A stretch of DNA of 64,000 nt from Octopus bimaculoides (taxonomy: Eukaryota). The first letter of the stretch is position 1. Each line of letters opens with the position of its first letter. Position numbers and translations under genes: made by a program. Under the pieces are notes generated by a model, which saw only the letters and a list, made by a program, of their open reading frames with translations, ran no database searches and was not told the origin of the DNA. Of the stretch, positions 1-64,000 are shown piece by piece. Location: the NCBI RefSeq assembly GCF_001194135.2, contig NC_068987.1:49672518-49736517 (forward strand). Reading direction: 5' to 3'.

Positions 1-35
<35 letters not shown>

Positions 36-65
36 CATACATACTCACACACACACATATATATA

Positions 66-293
66 TTGGGTTGTCCAGAAAGTTCGTGCCGATTTATAGC
101 AGCTTACCTTTCGGCTTATTTGCCATGAAACCACCTCAATTCTGGGAAGAGGGTATTTTCAAGTTAAAGGAAAGATGGAGACGCATTGTGTAACAAAATG
201 GTTCATATTTGGTTCATTAAAAATGTAATGCCAAGTATTTATTGACCTTTTTCTTTCCTTTAAAAATCAGCATGAACTTTCCGGACAACACAA
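66..293. mobile_element. Mariner-type MITE
   Basis: Terminal inverted repeats (TIRs) TTGGGTTGTCCAGAAAGTTCGTGCCGATTT / AAATCAGCATGAACTTTCCGGACAACACAA, flanked by TA. Confidence 0.8.
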
Positions 294-303
294 TACATAC
301 ACA

Positions 304-340
<37 letters not shown>

Positions 341-1499
341 ATATGTAACGTAACAGTTTAGAAAAAACCCAGAATGTATGTATGTGTATATGTATATATG
401 AAAAATACAAAAATGGGACAAGAACGCAAAACATCCAGACAGACGATACAAAGAAAACAAGGACGAGTCATTCAGAGTTTTCTTTCCTCAGTCGAGTTCC
501 AGATTATCTTTGCAATTTCGGCTGGTTATACTCGAGATTGCTCCAATCTGGCCAACCCCAAGGAAAAACTAAGCTAAGAGCACTAGATTCATTGGAAGGA
601 AGCAGCGAATGTATACGAAAAGAAGGACGGGGAAAAAAACGGAGAAATAGTACACAAATACAAATAACAGGACATTAACAATGGGTGTCTTTTGACTAAA
701 GACGAATTAGATTAAGCTGGCATGTGTGGAAGTAAAGCCTTATGGCAGGGACATAAGATTTGACAGACACAGGGAGGAATATAGATGTTGCACGGAAAGG
801 TCAGACTTGACCGAACACCAGTCACGTGGGAAGAGAAGAGCCAGAGGTAGAGCCAGAGGAAAAGAAGAATTAAGGAGGGGCGAGAAAAAAAGGGAAGGGA
901 CAGAGTGAAGTCAAAGAGGAGGAGAGGTGAGCATGAAGAGAAGGCCAGGAAATGTGAGAGGGGGAAACGAAAGAACGAAGAGTGGAATGAATGAAGTAAG
1001 TGTGAAGGGGCTGATAGAAAGAAGGAAAGAATGAAAGAATAGAAAGAATAATAGAGTCGTACAAAATTTAGATATATATATATATATATACTTACATATA
1101 AGAGACCAAAGTATACGTACGCTGCTATACTTATATATAAAAAATACAAAAATGGGATAAGAACGCAAAACATCCAGACAGTTAGGTGATTCAAAAAAGG
1201 GATAACAAAACATCCAGACAGACGATACAAAGAAAACAAGGACGGGTCATTCGAAGTTTTCTTTCCTCAGTCGAGATGTATATAAGAACCTTTTCATAAT
1301 AAATCTGAATGTATTCTCATGCAAATAGTTGCATGTCTGGACATGTGCATATATACTTAAATGATAAACGTCTGGAAAGTATTATAAATCTTTACAGTTC
1401 CAGTGACGGCTAGTATCTGTAGTCTTCAAATGTATATGCATATGTGTTATTGTGCGTCATTGTGCACAATTGTCTTGACATCATATTATGGCTGTAAAT

Positions 1500-1700
1500 G
1501 AGCATTACCGTTGTATAAAGGGAGTTGTTTCCAGTCTTCCATGTAAAACGTGTCTGGGGAATGATAACTTTGCCTAGAAACAGGTGAGGGTTAAGGACAG
1601 GAAGGTATCCTGCAGTAGAAAATTTGCGTCAACAAATTCCGTCTGATCCATGCAAGCATGGAAAAGTGATTGTTAAATGATGACGATAATGATTGTAATA
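1500..1700 (+). mobile_element. Degenerate SINE/LINE 3' tail fragment (V-domain-like)
   Basis: GGAAGGTATCCTGCAGTAGAAAA...CCATGCAAGCATGGAAAAG...ATGATGA resembles the tail at 63800-63935. Confidence 0.55.
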
Positions 1701-2589
1701 TGCACATACATGTATGTATGTATGTATGTATGTATGTATGCATGCATGTACATTTCTCAGCCAAACAATAAAAAAACACAGTTCAATAAAAGATAAAATA
1801 CATTACTTTGGATATAGAATATATATATNNNNNNNNNNNNNNNNNNNNNNNNNNNNNNNNNNNNNNNNNNNNNNNNNNNNNNNNNNNNNNNNNNNNNNNN
1901 NNNNNNNNNNNNNNNNNNNNNNNNNNNNNNNNNNNNNNNNNNNNNNNNNNNNNNNNNNNNNNNNNNNNNNNNNNNNNNNNNNNNNNNNNNNNNNNNNNNN
2001 NNNNNNNNNNNNNNNNNNNNNNNNNNNNNNNNNNNNNNNNNNNNNNNNNNNNNNNNNNNNNNNNNNNNNNNNTATATATATATATATGTATGGGTGAGTG
2101 TGTTGTGTTGTGTGTAGTTGGAATAATCACATAAAATAAATTGCTTATATTTCGTGTCTTTCGCTACTATTGTTTTAATAGCCTTTCACAGACCATTTCA
2201 TCAGATGAATGCATCGAAATATGAAAACAGAGTAGAAATAAATTGTTTCTGTGTTTAGTTCCACTATATGCGGCGCTTGATAATGCGTTATAGCCTGAGC
2301 CATATTTAAGCTAATTTGTAGAATGCATTCGAACTACGCTTAACATAGTTCAAACATTGAGCCATTATTTGTATGGTAATATCTCATGCATTTTAGTATA
2401 TCACTAAGTGTGTGTGTGTGTGTGTTTGTGTCTTATCACAAACATTACACTGTAATAGCTGACTCACGTTTATTTGATCTTCGGACATTATTTTGTTGAT
2501 AACATGTATCATATTCCACTTATCTATCTATCTATCTATCTGTCTGTCAGTCTGTCTTATCTATCTTCCTAATTTCCTCCTTCTCTACT

Positions 2590-2715
2590 TATTTACCTAC
2601 CTACCTACTGCCTACCTACTTACTTACCTACCTACCTACCTACCTACCTACCTACTACCTACCTACCTACCTACCTACCTACCTACCTACTTACCTAACT
2701 AACTAACTAACTAAC
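2590..2715. repeat. (CTAC)n/(CTAA)n tetranucleotide microsatellite
   Basis: Directly visible. Confidence 0.95.
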
Positions 2716-2747
2716 TTTTTATCTATATTCTGTTATTCTTGTATTCT

Positions 2748-3196
2748 TTGACTTGTTTCAGTCATTTGAATGTGGCCATGCTGGAGCACTGCCTTGAAGA
2801 ATGTTAGTCCAAAAAATTGATCCCAGGACTTATTTTTAAGTCCCAGAACTTATTCTATCAGTCTCTTTTGCTGAATCGCTAAGTTATGGGGACGTAAACA
2901 CACCAACACTGGTTGTCAAGCGGTGATGGGGGACAAACACAGACTCAATGAGACGCACACATAGGTACATACACACACACGCACACACACATACACACAA
3001 ATACATACACTCGCAAACACTCCCACACACACACATTATGTATATGAAGGGTTTTTTTCAGTTTCCGTCTACCAAATCCACTCACAAGGCTTTTGGTCGG
3101 CCCAAAGCTATAGTAGAAGACACTTTCCCAAGGTGCCACATAGTGGTACTGAACCTGGAATCATGTGGTTGAGAAGCAAGGTTCTTACCACACTGC
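2748..3196 (-). mobile_element. tRNA/CORE-type SINE (family A)
   Basis: Carries the GTGGCACCTTGGGAAAG core, a CA-rich middle and the CCAGCATGGCCACA...GACTGAAACAAG tail shared with other copies. Confidence 0.8.
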
Positions 3197-4715
3197 CATA
3201 ATTTTTAATAAGTCTTCTGGCTATTTGCGACATCAGTGTCTGAAAAGATGCTGATATTTTATATATTGTAACAGCGCAACTTGACTGGTATATGGTGACC
3301 GGGTGCCTCCCACTGATGATTTCCAGTGGAATGAAATCATGTGATATGGCAGTTCCGATGCCCATGACAGACGATAAAATAAGTACCAGTTGGGCACTGG
3401 GCTCGATGTAGTCAACCTACTCCCCCCCACCCCCAAAACTGTTGGCTTTGTGCCAAAATTTGAAAGTATTATTATCATCATCACTATCATCATCATCATC
3501 ATCATCATCATTATACGTATGTATGTATTTTTGTTTGCTTGGAGTAACAGAAGTCTTCTCTGTTCGTTCAGAGTTTATCCTAACCAGCAAAGAAATATCC
3601 AGAATTGTGTGTGATTGTACAGTAAAACCACGTGGAGAAGGAAAGCTGAAATAAAAAAATTTTAAAAATGAAGCAGAAAATAAATGATTCAAGAGTGGCA
3701 TCTAGTCTTTCTCATTCGCAAAATTTTTATTCTGCTGAGATTGCTTTCAATTTTGGTGCATCGATGCAACTCTGAATTNNNNNNNNNNNNNNNNNNNNNN
3801 NNNNNNNNNNNNNNNNNNNNNNNNNNNNNNNNNNNNNNNNNNNNNNNNNNNNNNNNNNNNNNNNNNNNNNNNNNNNNNNNNNNNNNNNNNNNNNNNNNNN
3901 NNNNNNNNNNNNNNNNNNNNNNNNNNNNNNNNNNNNNNNNNNNNNNNNNNNNNNNNNNNNNNNNNNNNNNNNNNNNNNNNNNNNNNNNNNNNNNNNNNNN
4001 NNNNNNNNNNNNNNNNNNNNNNNNNNNNNNNNNNNNNNNNNNNNNNNNNNNNCTCTGAATTTTGATTACAATCGACCAATTACTTTATCTTGTAAATTAA
4101 AGAAGTTGATGTAATTTGAAATTAAAGTTGGGAAATTTGGGTAATTTTGGCCAATCAACAGACAGTGTGGCATTAGCAGCTTGTTACCATGACAACTGCA
4201 TGCAGTGTTGTGGTTCGCTGTTGTTTATGTTGAGCTTTTACACAGGATTCTTCACATTTCAAGATTCTTTTCACCTGCGTGTTTTGTTTTAATTTTTCTG
4301 CGTGTTAGTATATTACATACTTTTCTGTGCTTTTTCTGTGTGTTAGTATTTTTACATATTTTTCATTTCATATAGTTTTGGAACTCATTGACACAGATAG
4401 CTGGATTTATTGATTTCATTGGGTTAATTCTATTCATAAAAATTTTAATTAGGTCTATTTCTTAAACCGTTAGCTTCACAGTTCAACAGCTTAACTGAAA
4501 TTTAGCCCACGTAACAGGAACTGAGAGGGATATCGTGGAACAGAGAAACTGTGGGTGATACAGATAATTTGACATTATTTTTGAATTCTGCACGCAAAAA
4601 CATATAAGATACAGTTATTCATTTCCTTGGGACAAATTCTTTGTTGACCAGTGTTATTCTTATCGTAGTTTACAAATCCAAGCATGAAAACGTTACTCAA
4701 CTTTGGAGTTTTGGA

Positions 4716-4717
<2 letters not shown>

Positions 4718-4803
<86 letters not shown>
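4718..4803. repeat. (CA)n microsatellite
   Basis: Perfect CA run. Confidence 0.98.
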
Positions 4804-4806
<3 letters not shown>

Positions 4807-6352
4807 ATACACATGCATGCACATACATCATCATCATCATCATCATCGTTTAACGTCCGCTTTCCATGCTAGCATGGGTTGGACGATTTGACTCGAAGTA
4901 CACAAATATATGACAAGTAGACATAATACTGAAATACGCATAAAGTAAACATGCAGACAAATATATTAATGTAACAAATTTTTAAAAATAAAAAAATACA
5001 ATCAATGAAGAGACAAAAGAAACAGTAAGATGATACATATTGATTTTTTTTTTAGTTATCTGTTTATTTAGAAACCTACAATGAACAGGTAAGACGCTAA
5101 ACTATAAATTTCACAGGGGACAACCTTAAAGTTGACACCACTCTGCTAAACGCAGAAAATTTCTGTCTTGCTATTGGCTAAAAATACACAGTTTTTTCGA
5201 TTTTTAAACTTCTGTAACTTTTTTCTCCACAGCATTATACCTTCAAAACAATGAGCCTGAAAGGTTACATTATTATAGCCGATTTTCAGATTTTTTATTT
5301 CCTTTTAGAAAATGCACATTTTGCGAATGAAAAAAAGCTATATCTGGACAGATGTGTGTACATCGAGATGACTAAATGTAATGATTAGATGTGAAGGGTT
5401 ACTATATATTTACAAATTTATTTGCCGGCAGTGGTTAGTAACATATACATAGTAGGAATTGTCAATTCCTACTACTGTCATAGTAGGAATTGACAATAGT
5501 AACGATGTGTAGGTGGGTCACTGGTAGTTGGTAGTGTGTAAGCTGTGCATTCTGCTTATAGAGAGCAAGAAAGGGTTAGAATTACGTTGTCCCTTTCCAT
5601 TTGGCCCTTGCTATTGCTCCTGGTTAATGGCTGACACGAATAGAGATGTGTGCTCTCTATTTGCCGGTGGAACCAAAGAGGGCGAAAGAGAGAGAGGGGA
5701 GAGAGAGAGATTAATTATCTCAGTTATATAGGACTTTTCTTCAATGCACCTTTTCACTGACCCCAAAGGGGCAGTGCCACCCACTTTGGGAACCACTGAT
5801 ATAGGGTATGGTCAGGAAGTAGGTTAAACAAAGGACTGACCCTTCCGTGACCACAAAGGGATCTGGAGGTCAGGCGTTTCTCATTAATCTCCCAGCATGG
5901 AGATAAAACAATGGAATCAAACATTCATCTGATAAGCAACAAGTGTTTAGATTCGGATTCAAATCTCAGTAAGCGATTCCCTACAAGAGTATCTTTTAAT
6001 TGGAAAATCCATAAAATTCTAGAAATGCCTCTCTAGTAATAAAATCCACAGTTGAAATAATTCCCAGTCATTGAATATTTAACTGCAAATACAAGTGCAT
6101 ATCACAGTAATATTGTGATGTACAGATGTCTCATTAATGAGAGACCTGTCATGTATGCATGTACGTACGTATGTATGTATGTATGTATGTATGTATGTAT
6201 GTATGTATGTATGTGTAGCGATTTAATACTCAACCGAAAGAGTAATTAATAGTTTCATGCTTTTATGATACTTTAACTAGGAATATTCATAAAATACACC
6301 ATGTCAATGATCCACCTATATTGGATCAATAAACTATATATATGTGTGTGTG

Positions 6353-6354
<2 letters not shown>

Positions 6355-6397
<43 letters not shown>

Positions 6398-6400
6398 TCA

Positions 6401-6454
<54 letters not shown>
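6355..6454. repeat. (TA)n followed by (TAT)n microsatellite
   Basis: Directly visible. Confidence 0.95.
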
Positions 6455-6455
<1 letters not shown>

Positions 6456-6733
6456 GTCTGGGGAGAGTCATTCTCTTTTAGTGCCTTATTACTTATTGAC
6501 ACACTCACTGGTTCGGTGTCCACTCATTCGATTATTTATTTTTTCTAAAATTTTCATTGCGCCTTGCAACCTCTTCAATAGTCATTGACTCTGTCCATTG
6601 TAGCTTTGATAACGGACAGTCAATGACTATTCAAGAGGCTGGAAGATGCAACGAAATAGGTAAATGAATGGAAAACGAATCAGTGAGTGTGTTAAGTAAT
6701 TAGGTACTAAAAGAGAATGACTCTCCCCAAACA
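6455..6733. mobile_element. Fold-back MITE-like element
   Basis: Inverted arms TGGGGAGAGTCATTCTCTTTTAGT...AATAGTCATTGACT(CT)GTCC / GGACAGTCAATGACTATT...ACTAAAAGAGAATGACTCTCCCCA. Confidence 0.75.
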
Positions 6734-6871
6734 CAATAAAATATGCTTCAACACATGAATTCACATAAAGAATCTTGGAAACCAAATATAAAAACATTGT
6801 GTGTGTGTGTGTGTGTGTGTGCATGTGCATGTACGTGTGCGTGTGTATCTACTAATGAATATTTGTATGTA

Positions 6872-7171
6872 TGTAAAGAATAAAAAGTTTAGAATGGTAC
6901 AACAATGCACTATAAAACAAAAAATGGACTATATACTTGTTGTAATTTGGTTATCTATAGTCCGATGATATTTTGGAATTACAATTCCTTCTTCAGATCT
7001 TCTTAGCTGGAGTCTCTGCTATAGCTGAGACTCCAGCTAAGAAGATCTGAAGAAGGAATTCTAATTCCAAAATATCATCGGACTATAGATAACCAAATTA
7101 CAACAAGTATATAGTCCATTTTTTGTTCTATAGTGCATTGTTGTACCATTCTAAACTTTTTATTCTTTACA
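6872..7171. repeat. 300-bp near-perfect palindrome with no spacer
   Basis: Position i pairs with 14043-i. The centre is GCTA|TAGC at 7021/7022. About 3 mismatches were seen by eye. Confidence 0.95.
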
Positions 7172-7625
7172 AACAATACACAATGCTTCAAGTGAACTAC
7201 AATACTCTCCTATTTGTATGTATGTGTTTCTTTTCTATTTCTAATTATTTGAATTCTTNNNNNNNNNNNNNNNNNNNNNNNNNNNNNNNNNNNNNNNNNN
7301 NNNNNNNNNNNNNNNNNNNNNNNNNNNNNNNNNNNNNNNNNNNNNNNNNNNNNNNNNNNNNNNNNNNNNNNNNNNNNNNNNNNNNNNNNNNNNNNNNNNN
7401 NNNNNNNNNNNNNNNNNNNNNNNNNNNNNNNNNNNNNNNNNNNNNNNNNNNNNNNNNNNNNNNNNNNNNNNNNNNNNNNNNNNNNNNNNNNNNNNNNNNN
7501 NNNNNNNNNNNNNNNNNNNNNNNNNNNNNNNNNNNNNNNNNNNNNNNNNNNNNNNNNNNNNNNNNNNNNNNNNNNNNNNNNNNNNNNNNNNNNNNNNNNN
7601 NNNNNNNNNNNNNNNNNNNNNNNNN

Positions 7626-7970
7626 CCTTTAGTCGAGCAAATCGACCCCAGGACTTATTCTTTGGAAGCCTAGTACTTATTCTATCGGTCTCTTTTTGCC
7701 GAACCACTAAGTTACGGGGACGTAAACACACCAGCATCGGTTGTCAAGCGATGTTGTGGGGACAAACACAGACACACAAATATACATACATATATATATA
7801 CATATACGACAGGCTTCTTTCAGTTTCCGTCTACCAAATCCACTCACAAGGCTTTGGTCGGCCCGAGGCTATAGTAGAAGACACTTGCCCAAGGTGCCAC
7901 GCAGTGGGACTGAACCCGGAACCATGTGGCTGGTAAGCAGGCTACTTACCACACAGCCACTCCTGCACCT
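7626..7970 (-). mobile_element. tRNA/CORE-type SINE (family A)
   Basis: Near-intact copy with head GGTGCAGGAGTGGCTGTGTGGTAAG, B-box GGTTCAGTCCC and CORE-like GTGGCACCTTGGGCAAGT. Confidence 0.88.
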
Positions 7971-8724
7971 ATGTTTTGTATATTTTGATTGTTTCACTTA
8001 CAGATTTTTTTTTTTAAGTGCGCATTAGCTGGTTACTTTCTTTGTCTGAAAATCCCAGCTTCTCGAGGCTGCCACTTAAACATTTAACCACATAGCTAAT
8101 GTGCACTTGTAATCATTGATATAAACTGATATAAATTTATATAAACAACTAGAGTAGAAAAGCTGTTCTCGTTCTCATTGAATTTGGGAAAAATATTCAC
8201 TTCTGCAGATGCACTGACCTCTGTGAATGTACCTATTGTTTCTTTTCATTCAAAAACAACTGTTACATTTGCACCTACCGGAAGTTTTAATGGTAATTTT
8301 CCATCAATATTCCTTCTGTAGGTATATTGTCTATGTTTATTTCCAGAAAACTTTTCCTATAAATGGTATTGTATAAGGTCAGCAATTCTAGGAGATGGTG
8401 GGGGTTGATTACATTCACCAGTGCTCAGTTTTTATTTTATCAACTCCAGAAAGAGGAAGCCAAACACCTACTGGGGTTTAAAAATCTTATCCCTACAACC
8501 CACACAAAACAATAAATTAAAATATCATCATTTCTAAAAATAGATTTGACATCAATTCTAAAAAAAGCCAAACACCTACTGCTGCTGTCCAAAGGAATTG
8601 GTATAAAAGACAGAAAACCAGCCAACTTATTACAGTCTGTTAAAGTCTGTCATACCGGCCCGCCATGACGAAGGGAAATAGCCCTGAAACTCGAGTCGCC
8701 TTTATATNNNNNNNNNNATATATG

Positions 8725-8775
<51 letters not shown>

Positions 8776-9386
8776 GTATATATATATATATATGTATATG
8801 TACATGTATATATAGATGTATATGTATATATAGATGTATATGTATATATATATGTATGCATATATACATATGTGTATATGTTTATATAGATATATGTATA
8901 TATGTGCATAGCTCCTACACACACACAACACACACTCACACACACACACCCAAGTATACATACATGGACACACACGCAAATGAACCCACACATAACTCCC
9001 ATACACACACAACAAACACTAACACATACACGCACACACACAAATAACCCACATCCAATCCACAGAGCAAATTGAACGCATATACACACACACGTACACA
9101 CACATATATATACACATACACACACGCACACACAGATATAGGCACACACTGCAAGAAAAACACACTCACACAACATACACATACATGCACACACACATAT
9201 TTAAAAACTGCTTGCTCACTTTCTACTGACCATCGTCCAAGCACATGAAAAAAGGTGACACACAGACAATCACTCCCAAATAATTCCTGCTACTAATTCC
9301 TTCTACAACGTTAAGCGACACACACACACTAACATATAAACAGCCAAACCACACACATACGCACATACACATGCTGNNNNNNNNNN

Positions 9387-9432
<46 letters not shown>

Positions 9433-9504
9433 GTGCATATATATATGTATATATATCTAAATATATCTGTATGTATGTATATATATATATATATCTATAT
9501 ATAT

Positions 9505-10540
9505 TAGGGCTCGCAAAAAACTGACAATTCCCAAAACCGAGTTTAAGTATAAGTAATTCTCAAAACCGGTTAAAAACCGGTTTTTGCAGATTTAGAGCGG
9601 TGTCCCTGTAATGAAGAAGTTTGTCATATATTGTATTTTGTTTATATACATACACAGAGAAAGAGAGATAGTAACAGGCTGACTGATATCCACAAATATG
9701 TTGATGGTGCCTGTATCTGTATCTATGTACAAACAATAACAAAAAATAATGGTATTATATTTATTTAATCAGGAATGCAACGTTTTTCCAAGTCGTTCTA
9801 TTTTTGAGAATCAAGTTTCTTGACTTGTTTGATGATTCACTTTCCTTCGAAAATAATCTTTTAAAAAACACAATGCATTCGGTGTTTTACCTGACAAACT
9901 TGTCCTAATTTTTGTGTTGAAAAGTCCAGTAATTGAAAAAGCTCTTTCCGACTGGACACTAGTTGCTTTAGTTGTAAGCAATGCTCTATAAAGTTTCTCG
10001 AGCTTTTCATTTGTGTTCGAAGTTGCTTCAAAATATTTGAATTCTTTAGAGATTTCAAATCCATCTGTTACTATCTTAGGCTTTTCATTCATTTTCTTCA
10101 TTGCGCTTGTGTATTCACGCATGAGTTCATTACCTTCGTAAGTAGATGGGACAACAGTAACACTTGTTTTAGGTTCCCTCCTATTTCATTTTCTTTGTAT
10201 AATTCTGTTGTCTTCTAAGCATCATATTCAGGAAATAATCTCCTATATGTTTGTTCAGCATACTTCCTTAAATGTTGTTTCGTTAAAAAAAGAAAAGGTC
10301 CAGAAATTGATTCACCTTTAAATTTCCTTGGGTTATGTAAATACCTCAAGAGAGTCAAGGTTTCGACATTTCTTCTCTTATTGTATCTATGCATAAGTAT
10401 TTCCCGAAGATTTAGAGCCAAAGGGTTGCTGAGGATATTAAGTTTATTCAATAAAAATTCTATAGAATATTCTGCTTCTACCTGCCCATGAGCTAAGTTA
10501 TTCCATTCTAGACACCAAACCAACACTCAAACACTCAATA
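9505..10540 (-). mobile_element. hAT DNA transposon 3' fragment (degenerate transposase)
   Basis: ORF 9811-10122 carries the hAT dimerisation motif TSVQSERAFS. ORF 10215-10526 is the adjacent transposase segment. The terminus is TAGGGCT with AAACCG subterminal repeats. Confidence 0.85.
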
Positions 10541-10544
10541 AAGT

Positions 10545-12520
10545 GATCAAATATCACTTCGGTGACCAACGCGGAGTAGCTCATTCATTAAAAAAAACTT
10601 AGGCAATACACTTCTTTCTCAGTCCTTAAACCCCAATGAAACTTACAGAAAGCTGAAAAGGAAAGTGCAGACTGCTTTAAGGAAAATTAAACAGGAATGA
10701 TGGAATGATAGAGCAAAAGGGGCACAAGAAACAGCTGATAGAAATGATGCCAAGGGTTTGTACTCTTACGTTACGGAGGGATATGGCCCAAAATCTTCTT
10801 CAATAGCTCCAGTGAGAAAATAAGGGTTGGGTAGAACATTTTTTTGCACTTTTGAATAGACCATCATCCGTTGACATGAGGACAACAGAAAAAATTGAAC
10901 ACCTTCCAGTTATAGAAGAGATGGAATTTGAACCAACTCTAAATGACATTTATTTACCTGTGAATAGGCTAAATAGTAATAAGTCTCTACGGTCTGATGG
11001 AATCTGTGCAGAAGTCTTGAAATATAAGGTGACAAAATGTTTCAAATCTTAAGTGCCTCAAGACTGGACTGATGCCATTTAATCTCCTTGTATATATCGG
11101 GGCCAAAGGATCTGTGTGGTAATTTTCGTGGGATTTCGCTTTTGTTTGTGGTTGGAAAGATACTTGCCCACTTTTTGTTAGAACGTTTAATACCTTCATA
11201 GTTCCAAATATGGTGTCTGAGTCAAAGTGTGGGTTTTGTTCCTCCAGGGGCACAGATGATTGTACCTTTAGTGTCAGATAATTACAAGAAAAGTGCATTG
11301 AACAGAATCTTGCTCTATATCATTGCTTTGTTGATTTGAGCAAAGCATTCGATACTGTTAATTGAAATGCTCTGTGGCTAATTCTAAGTAAAATAGATTG
11401 CCCAGAAAAATTTGTAAACATGATCAGGGCTTTGCATCTAGATATGAAAGCTAGAGTTAACTTTCGTGGTAGGTTCTCTGAATCTTTTGTTGTGGAAAAT
11501 GGAGTAAAGCAAGGAGACCTTGATGCACCCACCCTCTTTGCAATATACTTTGCTGTTGTGTTGTCACATGCTTTTCAAAACTCTAAGGAGGGTATTTACA
11601 TAAAATATCGAACAACAGGGAATGTTTTTAATGTGACCAGACTGAAATTCAATTCAAAATGAAGGTTTTTACTTCACTCATTAGGGAACTTTTGTACGCT
11701 AACGATTGCGATCTTGTCAGTCTCTCTGAAACAGGTCTGCAATCTCTTGTATCTGCATTTGACTCAGCTTGTGATGATTTTGGCTTGACCTTCAACTTGA
11801 AAAAAAGTTTTAATGCATCAACTTGCATGTGGTGCTTTTGTTAAGGGAAAATTACTTGAGGTTGTCAATTTGTTTGTCTACTTTAGAAGCTCTGTTCAAA
11901 ATGATTGAAATCTTGATACCGAAATACACCTGCGAATTCAAAGGGCAGCAAAAGCATTTGGTGGCTTGGAGTCACGCATTTGGTGCCAGTGACATATAAA
12001 TAAGAATACAAAGCTGGCTCTTTACAAATCATTTGTCTTACCATCCCTGTTGTATTCCTGTGAAACTTGGACTTGTAATGAAAGGCATTTTGAATTGTTA
12101 GAACAATTCTACCAAAAATGCCTTCATCGCATTTTAAAAATTAAACGGAGTTCTTTTACTCCAAAAAAAGATGTCCTTGCATCTGCAGGCATCACATCAA
12201 TTAAAGCTATGATTTTGAGAAACCAACTGAGATGGTGTGGCCATATTGTTCGAATGGCAGATGAACACATGCCGAAACAGCTGTTTTATGGTGAGTTTGC
12301 AGAGGGGAAACGTTATCAGTGTAAACCTACAAAAGGGTTCAAGGACGGTATAAGGACTACTATGAAGTCACTTGGAGTGGTTCCAGAAGATATAGAAACC
12401 CTTGCTTCAGATCGAGTTGGATGGCGAACAAAGGCGTGGAGTGGAGTGAAAGCATTTGAAGAAGCCAGGATAATGCAAGTAAGACTCAAAAGAGATTTAA
12501 GGATTGCACATCAGTTTCAG
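10545..12520 (+). mobile_element. RTE-clade LINE, degenerate reverse transcriptase
   Basis: Frameshifted fragments FVDLSKAFDTV, NGVKQGDLDAPTLF, LLYANDCDL, YSCETWT, LRWCGHIVRM..PKQLFYGE, DR.GWR. Confidence 0.92.
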
Positions 12521-12578
12521 CAGTGCAGATTCAGGGAAGTTTTTAGTGCTTTAAAGCATGTAATATTTAAAACAAACT

Positions 12579-12780
12579 AAGGTGGCAAGCTGGCAGAATT
12601 GTTAGCACTCCGGGCTTCATTCGTCTTTATGTTCTCAGTTCTAATTCCCCCAAAGTCGACTCTGCCTTTCCTGCTTTCAAGCTTGCTAAAATTAAGTACC
12701 AACTGAATACTGGGATCGATGTAATCGACTTACCCCTTCCTGAAATTGCTCGCCTTGTGCCAAAATTAAAAATCAATATT
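12579..12780 (+). mobile_element. tRNA-derived SINE (family B)
   Basis: GGTGGCAAGCTGGCAGAATTGTTAGC head, GTCGACTCTGCCTTTC middle and AAGTACCA...GATCGATGTAATCGACT tail. Confidence 0.75.
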
Positions 12781-13039
12781 TAAAGCAAGCAAACAAACAA
12801 TATATTACAAAACACTATGAAAGTACCTTGGCTATAGCAGAAAACATTATTGTATATAAAAAATAAGTTAGTAGTATGGCTGTACATAAAGCAAGAAATC
12901 ACAATAGTAGAAATATCCATCAGAGACAAAATTAACTTATGGGCAGCTCAATTTCACAAACAGGACCCGAGGCGATTTATTTTGAGACATGTCTTTTTCT
13001 CAATAAAGCTGCATCCTTATGTCTTCAACTACAGTATAC

Positions 13040-13075
<36 letters not shown>

Positions 13076-13241
13076 AGTAGGATTGAATGTATTCAGTACA
13101 CAGGGATTTTATCATTCTGGCTTAGGCTTTTATTGCTCATCGTATAATCACATGGAATTCATAATGTTGCAGACAGAAATATACACAAACATATATAAAT
13201 ATATATATATATATACATACATACATGCATACATACATACA

Positions 13242-13277
<36 letters not shown>

Positions 13278-14929
13278 TATATATACATACAACAGGTGTA
13301 TGTGTGTATGTCTGTGTGTGTATACAGTGTGAGAGTGGGTGTGGGACCTCCATAATATAAAATCAACTCTATAATTTTGTTTTCATTTTTTTTGTCTTCC
13401 ACTTTTTGAATATTGTTTTATGGTAAAAAATATCTTTCTTTGGGAAATTAGAATTCATTTCCTCAATTATGTAAGGAATAAGAAATCTGATAAAAGTTCA
13501 ATTATAATTTTTTTTTCTATGCCATATTTGCTGATACTACCCATGGTGACAAAAGCATACTTTCAAAGTTACCCATCATATGGCAAGTAACACTCTAGAA
13601 TGAGAACAGTGAAAGCAAAAAGAGAATGTAAGAAATGTCAGTTTACTGCTGTTTACAAGAAATGATAAAACCTGGAAAGAACAGCATCTCATTCAGAGAA
13701 ATGAATGTGGCTTTTAATTGTGCATAAAAGATATAAAACCTTACAAGGCCAGTTTCCCAGTTTCTGTGACATGTATATTCTCCACTGGACCAGACACACA
13801 GCAGGAGTGGAGCAACATGAAACGAAGTGCTTTGCTCAAGAATACTGTGCATTGCCCAGTCTAAGAACAGAAACCACAATATTTCGATCATGAGTCCAAC
13901 ACCTCAACCACTGAATCATGTGCCATGTATATACACCAGAAAAATATTTTTTTTGAATAGTAATATAAGCACAAAGTTCAGATTTAGGGAATGGTATAAA
14001 CTTTATCTTTCACTTGTTTTACCATGCAGGGATACTGCCTTGAAGAGATTAATTGAACAAATTGAACCCAATACTTATGGGTTTTTTGTTTTGTTTTTGT
14101 TTTTGTTTAAGTCTGGTACTTATTCTATCGGTCTCTTTGTCGAACTACTGAGTTAAGAGTACATAAACAAACCAATATCGGTTTCCAAGTGGTAGTGGTG
14201 GTGGTGAGAAAAACACACTCACAGATATGTATATACATGCACACATACATGTATATATATACACATACTATAGATATGCACATATATATACACACACATA
14301 TATATACACACATATACATATATATATTATGCATTATATATATATATACATGCATATATATACACATATATATATATATACACATACATATATATATACA
14401 TGTACATACATACACACATATATATATATATGCATACACACATATACATACATATATACATACATACATACATGCATATATACATACACACACACACACA
14501 CACACATACATACATACATACATACATACATACATGCATAAGAGGATAATTTTATAACTTCATTAAACCGAAAAGCAATTTCATTAAACTGAAGAAAAAA
14601 ATAAAAATAGGACTGCAGCTGAAAGTGCTCAGGTGGTATGGAGGCGAAAGGAGAAATAAATTGAAAGGTATAATGAATAAACACTCCAATTGGTCAAAAC
14701 AATTTTATATCATTCCCAAATTATCAAAAATTGAATATAAATATATATTAAAACAATAGGGCACTCAATTCTAAAACCCACAGTATAAAATATACATATA
14801 TACACAAATAAAATATACACGCATAAAATATACACATATACACAAATAAAATATACACATATACACAAATAAAATTTATCCAGCAAGTTCAACAGACCAT
14901 CGATTACAATCCCAGAAAGTCCAAGAGGT

Positions 14930-15680
14930 CAATTACAAAAGATCTCCATGTGTCAGAAGGAACAGTCAGAAATGTTGTCCATAAAGACATCAGATATATG
15001 ATGAGGAAAGGTTAATTTGCCGAAAAAGTAAAAGAAAATCACTACATCAGATCTAAAAGTCTCTTAAACAAACTGGAAAATCCAGCAGAAGATTTGATTT
15101 GGTTTTTCTCAAACAAGAAAAACTTCGACCAAGATCAAAATGTTAACAGAAGAAATGACTGATGGCTATGTGCAGACATTTCTGAAGTTCCAGGTGTTAT
15201 GCATACAAAATTTCCTGCAACTGTCATGGTTTTAGGGGTTGTCAGCAATGCCTCCTTACTTTTTTCCACAAGGTTTTAGAATTAAGTCTGCTGCCTACAT
15301 TCAGGTCCTGGAAATAATTGTTAGGCCCTGGATAGACAGTGTATGCAATGGAAGGTCATATGTGTTTCCGTAAGACTCTGCACTATCACCCATGGCTCTA
15401 ATAACACAGGAATGGATGGCTGAAAATTTTCATGAACACATAACTCCTAACATTTGGCCTCCTTATTCCCCAGATCACAATCTATTAGACTATTACATGT
15501 GGAGCGTTGTTGAGAGAGAGGTCAATGAACACGCCCATAACACCAAAGATTCTTTGAAAGCTGCCATAGTCAGAGTAATGTCCAAAATGAACCAGGACCA
15601 CTTGATTCGAGCATGTAGATGATTTAGATTTTATACAGAAGCAGTTGTTGAAGCTGAAGGTGGCTTTATTGATTAACATT
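14930..15680 (+). mobile_element. Tc1/mariner transposase remnant
   Basis: WPPYSPDHNLLDYYMWSVVER motif in ORF 15392-15622; upstream segments are degenerate. Confidence 0.85.
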
Positions 15681-16254
15681 ATAGAGAAGTACATTATTTA
15701 CATTTGACAGATATTTGTCCTCATTTTGTTGTTGATGACATATGGGCCACATATCTTTTGTATCTTTTTGGAGATGCCTTTCACATAGGGTAGACAGACT
15801 GTAGACAGACATCAGGACAGTATTCAAGAGTAATACAACACTTCACAAATATCTCCTTCGGGTAAAACCACCAATAGAAGAGAGTATGTCCAAAAACTGC
15901 ATGTACTCAATCCCATGCAGCTGTGGTAGGTTGTAGAAAGGCAAAACGAGCCACCACCTCAAAATAAGGGTAGAGGAACATCGCAAAGCTGTGACATGAG
16001 GAGATATTGATAAATCAGGTATAGCTGATCATGTATGGAAAAATAGAGACCATGGGATGAAGTTAAAATAATAGACAGAGAACACCACTGGAAAATATGA
16101 AAACTAAAAGAAGCAGCACATATGCTAGGTAGGACACAATAACCTCCTAAGCAGACTGAGTGCAGATATGAATAGCATATGGGAACTGGTATTAAAGAAG
16201 GATAGGAAAATATTAGATTTATAAGCCCTAAAATTCACTCCATAATTACCCAAG

Positions 16255-16520
16255 GGCATATCCTTTAAGAGCATGGGGCTACTAACACCAAGATTCCGAG
16301 TTCGATTCCAGGCAGTGATCTGAATAATGATAATAATAACATCAAAGAATACCTTAGGAATGAGAACCCAGGTTCAAAATTTCCCCAAGATACCTGATGA
16401 AGGCTGGAAGGTATATCAGCTGAAACGTTGTGTTAACAACAAGATGAGGACAAATATCCGTCAAATGCAAATAATGTAAATAATGTACATAATTCCTCAT
16501 CTCTTAAATATAGAACTGTA
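16255..16520 (+). mobile_element. Short repeat with tRNA-derived head and hammerhead-containing tail
   Basis: Anticodon-like arm TGGGG-CTACTAA-CACCA, B-box GAGTTCGATTCC at 16298-16309, a (TAA)n spacer, then the hammerhead core. Confidence 0.55.
16389..16434 (+). ncRNA. Minimal type I hammerhead ribozyme motif (Penelope-type)
   Basis: GAUAC-CUGAUGA-A-GGCUGG(AAGGUAUA)UCAGCU-GAAAC-GUU-GUGUU. The catalytic core is intact. Stem II has 6 bp and stem I has 5 bp, both with GU pairs. A palindromic AACGUU replaces stem III. Confidence 0.7.
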
Positions 16521-16630
16521 TTTTTATCCTTATAGCATTTTTTTGATAAATAAAGTTATCAGTTATTATATATCTGTGTTTTTTTATAAACATAAATTTG
16601 CCCTCAAATATCTTATGCACCCTGTATGTG

Positions 16631-16672
<42 letters not shown>

Positions 16673-17170
16673 TTATATATATATATTAATGTGTGTGTGT
16701 GTGTTAATGACAGGCTTCCACATAGTGTCTGTCTGCCAAATTCACTTACAAGGCATTGCTTGGGTTGGACCTAGTGTAAAAGATACTTGCCCAAAGTGCT
16801 GCACAGTAGGACTGAACCCGAAACCACATTGTTGCGAAGTGAGCTTCTTAACCACAGTCAAGCCTGTGCCTGACCCATTACATTACCCTCCACTATTATT
16901 CAGCAAGTATTTATTTTACTGAAGGATGAAAGGTAATTCAACTTTTAATATACATACAGGTTTTAATTTACATATTCAAGGTTAACAGTCAAACACCATG
17001 TGTCGTCCAACAGATTTTAGTTATCTACCACCATTCAAAAGCAGACAATTTGAGAAATATATTATATTTTAAGGGACGAAAATGAAATGTTTCTCTTGAA
17101 TGTTCATTCTTACCATGAAGTTTTTGCTTTACAATCAATGTTTTTTATTATTTTCCTTCTTATTTTGCAG

Positions 17171-17291
17171 GAAAACAAAGCAGCAGAACGTAACTAAAAT
17201 AAACTTGCATCTTTTTACAATATACCGTCCAAATCAGTCGGTGGATTTTGAATATGAAATAAAAGAAGACTGTAGTGTTATCATGGGATAA
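17171..17291 (+). CDS. Possible orphan terminal coding exon
   Basis: Strong acceptor (ttttccttcttattttgcag) and an open frame, KTKQQNVTKINLHLFTIYRPNQSVDFEYEIKEDCSVIMG*. No partner exon was confirmed. Confidence 0.3.
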
Positions 17292-17436
17292 TTCCGAGAT
17301 CCTTATTACTTCAAATATGAATTGCCACGAAAATGTTATGTATTATTTTGACATCACATCAAGAAAGTTGGAACTGTTGATGACTAAAACAAAATATATG
17401 AAGAGCAGACTGGCATTTTGTTGATGGTGGTGGTGG

Positions 17437-17467
<31 letters not shown>

Positions 17468-18519
17468 GAGAGTGGTATATTGTAAAGGCTCAGAAAAGAA
17501 GTAAAATAATATACAGAAAAATTGAGAAAAAAATAATAGAAATATATAATATAATATATAATAACTGACTGGCATTGATTAAATGAAGGCTTTTAAGAAC
17601 ATCTCTAAGAAAGTTTTATATCTTTATATTTTCCATTTAGATCTTTAATTCCAAATATAGGGGTTCAAATTAAATATTATAAAGCATTTCGTCAGACAAT
17701 CCATGGAGGTTGAGCTTCTACCAACATATTGACTTGCACGTGTGTTCATGTGGACACAAGATATGTAAAAAGGGGTAGAAAAAGTAGGAGAATTTATTCT
17801 TTGTTACTAAATCATATCAAACTGCACTTGTCATTCTAGCATCTATGTCCACATTACTATTAAGATTTCATGCAATAGGCGTCTCTAGATATTCGTCTCT
17901 CTCAACTATTCTTCTATGTTATTACACCACTCGGTGTACATCAACGAAAAGAAACTACAGTCATTCTAAAATCATTAACGAAAAGAAACTTTAGTCGTTC
18001 TAAAATCTATTCGTCGTGGTTACATTATGTTTCGTTGATGGGACCTAAAAAGACCAAATTATGTTCAGAAGTGTCACTATACTACTAAACATCAGATTTC
18101 CTCTCCACTACATTTCATATTGAATTTCAATTACTATTTCTGGGTTGTCACCTTTGCTCTCCATCTCTCTCTCTATCTCTCTCAGATAATGATTCACCTT
18201 GAAACTACAGAAATAATTTTAATAAATTAAATTTCTTATAGAAAAATTCTAGAGCCTATGTTATTTTCCTCTTGTCCTACATACACACACACACACATAT
18301 ATATATCAAAGAAGGTAAAAAGAGAGAAAATGGAAAGCTTCTAACAACGCGGAAAGTTTAATAAAGCCTTTATCTTTCAGGCGCAAAGGCCCATCTTCAG
18401 AAGGAAAAAAAAACAGTCTGAGAAAAGTCCAGTTATGTAGGTTCCATTAACCCATTCAAATTCCCTAACTTTGTGTGTGTGTGTATGTATATGTATGTAT
18501 GTATGTATGTATATGTATA

Positions 18520-18756
18520 CAGGGTGACACAAAATTAGGTTTACAGTTATCATCTAGGCACTTTAAATTTCTTTAAAAACATTTTATTACATTTAAATTT
18601 CTATCTTACAAACTGAAAAGGGAGCTTGACAAAATTAACTAAATTAGCATTGAAGAATGGTTTCATTTTTTTTAATATTATTAAGATTTAAACTATTAAT
18701 ATATGAATGTGAAAGAGGTAGTTGAATAACTGTAAACCTACTTTTGGGCCACCCTG
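18520..18756. mobile_element. Tc1-type MITE
   Basis: TIRs CAGGGTGACACAAAATTAGGTTTACAGTTAT / ATAACTGTAAACCTACTTTTGGGCCACCCTG with TA flanks. Confidence 0.85.
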
Positions 18757-18772
18757 TATATGTATATATATA

Positions 18773-18805
<33 letters not shown>

Positions 18806-19114
18806 GTATATATATTGTGGAAATACAATAGTTATGATCTTAGTTTGTTTATAAATCCTTAGCGCGGAATTGCAAGTTGAAAGTGTAAGGAACTACTCCA
18901 TTTNNNNNNNNNNNNNNNNNNNNNNNNNNNNNNNNNNNNNNNNNNNNNNNNNNNNNNNNNNNNNNNNNNNNNNNNNNNNNNNNNNNNNNNNNNNNNNNNN
19001 NNNNNAATAATGAATTAATAAATCCATAATTAACAACAAAATTTGCTTCAGTTCACTCTATTTGATGTAATGCATTAATCATCATTTAATGAATTGTCTC
19101 TTATAATGATATTT

Positions 19115-19154
<40 letters not shown>

Positions 19155-20059
19155 CATATTTCAACAACAGTAGTAGTTGAATAATATTCTTAACGGAGCT
19201 TTTTGTCGCAGTCAGCGTCTTCCAAGCAGTCTTACTAATTCAGATTTAACCGAAATCAAATTTAGTTTTTTGAATTGTTTGACTAGTGATATGCGACATT
19301 TAGACATAAAATACTTAAAATCTGGTGCAGTAGAACAAAAGCTAAGACAAAAAAATGTATAGGCCAAACTGGTTGACTGATGAATAGTAACGCCCAACAT
19401 CAACATTTTGAATCCACACCATTCTTTTAATTTTGACTAAGAATTAGTTTATTGATATCAATATGAAAGAGAAATGTTAAAGGAATATATTGGTAAAGGT
19501 TTTGTAAAATTTTATCTATTAGAAAAAAAGATATTTAATTTTAATCCTCAATTTTTTATCAATTTTCTCCGTGATCTTAAAGGGACACTACGCATATATG
19601 AAGCTAAACTATTTCTTAGGTACACACACAACAAAAGATAAAAGACAACACAAATTAATACAAGGAGTTCTAATATTTATTTTCATTAGCCTAAATTATT
19701 TTTTATAAAAGATGAAATAGCCATTTACTGACCCAATATAGAGTAAATTAATGTGTTATATTTAAATTAATATATTTAAAATCAGTTTGTTGTACATTAG
19801 AGGTGTACAGGTTCAAGAAGATATATTTCCGGCACTCATCCAATGGATAATTTATATTATGTGAACATGTGTTTACTCAAAATAATACAAATTTAAATTT
19901 CTTTTTTCTTACCTGTAACAATCCTACGATTTAATTATGATACCACTATATGAAAAACAAGATACTAATGTTAATCTTATCTTCATGATCTTTTACAGTG
20001 TTTAAAAGTTTTATAAAACCTATGTCTACGTGTGGATAATGCTTCTGATTGACAATTAA

Positions 20060-20440
20060 TTAAATTATTTTGCTTATATAATAATATGTATAGCATTTCT
20101 TTTGTACAAAGACAGCAGGTAGAAAATTTATGTGTATATGGTGTAGCTGAGTCAATAATTGACCAAGATAATTTATAGTAAACATTATTTTGTTTATGTA
20201 CATATGTAGCAAATTAAGTAGTGTTATTCTTTACATTTGGTTTAAATGAATGTATATATGCTAAAAATCTATGCTTAAAGTTAATATAGCTCCCTATATA
20301 TACCATACAGTGTGAGTTAGCAGTTTTTGTAACAGCGCACTTATATATAACTTTGAACCTTCTACATTTATCATCTAAAGGATTAGGAAATTCATATGAT
20401 ATTTGCCACGCCTTTAACATTCCATACTTTATCATTAGAC
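20060..20440 (-). mobile_element. Penelope-like element GIY-YIG endonuclease remnant
   Basis: KVIYKCAV...MVYIGS..NFKHRFLAYIHSF, followed after a frame break by KLSWSIIDSA...CCLCTKE. Confidence 0.8.
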
Positions 20441-21502
20441 TACTCCATATGGCTGACTTCCCCTGGTATCCGATCTAATATATTTCTTCCTCTAACCCCC
20501 ATAATTGGCGTAGTTCATTATATAACCTTGCCCAGCTTTAAATTTATACTTTAAAATTTTTAATTTATTTAGTGTAAATTTTTAAACTCCTCACATCACA
20601 TTCTCCCTTACTATAACCTTAATTCCATATAGCTTGATGGCCATACTCGTCCCTCACCCCACACTATCTTCCCAACCATTAACCACTGTATACCCATAAG
20701 TTTTCTGGGTTTCTTTTAACCATTAGATAGGGATTCCTATAGCCTGACCCTACTCTGAATCGACTCCTATACTGTTACTGTATTTCCATTTTTTACCGTA
20801 TCTTTTTTTAATTTTCTTTCACCCTGTGGTCGAATCATTTATCTTTTATCTCCTTTTTCCCTTAATAGTTTTTACGACCTCTCCTAATCAGCACCATTCT
20901 TGCTCTAACATAAATTATCTTCAAAATTCCACTCAAATCTACCCTTGTTCTAGTCCAACAGACTCCTTCTCTCCCAGGGGCACTGACTTTAGATATCGTA
21001 TTACACTCTTTCAAGAACTACATTTTAACGGTTAGCATCATAGCTCCACCTCAACAGATACATCTTTGCTGCAGTTCCTGGGATGCCCCTTCGTTCTGCA
21101 AAAATTACGTTCTCATCTGATGAATGCTACCTTTTAAAATGTAATGTCTCTCATTCTTCATTAAGAGCTACATAAGAAACAGCTGTAATGAACTGGCACT
21201 TATCTATCACGTGTTTTTATTCGTTTGACTATAATAAACTAAGGGAATTTACAACTTGTCGGACTCCCTACAGTATATCAACAACAGACTACTCAATGTA
21301 ACAGGTAACATGGACAAGTCCCTTAGGCACTAATTACTCATAGGGTTGCTTTTATCTGTGTACAAACCAGAAATATCCTATCTGATATCTCGACTCCAGC
21401 CAGCCATTGGTCAGAACTGCAGACATTACTCAACCCTACTTGGTGCATACTTTTCAAGTACCTGATTCTATTGGAATCCTCTTTTTAATTCACACACACA
21501 CT

Positions 21503-21850
21503 TTATTCTTTTACTTGTTTCACTCACTGGACTGTGGCCAAGCTGGAGTGACGCCGCGCAGGGTTTTAGTTGAACAAATCGACCCCTGAACTTATTTTTT
21601 TAAAGCCTAATACTTATTCTGTCAGTCTCTTTTGCCAAACCACTAAGTTACGGAGACTTAAAGCCACCAACACCAGTGAAGAGAGACAAACACAAACACA
21701 CACATACATACGGCAGGCTTCTTTCAGTTTCCGTCAACCAGATCCACTTTCACGACTTTGGTTGGCTCGAGGCTTTAGTAGAAGACACTTTCCCAAGGTG
21801 ACACGCAGTGGGACTGAACCTGGAACCATGTAGTTGGGAAGCTTCTTACC
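21503..21850 (-). mobile_element. tRNA/CORE-type SINE (family A)
   Basis: Same head, core and tail as 7626-7970. Confidence 0.8.
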
Positions 21851-22809
21851 ACACACACACACACACACATGTGCATTTACTTACATGCTTATACGAATTC
21901 CTACCTAGCCACACATACATATATACACACATATATATGTAAGGTGAGCTTCTTTCAGTTTCTGTCTACCAAATCTACACACAGGGCTTTGGTTGGCCCT
22001 ATGCTATAGCAGAAGAAATTTGCTCTAAGTGTCTATCCACACCTAAACATGTGTCTGTGTATGCATACATACATACAGACACATGAGTGTGTGCACGCGC
22101 ATGCTTGTGCAAACAGGAAAAATAGAACTTAAAATGAGTATATGTATATTTTTATCAATATTTAACAGAAGCAATAGAGTAGCTCAAGGTCCGAGAGTTT
22201 CGTGCATTGGCACTTACTTGCTTCAGTCACTAGACTGCGGCCATGCTGAGGTACTGCTTTGAAGCTTGTAGTCCAACAAATCAACCCCAGTACTTATTTT
22301 TTCAGCCTAGCACTTATTCTTGTGGTTTCTTTTGTCCCCGTAGGACATAAACAAACCATCACTGATTACCAACCACTTACAGTAGACAAACAGGCAGAAA
22401 TACACAACACACATTTTATATATATATATACATATATATATAGAATGAACTTCTTTGACGCATATCTATATTTATGCATGTACATACAAATATATATGTG
22501 TGTGAATGAATTATCCTTTTCTTAGAAAAAAGGAAGGTGAGTTAATTTCAGAAAGAGAAAGCATCGAGAAATGGACTAAAGGAAAGAAAGAAAAATTAAA
22601 GAAATAATATATATATAAAGCTAAAGCTAAGGAAATCTCACTAAGAGATGAAGGCAGTATTCATACTGAGTAGTATTTATCGCCACCTAAACACAGGACT
22701 TCCTTAGGAAACAGTGATACTGCTATTTTAACCACAGGAGGATACCTCCTCCAGCTGGTTAGGCAGTGCACTCAATATATATTGCAAGTGGAGAGAGAAC
22801 TCCTAACTA

Positions 22810-23960
22810 TTGGGTTGGCAACTAAGTTCCTGCAATTTTTTTTAATTTAAATTTTTTAAAAGGTTTAATGAAAAATAACAACTAATTAATCAATAATGTA
22901 TTCACCCTTGTTGTTTATAACTTCTTCCTAACGTTCAACAAGATTTTCAATTCCTCGTTGGTAGAAATCACCCGATTTCGACTAGAAAAATTGATCCAAC
23001 CAAGCTCTCAATTCTGCATCAGTATTGAACGAAACTCCGCGCATAGCATTTGAAAGAGATCGAAAGTGGTGGACATCCATTGGTGCCAAATCAGGAGAGT
23101 ACGGCGGGTGTGGCAGCACTTCCCAACCATGCGTTTGAATGGCTTCCTTGGTCATATTGGCGATATGAGTGTGGGTGTTGTTGTGCAGAAGAAAAACTCC
23201 ATGCTGCCGATTAGGTCTTTTCTCTTGAATAGTCGTTCCATCTGTTGAACATAGAGTTCCACGTTGACTGTTTGGTTCCGTTCAAGCAATTCATAATGGA
23301 TAATCCCTTTCCAGTCCCACCATACGCACAACATTGTTTTACGGGGATGAAGATCTTGTTTCACGCGCAGTGTCGCTTGTTTACCAGGGCTAAGCCATTC
23401 CTTACACTGCTTCATATTGATGTACAGGCATCGTTTTTTATCGCCAGTAATGATTCAGTAAAGAAATCGTTGCTTGTGTCCATGAGTTGAGCAGTGACGA
23501 GCAAGCAAACCAACGGAGATTGTGGCTTGTTGATTTTTGTTGTTGTCACTTAAAGCATGCAGAACCCATGCTCCATACTTCTGAACCCTTCCCATCAAGT
23601 GAAGATGCTTCTCTATAGCAGTGTGGGAGCATTCCATTTTCTCTGCCAGTTCCCTTGTTGTTTGACAAAAGTTTTCATGCAAAAGTTGGTTTAATCACTC
23701 TTCATCTAACTCAACTGGACGGCCAGAACGAAGTACGTCTTTGAGGTCAAAATTTCCATTTCTGAACTTGGCATACCAATCACAAGTGGTTCTTTCAGCT
23801 ATGGAACCCTCTCCATACACAGCACAAATGTTGTGAGCAGCTTTTGCAACCTTAGAACCTTGATTAAAAGCAAAAAGGAGGTGTCGAAAATACTCGTTTC
23901 TCTTAACTTGACATTCCATTTTAATGATTTGAAAATAAACAAAAATTAACTAAAATTAAC
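22810..23960 (-). mobile_element. Mariner element with broken transposase
   Basis: Fragments: helix-turn-helix (RHLLFAFNQG...WYAKFRNGNFDLKD..RSGRP), WVLHAL, KTMLCVWWDWKGIIHYELL. TIR TTGGGTTGGCAACTAAGTTCC follows a TA. Confidence 0.92.
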
Positions 23961-24614
23961 TAGAAAAAAAAACAAAATAGATTCCAAAATGACTCAAAAA
24001 TAGAATTCTCGAGAAAAAAAAAAAATAGNNNNNNNNNNTTTTTTTTTTTTTTTTTTTTTTGTAGATTGAAAATTATTCAATTCATCGTTTTTATATTTTA
24101 AATTTCTTGGTGCTCTTGCAACCTGCTCTACTTTACTACTAATCTCATGTGAGGAGTAGAACCAGATTTAAACTTGAAGATCAAAGTTTTGAGGCTGCCT
24201 AAATATGGTGTTTGGACATTGAAAATAGGTTTCTTCCTAGCCCATTTTTGGATATCAAGCTGTAGTTTAACGTGCGTAAATCCGGCAGTGTTAATTGGCT
24301 GAGTGTTTGTAAAGTAGAAAAGACACTACACCTGCCAGATACTGAACTACAGCAATGGGGGAAAACTAAGGACTTCTACCACATTTACATTGTAACCCGC
24401 TAGGTTTTCTTGGGAATGGGGAATAAACTTCAATCGTTCTAAATTTATATACAAATTTAAATATATACAATTTAAATGTAATCGTTTCAAATGATTCGCT
24501 TAAGTGTCGCAGTACTAAAATGGTGCCCGGTTAGTTTAGGAAGACAATTCAAATATTTTTAAACTCATTAATTTTAATAAATTACAATTTAATCACTAAA
24601 CTTGTGCAAGCGCT

Positions 24615-25244
24615 GGATCTATTTTAAAACGGGGGCGCCAGTATTTTCTTAATGAAACACTTTGAAACTTGGGACACTGGTAGAATGTGTCATATAAAAC
24701 ATCTTTTACTCTTAGTCTTCTTAACAAAAAAAAAAAGGAATTCGCAAGTTATTCCATATTAAAGTTGTCGTATTTCTGTAATTTCAATCAATCACTGACG
24801 TCTATTCAGCTCAATAGAGTTACTGCTGGGCGGTCATAAAAATGTTATTCCCTGTGACATATTTCATCCGGTTTAATCGTAATTTATACGCATATATTGT
24901 TTATATAATAAATTACGCTGTGCGTATCTATGTGTGTAACAATTTTAGAGTTCGGATTCTAGAGTTAGGGTTAGGGTTACAGTTAACAGTCTAGTTAGGG
25001 TTAGGGGATTAATACGCTATACACCGTTACAGCGCTAACTGTTTTCAACTGAATAGACGTCAGTGATTAGTAGAAATTATCGAAATAAGACAATTTTTTA
25101 CATGAAATAAATTCGAATACAAAAATATTTTTCTGTTCTATAACACAAAATAGATAAGTATACGAAGTTTGAAAGTCTTTCCGTACGAAAAAGACTACAT
25201 AAAACATAAAATGAAAACTGGCGCCCCCGTTTTAAAATAGATGG
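24615..25244. mobile_element. Non-autonomous TIR element (probable Merlin), 8-bp target-site duplication (TSD), internal TTAGGG repeats
   Basis: TIRs GGATCTATTTTAAAACGGGGGCGCCAGT / ACTGGCGCCCCCGTTTTAAAATAGATGG; TSD CAAGCGCT on both sides. Confidence 0.8.
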
Positions 25245-26206
25245 CAAGCGCTTTCTTGTATTAAGTTTCAAAACCAATTTTAAAACGATAACTAACCACT
25301 TAATAAATCTACCATTTCACCATAGGTGAAAGAAGTAGAATTTAAAGTTCAGTTGATTTTGGTTGTGCTATGATTCTATCACAGAATCCTTACAATTACG
25401 AAGAGGAAATTGTTAGAATACAATGCTATACTCACAGCATCCCATCTATCGAAGAAATGATTAAATTATTTCACAGATAAATCAACCTTGCGCTTAATAA
25501 TGTGGTCTTGATTTTCCTGCTAATGGGAAAAAACACGTAATGGTCACGTCTGCAGTGCCTTCAGTTTGTCCAATCAGCACCAGACCACTGACTAAACAAC
25601 GTCTTATTTACAAGATCATTGTTAAATACAATGAATATCGTATTAGTCCGAGTAGAATTGCACAAGTGTGACTATGTATATGAGTACACAATGAGACGCT
25701 TCTTGGAAAAGTCAAAAAGACTTGATAAGTTTGCTTATGTTCAATGTACACTCACCTCACATTTTGTCTATACTCACATGCGCGCACCTGCAAACACACA
25801 CACGTGGTTGGTTTTACAGATATAGTAAAAAATTCAATGATTGGAACCCCACTTTTGATAATAGGTTTGCTCAGAGTCAACCTGTAGCTAAATATAGCTA
25901 CAGAGTATTTGAAAAGGTACGTATATAATACACACAGACACATATGTGTGCGTGTCATTTTTCGTTTTGACTTGAGGAATTGTCATTTGTATCAGCTAGT
26001 TTTATTCGTTAATTTCTGCAAAAAAGTTTTATCTATTTACTTTTGTTTTCATGGCGTGTAGAAGCGACATTTGCTTTGAAGTGAGAGCAGAAAGTAAAAG
26101 ATGTATCTACGTCAGAGAGAGAAAAAAAAAAAAAACACCCATTATCTTACATATACACTACATATATAAATTAACACATATATAAATCATGTACATACAT
26201 CTTTTT

Positions 26207-26238
<32 letters not shown>

Positions 26239-27991
26239 TGAGAGAGCCACTTAAACATGCAAAAAAATACATTAGAACACGTACACAAAAAGGTGTACGC
26301 ATATGTATGTACGTATACATAACACCCCTTCACTCGCACACACGTCCATTCATCTTTCACTTTCTCCTCTCTTTCTGAGAGTTAAAACGAAGGTTCGTCA
26401 TACATAGACACACATACACATAATATATATATATATATATATATATTACACACACACACACACACACTTGTATGGAGTAGTCTGACAAAATATATAATGC
26501 AATAGAGAAAAGAATCTTGTAATCACGATATTTTGAGAACGGATCCTCATGCCGGATACGGTGGTAAAGGATTTATTAATGTCAAGTGCGAATTATTAAT
26601 GTTAGGTACTCGTTTGTGGGAAAGATGATAGCAAATCTCTAGACTAGTGATCAACGAGAAGGCGAAGAGACTCGATGTAATAAAAGTAGTGGTAAAGAGA
26701 CGTCCATTTTTTGCAAATATCAGTATGTAAATATTAGTGATTGGTCGATAACTAACAAAGTCTAACAATTTACTCGTGTAGCTGAGATACGCACCCTAAC
26801 ATTTTCATAGGTTGTGGTAGATACACGGAAATGTTGAAGAATTCATTAAGGCTATAGACCCGTTAGGAATACAGTGTGGATGATAGTGGACAAGTCAGAT
26901 CGGTACAGCTAAGTGAGGTCAATGACCAAAATTGTTTGTTGCAGTGAGTAAATGTCTACACAAAGTAGCAAGGAGAGTACGTGAATAGGTAAAGATGTTG
27001 GGATGGGTTTTGATTCGCGTGCGCAAAGTGGAAGTAATATTCGAAATTGGAACAATTAAGTTACTTAATTTGTTATGGTAAGCGAAACAAAGGATGGGTC
27101 TATTGTCTTTGATGTACTTGAAATGTTTAGTTATATAGTGTTTCTATGGGTACAACAGGAAACTTCCCCGCTTTAATACAGATATATTGAGTTGGCCAAA
27201 GCACGACATTAGTGACGGTGAAGAAAAAAAAAGTTCCTGTAATTCTTTGGTCATTAGATCAACATTAGCAGTTTAAATAAGTGAACTTTTATAGAAAAGA
27301 GAAATATAAATGCAAGTTAGGTAAAAACCTCTTAGAATCAGTACTCTTGATAAGCCTTTTATCAGTAAGAGTACGTTGTACACCAATTTAAACCATGATG
27401 GTTACTAAAATGGTTATATGAAGAGGTCCTTTTCACCCATCTAACTTTATTGGGGTTCAGCAACGGCCGTGTAAAATATGGGACGGTTTCTGATCGTACC
27501 TTGCATAAACAGCGTAAAGTAAATTCCTATAGTTGAAATATGCATTACATTAAAAGAAAAATTACCGTTCAACAAGTCTTCGTATATAACACTGAACGGA
27601 CTTCCACTAGAAAATGAACTCGGAACACCCATAACGATTAATATTCTAAAATATTGAACAATGTTGAATGATCGTAATTGTTCTCCGTGTGTGTAAATTT
27701 AAAAGAAAAAAAAAAAGACACATTGACTTTATTTGAATTAGATTAGACAAAACATTTTAAAACCGTTTATAAAAAGAATAAATTTCCAAAACATTGAACG
27801 GAAATAGATACCAAAACTTATTCGGATCATTTCTTATCAATGAGATTTAATCGTTAACCGTCGCCTAAACACTATGTTTAATATTGATACGAAACATTAT
27901 TGAAATAGAAAATAACAAGGTCGGTGATGAGCGTTAAAAGCTAGATTAGGTTTACTATGAGGAGTTCTTTGCGATTACAATTTCGCTTTAG

Positions 27992-28934
27992 TTAACTTCG
28001 AGCGTTCAAACCCGGTGAAAACAGCCGTCTCGGAAAAACAACCGATTTCTCAATGATTGAAGGTTTTGTTTGAGTGCAAATGCAACGGGTTATTGTGTTT
28101 TCAATGTCAAAGATTTCTTTAATTGAACAATTTGGCAACTGTTCACTAAATTCCAATTTGTTGTAGTCGTTTTCATTTTTGTTCACACACTGAGATTCTA
28201 ACTGAATTTCTTCATTCTGTTTCAACTTTCCTCCCACTTCTAAAATATTAGTAATACCTATTTCTGTTCTATTGGAGTGAACATTATTTTGGTCGAGTTC
28301 CTCCGTTTGGGATTCATGTATTTTGACCATACTTTTGACACTACACTTCTCAACATCAGTTTCAGTCAAATTTTCGTTATCTGGAGTTTTGTCGGAAGAT
28401 GACCAGATCGCCTGGAACGAAATTTCGGGGGAGTCGTGCCAATCATTTGATACGGAAAGCCCCAGTGATATGGGTTTTCCAATATTTGGGGTAATTTTCA
28501 CATTGTATCCCCAAAAATCTTTCTCTTTTAAGTACAGGATTGGTGCTTTAGAGTCTTTCGTCGCAGACAAAGTTGCATCGGATTCGAGCTTCTTGGGCCA
28601 ACTGGATTCTAAAGGTTCCCATTCTGAAATGGCTACCGGATGTACAACTGGATCGACTTCACTTTTGAATATTTCCCAGAGTTTTTCAGAACGAATTAAC
28701 CACTGGCTTTTCGTTCTAAGAGGTCTCACGATATGATTAATTTCCAGGTGTTGCTGTCTCTGTAAAACATCGAGTAATCTATGAAAATGAGCCATTTCGT
28801 TAATGTTGGATTCATCGCTTTTACTGCTTGTCCGATAACAGGAGTCGGTTTGCCGTAAATGCTTTTTCAACTCTAAAAGATCGTGTCCAAAAAATGATGG
28901 CGGCGTGTGCTTTCCTAGAGGTAACATCAGGCTT
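27992..28934 (-). CDS. Large terminal coding exon of an unidentified protein
   Basis: A 311-aa non-repetitive ORF preceded by a strong acceptor (ttttgttttctctttcag|A). No domain was recognised. Confidence 0.7.
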
Positions 28935-29074
28935 CTGAAAGAGAAAACAAAACTATATTACAAATGCTCGTTATCTTTCAGAGGAATAGTGCTGTAACAG
29001 TCATATTTTTCCTATGCCACCCTAAATCGAGGAATAGTTGATCATTAAAAAAGAGGGGTGGCTAATGCAGTTAC

Positions 29075-29183
29075 ATAGGTTTGCTTTTCGCAGGAGTAAT
29101 CGGCAGGAAGTTTAGATTTAAAAAATCTATTACTGGTGTGAGAGAGAAATGCTTTATACGTAGAATAAAGAGACGAATTGTAG
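29075..29183 (-). CDS. Probable upstream exon of the same unidentified gene (109 nt)
   Basis: tttcttctcgtcag|CT...CCTAT|gtaact. The frame is open (TIRLFILRIKHFSLTPVIDFLNLNFLPITPAKSKPI) and its phase 2 end joins 28934 in frame. Confidence 0.5.
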
Positions 29184-30482
29184 CTGACGAGAAGAAACCG
29201 TTTAATAATAAAAATGAACAAATGAATTACATTTTTTATAATTGCTTTCTTTATTAGCTTTGTTTTGAACATCGGTAAGTTAAAGACTAATGCTTAAATC
29301 ATTCGTAATGTTCTCTGCGGCTAGATAATTCTTCCAGCTTGCGATCTGAAGCTAAGAGATCTCTAGATACAGGAATAAATTGGAGTTTTATAGTCATTTT
29401 CCGATTTTAAAAAATGTTTAAAAACAAACTGGCATTTAATTTATGCGATACTAAGCTGTTAATTTTAGTTAGATCCTTTGCTAATTTAACAAACGCACAA
29501 ACATCGCATTCCTAAGTTTAATCACTTATTCAAGTGTTAGAAATGATATTGAAATTTTAAACAAGGAACATAGTAACATAAACCAAGCTTTGTTTTTTCT
29601 TTTTTCTCACTAAAAGCATTCCTTTGTTTGATGTATATCAATGAAAATAAACCTGCCTGATATATGTGTCACACAGTCTATATTGTCTTCGTATTTTAGT
29701 CCTGGTCACCGGATTTACACACCGCTTATGATGATTGGTATAAAAATTATTGAAGTTAACAGCCTCAGAAACCTTTAAATCTTCAAGTTAGACAAATAAA
29801 AATAGTTATGAATTTTAAGAGTCTGCCTGCTATTTTGCATTTAAATATGAAGTATCTGGAACAGCGTATTACATGAGAAGAAATTAAATTAATTCTCGTT
29901 TCAGAGTTAAACTATTAGATTCGTTCAGGTATGGAGTCAGGTTCAATATCTGCCTTTTGATATGGAAATAAACAGAAAATTCATTATTTCTTATTGTTTG
30001 TCACAAAATCAGATTTTTTTATTCAACCATGAGAGGGCGATGAATTGACAGAATCGTTAGAGCGTCGGACAAAAGGCTTTGCGGTATTCATTCTGACATT
30101 TTACGTTCTGGATTCAAAACCTGCGAAGATGAACTTTGACCTCAATCCTTTCGGCAAAATAAAGAACCAGTTAAATCCCGAGGTCGATGGTGCCGACTAA
30201 TCCACTCCTCTCAAAATAGCTGGCCTAGTGTGTGTAGTATTACTAGTAAATAGTTATTGCCGACTAACAACATTTTGTGGGCTGCATGTTATGTTCGTAA
30301 TGATCTCACTAATACTTAGTTTCCGTTGATACAAGTTATATCAAACCCGGAACATAAACATTTACATATGTTCAACAGTTGGATAACTAGAACAACATTC
30401 AAAAAATATCCAGTGAAATAGTTGAAAGTTTTCTGTATAAGATACTATGCTATAAAATTATATGAAAGTAGTTCATAGTTAC

Positions 30483-30543
30483 TAGTGCATGATTCGGCCT
30501 TCAACCCAAGGTCGGTACCGTTTGCCGAACATGACAAAAACAT
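30483..30543 (-). CDS. Possible first coding exon of the unidentified gene
   Basis: ATG after an upstream in-frame stop; MFLSCSANGTDLGLKAESCT then A|gtaact. Phase 1 matches the 29183 acceptor, but the donor is weak. Confidence 0.3.
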
Positions 30544-31139
30544 TTTAAGGGAAAAGTAGAACGCGGTGGGAGATCACTTCATGGAGCAGAGAGACATGGC
30601 TCCGTGCAGACTGCTGAATGGCTCTGCCTGGGTTTCAATTCGCCAGTTTCTTATAACCCAACGAGGTTTTTCTTGAAAGTTCGACCAGACTATTTGGCCA
30701 GAATGATTGGTCAAGCCATATTCACCTTTAATGGCGATACAATTAACTTATAGGAAAGTTCGTTATACATCATTAGATGTATACCTGACTTTCCTATATA
30801 AAATTAGAAATATAACGGAACGCTGAACTCCAGACTACCAACTTAAACAACATTTATTCAGGTGGTAAATATATACATCTTTAGCTCTTGTTTGTTGTTA
30901 CAGCTTCTGTGTGTGTGAGCATAGTTGTTAGGACGTTGGTATGTAGATGTAAGCGAGCTGTCGAGTGTAAGTCCGAAAGATGGAGAGTGACAGCTAAACA
31001 CGTCCATGCTCTATTGCTGGCCAGCAAGAGAGAGACTGTCTCCAGGTTGGAATGTTGGAGACACTGCTTGACACGTGCATGCTCATGGCCGGCCGACCGA
31101 GAAAGAGATAGAATAGAAGCGGGAACGCTTGGTTGTTTA

Positions 31140-31200
31140 ATTCCACGCATGCGTGAGACTACGCATGCGCACGGTGTTACTACAAACTTTTCGTAACTAG
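31140..31200. promoter_or_regulatory. Candidate promoter with two NRF1-like GCATGC palindromes
   Basis: CACGCATGCGTG (31144-31155) and ACTACGCATGCGC (31158-31170) lie in a CpG-retaining stretch upstream of the minus-strand gene. Confidence 0.45.
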
Positions 31201-31479
31201 CTTTGCCTTTCATCACAGCATAGTAGGCCATGGTCTTGAACTGGGTAACTTGAGCCTCGCTACACTGGCACTGTGACTCAATCAGAATCAATATTACTGA
31301 AACCAGGAAGATGAAAATTATGGTTGGTCTTCAATGAATTGAATTGCCTAATGGTGGGAGAAGCTGCTACTACTACTACAGAAAGGTGTGTGGTGGGGGG
31401 GTACTCATTCCTCTTTCGGCTATTAATGTTCTGGAACGAAACCAGCAATTATGGAAGAAGAGGCCGGTCGATACCATAG

Positions 31480-33360
31480 TAATTGACTCCAGTACTTTAG
31501 TGGTGTTTTACAGACACCGAAAGGATAAAAGGTAAAGTTGATCTCAGCGGGATTTAAAACTCAAAATACAAAGAGCCGGAAGAAATACCGTTTAGCATTT
31601 TGTCCAATGCTTTAATGATTCTGCCAGCTCGCCGCCCTCCAAAGGCTGTTGATAATTGTTTCAAATTTTAACACAAGACCAGTCATTTTAGAGGGGACTG
31701 AGTTGATTACATCTGCCTCAAGGCTTAACTGATACTTTATTTTATCGACCCCGAAAGGATAAAAGGCAAAATCGACCATGGCGGAATTTGAGCTCAGAAC
31801 GTAGAGTAGGAAGAAATGCCGATAAGCATTTTGTTCTGCGCGGTAACATTCTGCCAGCTCACCGCATCCCCTTTAGGCTATTAATGATGACCAGAATTCG
31901 CTGTCAACAGAAATCAACATGTCCAAATGACGTTATTATTGTTGGCTGTAGAGATGTTTGAGTCTTCTTTGGACCATTCTGTAATGAGACTGATTTATTG
32001 TGAGGAACAAGAGTTAATGCTGAGTGTTAAATTATCTTAAAATTTATTCTCGTTAATACGAGTGCGTGCTGAAAAGTTCCTGACTTTGGATAAAAGAAAA
32101 GATAGGAGGTTCAATTAGCTATGATTTTATTCAACATATTCGACTCTCAGATTCATACACTTATTGCAGCGGTCCTTCACCTTTTCTAAGCCCTGTAGAA
32201 AAACTGGGAAGGTTGAGCCTCCAACTAGACCTTTCGTGACACCCTTAAAGCCAGGAACTTTTCAGTACCCCCTCGTATAATTCAAACCATTATAAATCAG
32301 AAAGCTCATAAAATATACCAAACTGGAAAATTCAATCAAAATTACTCAACAAAGATGAAAATATATATCGCGTGTGTGTCTATAGACTGTGAGACGCGTT
32401 TAGAATGAAGATGAGTAAGAGAATTATTATTTAACCGCGTTGCAGACGATCAAAAGAAAGTCTGAGGGGAGGCAAGACAATCTCTACAAAGAATCCAGAT
32501 TCCAGAGGCGATTAAATTGTGGTAAAAGGGAAAAAACAGCTTTTAGAATGTTTGATAGCCTTTTCACGTATAAACGTACTGATATTGGCCACGCCTTTGC
32601 AGGGGCAACGCCACAAGCGCAGTTGCCAAGAGCACAAAGTTCTTAGTGTTGCAAAATTTCAAAAGAAAAACAAAAAAGGTAATAATATTAATATTGGTTT
32701 CAAATTTTGGTACAAGGCCAGCAGTTTCGGGAAAGGAGGTAAATCGATTACATCAACCCCAATGCTCAACAGGTACTTATCAAAAGTTTTGAGGGAGATG
32801 TACTCGTCGATAGCATCTATCCCAGCACTTGATCCTTCATTTATTATCTACAGCCGAAGGGACGAAAGGCAAGCGGGTCTCGGCGAGAATTGAACACAAA
32901 ACGTAGAGCCGGAAGAAATGCCTCTAAGTATTTTGTCCGATGTGCTAACAATTCTGTCAGTTTACTGCTTTATGATATTTTAGACTTTAGCACAAAGCCA
33001 GCAATTTTAGGGAAAGCGGGCTTAGTCGATTACTTAACTGATACTTTATTTTATCGGCCCTGATGGGATGAAATGCAAAGTTGACTTCGTATGATTTGAA
33101 CTCAGAATGTAAAGAATTGGAACAAATACACGAGCCTTCTTTCTTTCTTTTTTCTTTTGTCGATGCTCTAACGATTCTACCTCTCCACCGTCACTTAAAA
33201 CTACCGTTCCCACCCCACAAGTCTATCCCAGTATGTGTGTGTGCGCGCGCGTTTATTTTGTTGGGGAGTACTTATGTTTATCGACTCCGGAAGGATGAAA
33301 GATAAAGTGGGTAGGATTTGAACTTAGGACGTAAAGCACTGTAATTAGATACCGTTTGGA
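31480..33360 (-). mobile_element. Cluster of about 5 decayed family-B SINE copies
   Basis: TTTATCGACCCCGAAAGGAT...AAAGTCGAC and TTCTGCCAGCTCGCCGCC blocks recur at about 31480-31640, 31660-31866, 32690-32970, 32990-33190 and 33240-33355. Confidence 0.75.
32059..32275. mobile_element. Mariner-type MITE
   Basis: CGAGTGCGTGCTGAAAAGTTCCTG / CAGGAACTTTTCAGTACCCCCTCG with TA flanks. Confidence 0.75.
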
Positions 33361-33894
33361 AATGATTAAGTATTTTCAAAGGGAAGAGAAATACAAAAGC
33401 CATTTTAAGTTTAATTAAATACTATTTATCAATATGTAATTGTCATCATTATCAATGACAGGAATTACATTACTGATAGGCAAATTTTCGATTCCTCCAT
33501 TAAAAAATTCTGCGTAAGCAATGGTGAATATGTTGTGAATTAGAATTATTGCGTGGCTGTTCATCCTATTTTTTTTTTCTAGATGTTCTCATATTAGGTA
33601 AGGATATTAGGTTGCCTATGTTGACAATAACCACGCTAAGACTCGTTTGAGTTTCCAAATACATCGCACCATATGACAGCTGAAACATGTGTAAACATGT
33701 ATGAACATGTTGAAATATGACAAACAATGTGAATATTGTTATAAATAAAAGATGTTTATTTTACAACGCTTACAAATATTATGATTTTGAATAACTTCTG
33801 ATCCAAGTGAGCATGTTTTGTTTTGTTTTTCCATCAGAGGTTAAAATATTTGTTACGTATGTGACATGTAATCACTTAAGTTGGTGAAGTCGTG

Positions 33895-34724
33895 GGATCT
33901 TTACCTTTTGAACGGCACATCGAGAAATTAATTTTTTGTAACTAAACACTTTCAAACTTCGGACACTGGTAGAATGTGTCATATAAAACATCTTTTACTC
34001 TTAGTGCTGTTGAGAAAAGTTTATATTTTCAAAGTTATTTCGTGTTAAAGTTGTCGTTTTTCGGTAATTTCAACCAATCAATGAACGTGTATTCAGCTGA
34101 ATAAAATTACTGCTGTTGTTTGTCAACAACAACTATCGGCGGTGTATATTTCGTTTGTCACTGTTATTTATGACATATTTCATCTCAGTTACGTTTGTAT
34201 GAATAAACGAGTGTATCTGAAGCATGTTTACTTCATGGCACCACCACAATCGTTCGTGCATTTCTACAGCTTTTATTTTTTTTTCCCCTGTTTTTCAGCT
34301 ACTGTTTTCGGAAAGATATTTTTGCCCCACTCCCGCTCCAATTTCTTCATTTTTCACATTTTTCCGTAACTCTAACCCTAACCCTAAAACCTGAGCCCTA
34401 ACCCTAAAACCCTAAAGCTAAAACCAGTACAAACGCACGAACGATGTCATAAATAACAGTGACAAACGAAATATACACCGCCGATAGTTGTTGTTGACAA
34501 ACAACGGCAGTAATTTTATTCAGCTGAATACACGTCATTGATTGGTTGAAATTACTGAAATACGACAACTTTAACACGAAATGACTTTGAAGATATAAAC
34601 TTTTCTCAACAACACTAAGAGTAAAAGATGTTTTATATGACACATTCTACCAGTGTCCCAAGTTTGAAAGTGTTTAGTTACAAAATATGAATTTCTCGAT
34701 GTGCCGTTCAAAGGGAAAAGATCC
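33895..34724. mobile_element. Non-autonomous TIR element (probable Merlin), 8-bp TSD, long inverted arms, internal CCCTAA repeats
   Basis: GGATCTTTACCTTTTGAACGGCACATCGAGAAATT / AATTTCTCGATGTGCCGTTCAAAGGGAAAAGATCC; TSD AAGTCGTG on both sides. Confidence 0.88.
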
Positions 34725-36059
34725 AAGTCGTGTTTAAGTGACGAAGATGAAGGCGAGTGCAGTCCTTGGCTGCCTTGATCGTGGTGACGAAGGAAGATCT
34801 TGTCTGTCGTAGGCGATAAACCCTTGTCTCTTCCTGCTGAAAGCGCCATAATCATAGCCTAATTGTTCTAGAGTTAAAATGTTGTCTTCCCTGTGGTTGT
34901 GTTGGTCGGAAAGAGGGACGCCAACTACTGGGAATTAACTTTCTTGTCTTATAATATAAAGTTAACAAATGAATGATGAAACAGCGGTCGCGAAGATCGA
35001 GCAGAACTTGCAAAAACAGGTTTCTTTCTCCGTTGTAGATAAAACTGTTGGCAATACAAGCAACACCAGTAGAACAAACCGAGATGTACTATAAGCGAAT
35101 CGAAAGGATACTAGGTCAAAATCTAAGCTAAGTTAACCACTTAACACTAAAAACGACACTATAGAAAAGGTGATACACAAGACCTGGACGTAAAAAAATA
35201 TATTGTCGCACCCAAGTTGACATACTAAAATGACCCCCAACTTAATATTCACAACATCCTTCCACTCAGTCAGTATCAATCCCTCCTCTCCCCCTCTCCT
35301 TTTCTTTGTTCTTAACATCTTTAGACAATTAATTGCCCACTCCCATATTTTCGATTTTCGACCTCCTCCTTTTCTATTACTGACCATTTTATCTCTCCAT
35401 ACATGTTTTTTTTTTGTTTTGTTTTTTTGCTCCGTTCTTCCGGCTTCACCACTCATTTTAAATTATATCTCCGGGGAGTTAACTTGGGATCCATTGGCGA
35501 CAATATAACCTTCATTTAATTAAGGTATCTTCGGTCTGGTGAGTAGCTAGTGGGGTACCCCTTATTGAGTAATTATTACTTCCGAGCTTCTGCTAGCTAG
35601 GAAACATATGTACCCTGGCTTTTACTTGCTCCATTCTCTCAAATTAGATTTTTATTCGCATTCATAGCAACCGTAGTTGTTAACCATGAAGTATGATTTT
35701 TTTTTTTTATTTAGCTTATCGAACTTCGATATGGGGAAAAAACCTACAACCTTCGTCAATAAACTATTGTTGTTCCTGAAAGATGTCTTTTGTACCTACG
35801 ACGGACTGTTCGAAGCTTACTAACTTCTTACACATAGATCCTTGGATCTTAATCATTATACATATATGCATACATATGTGTGCGCGCGCAAAATAGGGTC
35901 TTTATATACGAAGATAATCCTTCCCTGTTTGTTAACCAAAGGAAGAACATAAATATATGTACATACAGAATGCGATGGGTAAATTATTGCCATTTTATAT
36001 TTTTAATTACGCGCATGCACATTGTTTTTTTATTTTGTCGACTACACAATATGGTAGGG

Positions 36060-36640
36060 TCAGTTGGGCATCGTCTGTGAGAAAAACAGCACCATGACGC
36101 AATTCACTCCGCCAGAAATTTGGAAACGGCATACTGAACTGCTTGGCATTCGCGCCGGAAGCTCCAATACGAACAGATGGTGAACACACAGTACAACCTT
36201 GGCTTGCTGTGTTCCAAAACATGTACCGAGAATAATAAAAATTAAACATCCACTCAACATCATGGTGTTTGGAGTGATCACTAGTGGTGGCGACGTTATG
36301 CCTCCATTAATCTTCCCACACAGCCTCAGATTCAACACAGAGGCCTACATCAAGTGCCTGGAGGAGGTGGTGCTGTTCTGAGTCAAGAGGGTGGCTGCTA
36401 GAAGACCCTATGTCTGGCAACAGGACTCTGCACCGTACCACACAAGCAGGAGAACCCAGTCATGGCTGTCAGACAATTTCTGCGACAACATCATCCCTAA
36501 CATCTGGCCACCTAACTCCCCAGACTGCAACCCCCTTGATTATTATGTGTGGGGCACAGTTGAGTAAAAGACCAACAAAACTCCTTGTAACACCAAAGAT
36601 GAACTGAAAGCAAGGATTATGGCAGTATTCACCAACTTAA
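36060..36640 (+). mobile_element. Tc1/mariner transposase remnant
   Basis: KHPLNIMVFGVITSGG..., VWQQDSAP and WPPNSPDCNPLDYYVWG; contains in-frame stops. Confidence 0.88.
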
Positions 36641-37042
36641 NNNNNNNNNNNNNNNNNNNNNNNNNNNNNNNNNNNNNNNNNNNNNNNNNNNNNNNNNNNN
36701 NNNNNNNNNNNNNNNNNNNNNNNNNNNNNNNNNNNNNNNNNNNNNNNNNNNNNNNNNNNNNNNNNNNNNNNNNNNNNNNNNNNNNNNNNNNNNNNNNNNN
36801 NNNNNNNNNNNNNNNNNNNNNNNNNNNNNNNNNNNNNNNNNNNNNNNNNNNNNNNNNNNNNNNNNNNNNNNNNNNNNNNNNNNNNNNNNNNNNNNNNNNN
36901 NNNNNNNNNNNNNNNNNNNNNNNNNNNNNNNNNNNNNNNNNNNNNNNNNNNNNNNNNNNNNNNNNNNNNNNNNNNNNNNNNNNNNNNNNNNNNNNNNNNN
37001 NNNNNNNNNNNNNNNNNNNNNNNNNNNNNNNNNNNNNNNNNN

Positions 37043-37300
37043 AGCCTGTCGTATATATGTATATATATATATATATGTATGTGTTTGTGTGTCTGTGTTT
37101 GTCCCCCTAGCATTGCTTGATAACCGATGCTGGTGTGTTTATGTCCCCGTCACTTAGCGGTTCGGCAAAAGAGACCGATAGAATAAGTACTAGGCTTAGA
37201 AAGAATAAGTCCTGGGGTCGAGTTGCTCGAATAGAGGTGGTGCTCCAGCATGGCCGCAGTCAAATGACTGAAACAAGTAAAAGAATAAAAGAATAAAAGA
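37043..37300 (+). mobile_element. SINE family A, 3' half
   Basis: Follows a gap and matches 39030-39262 closely. Confidence 0.85.
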
Positions 37301-38773
37301 ATATCTGTTATGTCAGTGTTATTTTCATTTTTTGCGTAATTTAGGCGACAATATATTCACCGCACCGTTATGCGCGCGCGCCCGTGTATGTGTTTCCCCT
37401 ATGACTTGCTTCTGTTGGTTCTACGTCTCAGCAAAATTATATAAGAACTATCATTGTTTTCGACGTAAAATATGGATATTTCCAAGCTACATGAAATGCG
37501 AAAATGAACATTAGCGAGCCGTTCGTACACTCTCTCCCAACCACTTGTATACGTGTGTTGTCTACTCGTTGTTTGTTTTTCAAATTTCGGATCGTTTGTT
37601 GAGCATTATTTTCTTTAGAAAAATTGTTCGCTATACAATTTGTTCATTTAGCATACCGTTCGTATATGCTACCCCAGTACTTATACGAGTACGTAGTCTA
37701 CCCGTGGTTCGTTGATCGAATTTCAGCTCGTTATACGGATTTAATTTTCTTCAGAAAAGCCGTTCGTTATCAATTTGTTCGTATATGGGTATCCCGATGA
37801 TACATACCATGTACATCTGTATTTATATTAGGTCCTTCTCTACACTGTTGCTCGACTTGCTAGACATATCAACCAAATCAATCCTACGGTCTTAACATAG
37901 AATGGATGCATTTGATAATACAGCTCTAAATAAACTATGTTGAAAAAAACTGAAATGGTTATTACGGTTGGAATGCTTTTCATCATCTTGATCAGGAGCA
38001 AAACAACAAAAAACATTTATGCGATTATTAACTAGATACAAAGATAGCATTACGACGCAATAATTTGCCTTATAAACTGCATAATCATAGAAATTAGTCA
38101 ACAACATTTTTACATCTTCCAAAATCAGTATTATACATTATGAATGCGCAAATAGACTCAACTGGGTTTTTTTAATACGAGATTTAACAATCCAAATCTA
38201 TATTTGGGCATGATGTAACATGTAGAGATGTGACAAGTTGATAATTGCAGTAATGAATTAAAGATAGTTAATCCATACGTATTGCGCATTTTATTCAATC
38301 GTTACGTAGTTAAACAACTGCGACGAGTTGGAGTAAACACAAAAGGTATGACAGTCAGTTTTGCTCGGGAATCTTTTGTTCAGAACTTGTAGTCTACCAG
38401 TAAGTTTTTGGAATATAAATGATGCAAGACTCGGCCGAAAAAAATGTGTGTGTGTGTGTGTAAAAATTAAATCTTAAACTTGCATAATAATAGTAGTCTG
38501 TATGAAAGAAGCAGAAACAATCGAAGCGTTTTTCACAATCTTGCGCAATACGTACCTGCACTGGGGCTGAACTGAAAATAGAATTGAATGGGTTGGCGGC
38601 AAATTTGTGAGGTTAAATATATTTTGAGTGACAATTCCGAGAACAATTGAAACAACCGTGAAGGCCAAGGTCTTCATCCTTGGTTATGAATCCGTTGTAT
38701 ATCTCCTACATGTACCACATGTAGGAATCTCAGACACCGATGTTTCGAGTTTTTTAAAATTTTTATTCTCAAT

Positions 38774-38880
38774 GAGATGTACCTAAGAGATGATTCTTTA
38801 TTACAATAATTATATCATACGCAGAGAGGACAATACAGGACATTACAAACAAATAGTGCGTTTGTGAGTTCTTTTTAAAG
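38774..38880 (+). repeat. ~110-bp direct repeat bracketing the L1/Tx1 element, copy 1
   Basis: GAGATGTACCTAAGAGATGATTCTTTATTACAAT... recurs at 42487-42596. Confidence 0.85.
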
Positions 38881-38903
38881 TGTTTTTTTAAAATATAATG
38901 ATA

Positions 38904-39262
38904 TAAGTAGCTTGCTTACCAACCACACGGTTCTGGGTTCAGTCCCACTGCGTGGCACCTTGGGCAAGTGTCTTCTACTATAGCCTCAGGCCGACCAAAG
39001 CCTTGTGAGTGGAAACTGTAAGAAGCCCGTCGTGTATATGTATATATATATATGTATGTGTGTTTGCGTGTCTGTGTTTGCCCCCCCCCACCATTGCTTG
39101 ACAACCGATGGTGGTGTGTTTACGTCCCCGTAACTTAGCGGTTCGGCAAAAGAGACCGATAGAATAAGTACTAGGCTTCCAAAGAATAAGTCCTGGGGTC
39201 GATTTGCTCGATTAAAGGCGGTGATCCAGCATGGCCGCAGTCAAATGACTGAAACAAGTAAA
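38904..39262 (+). mobile_element. tRNA/CORE-type SINE (family A)
   Basis: TAAGTAGCTTGCTTACCAACCAC...GGTTCAGTCCCACTGCGTGGCACCTTGGGCAAGT...GACTGAAACAAGTAAA. Confidence 0.88.
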
Positions 39263-39786
39263 NNNNNNNNNNNNNNNNNNNNNNNNNNNNNNNNNNNNNN
39301 NNNNNNNNNNNNNNNNNNNNNNNNNNNNNNNNNNNNNNNNNNNNNNNNNNNNNNNNNNNNNNNNNNNNNNNNNNNNNNNNNNNNNNNNNNNNNNNNNNNN
39401 NNNNNNNNNNNNNNNNNNNNNNNNNNNNNNNNNNNNNNNNNNNNNNNNNNNNNNNNNNNNNNNNNNNNNNNNNNNNNNNNNNNNNNNNNNNNNNNNNNNN
39501 NNNNNNNNNNNNNNNNNNNNNNNNNNNNNNNNNNNNNNNNNNNNNNNNNNNNNNNNNNNNNNNNNNNNNNNNNNNNNNNNNNNNNNNNNNNNNNNNNNNN
39601 NNNNNNNNNNNNNNNNNNNNNNNNNNNNNNNNNNNNNNNNNNNNNNNNNNNNNNNNNNNNNNNNNNNNNNNNNNNNNNNNNNNNNNNNNNNNNNNNNNNN
39701 NNNNNNNNNNNNNNNNNNNNNNNNNNNNNNNNNNNNNNNNNNNNNNNNNNNNNNNNNNNNNNNNNNNNNNNNNNNNNNNNNNNNNT

Positions 39787-42480
39787 ATCAAGTTCGAAAG
39801 CTCCGGGCACTGTACAAGAGCGTGTAGAACGCTTTCATCGTCCTGCCCTCACCTTGGGCATACCGGTAACAGGTAACGCACTCCTATAGCACTACCAGGT
39901 AAGGAATTTCTGGTAGTTATCCAGGTATCCCGGCCTGAAAGTTCTTTGAAACAGGTTGGTTAGTTGCCGCTCATCGAGCCCCAGAGTATCCTAGGACGTC
40001 ATCCCTCTTGAACTCTACCAGCCCCTTTATAGAATATCGAGGTGGTATTCCCGCAGCCGGCCTTATGGATTAGCACGAGTGAGTGTATAACGTTCAGTCG
40101 TATAACGTCTTTTAATGAAGTCGAGTTTGAGTTCCTCCAAGGAGGCCAGTCGTGGAAAGAATTCCTCCGCCAGCGAATTCCACACCTGATCACCATCCAA
40201 ATAGAGCCAGAGGTGCCTTAGCCTCAGCGCATGCCTGCACATCATTAGCCACGGCATCCCTAACCCACCCTTTAGCGGTTCTTGGCAGCAAACAGAGCGC
40301 CTCACAAGCGGTTTCCTCCCCTCCACAAAAAGCGGAAGAGAAGGCGTCCTAACTTGCTTAGCCACGAATCAGAGCAAAGGACAACAGTCAGACAGTAGGT
40401 GATAACATGCAATATACACCTGCACCACCTCCGCCCTCCCTTTCAGGGATAGCACCCTTCCAGACCAGGTCCGGATTAGGGCCTCCACCCTATCTGCCAC
40501 CTCACTACGATTCTTCTCCGTCTGAGAATCCGGTCCAAATTAGATTCCAAGCAACTTAACAGGACCGTCCGTCCAGTGCCCACGACACTGGACGTTATAG
40601 TCTTGCCACTCCAGGTGACGAGCCGCAAGCCGATGGACTTGTCCTTGTTAATTTTTGCCCTTGGCACTGCCTCGTATCCTTTGATTGCATTCTCTACACA
40701 AGGTAGCTGAGCTTCATCGGACACGGTGATGGTGACGTTATCCGCCTATGCAGAAACAGATTTACCACATCCCAATTCATTGGGGATACCCCCAAACTCT
40801 CCAACCTCCGCAGCCATGGCTCAAGAGCCAGTACATACAGAAGCGGAGACAAGGGGCACCCTTAACGAACCGAGCTTTCGATCCTAAACCGACAGGTAAC
40901 CACGGAAGTCCGGGCCTAGCCCAGCCGCCTCGAGGACCGCCGCCAGGTACTGGTGGTGTACCCTATCAAAAGCTTTACTTCGGTCTAAATGGACCAATGC
41001 CTCACCTTTACCAGATAATTTACCAACCCTGTCTAAGGTCTAACATAGGATTGTCCTGGATCGACCTGCCTGGGATGGCGCATGTCTGCGCCCTCCCAAC
41101 AAGCTTCTCCGCTAAACACACCAACCTCTTCGCTAGCACCTTGGCCAAAATCTTTAACTCTACGTCAAGTAGAGTTATAGGCCTAAAATTACTAATATGN
41201 NNNNNNNNNNNNNNNNNNNNNNNNNNNNNNNNNNNNNNNNNNNNNNNNNNNNNNNNNNNNNNNNNNNNNNNNNNNNNNNNNNNNNNNNNNNNNNNNNNNN
41301 NNNNNNNNNNNNNNNNNNNNNNNNNNNNNNNNNNNNNNNNNNNNNNNNNNNNNNNNNNNNNNNNNNNNNNNNNNNNNNNNNNNNNNNNNNNNNNNNNNNN
41401 NNNNNNNNNNNNNNNNNNNNNNNNNNNNNNNNNNNNNNNNNNNNNNNNNNNNNNNNNNNNNNNNNNNNNNNNNNNNNNNNNNNNNNNNNNNNNNNNNNNN
41501 NNNNNNNNNNNNNNNNNNNNNNNNNNNNNNNNNNNNNNNNNNNNNNNNNNNNNNNNNNNNNNNNNNNNNNNNNNNNNNNNNNNNNNNNNNNNNNNNNNNN
41601 NNNNNNNCGACTCTCCCCACCGCACGAAGCTTAGCTCTGACTCTACACCCTTCGTGTTTGGCTTTGAGATGACGGAAAAAGACCGCTTTCGCCGCCATCA
41701 CTCTGAATGCAGAGCCGGATTTCATGGTCTCATCTAATTCCTTAATAAAGGTCCCTTCTAGTCTAGTCTTATCTAGACTTAACTGTTTACTAAATCTAAT
41801 AGACTCAGAACGAATGGCTCGCTTGAGGGCACACCACCACCTATTATTAATAATGGCACCGGTTAATGCCCTCTGCACTAACTCCTTAACCCTGGCACGG
41901 AAGGTTTTACAAGTCAAAATAGACTTGTTCATCTTCCAGTACCCTGCTCCCTCCCTATGACACTTATCTAGGTATACCTCACACGTCACAAACTTGTGAT
42001 CCGTGTGAGAGACACAACAAAAGCGTGGACAACTAAACTTATTCCTTTCTCTATCCCTAACGAATATTCTATCTATATAAGATCTGAGTGAACCGTCGTT
42101 ATTAGTCCACGAGCGGTTCATCCAATCTGTGTCGGTCTACTAGATTATAGCGTCCTAGTAGTCTTTCGAGACCAGGGCTTCTCCTTCTATCGGTCGAGCC
42201 AACACTATCCACCTGTGCGTTGAGAATAGTGTTAAAGTCTCCTGGTACAACTAGAGTTTTTGACGTCACTAATAAGTTCTCCAGGTCCCGGTAAAAACCA
42301 GCCTGTCTATACTCTTCTGGTGAGTAGACAGCTACCAAACTGAAGGACTGTTTACTTACGTGTGTCACATCCATAATGACCAGCCTACCTTCTGGGTCCA
42401 GAAAGACTGTACTTACCTGCACGTCCACGCAATAACAATGAACATTAGATAACAAATTAAATTCACAAACACGCAGCAGC
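39787..42480 (-). mobile_element. L1/Tx1-clade LINE ORF2 (endonuclease + reverse transcriptase), 5'-truncated and frameshifted
   Basis: DPEGRLVI, VPGDFN, SYIDRIF, GYWKMN, FRPITLLDVELKILAKVLAKRL, AKINKDKS; internal N gap. Confidence 0.9.
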
Positions 42481-42735
42481 CAAAAGGAGATGTACCTAAG
42501 AGATGATTCTTTATTACAATCATTATATATCACACATAGGTGGGACAATACAGGACATTACAAGCAAATGGTGCGTTTATGAGTTCTTTTAAAAATATGA
42601 TGATGAATGTTATATTTTTAAAATTTACAAATTTTTCAAATTTACCCTTACAGCTACACCATACTGTTTACCAAACAGTTACACCATGCATTTTTTTTTT
42701 TTTTACCATGGATGAGACTAAACTTTCGGGCCTTG

Positions 42736-42965
42736 GGATCTTTACCCTTTGAACGGCACATCGAGAAATTAATTTTTTGTAACTAAACACTTTCAAATTT
42801 GGGACACTGGTAGAATGTGTCATATAAAACATCTTTTACTCTTGGCGTTTTTAAGAAAATTGTCTATTTTGAAAGTTATTTCGTGTTAAAGTTGTCGTAT
42901 TTCGGTAATTTCAACCAATCAATGATATGTATTCAGCTGAATAAAATTACTGCTGTTGTTTGTCG
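42736..42965. mobile_element. Truncated left arm of the same GGATCT-TIR element
   Basis: Closely matches 33895-34125. Confidence 0.8.
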
Positions 42966-44954
42966 AGGAGGGTTGTCATTGGATGTGCTAGGAACAACAG
43001 CCAAATCGCCCTTAAATCACTTTTTCTTCTGAAAATATTAACAATTTAAAAAAATATTTTTACTGAAAATGCTCTTCCATTGGTTTTGAAGTTGCAAAAA
43101 AATTTGACGAATATAGGTCCGGAGTGGGATGATGAGGGAGGGGGTGTAAAAAAATTTTCACACAAAGATGCCCCACCCCACCCCCATCATTTTGAAAGTC
43201 GTGGTTTTAAAAAAAATGGGGGAAATCCCCGAAAAAATTTTCCCCACAAATTTCTTTATAATCGTAATCTATGCCGTTTGAAAGGATGTGTATAAATTTT
43301 CATTAAAAAATACCCAACTTCCTGAAAGTTATGAGGGGAAAATGTCAGATCATGTGAATTTTTCCTATATACCCTGAAACCACAATATCTAAACAGTATT
43401 TTGTTAAAAAGTATCCATTTTTGTGGATGTTATGAGGCAACAAATTCGGGGGCGTATACATCTGTAGTAATGCCCTTTTATTTCTACGATTTTTTCATTT
43501 CATGTTTATTTCATTCATTGTTTGCAATGCTCGCTCTCTCTCTCTCTCTCTCTCTCTTTCTTTCTCTCACATACACACACACATTACAAAGCTTACAGAT
43601 GGGCTGCTGAATTGAAATCACTATATTACTTTGAGGGGAAGGTAAAACTTGACAAACTGCTCTCCCTCAGTTGTTGGACTACCGTGATGTTCGTTTAAAA
43701 AGAGAGATTATGACTGTGATAAAATAATGAAAGCAATATTTAATAAGCAAGTGAGCACTATTATACAAAGAAATAATTAGATGTAAAATATAAAAATTAT
43801 TAGAAATGGGAAATAAATGTGAAAATATTACCAAGGGGCCGGCAGAAAACCGCCCTCCGGGCGGTCTTTCTGCTATTATATATAATAAACATATATGTAC
43901 ATGTGTTTGGAAATGTACAAGTAACGATTAAAAGTTTGTATGAGCCGGTGCGTGTGTGTGTGTAAATGGTGACTATATACAGTGTCATATAAACATATAC
44001 ATACATACGTAAAAACATTATTCTACTTGTTTTGCCAATAGTGTATATTTCAGTAAGCTTGTGCCAGTTTTACCTATTTTTTCATTTGTGCCATTTTAAC
44101 CGTTCGCCGTACAGATACATATACAATTTTTTTAGAAACGTGTGATAGATGTTCCTCTGGGAACACTATTGTATCAAGTTACAGATAACTATCTCCTTCT
44201 ATGTTTGCACTTGTGTGTTTGTGTGTGTGTGTTTGTATGTATCTATTGAGAGAAAAACAGAAATTTTATATATATATATATATAATACAAAGAATATATA
44301 TACATGTATACACACATATATGTACATACTTACATCTACATGTGTATATACATGCATATCAGGGTACAGGACGTTAGAACAATAAACTACAGACAACGGA
44401 ACGAACATATAGGAAAACGGAAAGCCACTTGGAATATCCCTTCATCAGCTGTCTCTATTCTATCTAGACGTTTCGAAGATAAGACAGAACGTACTCTAGA
44501 ATAGTCTCTTCCTGAGTAGTGGATCAACCCACTACACAGAGGATTCCAAGGTGGCAAACACAAACCAAGACAGGAAGAAATGGACAGTGAAAACAACATT
44601 CAAAAGCCGTACGGCCAAACGCAAATCTGAGGTAGAACNNNNNNNNNNNNNNNNNNNNNNNNNNNNNNNNNNNNNNNNNNNNNNNNNNNNNNNNNNNNNN
44701 NNNNNNNNNNNNNNNNNNNNNNNNNNNNNNNNNNNNNNNGTGGAGGGAGGAAGTGGAACAAGGAGGAAGGGACAGAAGGGTATAGCAGTGAAGTAGAGGC
44801 CAGGACAGAGGTATAGATAGAATTAATATATATATATATATATATATATAAAACAGGGTTATCTACCTTATCTTTCAGATATTCCAGAGATACTTCAGAG
44901 ATCCCTTTTTTTTTTTTTTTCCAGACTCATAGATTTAGCATCTAACCATGATCA

Positions 44955-45420
44955 CTCAATGGCTTGAGTGTGTGCTCCAGTCACTGGATCCGCATAATGT
45001 CGTTGCCTGTGATAACCTATGGCATTTAAATTATTATAAGCGGGCCACTCGTCTGAATGAATTAGTGAACCTTTTTCACAGTCTCTTTCAATGATTAGGT
45101 TCAGACTGTTCCCGTCACATCGTTCCACACAGAAGTATCGACACTCTGAGACCAAAAACCCACGGCCCATCAATTCTACGTGTATGGTTCCTGTTGTATC
45201 GTTGTTCTGCATTACTGTCTTCGAAGAAAGGAGCGTTGTCGCTATTCAGCATTCTTCCTCAACTGTATTTTCGTCGAGCAGCAAATCTTGCTTCATCGAT
45301 CTGAATGGGGTTATCGTTTGTCCCAACCATCTTCCCCTTGTCGTTCATGATAAACTATGACTCCACACACCTCGCGGCACATATTGTACCAGTCAGTTGT
45401 GTTTTTAGTTTTTTCCTGTT
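44955..45420 (-). mobile_element. Merlin (IS1016/IS1595-like) transposase remnant
   Basis: DWYNMCREVC, IQIDEARFAARRKY.*GR, WVFGL, SLIHSDEWPAYNNL..IGY, DPVTGAHTQAIE. Confidence 0.88.
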
Positions 45421-45599
45421 AGAGTCACTGCTGTGGTCATGGGTATATCCATGACAAAGAAAAATATTAGCTCTAAAATCTCACTTAGGCTCAGCTTGCA
45501 GTTTAATTTGTTAATGTCCGTATAATGGAAAAAAATTGGTTTCCTTTATTAACTGAACATATAAGGTAGATAACTCTGACAACCCGTATACTGCTAGCA

Positions 45600-45850
45600 T
45601 AAAATTTGATTATGAGACACGTGTTTGCCAAGTTTGTGCCAAAACTGCTTTCAGCTGACCAAAAAGACATTCAGGTTTCATTTGCACAAAATCTTGATTG
45701 CATCGAAAACGATGAAAACTTTGCGTAGGCCTCTGAGCAGGTATTGCCAAGTTTTTGGCAAAAGTTGATGCAGATTATTTGCTCAACTTTCTGTCATGGC
45801 CAGTGTGACGATCACACACTACACACCTTCCTTCCAAGCACTGCTGTAAA
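45600..45850 (+). mobile_element. Mariner transposase fragment
   Basis: RHVFAKFVPKLLSADQK motif. Confidence 0.6.
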
Positions 45851-48800
45851 CAACGGAAGTGAGCTAGTGCGCATGCACAGCAGAGTTAAAGGTTAATCTG
45901 TGCCAACAGTTCGGATACTTATTGATCAGACCACGTATATAGACAATAGAGATGGCTGGTTAATATAGTGTACCGGCACAGTTTGGGGTACCTTAGATTT
46001 CGAAATACATATCTGTAAACAACTGTTTAATACCTTCTCTCCTGAAAACTTGCTGCACCAGATAACTGTGCGTGTACATAAGTGCGTCCGAGTATGAACG
46101 TGCATATACATATGCATGTTCAGTCAAGAATTAAAGCAGTTGAAGGGAGATAACTCAGGCTACTGTTTCTACTATTTCAAAACAAGATTTGTAATGTAAG
46201 CTGTTACATGCTGAGATGCAACCGCCTCTAAGCAGTTGTTGCTTTGCCTCAAATCAGTTTCAAGTGAGCAAACTTATGAAATATGAATTACCATTCCATC
46301 TTTTCCCTCAATCATTGAGTATCCAGGTCCACACTAACAAATGTTCTATTTAAAAAATATATACTTGAGATTTGAAAGATAAATGACAGCTCTTTCTAGC
46401 AGGTTATCTCGTTTGCTCAAAGACAAAGCAAAGTTAATTGAAGAAAAAAAAACCCATTATGCTGACACTGGTTCAATTATTTTGGATTCAAAGCATTAGT
46501 AATAGATCTAATAATGCTTCGTGTCCAAAATAATTTTAAATACATTATTTCTTGTGTAGTGATAGACATGGCAGAAATGCATTATTGCCTCCATTTCAGG
46601 CATAAGCTATCCTGGGCAGTCTCAGCGATATACTGTTGCAGATATTCAGTTTGTCAGGTCATTAGAAAGTGGCCTGATAGCTGGGAGTTGGTACAATTGT
46701 TACTACACCCGACAAGCTGTTTGGTAGTATTTCGCCCATCTTTACATTCTCAGTTCAGATTTGCCTTTGATTCGGAGGTGCAGGGTAGAATAAGCACCAG
46801 TCAAATACTTGAGCTGATGTAATAGACTATCCTTATCCCAAAATTTCAAGCCTTGAAAAAGGATATTAGTAAGGATTTTTAGAAAGTGGTTAGAAAGCTG
46901 TGTGCTGGTAGAATCATTAGCACACTGCACAAGCAAGGTATAAAAGCTTAGCCAATCAGGCTTAGAGCTTTAATTCCAAAATGTTTTAGCAGCATTTCAC
47001 CCATTTTTAAGTACAGAGATCAAATTCTGCCAAGGTTGACTTTGCCTTTCATCCTCTTGGGGTCAACCAGCAGAGGTTCTGTTTAGCTTTCACTTTTCAA
47101 GTCCTTCAATTTTGTTCAACTTGATTTCAAATGTGGCATTGATGTAGTTTTGTATGCTAATTATGAACATGAAATTCATTTTTGCTTTAAATTAATTAAA
47201 AACCGTAATAACTAAGTTAGCAAATTTTGGGTAATTTTAGCCAATTGAAAGCCACAAACAGGGAATATTATGCTTCTCTGCTGCAGAAATTGCAGGACAC
47301 CATGTGGTTATAAAATCCTTCCTCACCCAACTTACTTCCTACACTCTCCAACCATAAAGTCTAATGACCCTATTTCCGAGGTAAAGTCTTGGCTCCAGAC
47401 GAGTTCTTCAAAACTGCATAAGGCAATGGGAAAAGTGTCACCATTGGTGGTGGCTATGTAGGACGAATAATTATCCCAGTCCTGGAGAAGTGAGACAAAC
47501 CTTTTCATTACCACCCCTGCTGAGTACAAATGTCTTATGTCCATAAGTTTTGAATTAAAATCGTCCAAACCTTAGTCACGTTTTCCAACAATAGCTGAAT
47601 GATAACCAAGTTATTTTACTAATTCTTTGCTATATCTAAATTGAAAGAAGCAGTGCATCTCAAAATAAATACAGTAACAAGAGGGTTAATGAATACCCCT
47701 TGTATGAATTAATCTTTTTGACTGCAAAATGAAATTCTTTGTAACTGTCATACTAACTAGTCACAAAAGAAAAAAAAAAATTTTGTAATACGTTTTCAGT
47801 ATCTCCTATATGTAGTCTTCCTACTCATCAGTTTAAGTATTTGATAAATGAAAAAATTAAGAAAATCTGAAAAATTGCCTTACAGCATAGTTTTTTCTTT
47901 CCTAAATTGTTAGAGTAAAACCCTCTTTCTGCAATTACCAAAATAAATTAACCAGCTTGATATGCCACTGTGAAGGAAGGTTTCTGATTGTCCTTGACAT
48001 CAGTGAACAGTCAAATCATTAAGCAGGTATCATCCTTCAACTACCTTGGAATTTTAATCAGATCAAAAGATGAAATGCTGGCAAAGTCTACTCTTAAAAT
48101 TGTATAACATCGTGGGAAACCATACTAGCAGCAAGACCAGGAACCGTATATTGAATTGCTATATCTGTGTAGCTAGGCATGGTCTTTAACATCAGAAATC
48201 AAGTGTTTGGAGAGCCATGAAATGTGGTTCATAATATTGAAGATAGTATGCTCGTTATCAAGACCAAACCATTATTGATACTCTTTCCCAGTTGGAAATT
48301 GGGTAAAAACACTAGTGCTAGTTTATCAATGCCACAGGATGAAATGCAAAATCTTGGTGTAAAAAGTACTGGAAAAAAAAAAAAAAAAAGAGATCCTACA
48401 CTAATAATTTTGCTAATTCACTTTCCTTACGTTTGTCATCGAAATGGCTATTTAAAGAAAACAATGGGAAAAGATTACTTCTGGAAGGTTTTGAGGCTTC
48501 CGTTGATTTGCTCCCCGCTTTTATACAAATCTCAATAAGTCTCACTGGACGGAAGACAAGACAATGACTTCTGCAGTCTCAAACATGAAATTTTCATTAA
48601 TGAGAAAATTTGCTCCCTTACAATTTTTTTTTGCCATGTACCCCTCTCATGAGCTAGGTGACTCGCCAGTTTTGCTCCTTAGCTGTAACATTGTCATGTC
48701 CCTTTACATTTTTCATTTGCTTTCGAACACTGCTTAAGCTTCAATCCCATTGCATAAGTACCTTCCTTTTATGAACCCAAGCCTTGAGGGGTAGAAAAAG

Positions 48801-49187
48801 TTTCATGTCATGCACGTCTCCACCTTGAAAATTGCAAGACGGTTGTAAAAGAGAATCACTGTTCTATAAGCAATGTTTCCATTCTAATGAGAAAAAATAG
48901 CATTTACTTGAAAATATGAGGACTAATGACAGGAAGGACATCCAGTCAGAAAACTTGCCTCAACTTTCATCCAACTCATGAAAGCATGTAAAAGTACACA
49001 TTAAGGCAATGCAGAGATCCTCAAATAGTTGTAACATTAAAATGTAGTAAAAGCAAAAGGCTGCTAAACCCCTCTGCAGATATAAAGAACTATAGGAAAT
49101 AGTAACAGTTTATCATTTTCCGTAACAAAAGGAATAACAAAAAAAACATGTCTATGGTCACTTTTTTTATTATTGACTTTTCAAACA

Positions 49188-49229
49188 CTATGTAGCTTCC
49201 TCCTTAAGACGATCCTTTTTGAGGGGACC
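49188..49229 (-). CDS. RPL3: RPL3 exon 8 coding part
   Basis: ttttacag|GGTCCCCTC...ACA TAG; [13 protein letters not shown]. Confidence 0.96.
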   Translation of the reverse strand, partial: GPLKKDRLKEEAT

Positions 49230-52200
49230 CTGTAAAAGAAAATGTATTTTTGTAAGTATAATTTAAGATACTGTTCAGTTTGTATAATAAACAGTAAAAT
49301 GAACATGTATCAGCCATTGGCGTCAGAGTAATGGTAAATATCACACTCTAAGCATTTAGACTGAGCTTTAATATTCGAGACTCACAGCACCAAGAAATTA
49401 CCTACAAACATCTCAGTGACTCTTGAGCTCGGAAAACTAAAATATCAGACTGCATATTTAAATAATTCAAACAAGGAACTTTACACAAACATTCTCACAT
49501 ACAGACATGTCAACTTTAACCAGATTTCAATTCATCACAAAAACAATATAACACTTACCATAAAGTTTCTCTTCTCAGCCAATGTTTGGAAGCGACCATT
49601 TCCAAATTTACTGGCAGTGTCAATAAACTTCAATGTTATCTTCTCCAGAGCCTTACGCTTGAAGTGAGTCAGGAGAGACTAAAAAAAAAGGAACAAATTT
49701 TAAAAATGTTGACAAGTTTGGTTCCCAACCAGGTATTTTGGTTTCAATCCAACTGTGACACGTTCAAGTTTAACAATGAAGGGAAAAAATACTAGCAAAA
49801 TATAGACTAAGCTACAACCTCCAGTATAAACGGTAAAGACCACATTGAAACATGACAAAGACATTCTTTCCATACACGTTCATGTTGAATCGTCCAATCG
49901 ATGCCAGCATGGAAGAGACGTTGAAACAATTACTGTTTAATGGCAAGACCTTGGCAAGTATTTAGTGCATAAGCAAACTTGTGTTTACTAAGACTGATCA
50001 TACGTAAGCAATTTCATATATCTAATAGTTTTCTATGTGATCTAATTTTGAGTAGAACATTTACAATTTTAATGGAATTCAGGATATTTACCTTACGCAT
50101 AGTAAGAATCCTTTTTCTGGGTCCCATAACACAGCCTTTTAACATCAGGAAATCTTGATTCACTTTACCATAGTGGGGGAAGCCACCGACAGGAGTGATG
50201 GATTTGTCAGTTGGATCATATTCAGTAGCAGCGTTGTTCTTTACTACTTTACCATCATGGGTGTGAATACCACGACCAACACGATAGATTTTTTTGTTGA
50301 TCTCAGTACGATGATGATAACCTTTCTGACCAGCTCTTGCTACAGAATACTGGACTCTGCTAGGATGCCAAGCACCAATACAAGCAACTTTTCGCAAACC
50401 TTTGTGAGTTTTCCTGGGCAGTTTTTTGGTATGCCAACGAGATGTAACACCTGAAAAGATAAATTGAAATTTCTCCTTGAGTATATTAGAAATTACGTAT
50501 CAAGAAAGAAGCTCCCAAAGATACAAGTAGCAACACCCCATCCCCGCAACGTAAATACTAGTTTTCCAGTAGAACCTACTCACCTTTCATACCCTTGCCA
50601 CGGGTCACACCAATTACATCAATTAATTCATCTTGCTGGAAGACATCAGCAATGGATATTGGCTTCTCCAAGTTGGCTCTAGCCCACTTCACCTTATCTT
50701 CAGTGGTGCCACCATTCAGCTGAATTTCACAAATATGTGCCTTCTTGGTACGCTTCCTGAGTTGGCGAATCTAAAATGTAGAAAATTTCTAGTTCTAAGC
50801 AAATGTGAAACATTTAACCATACCATAGTTGACTCGTTTCAAATAACTTTCCAATGTAAAATTACTTTTGTAATTAAGCTAGTTTTAAAATTAAAATGAA
50901 ATTTTTTTTTATGTAGGATTTTAGTTTAGACTTTAATATCTAGGATGAAGAATTTCAAGTACATATTAGCTTTCAGTTATCAAACTGTTAAAATTGATAT
51001 TTTGTGAACTCACCTGAGTATGGACGATAATCCTAATGGTGTTGCAATAACGGATCAGCTTTTGATAATCCTTTTCAATACTCTTCTTGCCAGCTGCATC
51101 TTGGTACTTCTTGGCGTATTTGGTATATGCCTTCCTCTTAGAGCGAGACCTTTAAAGTAGGATGGTAATAAGTAGCAAGCCTCATCACGTAAGAACAGTG
51201 AGCGGAGACTCGTTACATCAAGCAACTCAGCTCAGTCAAGCCAGCCGCAAAGTAAATGCTAAATACGTAAGGACAGTTCACACAACCTTTGTGCCAAACA
51301 ATTAAGTAACTAGCATTGACTTCAAAGACCAGATGAGAGGAACTATACCATTGCTTATCTGCAGACTTGCTATGCATTTATGCGGTATAGTCCTACAAGA
51401 GAAACAGTCAGCACAATTTAAGACATGCATGTCAGATAAAATAAGTAATCCTTTATGGGAGATTTAAAAAATGTAAAAAATTAAAGGGAAAATAACAAGG
51501 GGAGTTAAGTCAACGTACACATAACCAAAAAGTGAACAAATGTCTTTCTCTGGTGAAAACATTCAATCTATCGCATCACAAAAAATTCATGAAGCTTGCT
51601 CTTGAAAATGAAGCTACACGAAACATTGGTTGCTTTCTCCAGTGTCGGCCGAGCTAAAGATCATGGACCGTACCCCCATTGCGATTTTTTGTTTTCTTTT
51701 TCACAGGAACACAGTATACCGAGGGCGGCGATTCCGAATCTGCATTTCAAAATTTAAATCCTCCTTCCTCCCACCTAAATTTTCTTTCAAAACTTTTTGG
51801 CGAAATACGTAAAAAAAAAAATACGAAACCTGAAAAAAAGTTCTGTAAAATTTCGATTAAAAAAAAACCCAACCGTCCCCTCCGACATCTGACAAGTGAA
51901 ATTAAAGTGTTTTCTCTACTGCGTCATGCAGAACATATGGTTGAGGGTCTTTTGGAATTAAGAGAGGTATGTAAAAATTAGATTTCTTGCACACAACAAA
52001 ATGTCATTAAAAAAATTCTCTTTTGGTAATTCGTATTTAAAAAGTTGATCCTCGGTTTCGCTTGTCAGATTTCCGGTTGGGGCTAGTTTAGTAACTCGTA
52101 TTAAAATTTTGAAAACGTGTTTGTAGCATGTCAGGTTTTCTGTTTATATACTTTTTGCGTCTGCTATTTTATAATTCTATGCATGCGTGAAACATTGGTA

Positions 52201-53961
52201 GAGAAAACACTTTAATTTCACTTTTTGTCGCAGGGCGAAGGGGGGTGGGGGTGGGGTGAAAAATTGAGACTTTACAATTTTTTTTTTCAGAATCATAATC
52301 TCCCTATTTTTCTACGTATTTTGCCCCCAAATTTTTTTTTAAATGAATATTTAAGAAATGGGGGAGGGGTGGATTTAAATTTACAAATGCAGATTCGGAA
52401 TCTCCGCCAGCGACAAAAAACATTTAACTTCTCTTCAATTTTTCTTTACTTTTAAAAAATCCCATACTGAAGGATAACCTAAAATATAATGAACTTTACT
52501 TACCAGTTCTTATAGAAACGACGCCTGCACTCTTCTCCAAGATGTTCAGCAAAAATAGACTTGAAAGCACGTGGACCACGTGGAGTATCGATGTAGCCAG
52601 TAATTCCAATACAGACTACAGGTGGACATTCAATAATGGTGACACCTTCCAATACTTCTTTCTTATTCACCTCTGAAATGTCAAATTATTTTAATTGATC
52701 ACCGAAACTAGATAGTGAGTTACGAATTAGTATCGATTGCTAAAATGAGTGGGTATAATATTAAAAACTGGTTTAAACACTAAAATTTCATTTTTTTTAA
52801 ATACCACCCCTCACACAGCAAATCCAACTTTAGGGCTAATGCAGTTTTGCACCGGATTCCTCCGCTTTTGATGTCAGAGATAACGGAATAAGCAAACAAA
52901 AGTTTTGATTTTATTTACTTTAAAGAGATCATAACGAATTTACGAACATATGCAAATCGAAATTAAATACAAAAAACAATGAAATAATTTAATGTAAATT
53001 TTTGAAATAATTCTATGTAAAAAATAAGGAAAAAGAAAATTCAAAGCATCAAATGATGAGTATAATAAAATACACCATTTTATGAGATTTTTTGCATATT
53101 CGTAATTTCCGACATCTAAAACAGGGATCCGAAAAATATTTTCNNNNNNNNNNNNNNNNNNNNNNNNNNNNNNNNNNNNNNNNNNNNNNNNNNNNNNNNN
53201 NNNNNNNNNNNNNNNNNNNNNCAAGGACAGGTGCGAAACTGCATGGTAGGGTAGGGGGTTAATTTTTTTTTTCCTTGCATATTCGTAATCGACATCTAAA
53301 AGTTAATTTTGTTTTCGAAAAATTGCGTTTTTCAAGAAGTGCGAAACTGCACCTCCCCCCGTTCAGTTTTTTTGTCTGTATTTCATTTCTAACGTAAGGA
53401 CAATCGTTTATATTTTCAACTAAATTTTTTTTAATTGTCAAAAGGGGAAAAAAAAAAAAAAATTTACATGCTGCGCGAAAAGAATTTAAATAAGAAATTA
53501 TGAACACTTAATGAACTTAAGTAAAAAAAAGTGAAGTTTTTACTGTAAAACCATCCGACAGCACGTGGCAGAATGTCCGCCATCTTCACGTACGGCATCA
53601 TACCAAGATAACATTAATTAAAATGCGACTAATTACTAAAAATATAACTTACTTGAGCCAGGTCTGTCAACTTCGCGAACGATATGAGTCATCCCAGCCT
53701 TATAACCCATAAAAGCGGTTAAGTGAACGGGCTTTTTGGGATCATCTTTTGGAAATGCCTTGATTTTCCCCTTATGACGTTGACTTCTTTTTTTGGGCAG
53801 AAAGCCCTTGGAGCCATGCCGTGGGGCAGAAAATTTACGATGAGACTGAAATGATTAAAAAAATATGCTCAACATAAAAACTGAAGGGTTTTAAGTAGTA
53901 TTAATAAATCTGACGACATAATTTTTATAGTGAAGCAACCAGAGACTAGACTACGTACCAT
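49188..53961 (-). CDS. RPL3: 60S ribosomal protein L3 (uL3), complete 8-exon gene, 402 aa
   Basis: Exons 53961-53959, 53845-53653, 52672-52504, 51149-51014, 50770-50584, 50450-50092, 49678-49559 and 49229-49188 total 1209 nt. All introns are GT-AG with consistent phases. Translation reads [13 protein letters not shown]...[17 protein letters not shown]...[30 protein letters not shown]...[19 protein letters not shown] lies at 49171-49166. Confidence 0.98.
49559..49678 (-). CDS. RPL3: RPL3 exon 7 (120 nt)
   Basis: ttttag|TCTCTCCTG...TTTATG|gtaagt; [40 protein letters not shown]. Confidence 0.97.
50092..50450 (-). CDS. RPL3: RPL3 exon 6 (359 nt)
   Basis: ttttcag|GTGTTACATCT...ATGCGTAAG|gtaaat. 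Overlaps ORF 50014-50397 ([13 protein letters not shown]...GGFPHYG...RILTMRK). Confidence 0.98.
50584..50770 (-). CDS. RPL3: RPL3 exon 5 (187 nt)
   Basis: ttttag|ATTCGCCAA...ATGAAAG|gtgagt; [21 protein letters not shown]...[12 protein letters not shown]. Confidence 0.97.
51014..51149 (-). CDS. RPL3: RPL3 exon 4 (136 nt)
   Basis: aag|GTCTCGCTCT...ACTCAG|gtgagt; [27 protein letters not shown]...IIVHTQ. Confidence 0.97.
51720..52415. mobile_element. Inverted-repeat element inside RPL3 intron 3
   Basis: GCGATTCCGAATCTGCATTTCAAAATTTAAATCC (~51727) versus GGATTTAAATTTACAAATGCAGATTCGGAATCTCC (~52371-52405). Confidence 0.6.
52504..52672 (-). CDS. RPL3: RPL3 exon 3 (169 nt)
   Basis: cag|AGGTGAATAAG...AAGAACTG|gtaagt; [17 protein letters not shown]...RRRFYKNW. 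Confidence 0.97.
53653..53845 (-). CDS. RPL3: RPL3 exon 2 (193 nt)
   Basis: tttcag|TCTCATCGTAAA...GGCTCAA|gtaagt; [21 protein letters not shown]...DRPGS. Confidence 0.97.
53959..53961 (-). CDS. RPL3: RPL3 exon 1 coding part (ATG only)
   Basis: CTTTTCTCTGCAGATCGCTTGCTGTG-ATG|gtacgt. An ATG-only first exon is the same arrangement as vertebrate RPL3. Confidence 0.93.
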
Positions 53962-53979
53962 CACAGCAAGCGATCTGCA

Positions 53980-54040
53980 GAGAAAAGAATATGGAAGACT
54001 GGGTGGTGATTTATATAGTAGAAGGTAGCGCGCGCGCGAA
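53980..54040 (-). promoter_or_regulatory. RPL3 core promoter: TCT/5'TOP initiator with TATA box at -30
   Basis: The minus strand reads TTC(+1, 53987)TTTTCTCT, matching the TCT consensus YC+1TYTYY. TATATAAA lies at 54017-54010, exactly 30 nt upstream. A (GC)n run lies at 54028-54038. Confidence 0.8.
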
Positions 54041-54409
54041 GTTCACAACCCTACGAGAGTTTGATTTATGATTAAAATTTTAAATAATTTCTATTAACTG
54101 AAAATGTACACAATAGTATTTATAATAAAAATTATTCAAGAATATGTTAAAACTAAAAAATATGTGATTCTAAACTATAAAAATTATTTGTGAACAAGAA
54201 TTAAGAGTCAAATTGAAAGACACTTTTTCGTATCAAATAAGTTTGTTTTTATTTTTAATTAATTCGTTAAATACAGTGAAAATGTAACTAAAAATTAACA
54301 TGTAAAATTATAGTGCTTCTTAGTTTTAAATTACATAAATGCTCAAAATCTTGATAATGTTATTAGTTCGCTTTATTGTTTCACAACCTTGTCGTTCAGG
54401 GTTGGCAAA

Positions 54410-54506
54410 ATGGTGGCAGACGACAACATTGACCGTGATCTTCCTTATAATAAATTTGTTTTCAGCATTTTTAAGATCATAGATAAACCAGTGACTGCTT
54501 TTAGAG
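54410..54506 (+). CDS. NDUFB10: NDUFB10 exon 1 coding part
   Basis: MVADDNIDRDLPYNKFVFSIFKIIDKPVTAFR, ending G|gtaagc. Confidence 0.9.
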
Positions 54507-57500
54507 GTAAGCTTTGTCACTTTATAACTAAATCTGTTTTATATTAACTGTCAAGCATTAACTTTATTTAAATACCTTTGCTTTGATTTTGCCCTTGAAG
54601 TTGAAAGAGTTAGGTATTTTTTTTTTAATCCGTGTTTTTAAAACTAGATTTATTTTGTTATGAGAAAAAGACTATTATTAAATAACTACATTTATTCTCT
54701 TTTCATTTTGCAATACTATTTTCCAACAAGGCATTTTTTTAATGCATGTCATTAATGTTAAGATTAAAGATAATAAAGTAAACGGTGGAATTATAAGGAC
54801 AAACTTATTTTCTTAGTAATTTTGGTCTTACAGTCAGTATTTTTTTGATTCAGTTACACCTCTGCACGACCTATCTTAAATTTGTAAGGCGACTCTAGTT
54901 TAATTTTCTTTTGAGGTTTATTAACCTTATAATTCAAATTTTGGCAGTTTTGGAATATATCTGTCAATATCACCTTTAGTTTCTGTGATAAACCTGATTG
55001 AATAACATGGCCCTATCTCGTTCATTTTCAAATTCATCTTCAAAATAGTAGGGAGTAGTAATCTCAATGGATTTTATTATTATTATCAGACAAATGATAA
55101 CACTGTTTTAGCCTCCAAACCAAGGTGAGGAGAACCTAAAAGTTTATTTTTATTTAACAATATTCCAAGTCAATTACAAGTTAAAACTGGAAATCCGACA
55201 TCTTTAGATACTGCTGTCTGTCAGCATCAGTCTGTTGCCATGGTACTCTAGTTGAAGATTGCAGTTCCCCTATTTCATTCATCTTAAAAGAAATTCTAAT
55301 AGAAAATCAAGTACTTTGATAACTTCTTCAAAATATAGACTCTTATATTTTTTTCTAACTAAAATGGATAAATATTTCTTTTGTGTAGTATTGTAAGTGC
55401 ATCTGCCTAGCAAAAGAAAGTAACAGGGATGTATTCCAGTGTACATTTTGAAATATTATTTGAATACCTAAAAATTTGTTGACCAAAATTTTACTATTAC
55501 TTGAGGTATGGTTTCTGAGAATGTGTTAGTTGTGTAGCAGCAACTGAGTGGTGATTATTTTTCTCTTTGCAACCATACATTATTGTAAAATTGTATGGTT
55601 TTTAAATTGTTTCCATTGTCTGTGATTAGCAGTTTAGCGTGTGGTAAACCTGATTGTGATGCCATAGTCTGTATCCATTCACCTGCGTTGTGCTGTTCTG
55701 TGGCCTAACTCTTACTAGTTCTGTGCAGCTCAGTGCTGTAAGAAGCAGGTGTAGTATGTAATTAAAGGTGTTTTGTTTGCCTGCAGTGCTACATTCATGT
55801 TCTTCATTATGCTTGTATAGACAACAGTAAGCAACCTGAAATCATTGTGATCACATGGAAATAAATCTCAACTTCTGTATAAAACTTTAAGATGGAAGAA
55901 GATATTTTAGTACCAGTTGCAAGTTATTAATGCTTATCAACTTGAAACCATACTGCTTCTTGGTCAGTAGAAGAAAAGATCTATAATTCTTCAGACTTTA
56001 ACCACCCTTATCATGATATCACAAAGCACACACACCTATATATATAGAAAGTCATACTAGATCAGTCATCTCTCTTTTAAATATACTCAAACTTCACCAT
56101 TCTGTGCTGCCATCCAACACTTTCTTTTCTGAAAGACCTCTATTTCCAACCTTCACCTACTCTTGCATTTATCTCATCATCCAACTCTGCTGTTACCAAT
56201 CATTCCATTCTCCATGACTTCACTCAAATAGCCTCTTTTTTCCCCATCATACTCTTGCTCTTTTCACCCACTCACCCTTACCTTTACCACTTCAGCCATT
56301 ACCACTTACTTTCCTACCAACAATACCCCTAAATATATCTGCCTTCTCATCATACTCTTGACCCATTCACCTTCCCACCTATTCTCATCCCTCAGATGTC
56401 ATGGTTTTCTCTCCTCCTCTTCAAATATCCATTTCTGGCATCATTCTTCCCTTTACTGTTCACACTATAAGGTGGTTGGGTAAATCAGCAGAGAAAGTAT
56501 ATGGTTATGAGGTCCCTCTAGTCCTGTCTCACAGATGACTGTTCAGCCTCTCAAGTGTTGGTGCCATAAGAAAATGCACCCAGTATACTATGTAAAGTGG
56601 TTGACATTTGGAAAAACATCTAGCCATACTAGCCATAAATACCAAGCCAGATGACATGTATGTACACCAAGACACCTTGACTTCGAAAGCAGTCGCTCCT
56701 AGTGGGAAGTAACTTGAACTGCAATGACCCAACCAACCTGTGCTAGCATAGAAAATGGACATAAAAAAATAATGATGATATTGTATTACTTAAATGAACA
56801 CAATAGTAATGGATTAGTTAAAAATTGTTGGGAGTGTATGACCATCAATAAATGTTCTGAATATCTCCTTGCTGAACATATTTCCATCTGTATCTCTCTT
56901 AATACCATCACCATTCATGCCACCACTATGGGAGAACTTTTATGCAGTCACTGGACTTGCTTGAAACAGAAGCTGTCCCTCACATTCCACTCTATCATTT
57001 TTAAAACAAACAAATGACACACACAGTTTACTTGGATATAAAAGCAGGATGGTTCATTGGTGGAAGATCTGTGATGATATTTTTTTTTACTCAATGAGGG
57101 CATGTGATTAGAATGTCACAGGAAAGAATAGCGAGAGGGATTCTTCAAACTGAAAGAACTAAGGGTATACCAAGAACAAAATGGTTGGATGACATCTATA
57201 GTCCTAGTTGGTCACACTTGGGAATCCAGCCTGAAATTCTAATGACAGTTGTTTCTGATAAGACCCTATGGAGGAGTTGCCTGAGGACTCTGCCCCCGAT
57301 GACCCTCCTAGAAATAATGAGCAGACCTGCAAGTAAGCAATATGAACAACAACATGGATTTTATCATACTCATCATTTGATACTTTGAATTTTCTTTTTT
57401 CTTATTTTTTTTTTTATTTAGAAAAAATTGTTGAGCCGCTTCAAAGTAGGAATAAACACTATTTTTATCACCGTCAATTCAGAAGAGTGCCAACCATCGA

Positions 57501-57858
57501 CCAGTGTGAATTTGATGACGTAGCATGTGTGTTTGAAGCTGACCAACAGTTCAAACGAGACTGGTAGGTTAAAATTTTTTTTTCTGTTGCTTAACATCTT
57601 TTAAAGCTGTCTGGGTTTTGTATGTTATTTAGAAGGTTCTGAGTTATGTAGAGAGAGAAAATGATAGCATCTTTTGTCCTACCTTACATGTCATTTCATT
57701 TNNNNNNNNNNNNNNNNNNNNNNNNNNNNNNNNNNNNNNNNNNNNNNNNNNNNNNNNNNNNNNNNNNNNNNNNNNNNNNNNNNNNNNNNNNNNNNNNNNN
57801 NNNNNNNNNNNNNNNNNNNNNNNNNNNNNNNNNNNNNNNNNNNNNNNNNNNNNNNNNN

Positions 57859-57920
<62 letters not shown>

Positions 57921-60900
57921 TGTTATCTAGGCCCTTGTTAAGCCTTGATTCAGGAAACCCGTGATCAAAGGCTTTTTTTAGCTGTGACCACTCCATGTCT
58001 CTCTTTTTCTTTTTTTTTTCCTTTTTTCAGACACAGTGTATCTAAGATCACAATATCCAATGTACCATTTTTAAGGTAGTAGAGTTTGAATTTAAAAGAG
58101 AATAGGCTGCTATTCGTAACAGATCATTTAGACACATAGAGATTCTGAAGTATGTATATTTACTCTATAGCAAGTTAAGGTTATTCCTAACTTTAACACC
58201 TAACATAAAACCACCTCCCTCTCTTCTACAATCCTACTCAGTCAAGCTGGATCTTGTGAGTTACATGGTAACTTCAATAGTGCTGGTTCCACAAACTAAA
58301 ACACCCAATACTCTCTGTTAAGTGGATGACATTTGTAAAGGCATTCAGCTCTAGAAACCATTCCAAAGCAGATGTTGGAACACAATGCATTCCTCTGAAT
58401 TAGTAGAGCCTGTCAAACTCTCCAGCTCATTCCAGCATAGAAGATAGACATTAGAAGATGGTGATGATGATGATTTCTTGTATAGTTGAGACAAGGGAAG
58501 GAAATGCTAATCAAAATATACTGCAGATTAGAGGTTTCTATTTTTTTTTTATAGAAATACTGATCATTTACTTGTTCTAAGATCATTTCCCAGTATCAGG
58601 GTCTTGTCCATTCTTACAATGGCTTCTTCTTGGTCAGCTTCTTCAATTACTCTAGAGCAGTGTTTCCATTGACATTCCAATACTTTTTGCTCTTCGTTCG
58701 TAATGTCTGTTTTATATATAGTGTGCTGGAATGTTGAAATTTGTTGATCTTTTCAGACACATTATGTATTCCCCAAGTGTTTATTTCTGTTCATTATTTT
58801 TATTTAACAATATTCCAAGTCAATTACAGGTTAAAACTGGAAATCCGACAACATCTTTAGATACTGCTGTCAGTCAGCATCAATCTGTTGCCATGGTACT
58901 CTAGTTGAAGATTGCAGTTCCCCTATTTCATTCATCTTAAAAGAAATTCTAATTGAAAATCAAGTACTTTGATAACTTCTTCAAAATATAGACTCTTGTA
59001 TTTTTTCTAACTAAAATGGATAAATATTTCTTTTGTGTAGTATTGTAAGTGCATCTGCCTAGCAGAAGAAAGTAACAGGGATGTGTTCCAGTTTACCATT
59101 TTGAAATATTACTTGAAGACCTAAGTGATGGATTTGCATAATTATTCTTTTGGAAGAACTGCTAACATTTTCCACAAATTCCTAGTATCTTTCATAAGAT
59201 TTGTTGTATCAGTTTATTCCAAAAGTTTTATTTCATTTTTCATGAGGTTTTTGTAGTGATAAATTTATTATTTTGGGGGTTAGTTGGTTCAGAATTTCCT
59301 TGAATCTTTGTCAATAATGTTTTCCTTTTTGTTTGTAACTTCTCCTCCCTAAAACAAGGGTTTTTATTTTGTCGGTGATTTGTACCCTATTTTTTTTTTT
59401 TTTTTTTGGAAGGGGAGTTTCCAATTGTCAATATATCTAATATTATTGTTATATCATCTTCCATTGTATGTTGACTTGTTTTTAATACTTATACTGTTTT
59501 CTTTGGTTTGACCATCTTATTGTGGTCTGTTCTTCCATTGTTATTGTTTGGAAGTATGTAAAATAATTGAACAAGACAAAACCAAAAAGTTCCAAAATGG
59601 AAAGAAATTGAAGGTTAATGCAAATATGAACTACAAAACAAAAAATATCATTTACTGCATACATGCCTACAAGGTAGGGAGAATTATATTGGTCAAACGG
59701 GAACAAAATTAGTAAACTGGGTGAGGGTACATGAACAACAAATAAGATTCATCTGCAAGAAATGTTCCATAAATAGAAAATTCAAAATCTTCTCTATTTA
59801 CCAATTAAAGGAAGAAAAAAGTTATAACAAGCTTTCACAATATGAAATCTTTCTAAAAGATTTGTATTATTCTTTTCTCTTTCTAAGATTTTTTAAATAT
59901 AATTAATAATTTTATATTTTAAGAAAATCCTTTAAATATTGTGACCATATCAAGAATCCTTTCTAAAAACTTATATATAGTTCTACAAGGTTTATCTTCA
60001 GAGACAATACTTCAATACTCTTGAAAATTTAAAGATGATCAACTCTGTATATACTTTAATTTTTTTGTTTTTATTAAAAAAAATTTTTAACTTTTAGGAG
60101 CGTTGATTCAAATATCTTGAAGATTCTTCGTAAACGAAAGATGGAATGCATTATGTATGAAGGTGCTAATGCTCCACAAAAATGCAAAAAGGTTACTGAT
60201 GATTATGAAAATGCTACTACTAACTATTTCATAAAATGTAAGTTTAAATTTCTATTACCAAATTATTTCTGTCCAATAGGTATTTATTTCATTTTACTTA
60301 TTGATACAGAAATTGCTTTTTAGTTTGTTTTTGAGCTGAAAATAATTAATTGGCTGACTATTAGTAGCAGAAGTTCTACTTAAAAATAATATATCATCAT
60401 CATAATTGTTTTAACATCTACTTTTTCATGCTTGCAAGGGTCAAATGAGAGTATGTTGTGATAGTTTTCTATGGCTAGAAGCCAACCCTGTCACCAACCC
60501 ACACATTTTCCAAATGGGGTAATGTTCTTCCAGCTTGGACATGCTTTTGTACAAGCAAATGATACTGTTAGTGAAGCCATCATTTATAAGCCAGCAAGCT
60601 AAAGATGTGTAGACACAAGGAACTATGAAATAACTCATATACATATGCTCACACACATACATATATGATGTGTCTGTATGTGTGTGTATACACACATATG
60701 ATGCGCGTCTTTCAATTCCATTTGGCCAAACTCACTCATATGACTTAGGTTGGCCTTGGGCTATTGTCAAAGACACTTGCCCAAGATACCATACAGTGGG
60801 ACCAAATCCAAAACAACATGATTTCTTAATGCCACAGCCATCCTACATCATAATATAGAGCTTGAAATAGTGTTAGCATAATTTCTAATGTTTAATGGCA

Positions 60901-62567
60901 GTGAAAATATTTCAAATGACTGCTTACATAGTGGCCACAAAAGTATTTCTTTTTGGTTTGAAAGATATATTATATGAAGCATTTATTGATATGTGTAGTG
61001 ATTGATAATGAACTGAATGTGTTGTGTGTGTCATTGGTTACCCCCCCAAAAAACTCTGCCCACTTTCTACTGTTGTCGCCTACTCTTTCTTAACTTCTTT
61101 ACTTATCATCCCTCATCACCCACTAACTAATTCTCCATCTTCAACCATCTCTCACCCTCTTGTACATTTTTGCAGCCTCTATCCACCCACTTTATATATT
61201 GAGGGTGCTCTCATATACCTCATCACTACTATATTTATTTATTTCCTGCTCTACCCTAACCAAAACCCTCTCTTCTATAATGTGAGTAGCTGTGTAGCTC
61301 TTCTACAGCAAGAAACCTGTTTTGTTATAGCTCCTCTTAGACTTCAATCCCTCATCCCATAGCATAAAGCTGCCTCCTTCTGTACTATGATCCCACCCAG
61401 TCAGTGAGATCTTAGTCTTGCAGGCTGTATGACAACCTCATTTATGCTGGTGACATGAAAAAAGCAGCCTTGTATAAAAATTATAATCTCAAAATTGTTG
61501 CTACATGAAATGGTTTGGTACTGTCTCTACATTATTGTACATCAATGTTAAAATTATTTGTTGAAAGTAGTACTGACATAGCAGTGGGGTTGAGAATTTC
61601 ACTTTGCAACAATGTGGTTACAAGTCCACTGTGAAGCATTTGGGTCAGTGACTTTGACTATAGCCCAGGTCAACCACTTTTGAGTGGATTTGATTAGATA
61701 GAAAATGAAAGAAGCCTGTTATGTGTGTTTGTGCTAGTACACTTGCATGCGTCTGTATGTGTTTACATTTGTGCTTCTTTGAATATCACTGAGCTACAAG
61801 CAGTGAATATAATTATTATTTCCCCTATCAAGAAATTGTCTACTGGTTTTGTTTCTTTGAAGACTTTTATAGAATGAGATACCTTATGTGAAAAACGAGT
61901 AAAGGTTAGTGACAGGAAGGGCACCAGGCTGTAAAACAGTACCTCAATAATATATTCAACTAGAAAACAGACATAAAAACAAATAAATATAGTGAATCTA
62001 TGATCAATAGTCTGGCAAATATGGAGAAGGTCTAATGAAATGTAGACATGCCTGGAGTTGTGCCCATAGTTACCAAGATTAGTTTATCCAATTTTAGTCA
62101 TTGAACTATTGATTTCTTCTTATTGCATAATTATTATTAATTAATTACATATTATTTTTTCATATTCATATTATGTCTGAAGATCCTAACCAGAATGAAT
62201 TTAACCCTTTTGTTACAGTTAATTTTGAAAATAATGAAGTATTTAGTAAAATAAATTTGTCGTTATTAAACTGGTGTTTGGAACATAAATTAACATGGAA
62301 TTTTGATAGAAGGTTTTAATTTAGATCACTTCAAAACAGCAATTTTTTATCATACAACCAGAGTGGTTCTGAGCAAGTTAGTATTAAAAAGGTTTAAATT
62401 ATTTGTTGTTGAATTTTGAGTTAATATATAATCACATATGTTGTACTCCAACAGATGGTGAACTTGGAGCTGCAGCTTCTGTTGTTGATGCCTACATGAA
62501 ACAGAAACATCGCATAATCTGGGAAAGAAGACAAGAAATACAAGGCACCGGTAAACGATTACGCTGA
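54410..62567 (+). CDS. NDUFB10: NADH dehydrogenase (ubiquinone) 1 beta subcomplex subunit 10 (PDSW), complete 4-exon gene, 163 aa
   Basis: Exons 54410-54506, 57422-57563, 60098-60237 and 62455-62567 total 492 nt, with GT-AG introns in phases 1/2/1. Translation includes IIDKPVTAFRE...KHYFYHRQFRRVPTIDQC...CVFEADQQFKRDWSVDSNIL...EC...KC...KYGELGAAASVVDAYMKQKHR, matching the family motifs. AATAAA lies at 62639-62644. Confidence 0.95.
55145..55470 (+). repeat. ~325-bp direct repeat, copy 1 (NDUFB10 intron 1)
   Basis: Near-identical to 58795-59123. Confidence 0.9.
57100..57330 (+). mobile_element. RTE-clade LINE C-terminal fragment in NDUFB10 intron 1
   Basis: RMSQERIARGIL...RTKGIPRTKWLDDI...DKTLWR. 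Confidence 0.7.
57422..57563 (+). CDS. NDUFB10: NDUFB10 exon 2 (142 nt)
   Basis: Long poly-T acceptor; EKIVEPLQSRNKHYFYHRQFRRVPTIDQCEFDDVACVFEADQQFKRDW; donor TG|gtaggt. Confidence 0.96.
57859..57918. repeat. (GT)n microsatellite adjoining a gap
   Basis: Directly visible. Confidence 0.97.
58795..59123 (+). repeat. ~325-bp direct repeat, copy 2 (NDUFB10 intron 2)
   Basis: Near-identical to 55145-55470. Confidence 0.9.
60098..60237 (+). CDS. NDUFB10: NDUFB10 exon 3 (140 nt)
   Basis: ttttag|GAGCGTTGAT...ATAAAAT|gtaagt; SVDSNILKILRKRKMECIMYEGANAPQKCKKVTDDYENATTNYFIK. Confidence 0.95.
62455..62567 (+). CDS. NDUFB10: NDUFB10 exon 4 coding part
   Basis: ccaacag|ATGGTGAACTT...CGC TGA; YGELGAAASVVDAYMKQKHRIIWERRQEIQGTGKRLR*. 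Confidence 0.95.
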
Positions 62568-62864
62568 AAACTTGCAGGAAATGTCTGTAATTCTTAGGCT
62601 TCTTTTATTTTTTCCAAATTTAAAAGTATTAGAAAACAAATAAAATATAAGAACTATTTTATGCTCTTTGTTTTATTTCATTTTTAGAGTGTTTTTAATA
62701 AAGTTATTTAAAATAGATTCTTGTTGTTGTTATTGAACTGCTTCAAATCTAGGTATAACTAAATACTGAAAGCTAACTTACATATTCATTAATCAAATAA
62801 TTAAATTTTCTGGTCCTGTATTTCAATTTAAATGATTGCTTATCATCGTCAATGTACATCCACA

Positions 62865-63935
62865 GAAAGATGGCATACTTAGATGGATTTGGCTATTTAA
62901 CATTCTCTTCCCCTGGGAGCTCCTCTATGCTGATGACCTTGCACTAATTGCGGAGTCACTATCAGAACTAGAGGAGAAGTTTCAGGTGTGGAAGCAAGGA
63001 CTAGAATCGAAGGGCCTTAGAGTCAACCTAGCTAAAACCAAAATCCTAATAAGTAGGAAGGTAGATAAAACACAAACCCCTTCAGGTAGATGGCCCTGCT
63101 CAGTATGTAGAAAATGAGTAGGTAGTAACTCTATAAGATGTACCCGGTGCAAGCTATGGACACATAAGAGGTGCAGCAATATCAAAGGCAGGTTAACTAG
63201 GCAGTTATTTTTTGTATGTGGCAGATGTTCAGGTGCAATAAACACTGTTAACNNNNNNNNNNNNNNNNNNNNNNNNNNNNNNNNNNNNNNNNNNNNNNNN
63301 NNNNNNNNNNNNNNNNNNNNNNNNNNNNNNNNNNNNNNNNNNNNNNNNNNNNNNNNNNNNNNNNNNNNNNNNNNNNNNNNNNNNNNNNNNNNNNNNNNNN
63401 NNNNNNNNNNNNNNNNNNNNNNNNNNNNNNNNNNNNNNNNNNNNNNNNNNNNNNNNNNNNNNNNNNNNNNNNNNNNNNNNNNNNNNNNNNNNNNNNNNNN
63501 NNNNNNNNNNNNNNNNNNNNNNNNNNNNNNNNNNNNNNNNNNNNNNNNNNNNNNNNNNNNNNNNNNGCTCTTGTGCGGGTGGCACATAAAATACACCATT
63601 TTGAGTGTGGCCGTTGCCAGTACCGCCTGACTGGCCTTCGTAGGATTTTCGAGCGAGGTCGTTGCCAGTGCCCCTGGACTGGCTCTTGTGCGGGTGGCAC
63701 ATAAAAAACACCATTTTGAGCGTGGCCGTTGCCAGTACTGCCTGAAAGGCCTTCGTGCGGGTGACACGTAAAAGCACCCACTACACTCTGTGAGTGGTTG
63801 GTGTTAGGAATGGCATCCAGCTGTAGAAACTCTGCCAAATTAGATTGGAGCCTGGTGTTGCCATCCGGTTTCACCAGTCCTCAGTCAAATCGTCCAACCC
63901 ATGCTAGCATGGAAAGCGGACTTTAAACGATGATG
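62865..63935 (+). mobile_element. RTE-type LINE 3' portion with Cys-rich domain, tandem 3' repeats and SINE-shared tail
   Basis: PWELLYADDLALIAE...GLRVNLAKTK; WPCSVC..NSIRCTRCKLWTHKRC. The tail CCATGCTAGCATGGAAAGCGGAC...ATGATGAT is also found inverted at ~4840-4890. Confidence 0.88.
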
Positions 63936-64000
63936 ATATTTTGTTTGAATTATATTTACCTTTTAAAGCTTTTTTATTCCTTTCTTTACAAACAATATTA

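What the first reader, a model, noticed from the sequence alone, without database searches (positions are those of the whole stretch)
49188..62567. RPL3 and NDUFB10 head-to-head: a probable bilaterian-age microsyntenic pair sharing a bidirectional promoter
Seen in sequence: RPL3 (minus strand, start site ~53987) and NDUFB10 (plus strand, ATG 54410) diverge about 420 bp apart, in a genome otherwise inflated with repeats. Established: on human 16p13.3 the paralogue RPL3L is divergently adjacent to NDUFB10, with RPS2 next. Inference: the pairing predates the protostome-deuterostome split, and the RPL3L locus, not human RPL3, keeps the ancestral neighbour. Its survival through coleoid genome rearrangement would imply a cis-regulatory constraint linking a cytosolic ribosome subunit to a complex I subunit.
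Basis: partly seen in the sequence, partly recalled or inferred. Interest (0 to 1): 0.72.

Follow-up and report, generated by a model that had tools for sequence, protein, structure and literature searches.

The report
Ancient RPL3–NDUFB10 head-to-head gene pair
In this octopus sequence a ribosomal protein gene (RPL3) and a mitochondrial complex I gene (NDUFB10) sit back to back about 450 bases apart, and the same arrangement turns up in snails, worms, lamp shells, a damselfly, acorn worms, amphioxus, fish, birds and apes, so it is an inherited neighbourhood more than half a billion years old and one more example of a known kind of conserved gene pair.

Summary
The window is from an Octopus-like octopod and holds an intact 8-exon RPL3 on the minus strand and an intact 4-exon NDUFB10 on the plus strand. 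They diverge from a 447-bp ATG-to-ATG spacer. Both assembly gaps are intronic, and their flanks are collinear with O. vulgaris.

The evolutionary inference is strongly supported. I found RPL3(-)/NDUFB10(+) head-to-head in three more octopod assemblies and in Haliotis, Owenia, Lingula, Ischnura, Ptychodera, Branchiostoma, a teleost-like contig, a hoatzin-like bird contig and chimpanzee. In the three vertebrates the partner is RPL3L-type. Spacers are 235-713 bp in invertebrates and about 1.5-5 kb in vertebrates.

- The pair is lost in Anopheles.
- No RPL3 was found within 10 kb upstream in a spider or a stingray.
- One insect contig keeps the pair in tandem orientation.
- RPS2 is a neighbour only in vertebrates.
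- Non-bilaterians could not be tested.

"Shared bidirectional promoter" fits the spacing but is untested. A selected ribosome–complex I link is not supported.

This is a new, apparently undescribed member of a known class: conserved ancient microsyntenic pairs in 5'-5' orientation. As a by-product I found a 13-nt element (AGCCTCGTTTTCG) at the same place in the RPL3 core promoter in four phyla.

The parts
49188..53987 (-). RPL3 (uL3) gene, predicted TSS to stop codon. The 8 coding exons are 53962-53960, 53845-53653, 52672-52504, 51149-51014, 50770-50584, 50450-50092, 49678-49559 and 49229-49188.
   Evidence: tblastn and splice-site reading. The 402-aa product matches Pfam PF00297 at 574 bits over the full profile.
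49166..49171 (-). RPL3 polyadenylation signal AATAAA, 17 nt after the stop codon
   Evidence: Sequence read.
53979..53987 (-). Pyrimidine tract CTTTTCTCT (TOP/TCT-like), the predicted RPL3 transcription start, 25 nt upstream of the ATG
   Evidence: An equivalent tract lies upstream of an ATG-only first exon in every other species examined.
54010..54017 (-). TATATAAA box about 30 nt upstream of the predicted RPL3 start, invariant in four octopod sequences
53963..54409 (.). 447-bp spacer between the two start codons. It is 27% G+C with CpG o/e 1.4 and has no assembly gap. Blocks conserved as far as Argonauta are ACGAGAGTTTGATTTAT (54053-54069), TTTTCGTATCAAA (54225-54237) and TAACTAAAA (54285-54293).
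54410..62567 (+). NDUFB10 (PDSW) gene, ATG to stop. The 4 coding exons are 54410-54506, 57422-57563, 60098-60237 and 62455-62567.
   Evidence: The 163-aa product matches Pfam PF10249 at 184 bits. It is 93% identical to O. vulgaris NDUFB10. A profile of its relatives matches complex I subunit NDUFB10 in solved structures.
62639..62702 (+). Two AATAAA signals (62639-62644 and 62697-62702) downstream of the NDUFB10 stop
53144..53221 (.). Assembly gap inside RPL3 intron 2
   Evidence: The flanks are collinear with O. vulgaris L011.
57702..57858 (.). Assembly gap inside NDUFB10 intron 2
   Evidence: The flanks are collinear with O. vulgaris L011.
49304..49434 (-). H/ACA snoRNA-like element in RPL3 intron 7
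   Evidence: Full-length sub-threshold Rfam match to ceN100 (37.7 bits, E 4e-4). It is conserved in O. vulgaris and Argonauta where the rest of the intron is not.
51160..51400 (-). Conserved structured element(s) in RPL3 intron 3, with no Rfam match

Best explanation
Two intact housekeeping genes, cytosolic ribosomal protein uL3 (RPL3) and complex I accessory subunit NDUFB10, are transcribed away from each other across a 447-bp spacer.

Shown: this arrangement is inherited from at least the last common ancestor of protostomes and deuterostomes.

Inferred: the pair has been kept because the two compact promoters lie back to back in a few hundred bases. Almost any rearrangement breakpoint between the genes would damage one or both promoters, or a shared nucleosome-free region. 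This is the 'coregulation / bidirectional-promoter' class of conserved ancient microsyntenic pairs.

Within the spacer RPL3 has its own core promoter, a TATA box at -30 plus a pyrimidine start. NDUFB10 presumably starts within about 100 bp of its ATG. The two cores would then lie about 300-400 bp apart and could share only upstream elements.

After the vertebrate duplication of RPL3, the single NDUFB10 stayed beside the copy that became muscle-specific RPL3L. RPS2 joined on the other side of NDUFB10, and the spacer grew to 1.5-5 kb.
For: Gene models and family membership.

Head-to-head adjacency, with real exons checked by tblastn:
- Argonauta L001
- O. vulgaris and O. sinensis L011/L012
- Haliotis L002
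- Owenia L003
- Lingula L006
- Ischnura L005
- Ptychodera L004
- Branchiostoma L010
- chimpanzee L007/L008
- a hoatzin-like bird contig L053 and a teleost-like contig L083
The tblastn checks are.

ATG-to-ATG spacers, after locating the ATG-only first exon, are 235-713 bp in all invertebrates.

The gene on the far side of NDUFB10 differs in every phylum: GPCR, DBB-domain protein, ankyrin/ion-channel protein, tektin, rhomboid, kelch or RPS2. In Ischnura no gene was called in the 10 kb downstream. Only the pair itself is conserved.

The spacer is the only non-exonic, non-snoRNA-like stretch of the locus that still gives a blastn match between the window and Argonauta.

A 13-nt element sits at a fixed position in the RPL3 core promoter in four phyla, which shows ancient constraint on this promoter region.

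The general class, with its 5'-5' bias and short spacers, is described in PMC3514665.
Against: - No expression, TSS or chromatin data exist here, so sharing of elements is inferred from distance only.
- No canonical motif is shared across phyla in the spacer apart from the RPL3-proximal 13-mer.
- Between the window and O. vulgaris the spacer is no more conserved than the introns, 94.9% against 94-96%. These species are too close to be informative.
- Adjacency persists in vertebrates although the spacer is 1.5-5 kb and RPL3L is tissue-restricted.
- One insect contig (L081) keeps the pair in tandem, so head-to-head promoters are not strictly required.
- Anopheles has a different upstream neighbour. 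A spider, a stingray and a second insect contig have no RPL3 in 8.5-10 kb upstream.
Confidence: 0.75

Rival explanations
1. Selected functional coupling. The shared promoter exists to co-regulate cytosolic ribosome output with complex I biogenesis. That coupling, not just promoter architecture, is what selection preserves.
For: - Both genes are growth-related housekeeping genes, and the head-to-head orientation is kept across about 10 lineages.
- Conserved 5'-5' pairs are on average more co-expressed (PMC3514665).
- In mouse heart the RPL3/RPL3L balance alters ribosome-mitochondria contacts and ATP levels (PMC10287911).
Against: - Only one of about 80 ribosomal protein genes and one of about 45 complex I genes are involved (counts from established knowledge).
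- Vertebrate RPL3L is expressed only in striated muscle while NDUFB10 is a general complex I subunit (PMC10287911, PMC10313321).
- The pair is lost in Anopheles, RPL3 is absent within 10 kb upstream in a spider, and the pair is re-oriented in one insect contig.
- No shared transcription-factor motif was found across phyla.
Confidence: 0.15
2. Passive survival. There is no constraint beyond a very small target. A spacer of a few hundred bases is simply hit rarely by breakpoints, so the pair persists by inertia.
For: - Spacers are 235-713 bp in invertebrates.
- Losses and a re-orientation do occur.
- The spacer is not more conserved than the introns among close octopods.
Against: - Retention in about 10 lineages spanning all three bilaterian superphyla while every outer neighbour has changed.
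- Persistence across vertebrates with 1.5-5 kb spacers (PMC2121648).
- The spacer still aligns between Octopus and Argonauta when the neighbouring intron sequence does not.
Confidence: 0.1
3. Artefact or coincidence. The adjacency in the window would be a scaffold misjoin, or independent chance adjacencies in different lineages.
For: The window is a gappy draft with 14 runs of N.
Against: - There is no gap in the spacer.
- The whole 14-kb locus is collinear with two chromosome-level Octopus assemblies and with Argonauta.
- The same orientation recurs in many independent assemblies from different phyla.
Confidence: 0.01

Closest known systems
Conserved ancient microsyntenic pairs (CAMPs) of the coregulation type (Irimia et al. 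2012, PMC3514665), for example HSPE1-HSPD1
   Same: Two unrelated genes adjacent in many distant animal lineages. The 5'-5' orientation is conserved, the spacer is under 1 kb in most lineages, and both genes are housekeeping genes.
   Different: I found no paper that names this pair. It may sit in supplementary lists that are not held here. Co-expression and a shared promoter are shown for HSPE1-HSPD1 and are untested here. Depth beyond Bilateria is unknown for this pair.
Human/vertebrate RPL3L-NDUFB10-RPS2 locus at 16p13.3
   Same: Same two gene families in the same divergent orientation. Confirmed here in chimpanzee and in a bird contig, each with RPS2 tail-to-tail after NDUFB10. The vertebrate block NOXO1-TBL3-RPS2-RPL3L is published (PMC2121648), and the human locus is named in bioRxiv 10.64898/2026.06.23.733628.
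   Different: The octopus has the single canonical RPL3, not a muscle paralogue. The spacer is 0.45 kb rather than 1.5-5 kb and is AT-rich rather than a CpG island. There is no RPS2 within 10 kb in octopods or any other invertebrate examined.
Mammalian-type bidirectional promoters (divergent TSSs under 1 kb apart; Adachi and Lieber 2002, as cited in PMC3514665)
   Same: Divergent genes whose starts lie at most 422-447 bp apart.
   Different: The spacer has 27% G+C and a TATA box on the RPL3 side, unlike the typical CpG-island, TATA-less mammalian case. Bidirectional activity of a single fragment has not been shown.

Membership tests
Ribosomal protein uL3 (RPL3) | Full-length match to the Ribosomal_L3 family above the curated threshold | tested here: met
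   PF00297, 574.5 bits (cut-off 22), profile positions 1-369 of 369.
Ribosomal protein uL3 (RPL3) | Intact reading frame with canonical splice sites and a stop codon | tested here: met
   8 coding exons, all introns GT/AG, 402 aa.
Ribosomal protein uL3 (RPL3) | Transcript starts in a 5' terminal oligopyrimidine tract | not testable with these tools
   The tract CTTTTCTCT lies 25 nt upstream of the ATG with a TATA box at -30. No transcript data are available.
NDUFB10 / PDSW subunit of complex I | Match to the NDUFB10 family above the curated threshold | tested here: met
   PF10249, 183.9 bits (cut-off 22.2), profile positions 1-126 of 126. A profile of orthologues matches NDUFB10 chains of solved complex I structures at E 1e-60 to 1e-67.
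NDUFB10 / PDSW subunit of complex I | Four conserved cysteines of the twin-cysteine fold | tested here: met
   There are four invariant Cys columns in a 14-species alignment. The window protein has Cys at the matching places (..DQCEFDDVACVFEA.. and ..MECIMYEGANAPQKCKK..).
Conserved ancient microsyntenic pair (5'-5' coregulation class) | Unrelated genes adjacent in several distantly related animal lineages | tested here: met
   Mollusca (5 assemblies including the window), Annelida, Brachiopoda, Insecta, Hemichordata, Cephalochordata and Vertebrata (3).
Conserved ancient microsyntenic pair (5'-5' coregulation class) | Orientation conserved | tested here: met
   Head-to-head in all loci that hold both genes, except the tandem insect contig L081.
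Conserved ancient microsyntenic pair (5'-5' coregulation class) | Correlated expression of the two genes | not testable with these tools
   No expression data are available.
Bidirectional promoter | Divergent transcription starts less than 1 kb apart | tested here: met
   The ATG-to-ATG distance of 447 bp is an upper bound. It is 235-713 bp in the other invertebrates.
Bidirectional promoter | One regulatory fragment drives both genes through shared elements | not testable with these tools
   Only sequence is available. Conserved blocks exist among octopods. No cross-phylum shared motif was found apart from the RPL3-proximal 13-mer.

The most novel reading that the evidence does not exclude
The spacer would be a true shared regulatory module dating from the bilaterian ancestor. 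That module would include an ancient RPL3 core-promoter element: AGCCTCGTTTTCG, exact in an annelid and in amphioxus, and replaced by a TATA box in octopods. In vertebrates the regulatory landscape of the OXPHOS gene NDUFB10 would then be what gave its neighbour RPL3L its heart- and muscle-restricted expression. Genome position would thus tie a specialised ribosome to mitochondria-rich tissue.
Probability: 0.12. Interest if true: 0.7.

Novelty: new member of a known kind. Interest (0 to 1): 0.45.

Why it matters
The pair gives a clean, easily checked example of a two-gene neighbourhood that has outlived more than 550 million years of genome scrambling, including the coleoid reorganisation.

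It places the muscle-specific ribosomal paralogue RPL3L at the ancestral RPL3 locus. This is useful for interpreting the RPL3L-NDUFB10-RPS2 haplotype block linked to atrial fibrillation and the reported RPL3/RPL3L effects on mitochondria.

It offers a compact 235-713 bp promoter region, comparable across phyla, for testing whether such pairs are kept by shared regulation or only by lack of room for breakpoints.

It does not by itself show a functional link between ribosomes and complex I.

Tried and rejected
- **Non-bilaterians.** I tried to obtain cnidarian, sponge or placozoan NDUFB10 proteins through a profile search of 1.84 billion representatives, three cluster-name look-ups and a third homologue search seeded with the most divergent clade. 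Every named hit was bilaterian. The divergent clade (P0303/P0316) is unnamed marine metatranscriptome material. The question stays open.
- **Prior reports.** Eight literature searches, plus supplement look-ups for Irimia 2012 (no supplement text is held), Davila Lopez 2010 and Schmidbaur 2022, found no mention of the pair. Schmidbaur's blocks need at least 3 genes, so a two-gene pair would not be listed.
- **Known promoter motifs.** I scanned the spacers of eight species for DRE/ZBED1, NRF1, ETS/GABP, YY1, SP1, CRE, E-box, ZNF143, ERR and M4. Nothing was shared.
- **Excess spacer conservation.** Window against O. vulgaris is uninformative: 94.9% in the spacer against 94-96% in the introns.
- **RPS2 to the right of the window.** It is absent within 10 kb downstream in O. 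vulgaris, O. sinensis and Argonauta, where a GPCR follows NDUFB10, and in all other invertebrate loci.
- **Long ORFs elsewhere in the window.** None has a Pfam match above the curated threshold, and several run across stretches of N.
- **Sub-threshold miRNA hits at 60636-60700.** I dismissed these as a simple (AC/AT) repeat.
Full report
**1. What is in the window**

The region 49188-62567 runs exactly from the stop codon of RPL3 (minus strand) to the stop codon of NDUFB10 (plus strand).

I located the exons by tblastn with remembered human RPL3 and NDUFB10 sequences, then read the splice sites.

RPL3 (minus strand):
- It has eight coding exons. The first holds only the ATG (53962-53960). All introns are GT/AG and the product is 402 aa.
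- It matches Pfam Ribosomal_L3 over the whole profile at 574 bits.
- A pyrimidine tract CTTTTCTCT begins at 53987, 25 nt upstream of the ATG. A TATATAAA box lies 30 nt further upstream, at 54017-54010.

NDUFB10 (plus strand):
- It has four coding exons and a 163-aa product.
- It matches Pfam NDUFB10 at 184 bits.
- It has Cys at the places of the four invariant cysteines of the family alignment.
- A profile of its orthologues matches NDUFB10 chains of solved complex I structures at E 1e-60 to 1e-67.

The protein is 93% identical to O. vulgaris NDUFB10 and 85% to Argonauta hians NDUFB10. The window therefore comes from an octopod close to Octopus.

**2. Gaps and assembly**

The window has 14 runs of N. 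The two flagged runs lie in RPL3 intron 2 and NDUFB10 intron 2. Neither touches an exon or the 447-bp spacer.

The whole locus, including both gap flanks, is collinear with the gap-free O. vulgaris locus. The spacer aligns end to end with O. vulgaris and O. sinensis at 94.9%. A misjoin is excluded.

**3. Is the neighbourhood old?**

I looked up the genomic context of NDUFB10 orthologues and checked each locus by tblastn for real RPL3 exons. The spacer is the ATG-to-ATG distance, or an upper bound where the ATG-only exon of RPL3 was not located.

| Lineage | Locus | Arrangement | Spacer |
|---|---|---|---|
| O. vulgaris, O. sinensis | L011, L012 | head-to-head | 436 bp |
| Argonauta hians | L001 | head-to-head | 443 bp |
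| Haliotis asinina (gastropod) | L002 | head-to-head | 281 bp |
| Owenia fusiformis (annelid) | L003 | head-to-head | ~269 bp |
| Lingula anatina (brachiopod) | L006 | head-to-head | ~427 bp |
| Ischnura elegans (damselfly) | L005 | head-to-head | 235 bp |
| Ptychodera flava (hemichordate) | L004 | head-to-head | ~328 bp |
| Branchiostoma floridae (amphioxus) | L010 | head-to-head | 713 bp |
| Chimpanzee | L007, L008 | head-to-head | ~5 kb |
| Bird host contig in a metagenome | L053 | head-to-head, then RPS2 | ≤1.5 kb |
| Teleost-like contig | L083 | head-to-head | ≤1.7 kb |
| Insect contig, closest to Hymenoptera | L081 | tandem, RPL3 then NDUFB10 | ~1.1 kb |
| Anopheles stephensi | L014 | not adjacent; eIF4E-BP lies upstream | n/a |
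| Parasteatoda (spider) | L013 | no RPL3 within 10 kb upstream | n/a |
| Hemitrygon (stingray) | L009 | no RPL3 within 10 kb upstream | n/a |
| Second insect contig | L076 | no RPL3 within 8.5 kb upstream | n/a |

- The L053 NDUFB10 exons are 100% identical to hoatzin NDUFB10 in three of four exons.
- The spider, stingray and L076 rows are inconclusive, not losses.
- The gene on the far side of NDUFB10 differs in every phylum, so only the pair is conserved.
- With the pair in Lophotrochozoa, Ecdysozoa and Deuterostomia, independent origin is not credible. The pair dates to at least the protostome-deuterostome ancestor.
- I could not obtain any cnidarian, sponge or placozoan orthologue, so greater age is untested.

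**4. Vertebrates**

- The chimpanzee partner is RPL3L. Its exons are 95% identical to my remembered human RPL3L against 84% for RPL3, and the gene model is 407-412 aa.
- The bird and fish partners are only 68-75% identical to human RPL3. The octopus RPL3 exons are 56-88% identical to human RPL3. I infer that the bird and fish copies are the fast-evolving RPL3L type.
- RPS2 follows NDUFB10 tail-to-tail in chimpanzee and bird. It appears in no invertebrate locus.
- Published vertebrate synteny (NOXO1-TBL3-RPS2-RPL3L, including pufferfish; PMC2121648) and the phrase "RPL3L-NDUFB10-RPS2 locus" (bioRxiv 10.64898/2026.06.23.733628) agree with this.
- RPL3L is described as vertebrate-specific and expressed only in heart and skeletal muscle (PMC10287911, PMC10313321).
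- NDUFB10 is single-copy.

**5. Mechanism**

Every species has the same RPL3 5' architecture: a pyrimidine tract, a short leader, an ATG-only first exon and then an intron. All invertebrate spacers are under 1 kb, which is the operational signature of a bidirectional promoter (PMC3514665).

In the octopus the spacer is AT-rich (27% G+C). RPL3 has its own TATA and start at one end. The NDUFB10 start is unknown. The spacer is the only non-exonic, non-snoRNA-like part of the locus that still gives a blastn match between the window and Argonauta. Several blocks are invariant across the four octopod sequences.

Scans for standard promoter motifs found nothing shared across phyla.

My preferred reading is that the pair persists because two compact promoters lie back to back, so breakpoints between them are deleterious. 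Some upstream elements may also be shared. A selected functional coupling of ribosome and complex I is not needed. It is weakened by the muscle-restricted vertebrate partner, the loss in Anopheles and the tandem insect case. Pure small-target inertia remains a live rival.

**6. By-product: a deeply conserved promoter element**

A k-mer comparison of the spacers found the 13-mer AGCCTCGTTTTCG.

- It lies on the RPL3 sense strand, 28-39 nt upstream of the RPL3 ATG and just 5' of the pyrimidine tract.
- It is exact in Owenia and amphioxus and has one mismatch in Ptychodera and in Lingula.
Two-mismatch hits occur at the chance rate.
- It is absent from molluscs, Ischnura and vertebrate RPL3L. Octopods instead have the TATA box at a similar position, just upstream of the start, and a weaker ACTCTCGT(TTT) about 95 nt upstream of the ATG.
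- Its distance to RPL3 is fixed, while its distance to NDUFB10 varies from 230 to 676 nt. It therefore belongs to the RPL3 core promoter.
- I could not test whether it is specific to RPL3 or general to ribosomal protein genes.

**7. Novelty and score**

Conserved 5'-5' pairs are a known class of roughly 600 pairs (PMC3514665). Coleoids retain about as many ancient blocks as a scallop (PMC9023564). I found no paper that names this pair, though it may sit in supplementary lists that are not held here.

I rate it a new member of a known kind, of moderate interest. The evolutionary claim is solid, the regulatory claim is untested, and the 13-mer is a small unexpected lead.

Noticed in passing
L003:9766-9778, L010:9320-9332, L004:9704-9716, L006:9597-9609 (minus strand): The 13-mer AGCCTCGTTTTCG lies 28-39 nt upstream of the RPL3 ATG. 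It is exact in Owenia and amphioxus and has one mismatch in Ptychodera and Lingula. These are the only matches with at most one mismatch in 740 kb of held sequence. It is absent in molluscs, Ischnura and vertebrate RPL3L.
   Followed up: partly
window 49304-49434 (-): A ~130-nt H/ACA snoRNA-like element in RPL3 intron 7. It gives a full-length but sub-threshold Rfam match to C. elegans ceN100 (37.7 bits, E 4e-4), has an ACA 3 nt from the end, and is conserved in O. vulgaris and Argonauta.
   Followed up: partly
window 51160-51400 (-): Two conserved blocks in RPL3 intron 3 are nearly invariant across the window, O. vulgaris and Argonauta and fold into long hairpins. There is no Rfam match. This is possibly an unclassified snoRNA.
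   Followed up: partly
L005:8977-9176, L010:8269-8365 and 7032-7127, L006:8421-8490: RPL3 introns host different snoRNAs in other animals, all above the Rfam gathering score: SNORA73 in Ischnura, two SNORD14 copies in amphioxus and SNORD31 in Lingula. RPL3 is a recurrent snoRNA host gene.
   Followed up: no
L081:1637-8144: An insect contig from a metagenome (NDUFB10 closest to Hymenoptera) has RPL3 and NDUFB10 adjacent on the same strand, 1.1 kb apart. Adjacency is kept after a change of orientation.
   Followed up: partly
window 62910-63240: An interspersed repeat just downstream of NDUFB10 recurs in inverted orientation inside the NDUFB10 gene of O. vulgaris (L011:17602-17932) and Argonauta (L001:14790-15113).
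   Followed up: no
window 57422-57563: In NDUFB10 exon 2, five of the seven nucleotide differences from O. vulgaris change the amino acid, although the flanking introns are 94-96% identical. The protein evolves fast in this lineage.
   Followed up: no
window 1-49000: There are 14 assembly gaps in the whole window. Several long ORFs (for example 7123-7737, 36619-37113, 39171-39889, 41020-41634, 62982-63874) run across stretches of N and are spurious. None of the ten long ORFs tested reached a Pfam threshold.
   Followed up: partly
proteins P0303, P0316, P0334, P0392-P0408: A divergent NDUFB10 clade of about 250 aa (WYHENLRRHPG in place of YYHRQFRRVP) is known only from marine metatranscriptomes and metagenomes. 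No source names an organism, so its taxon is unknown.
   Followed up: partly
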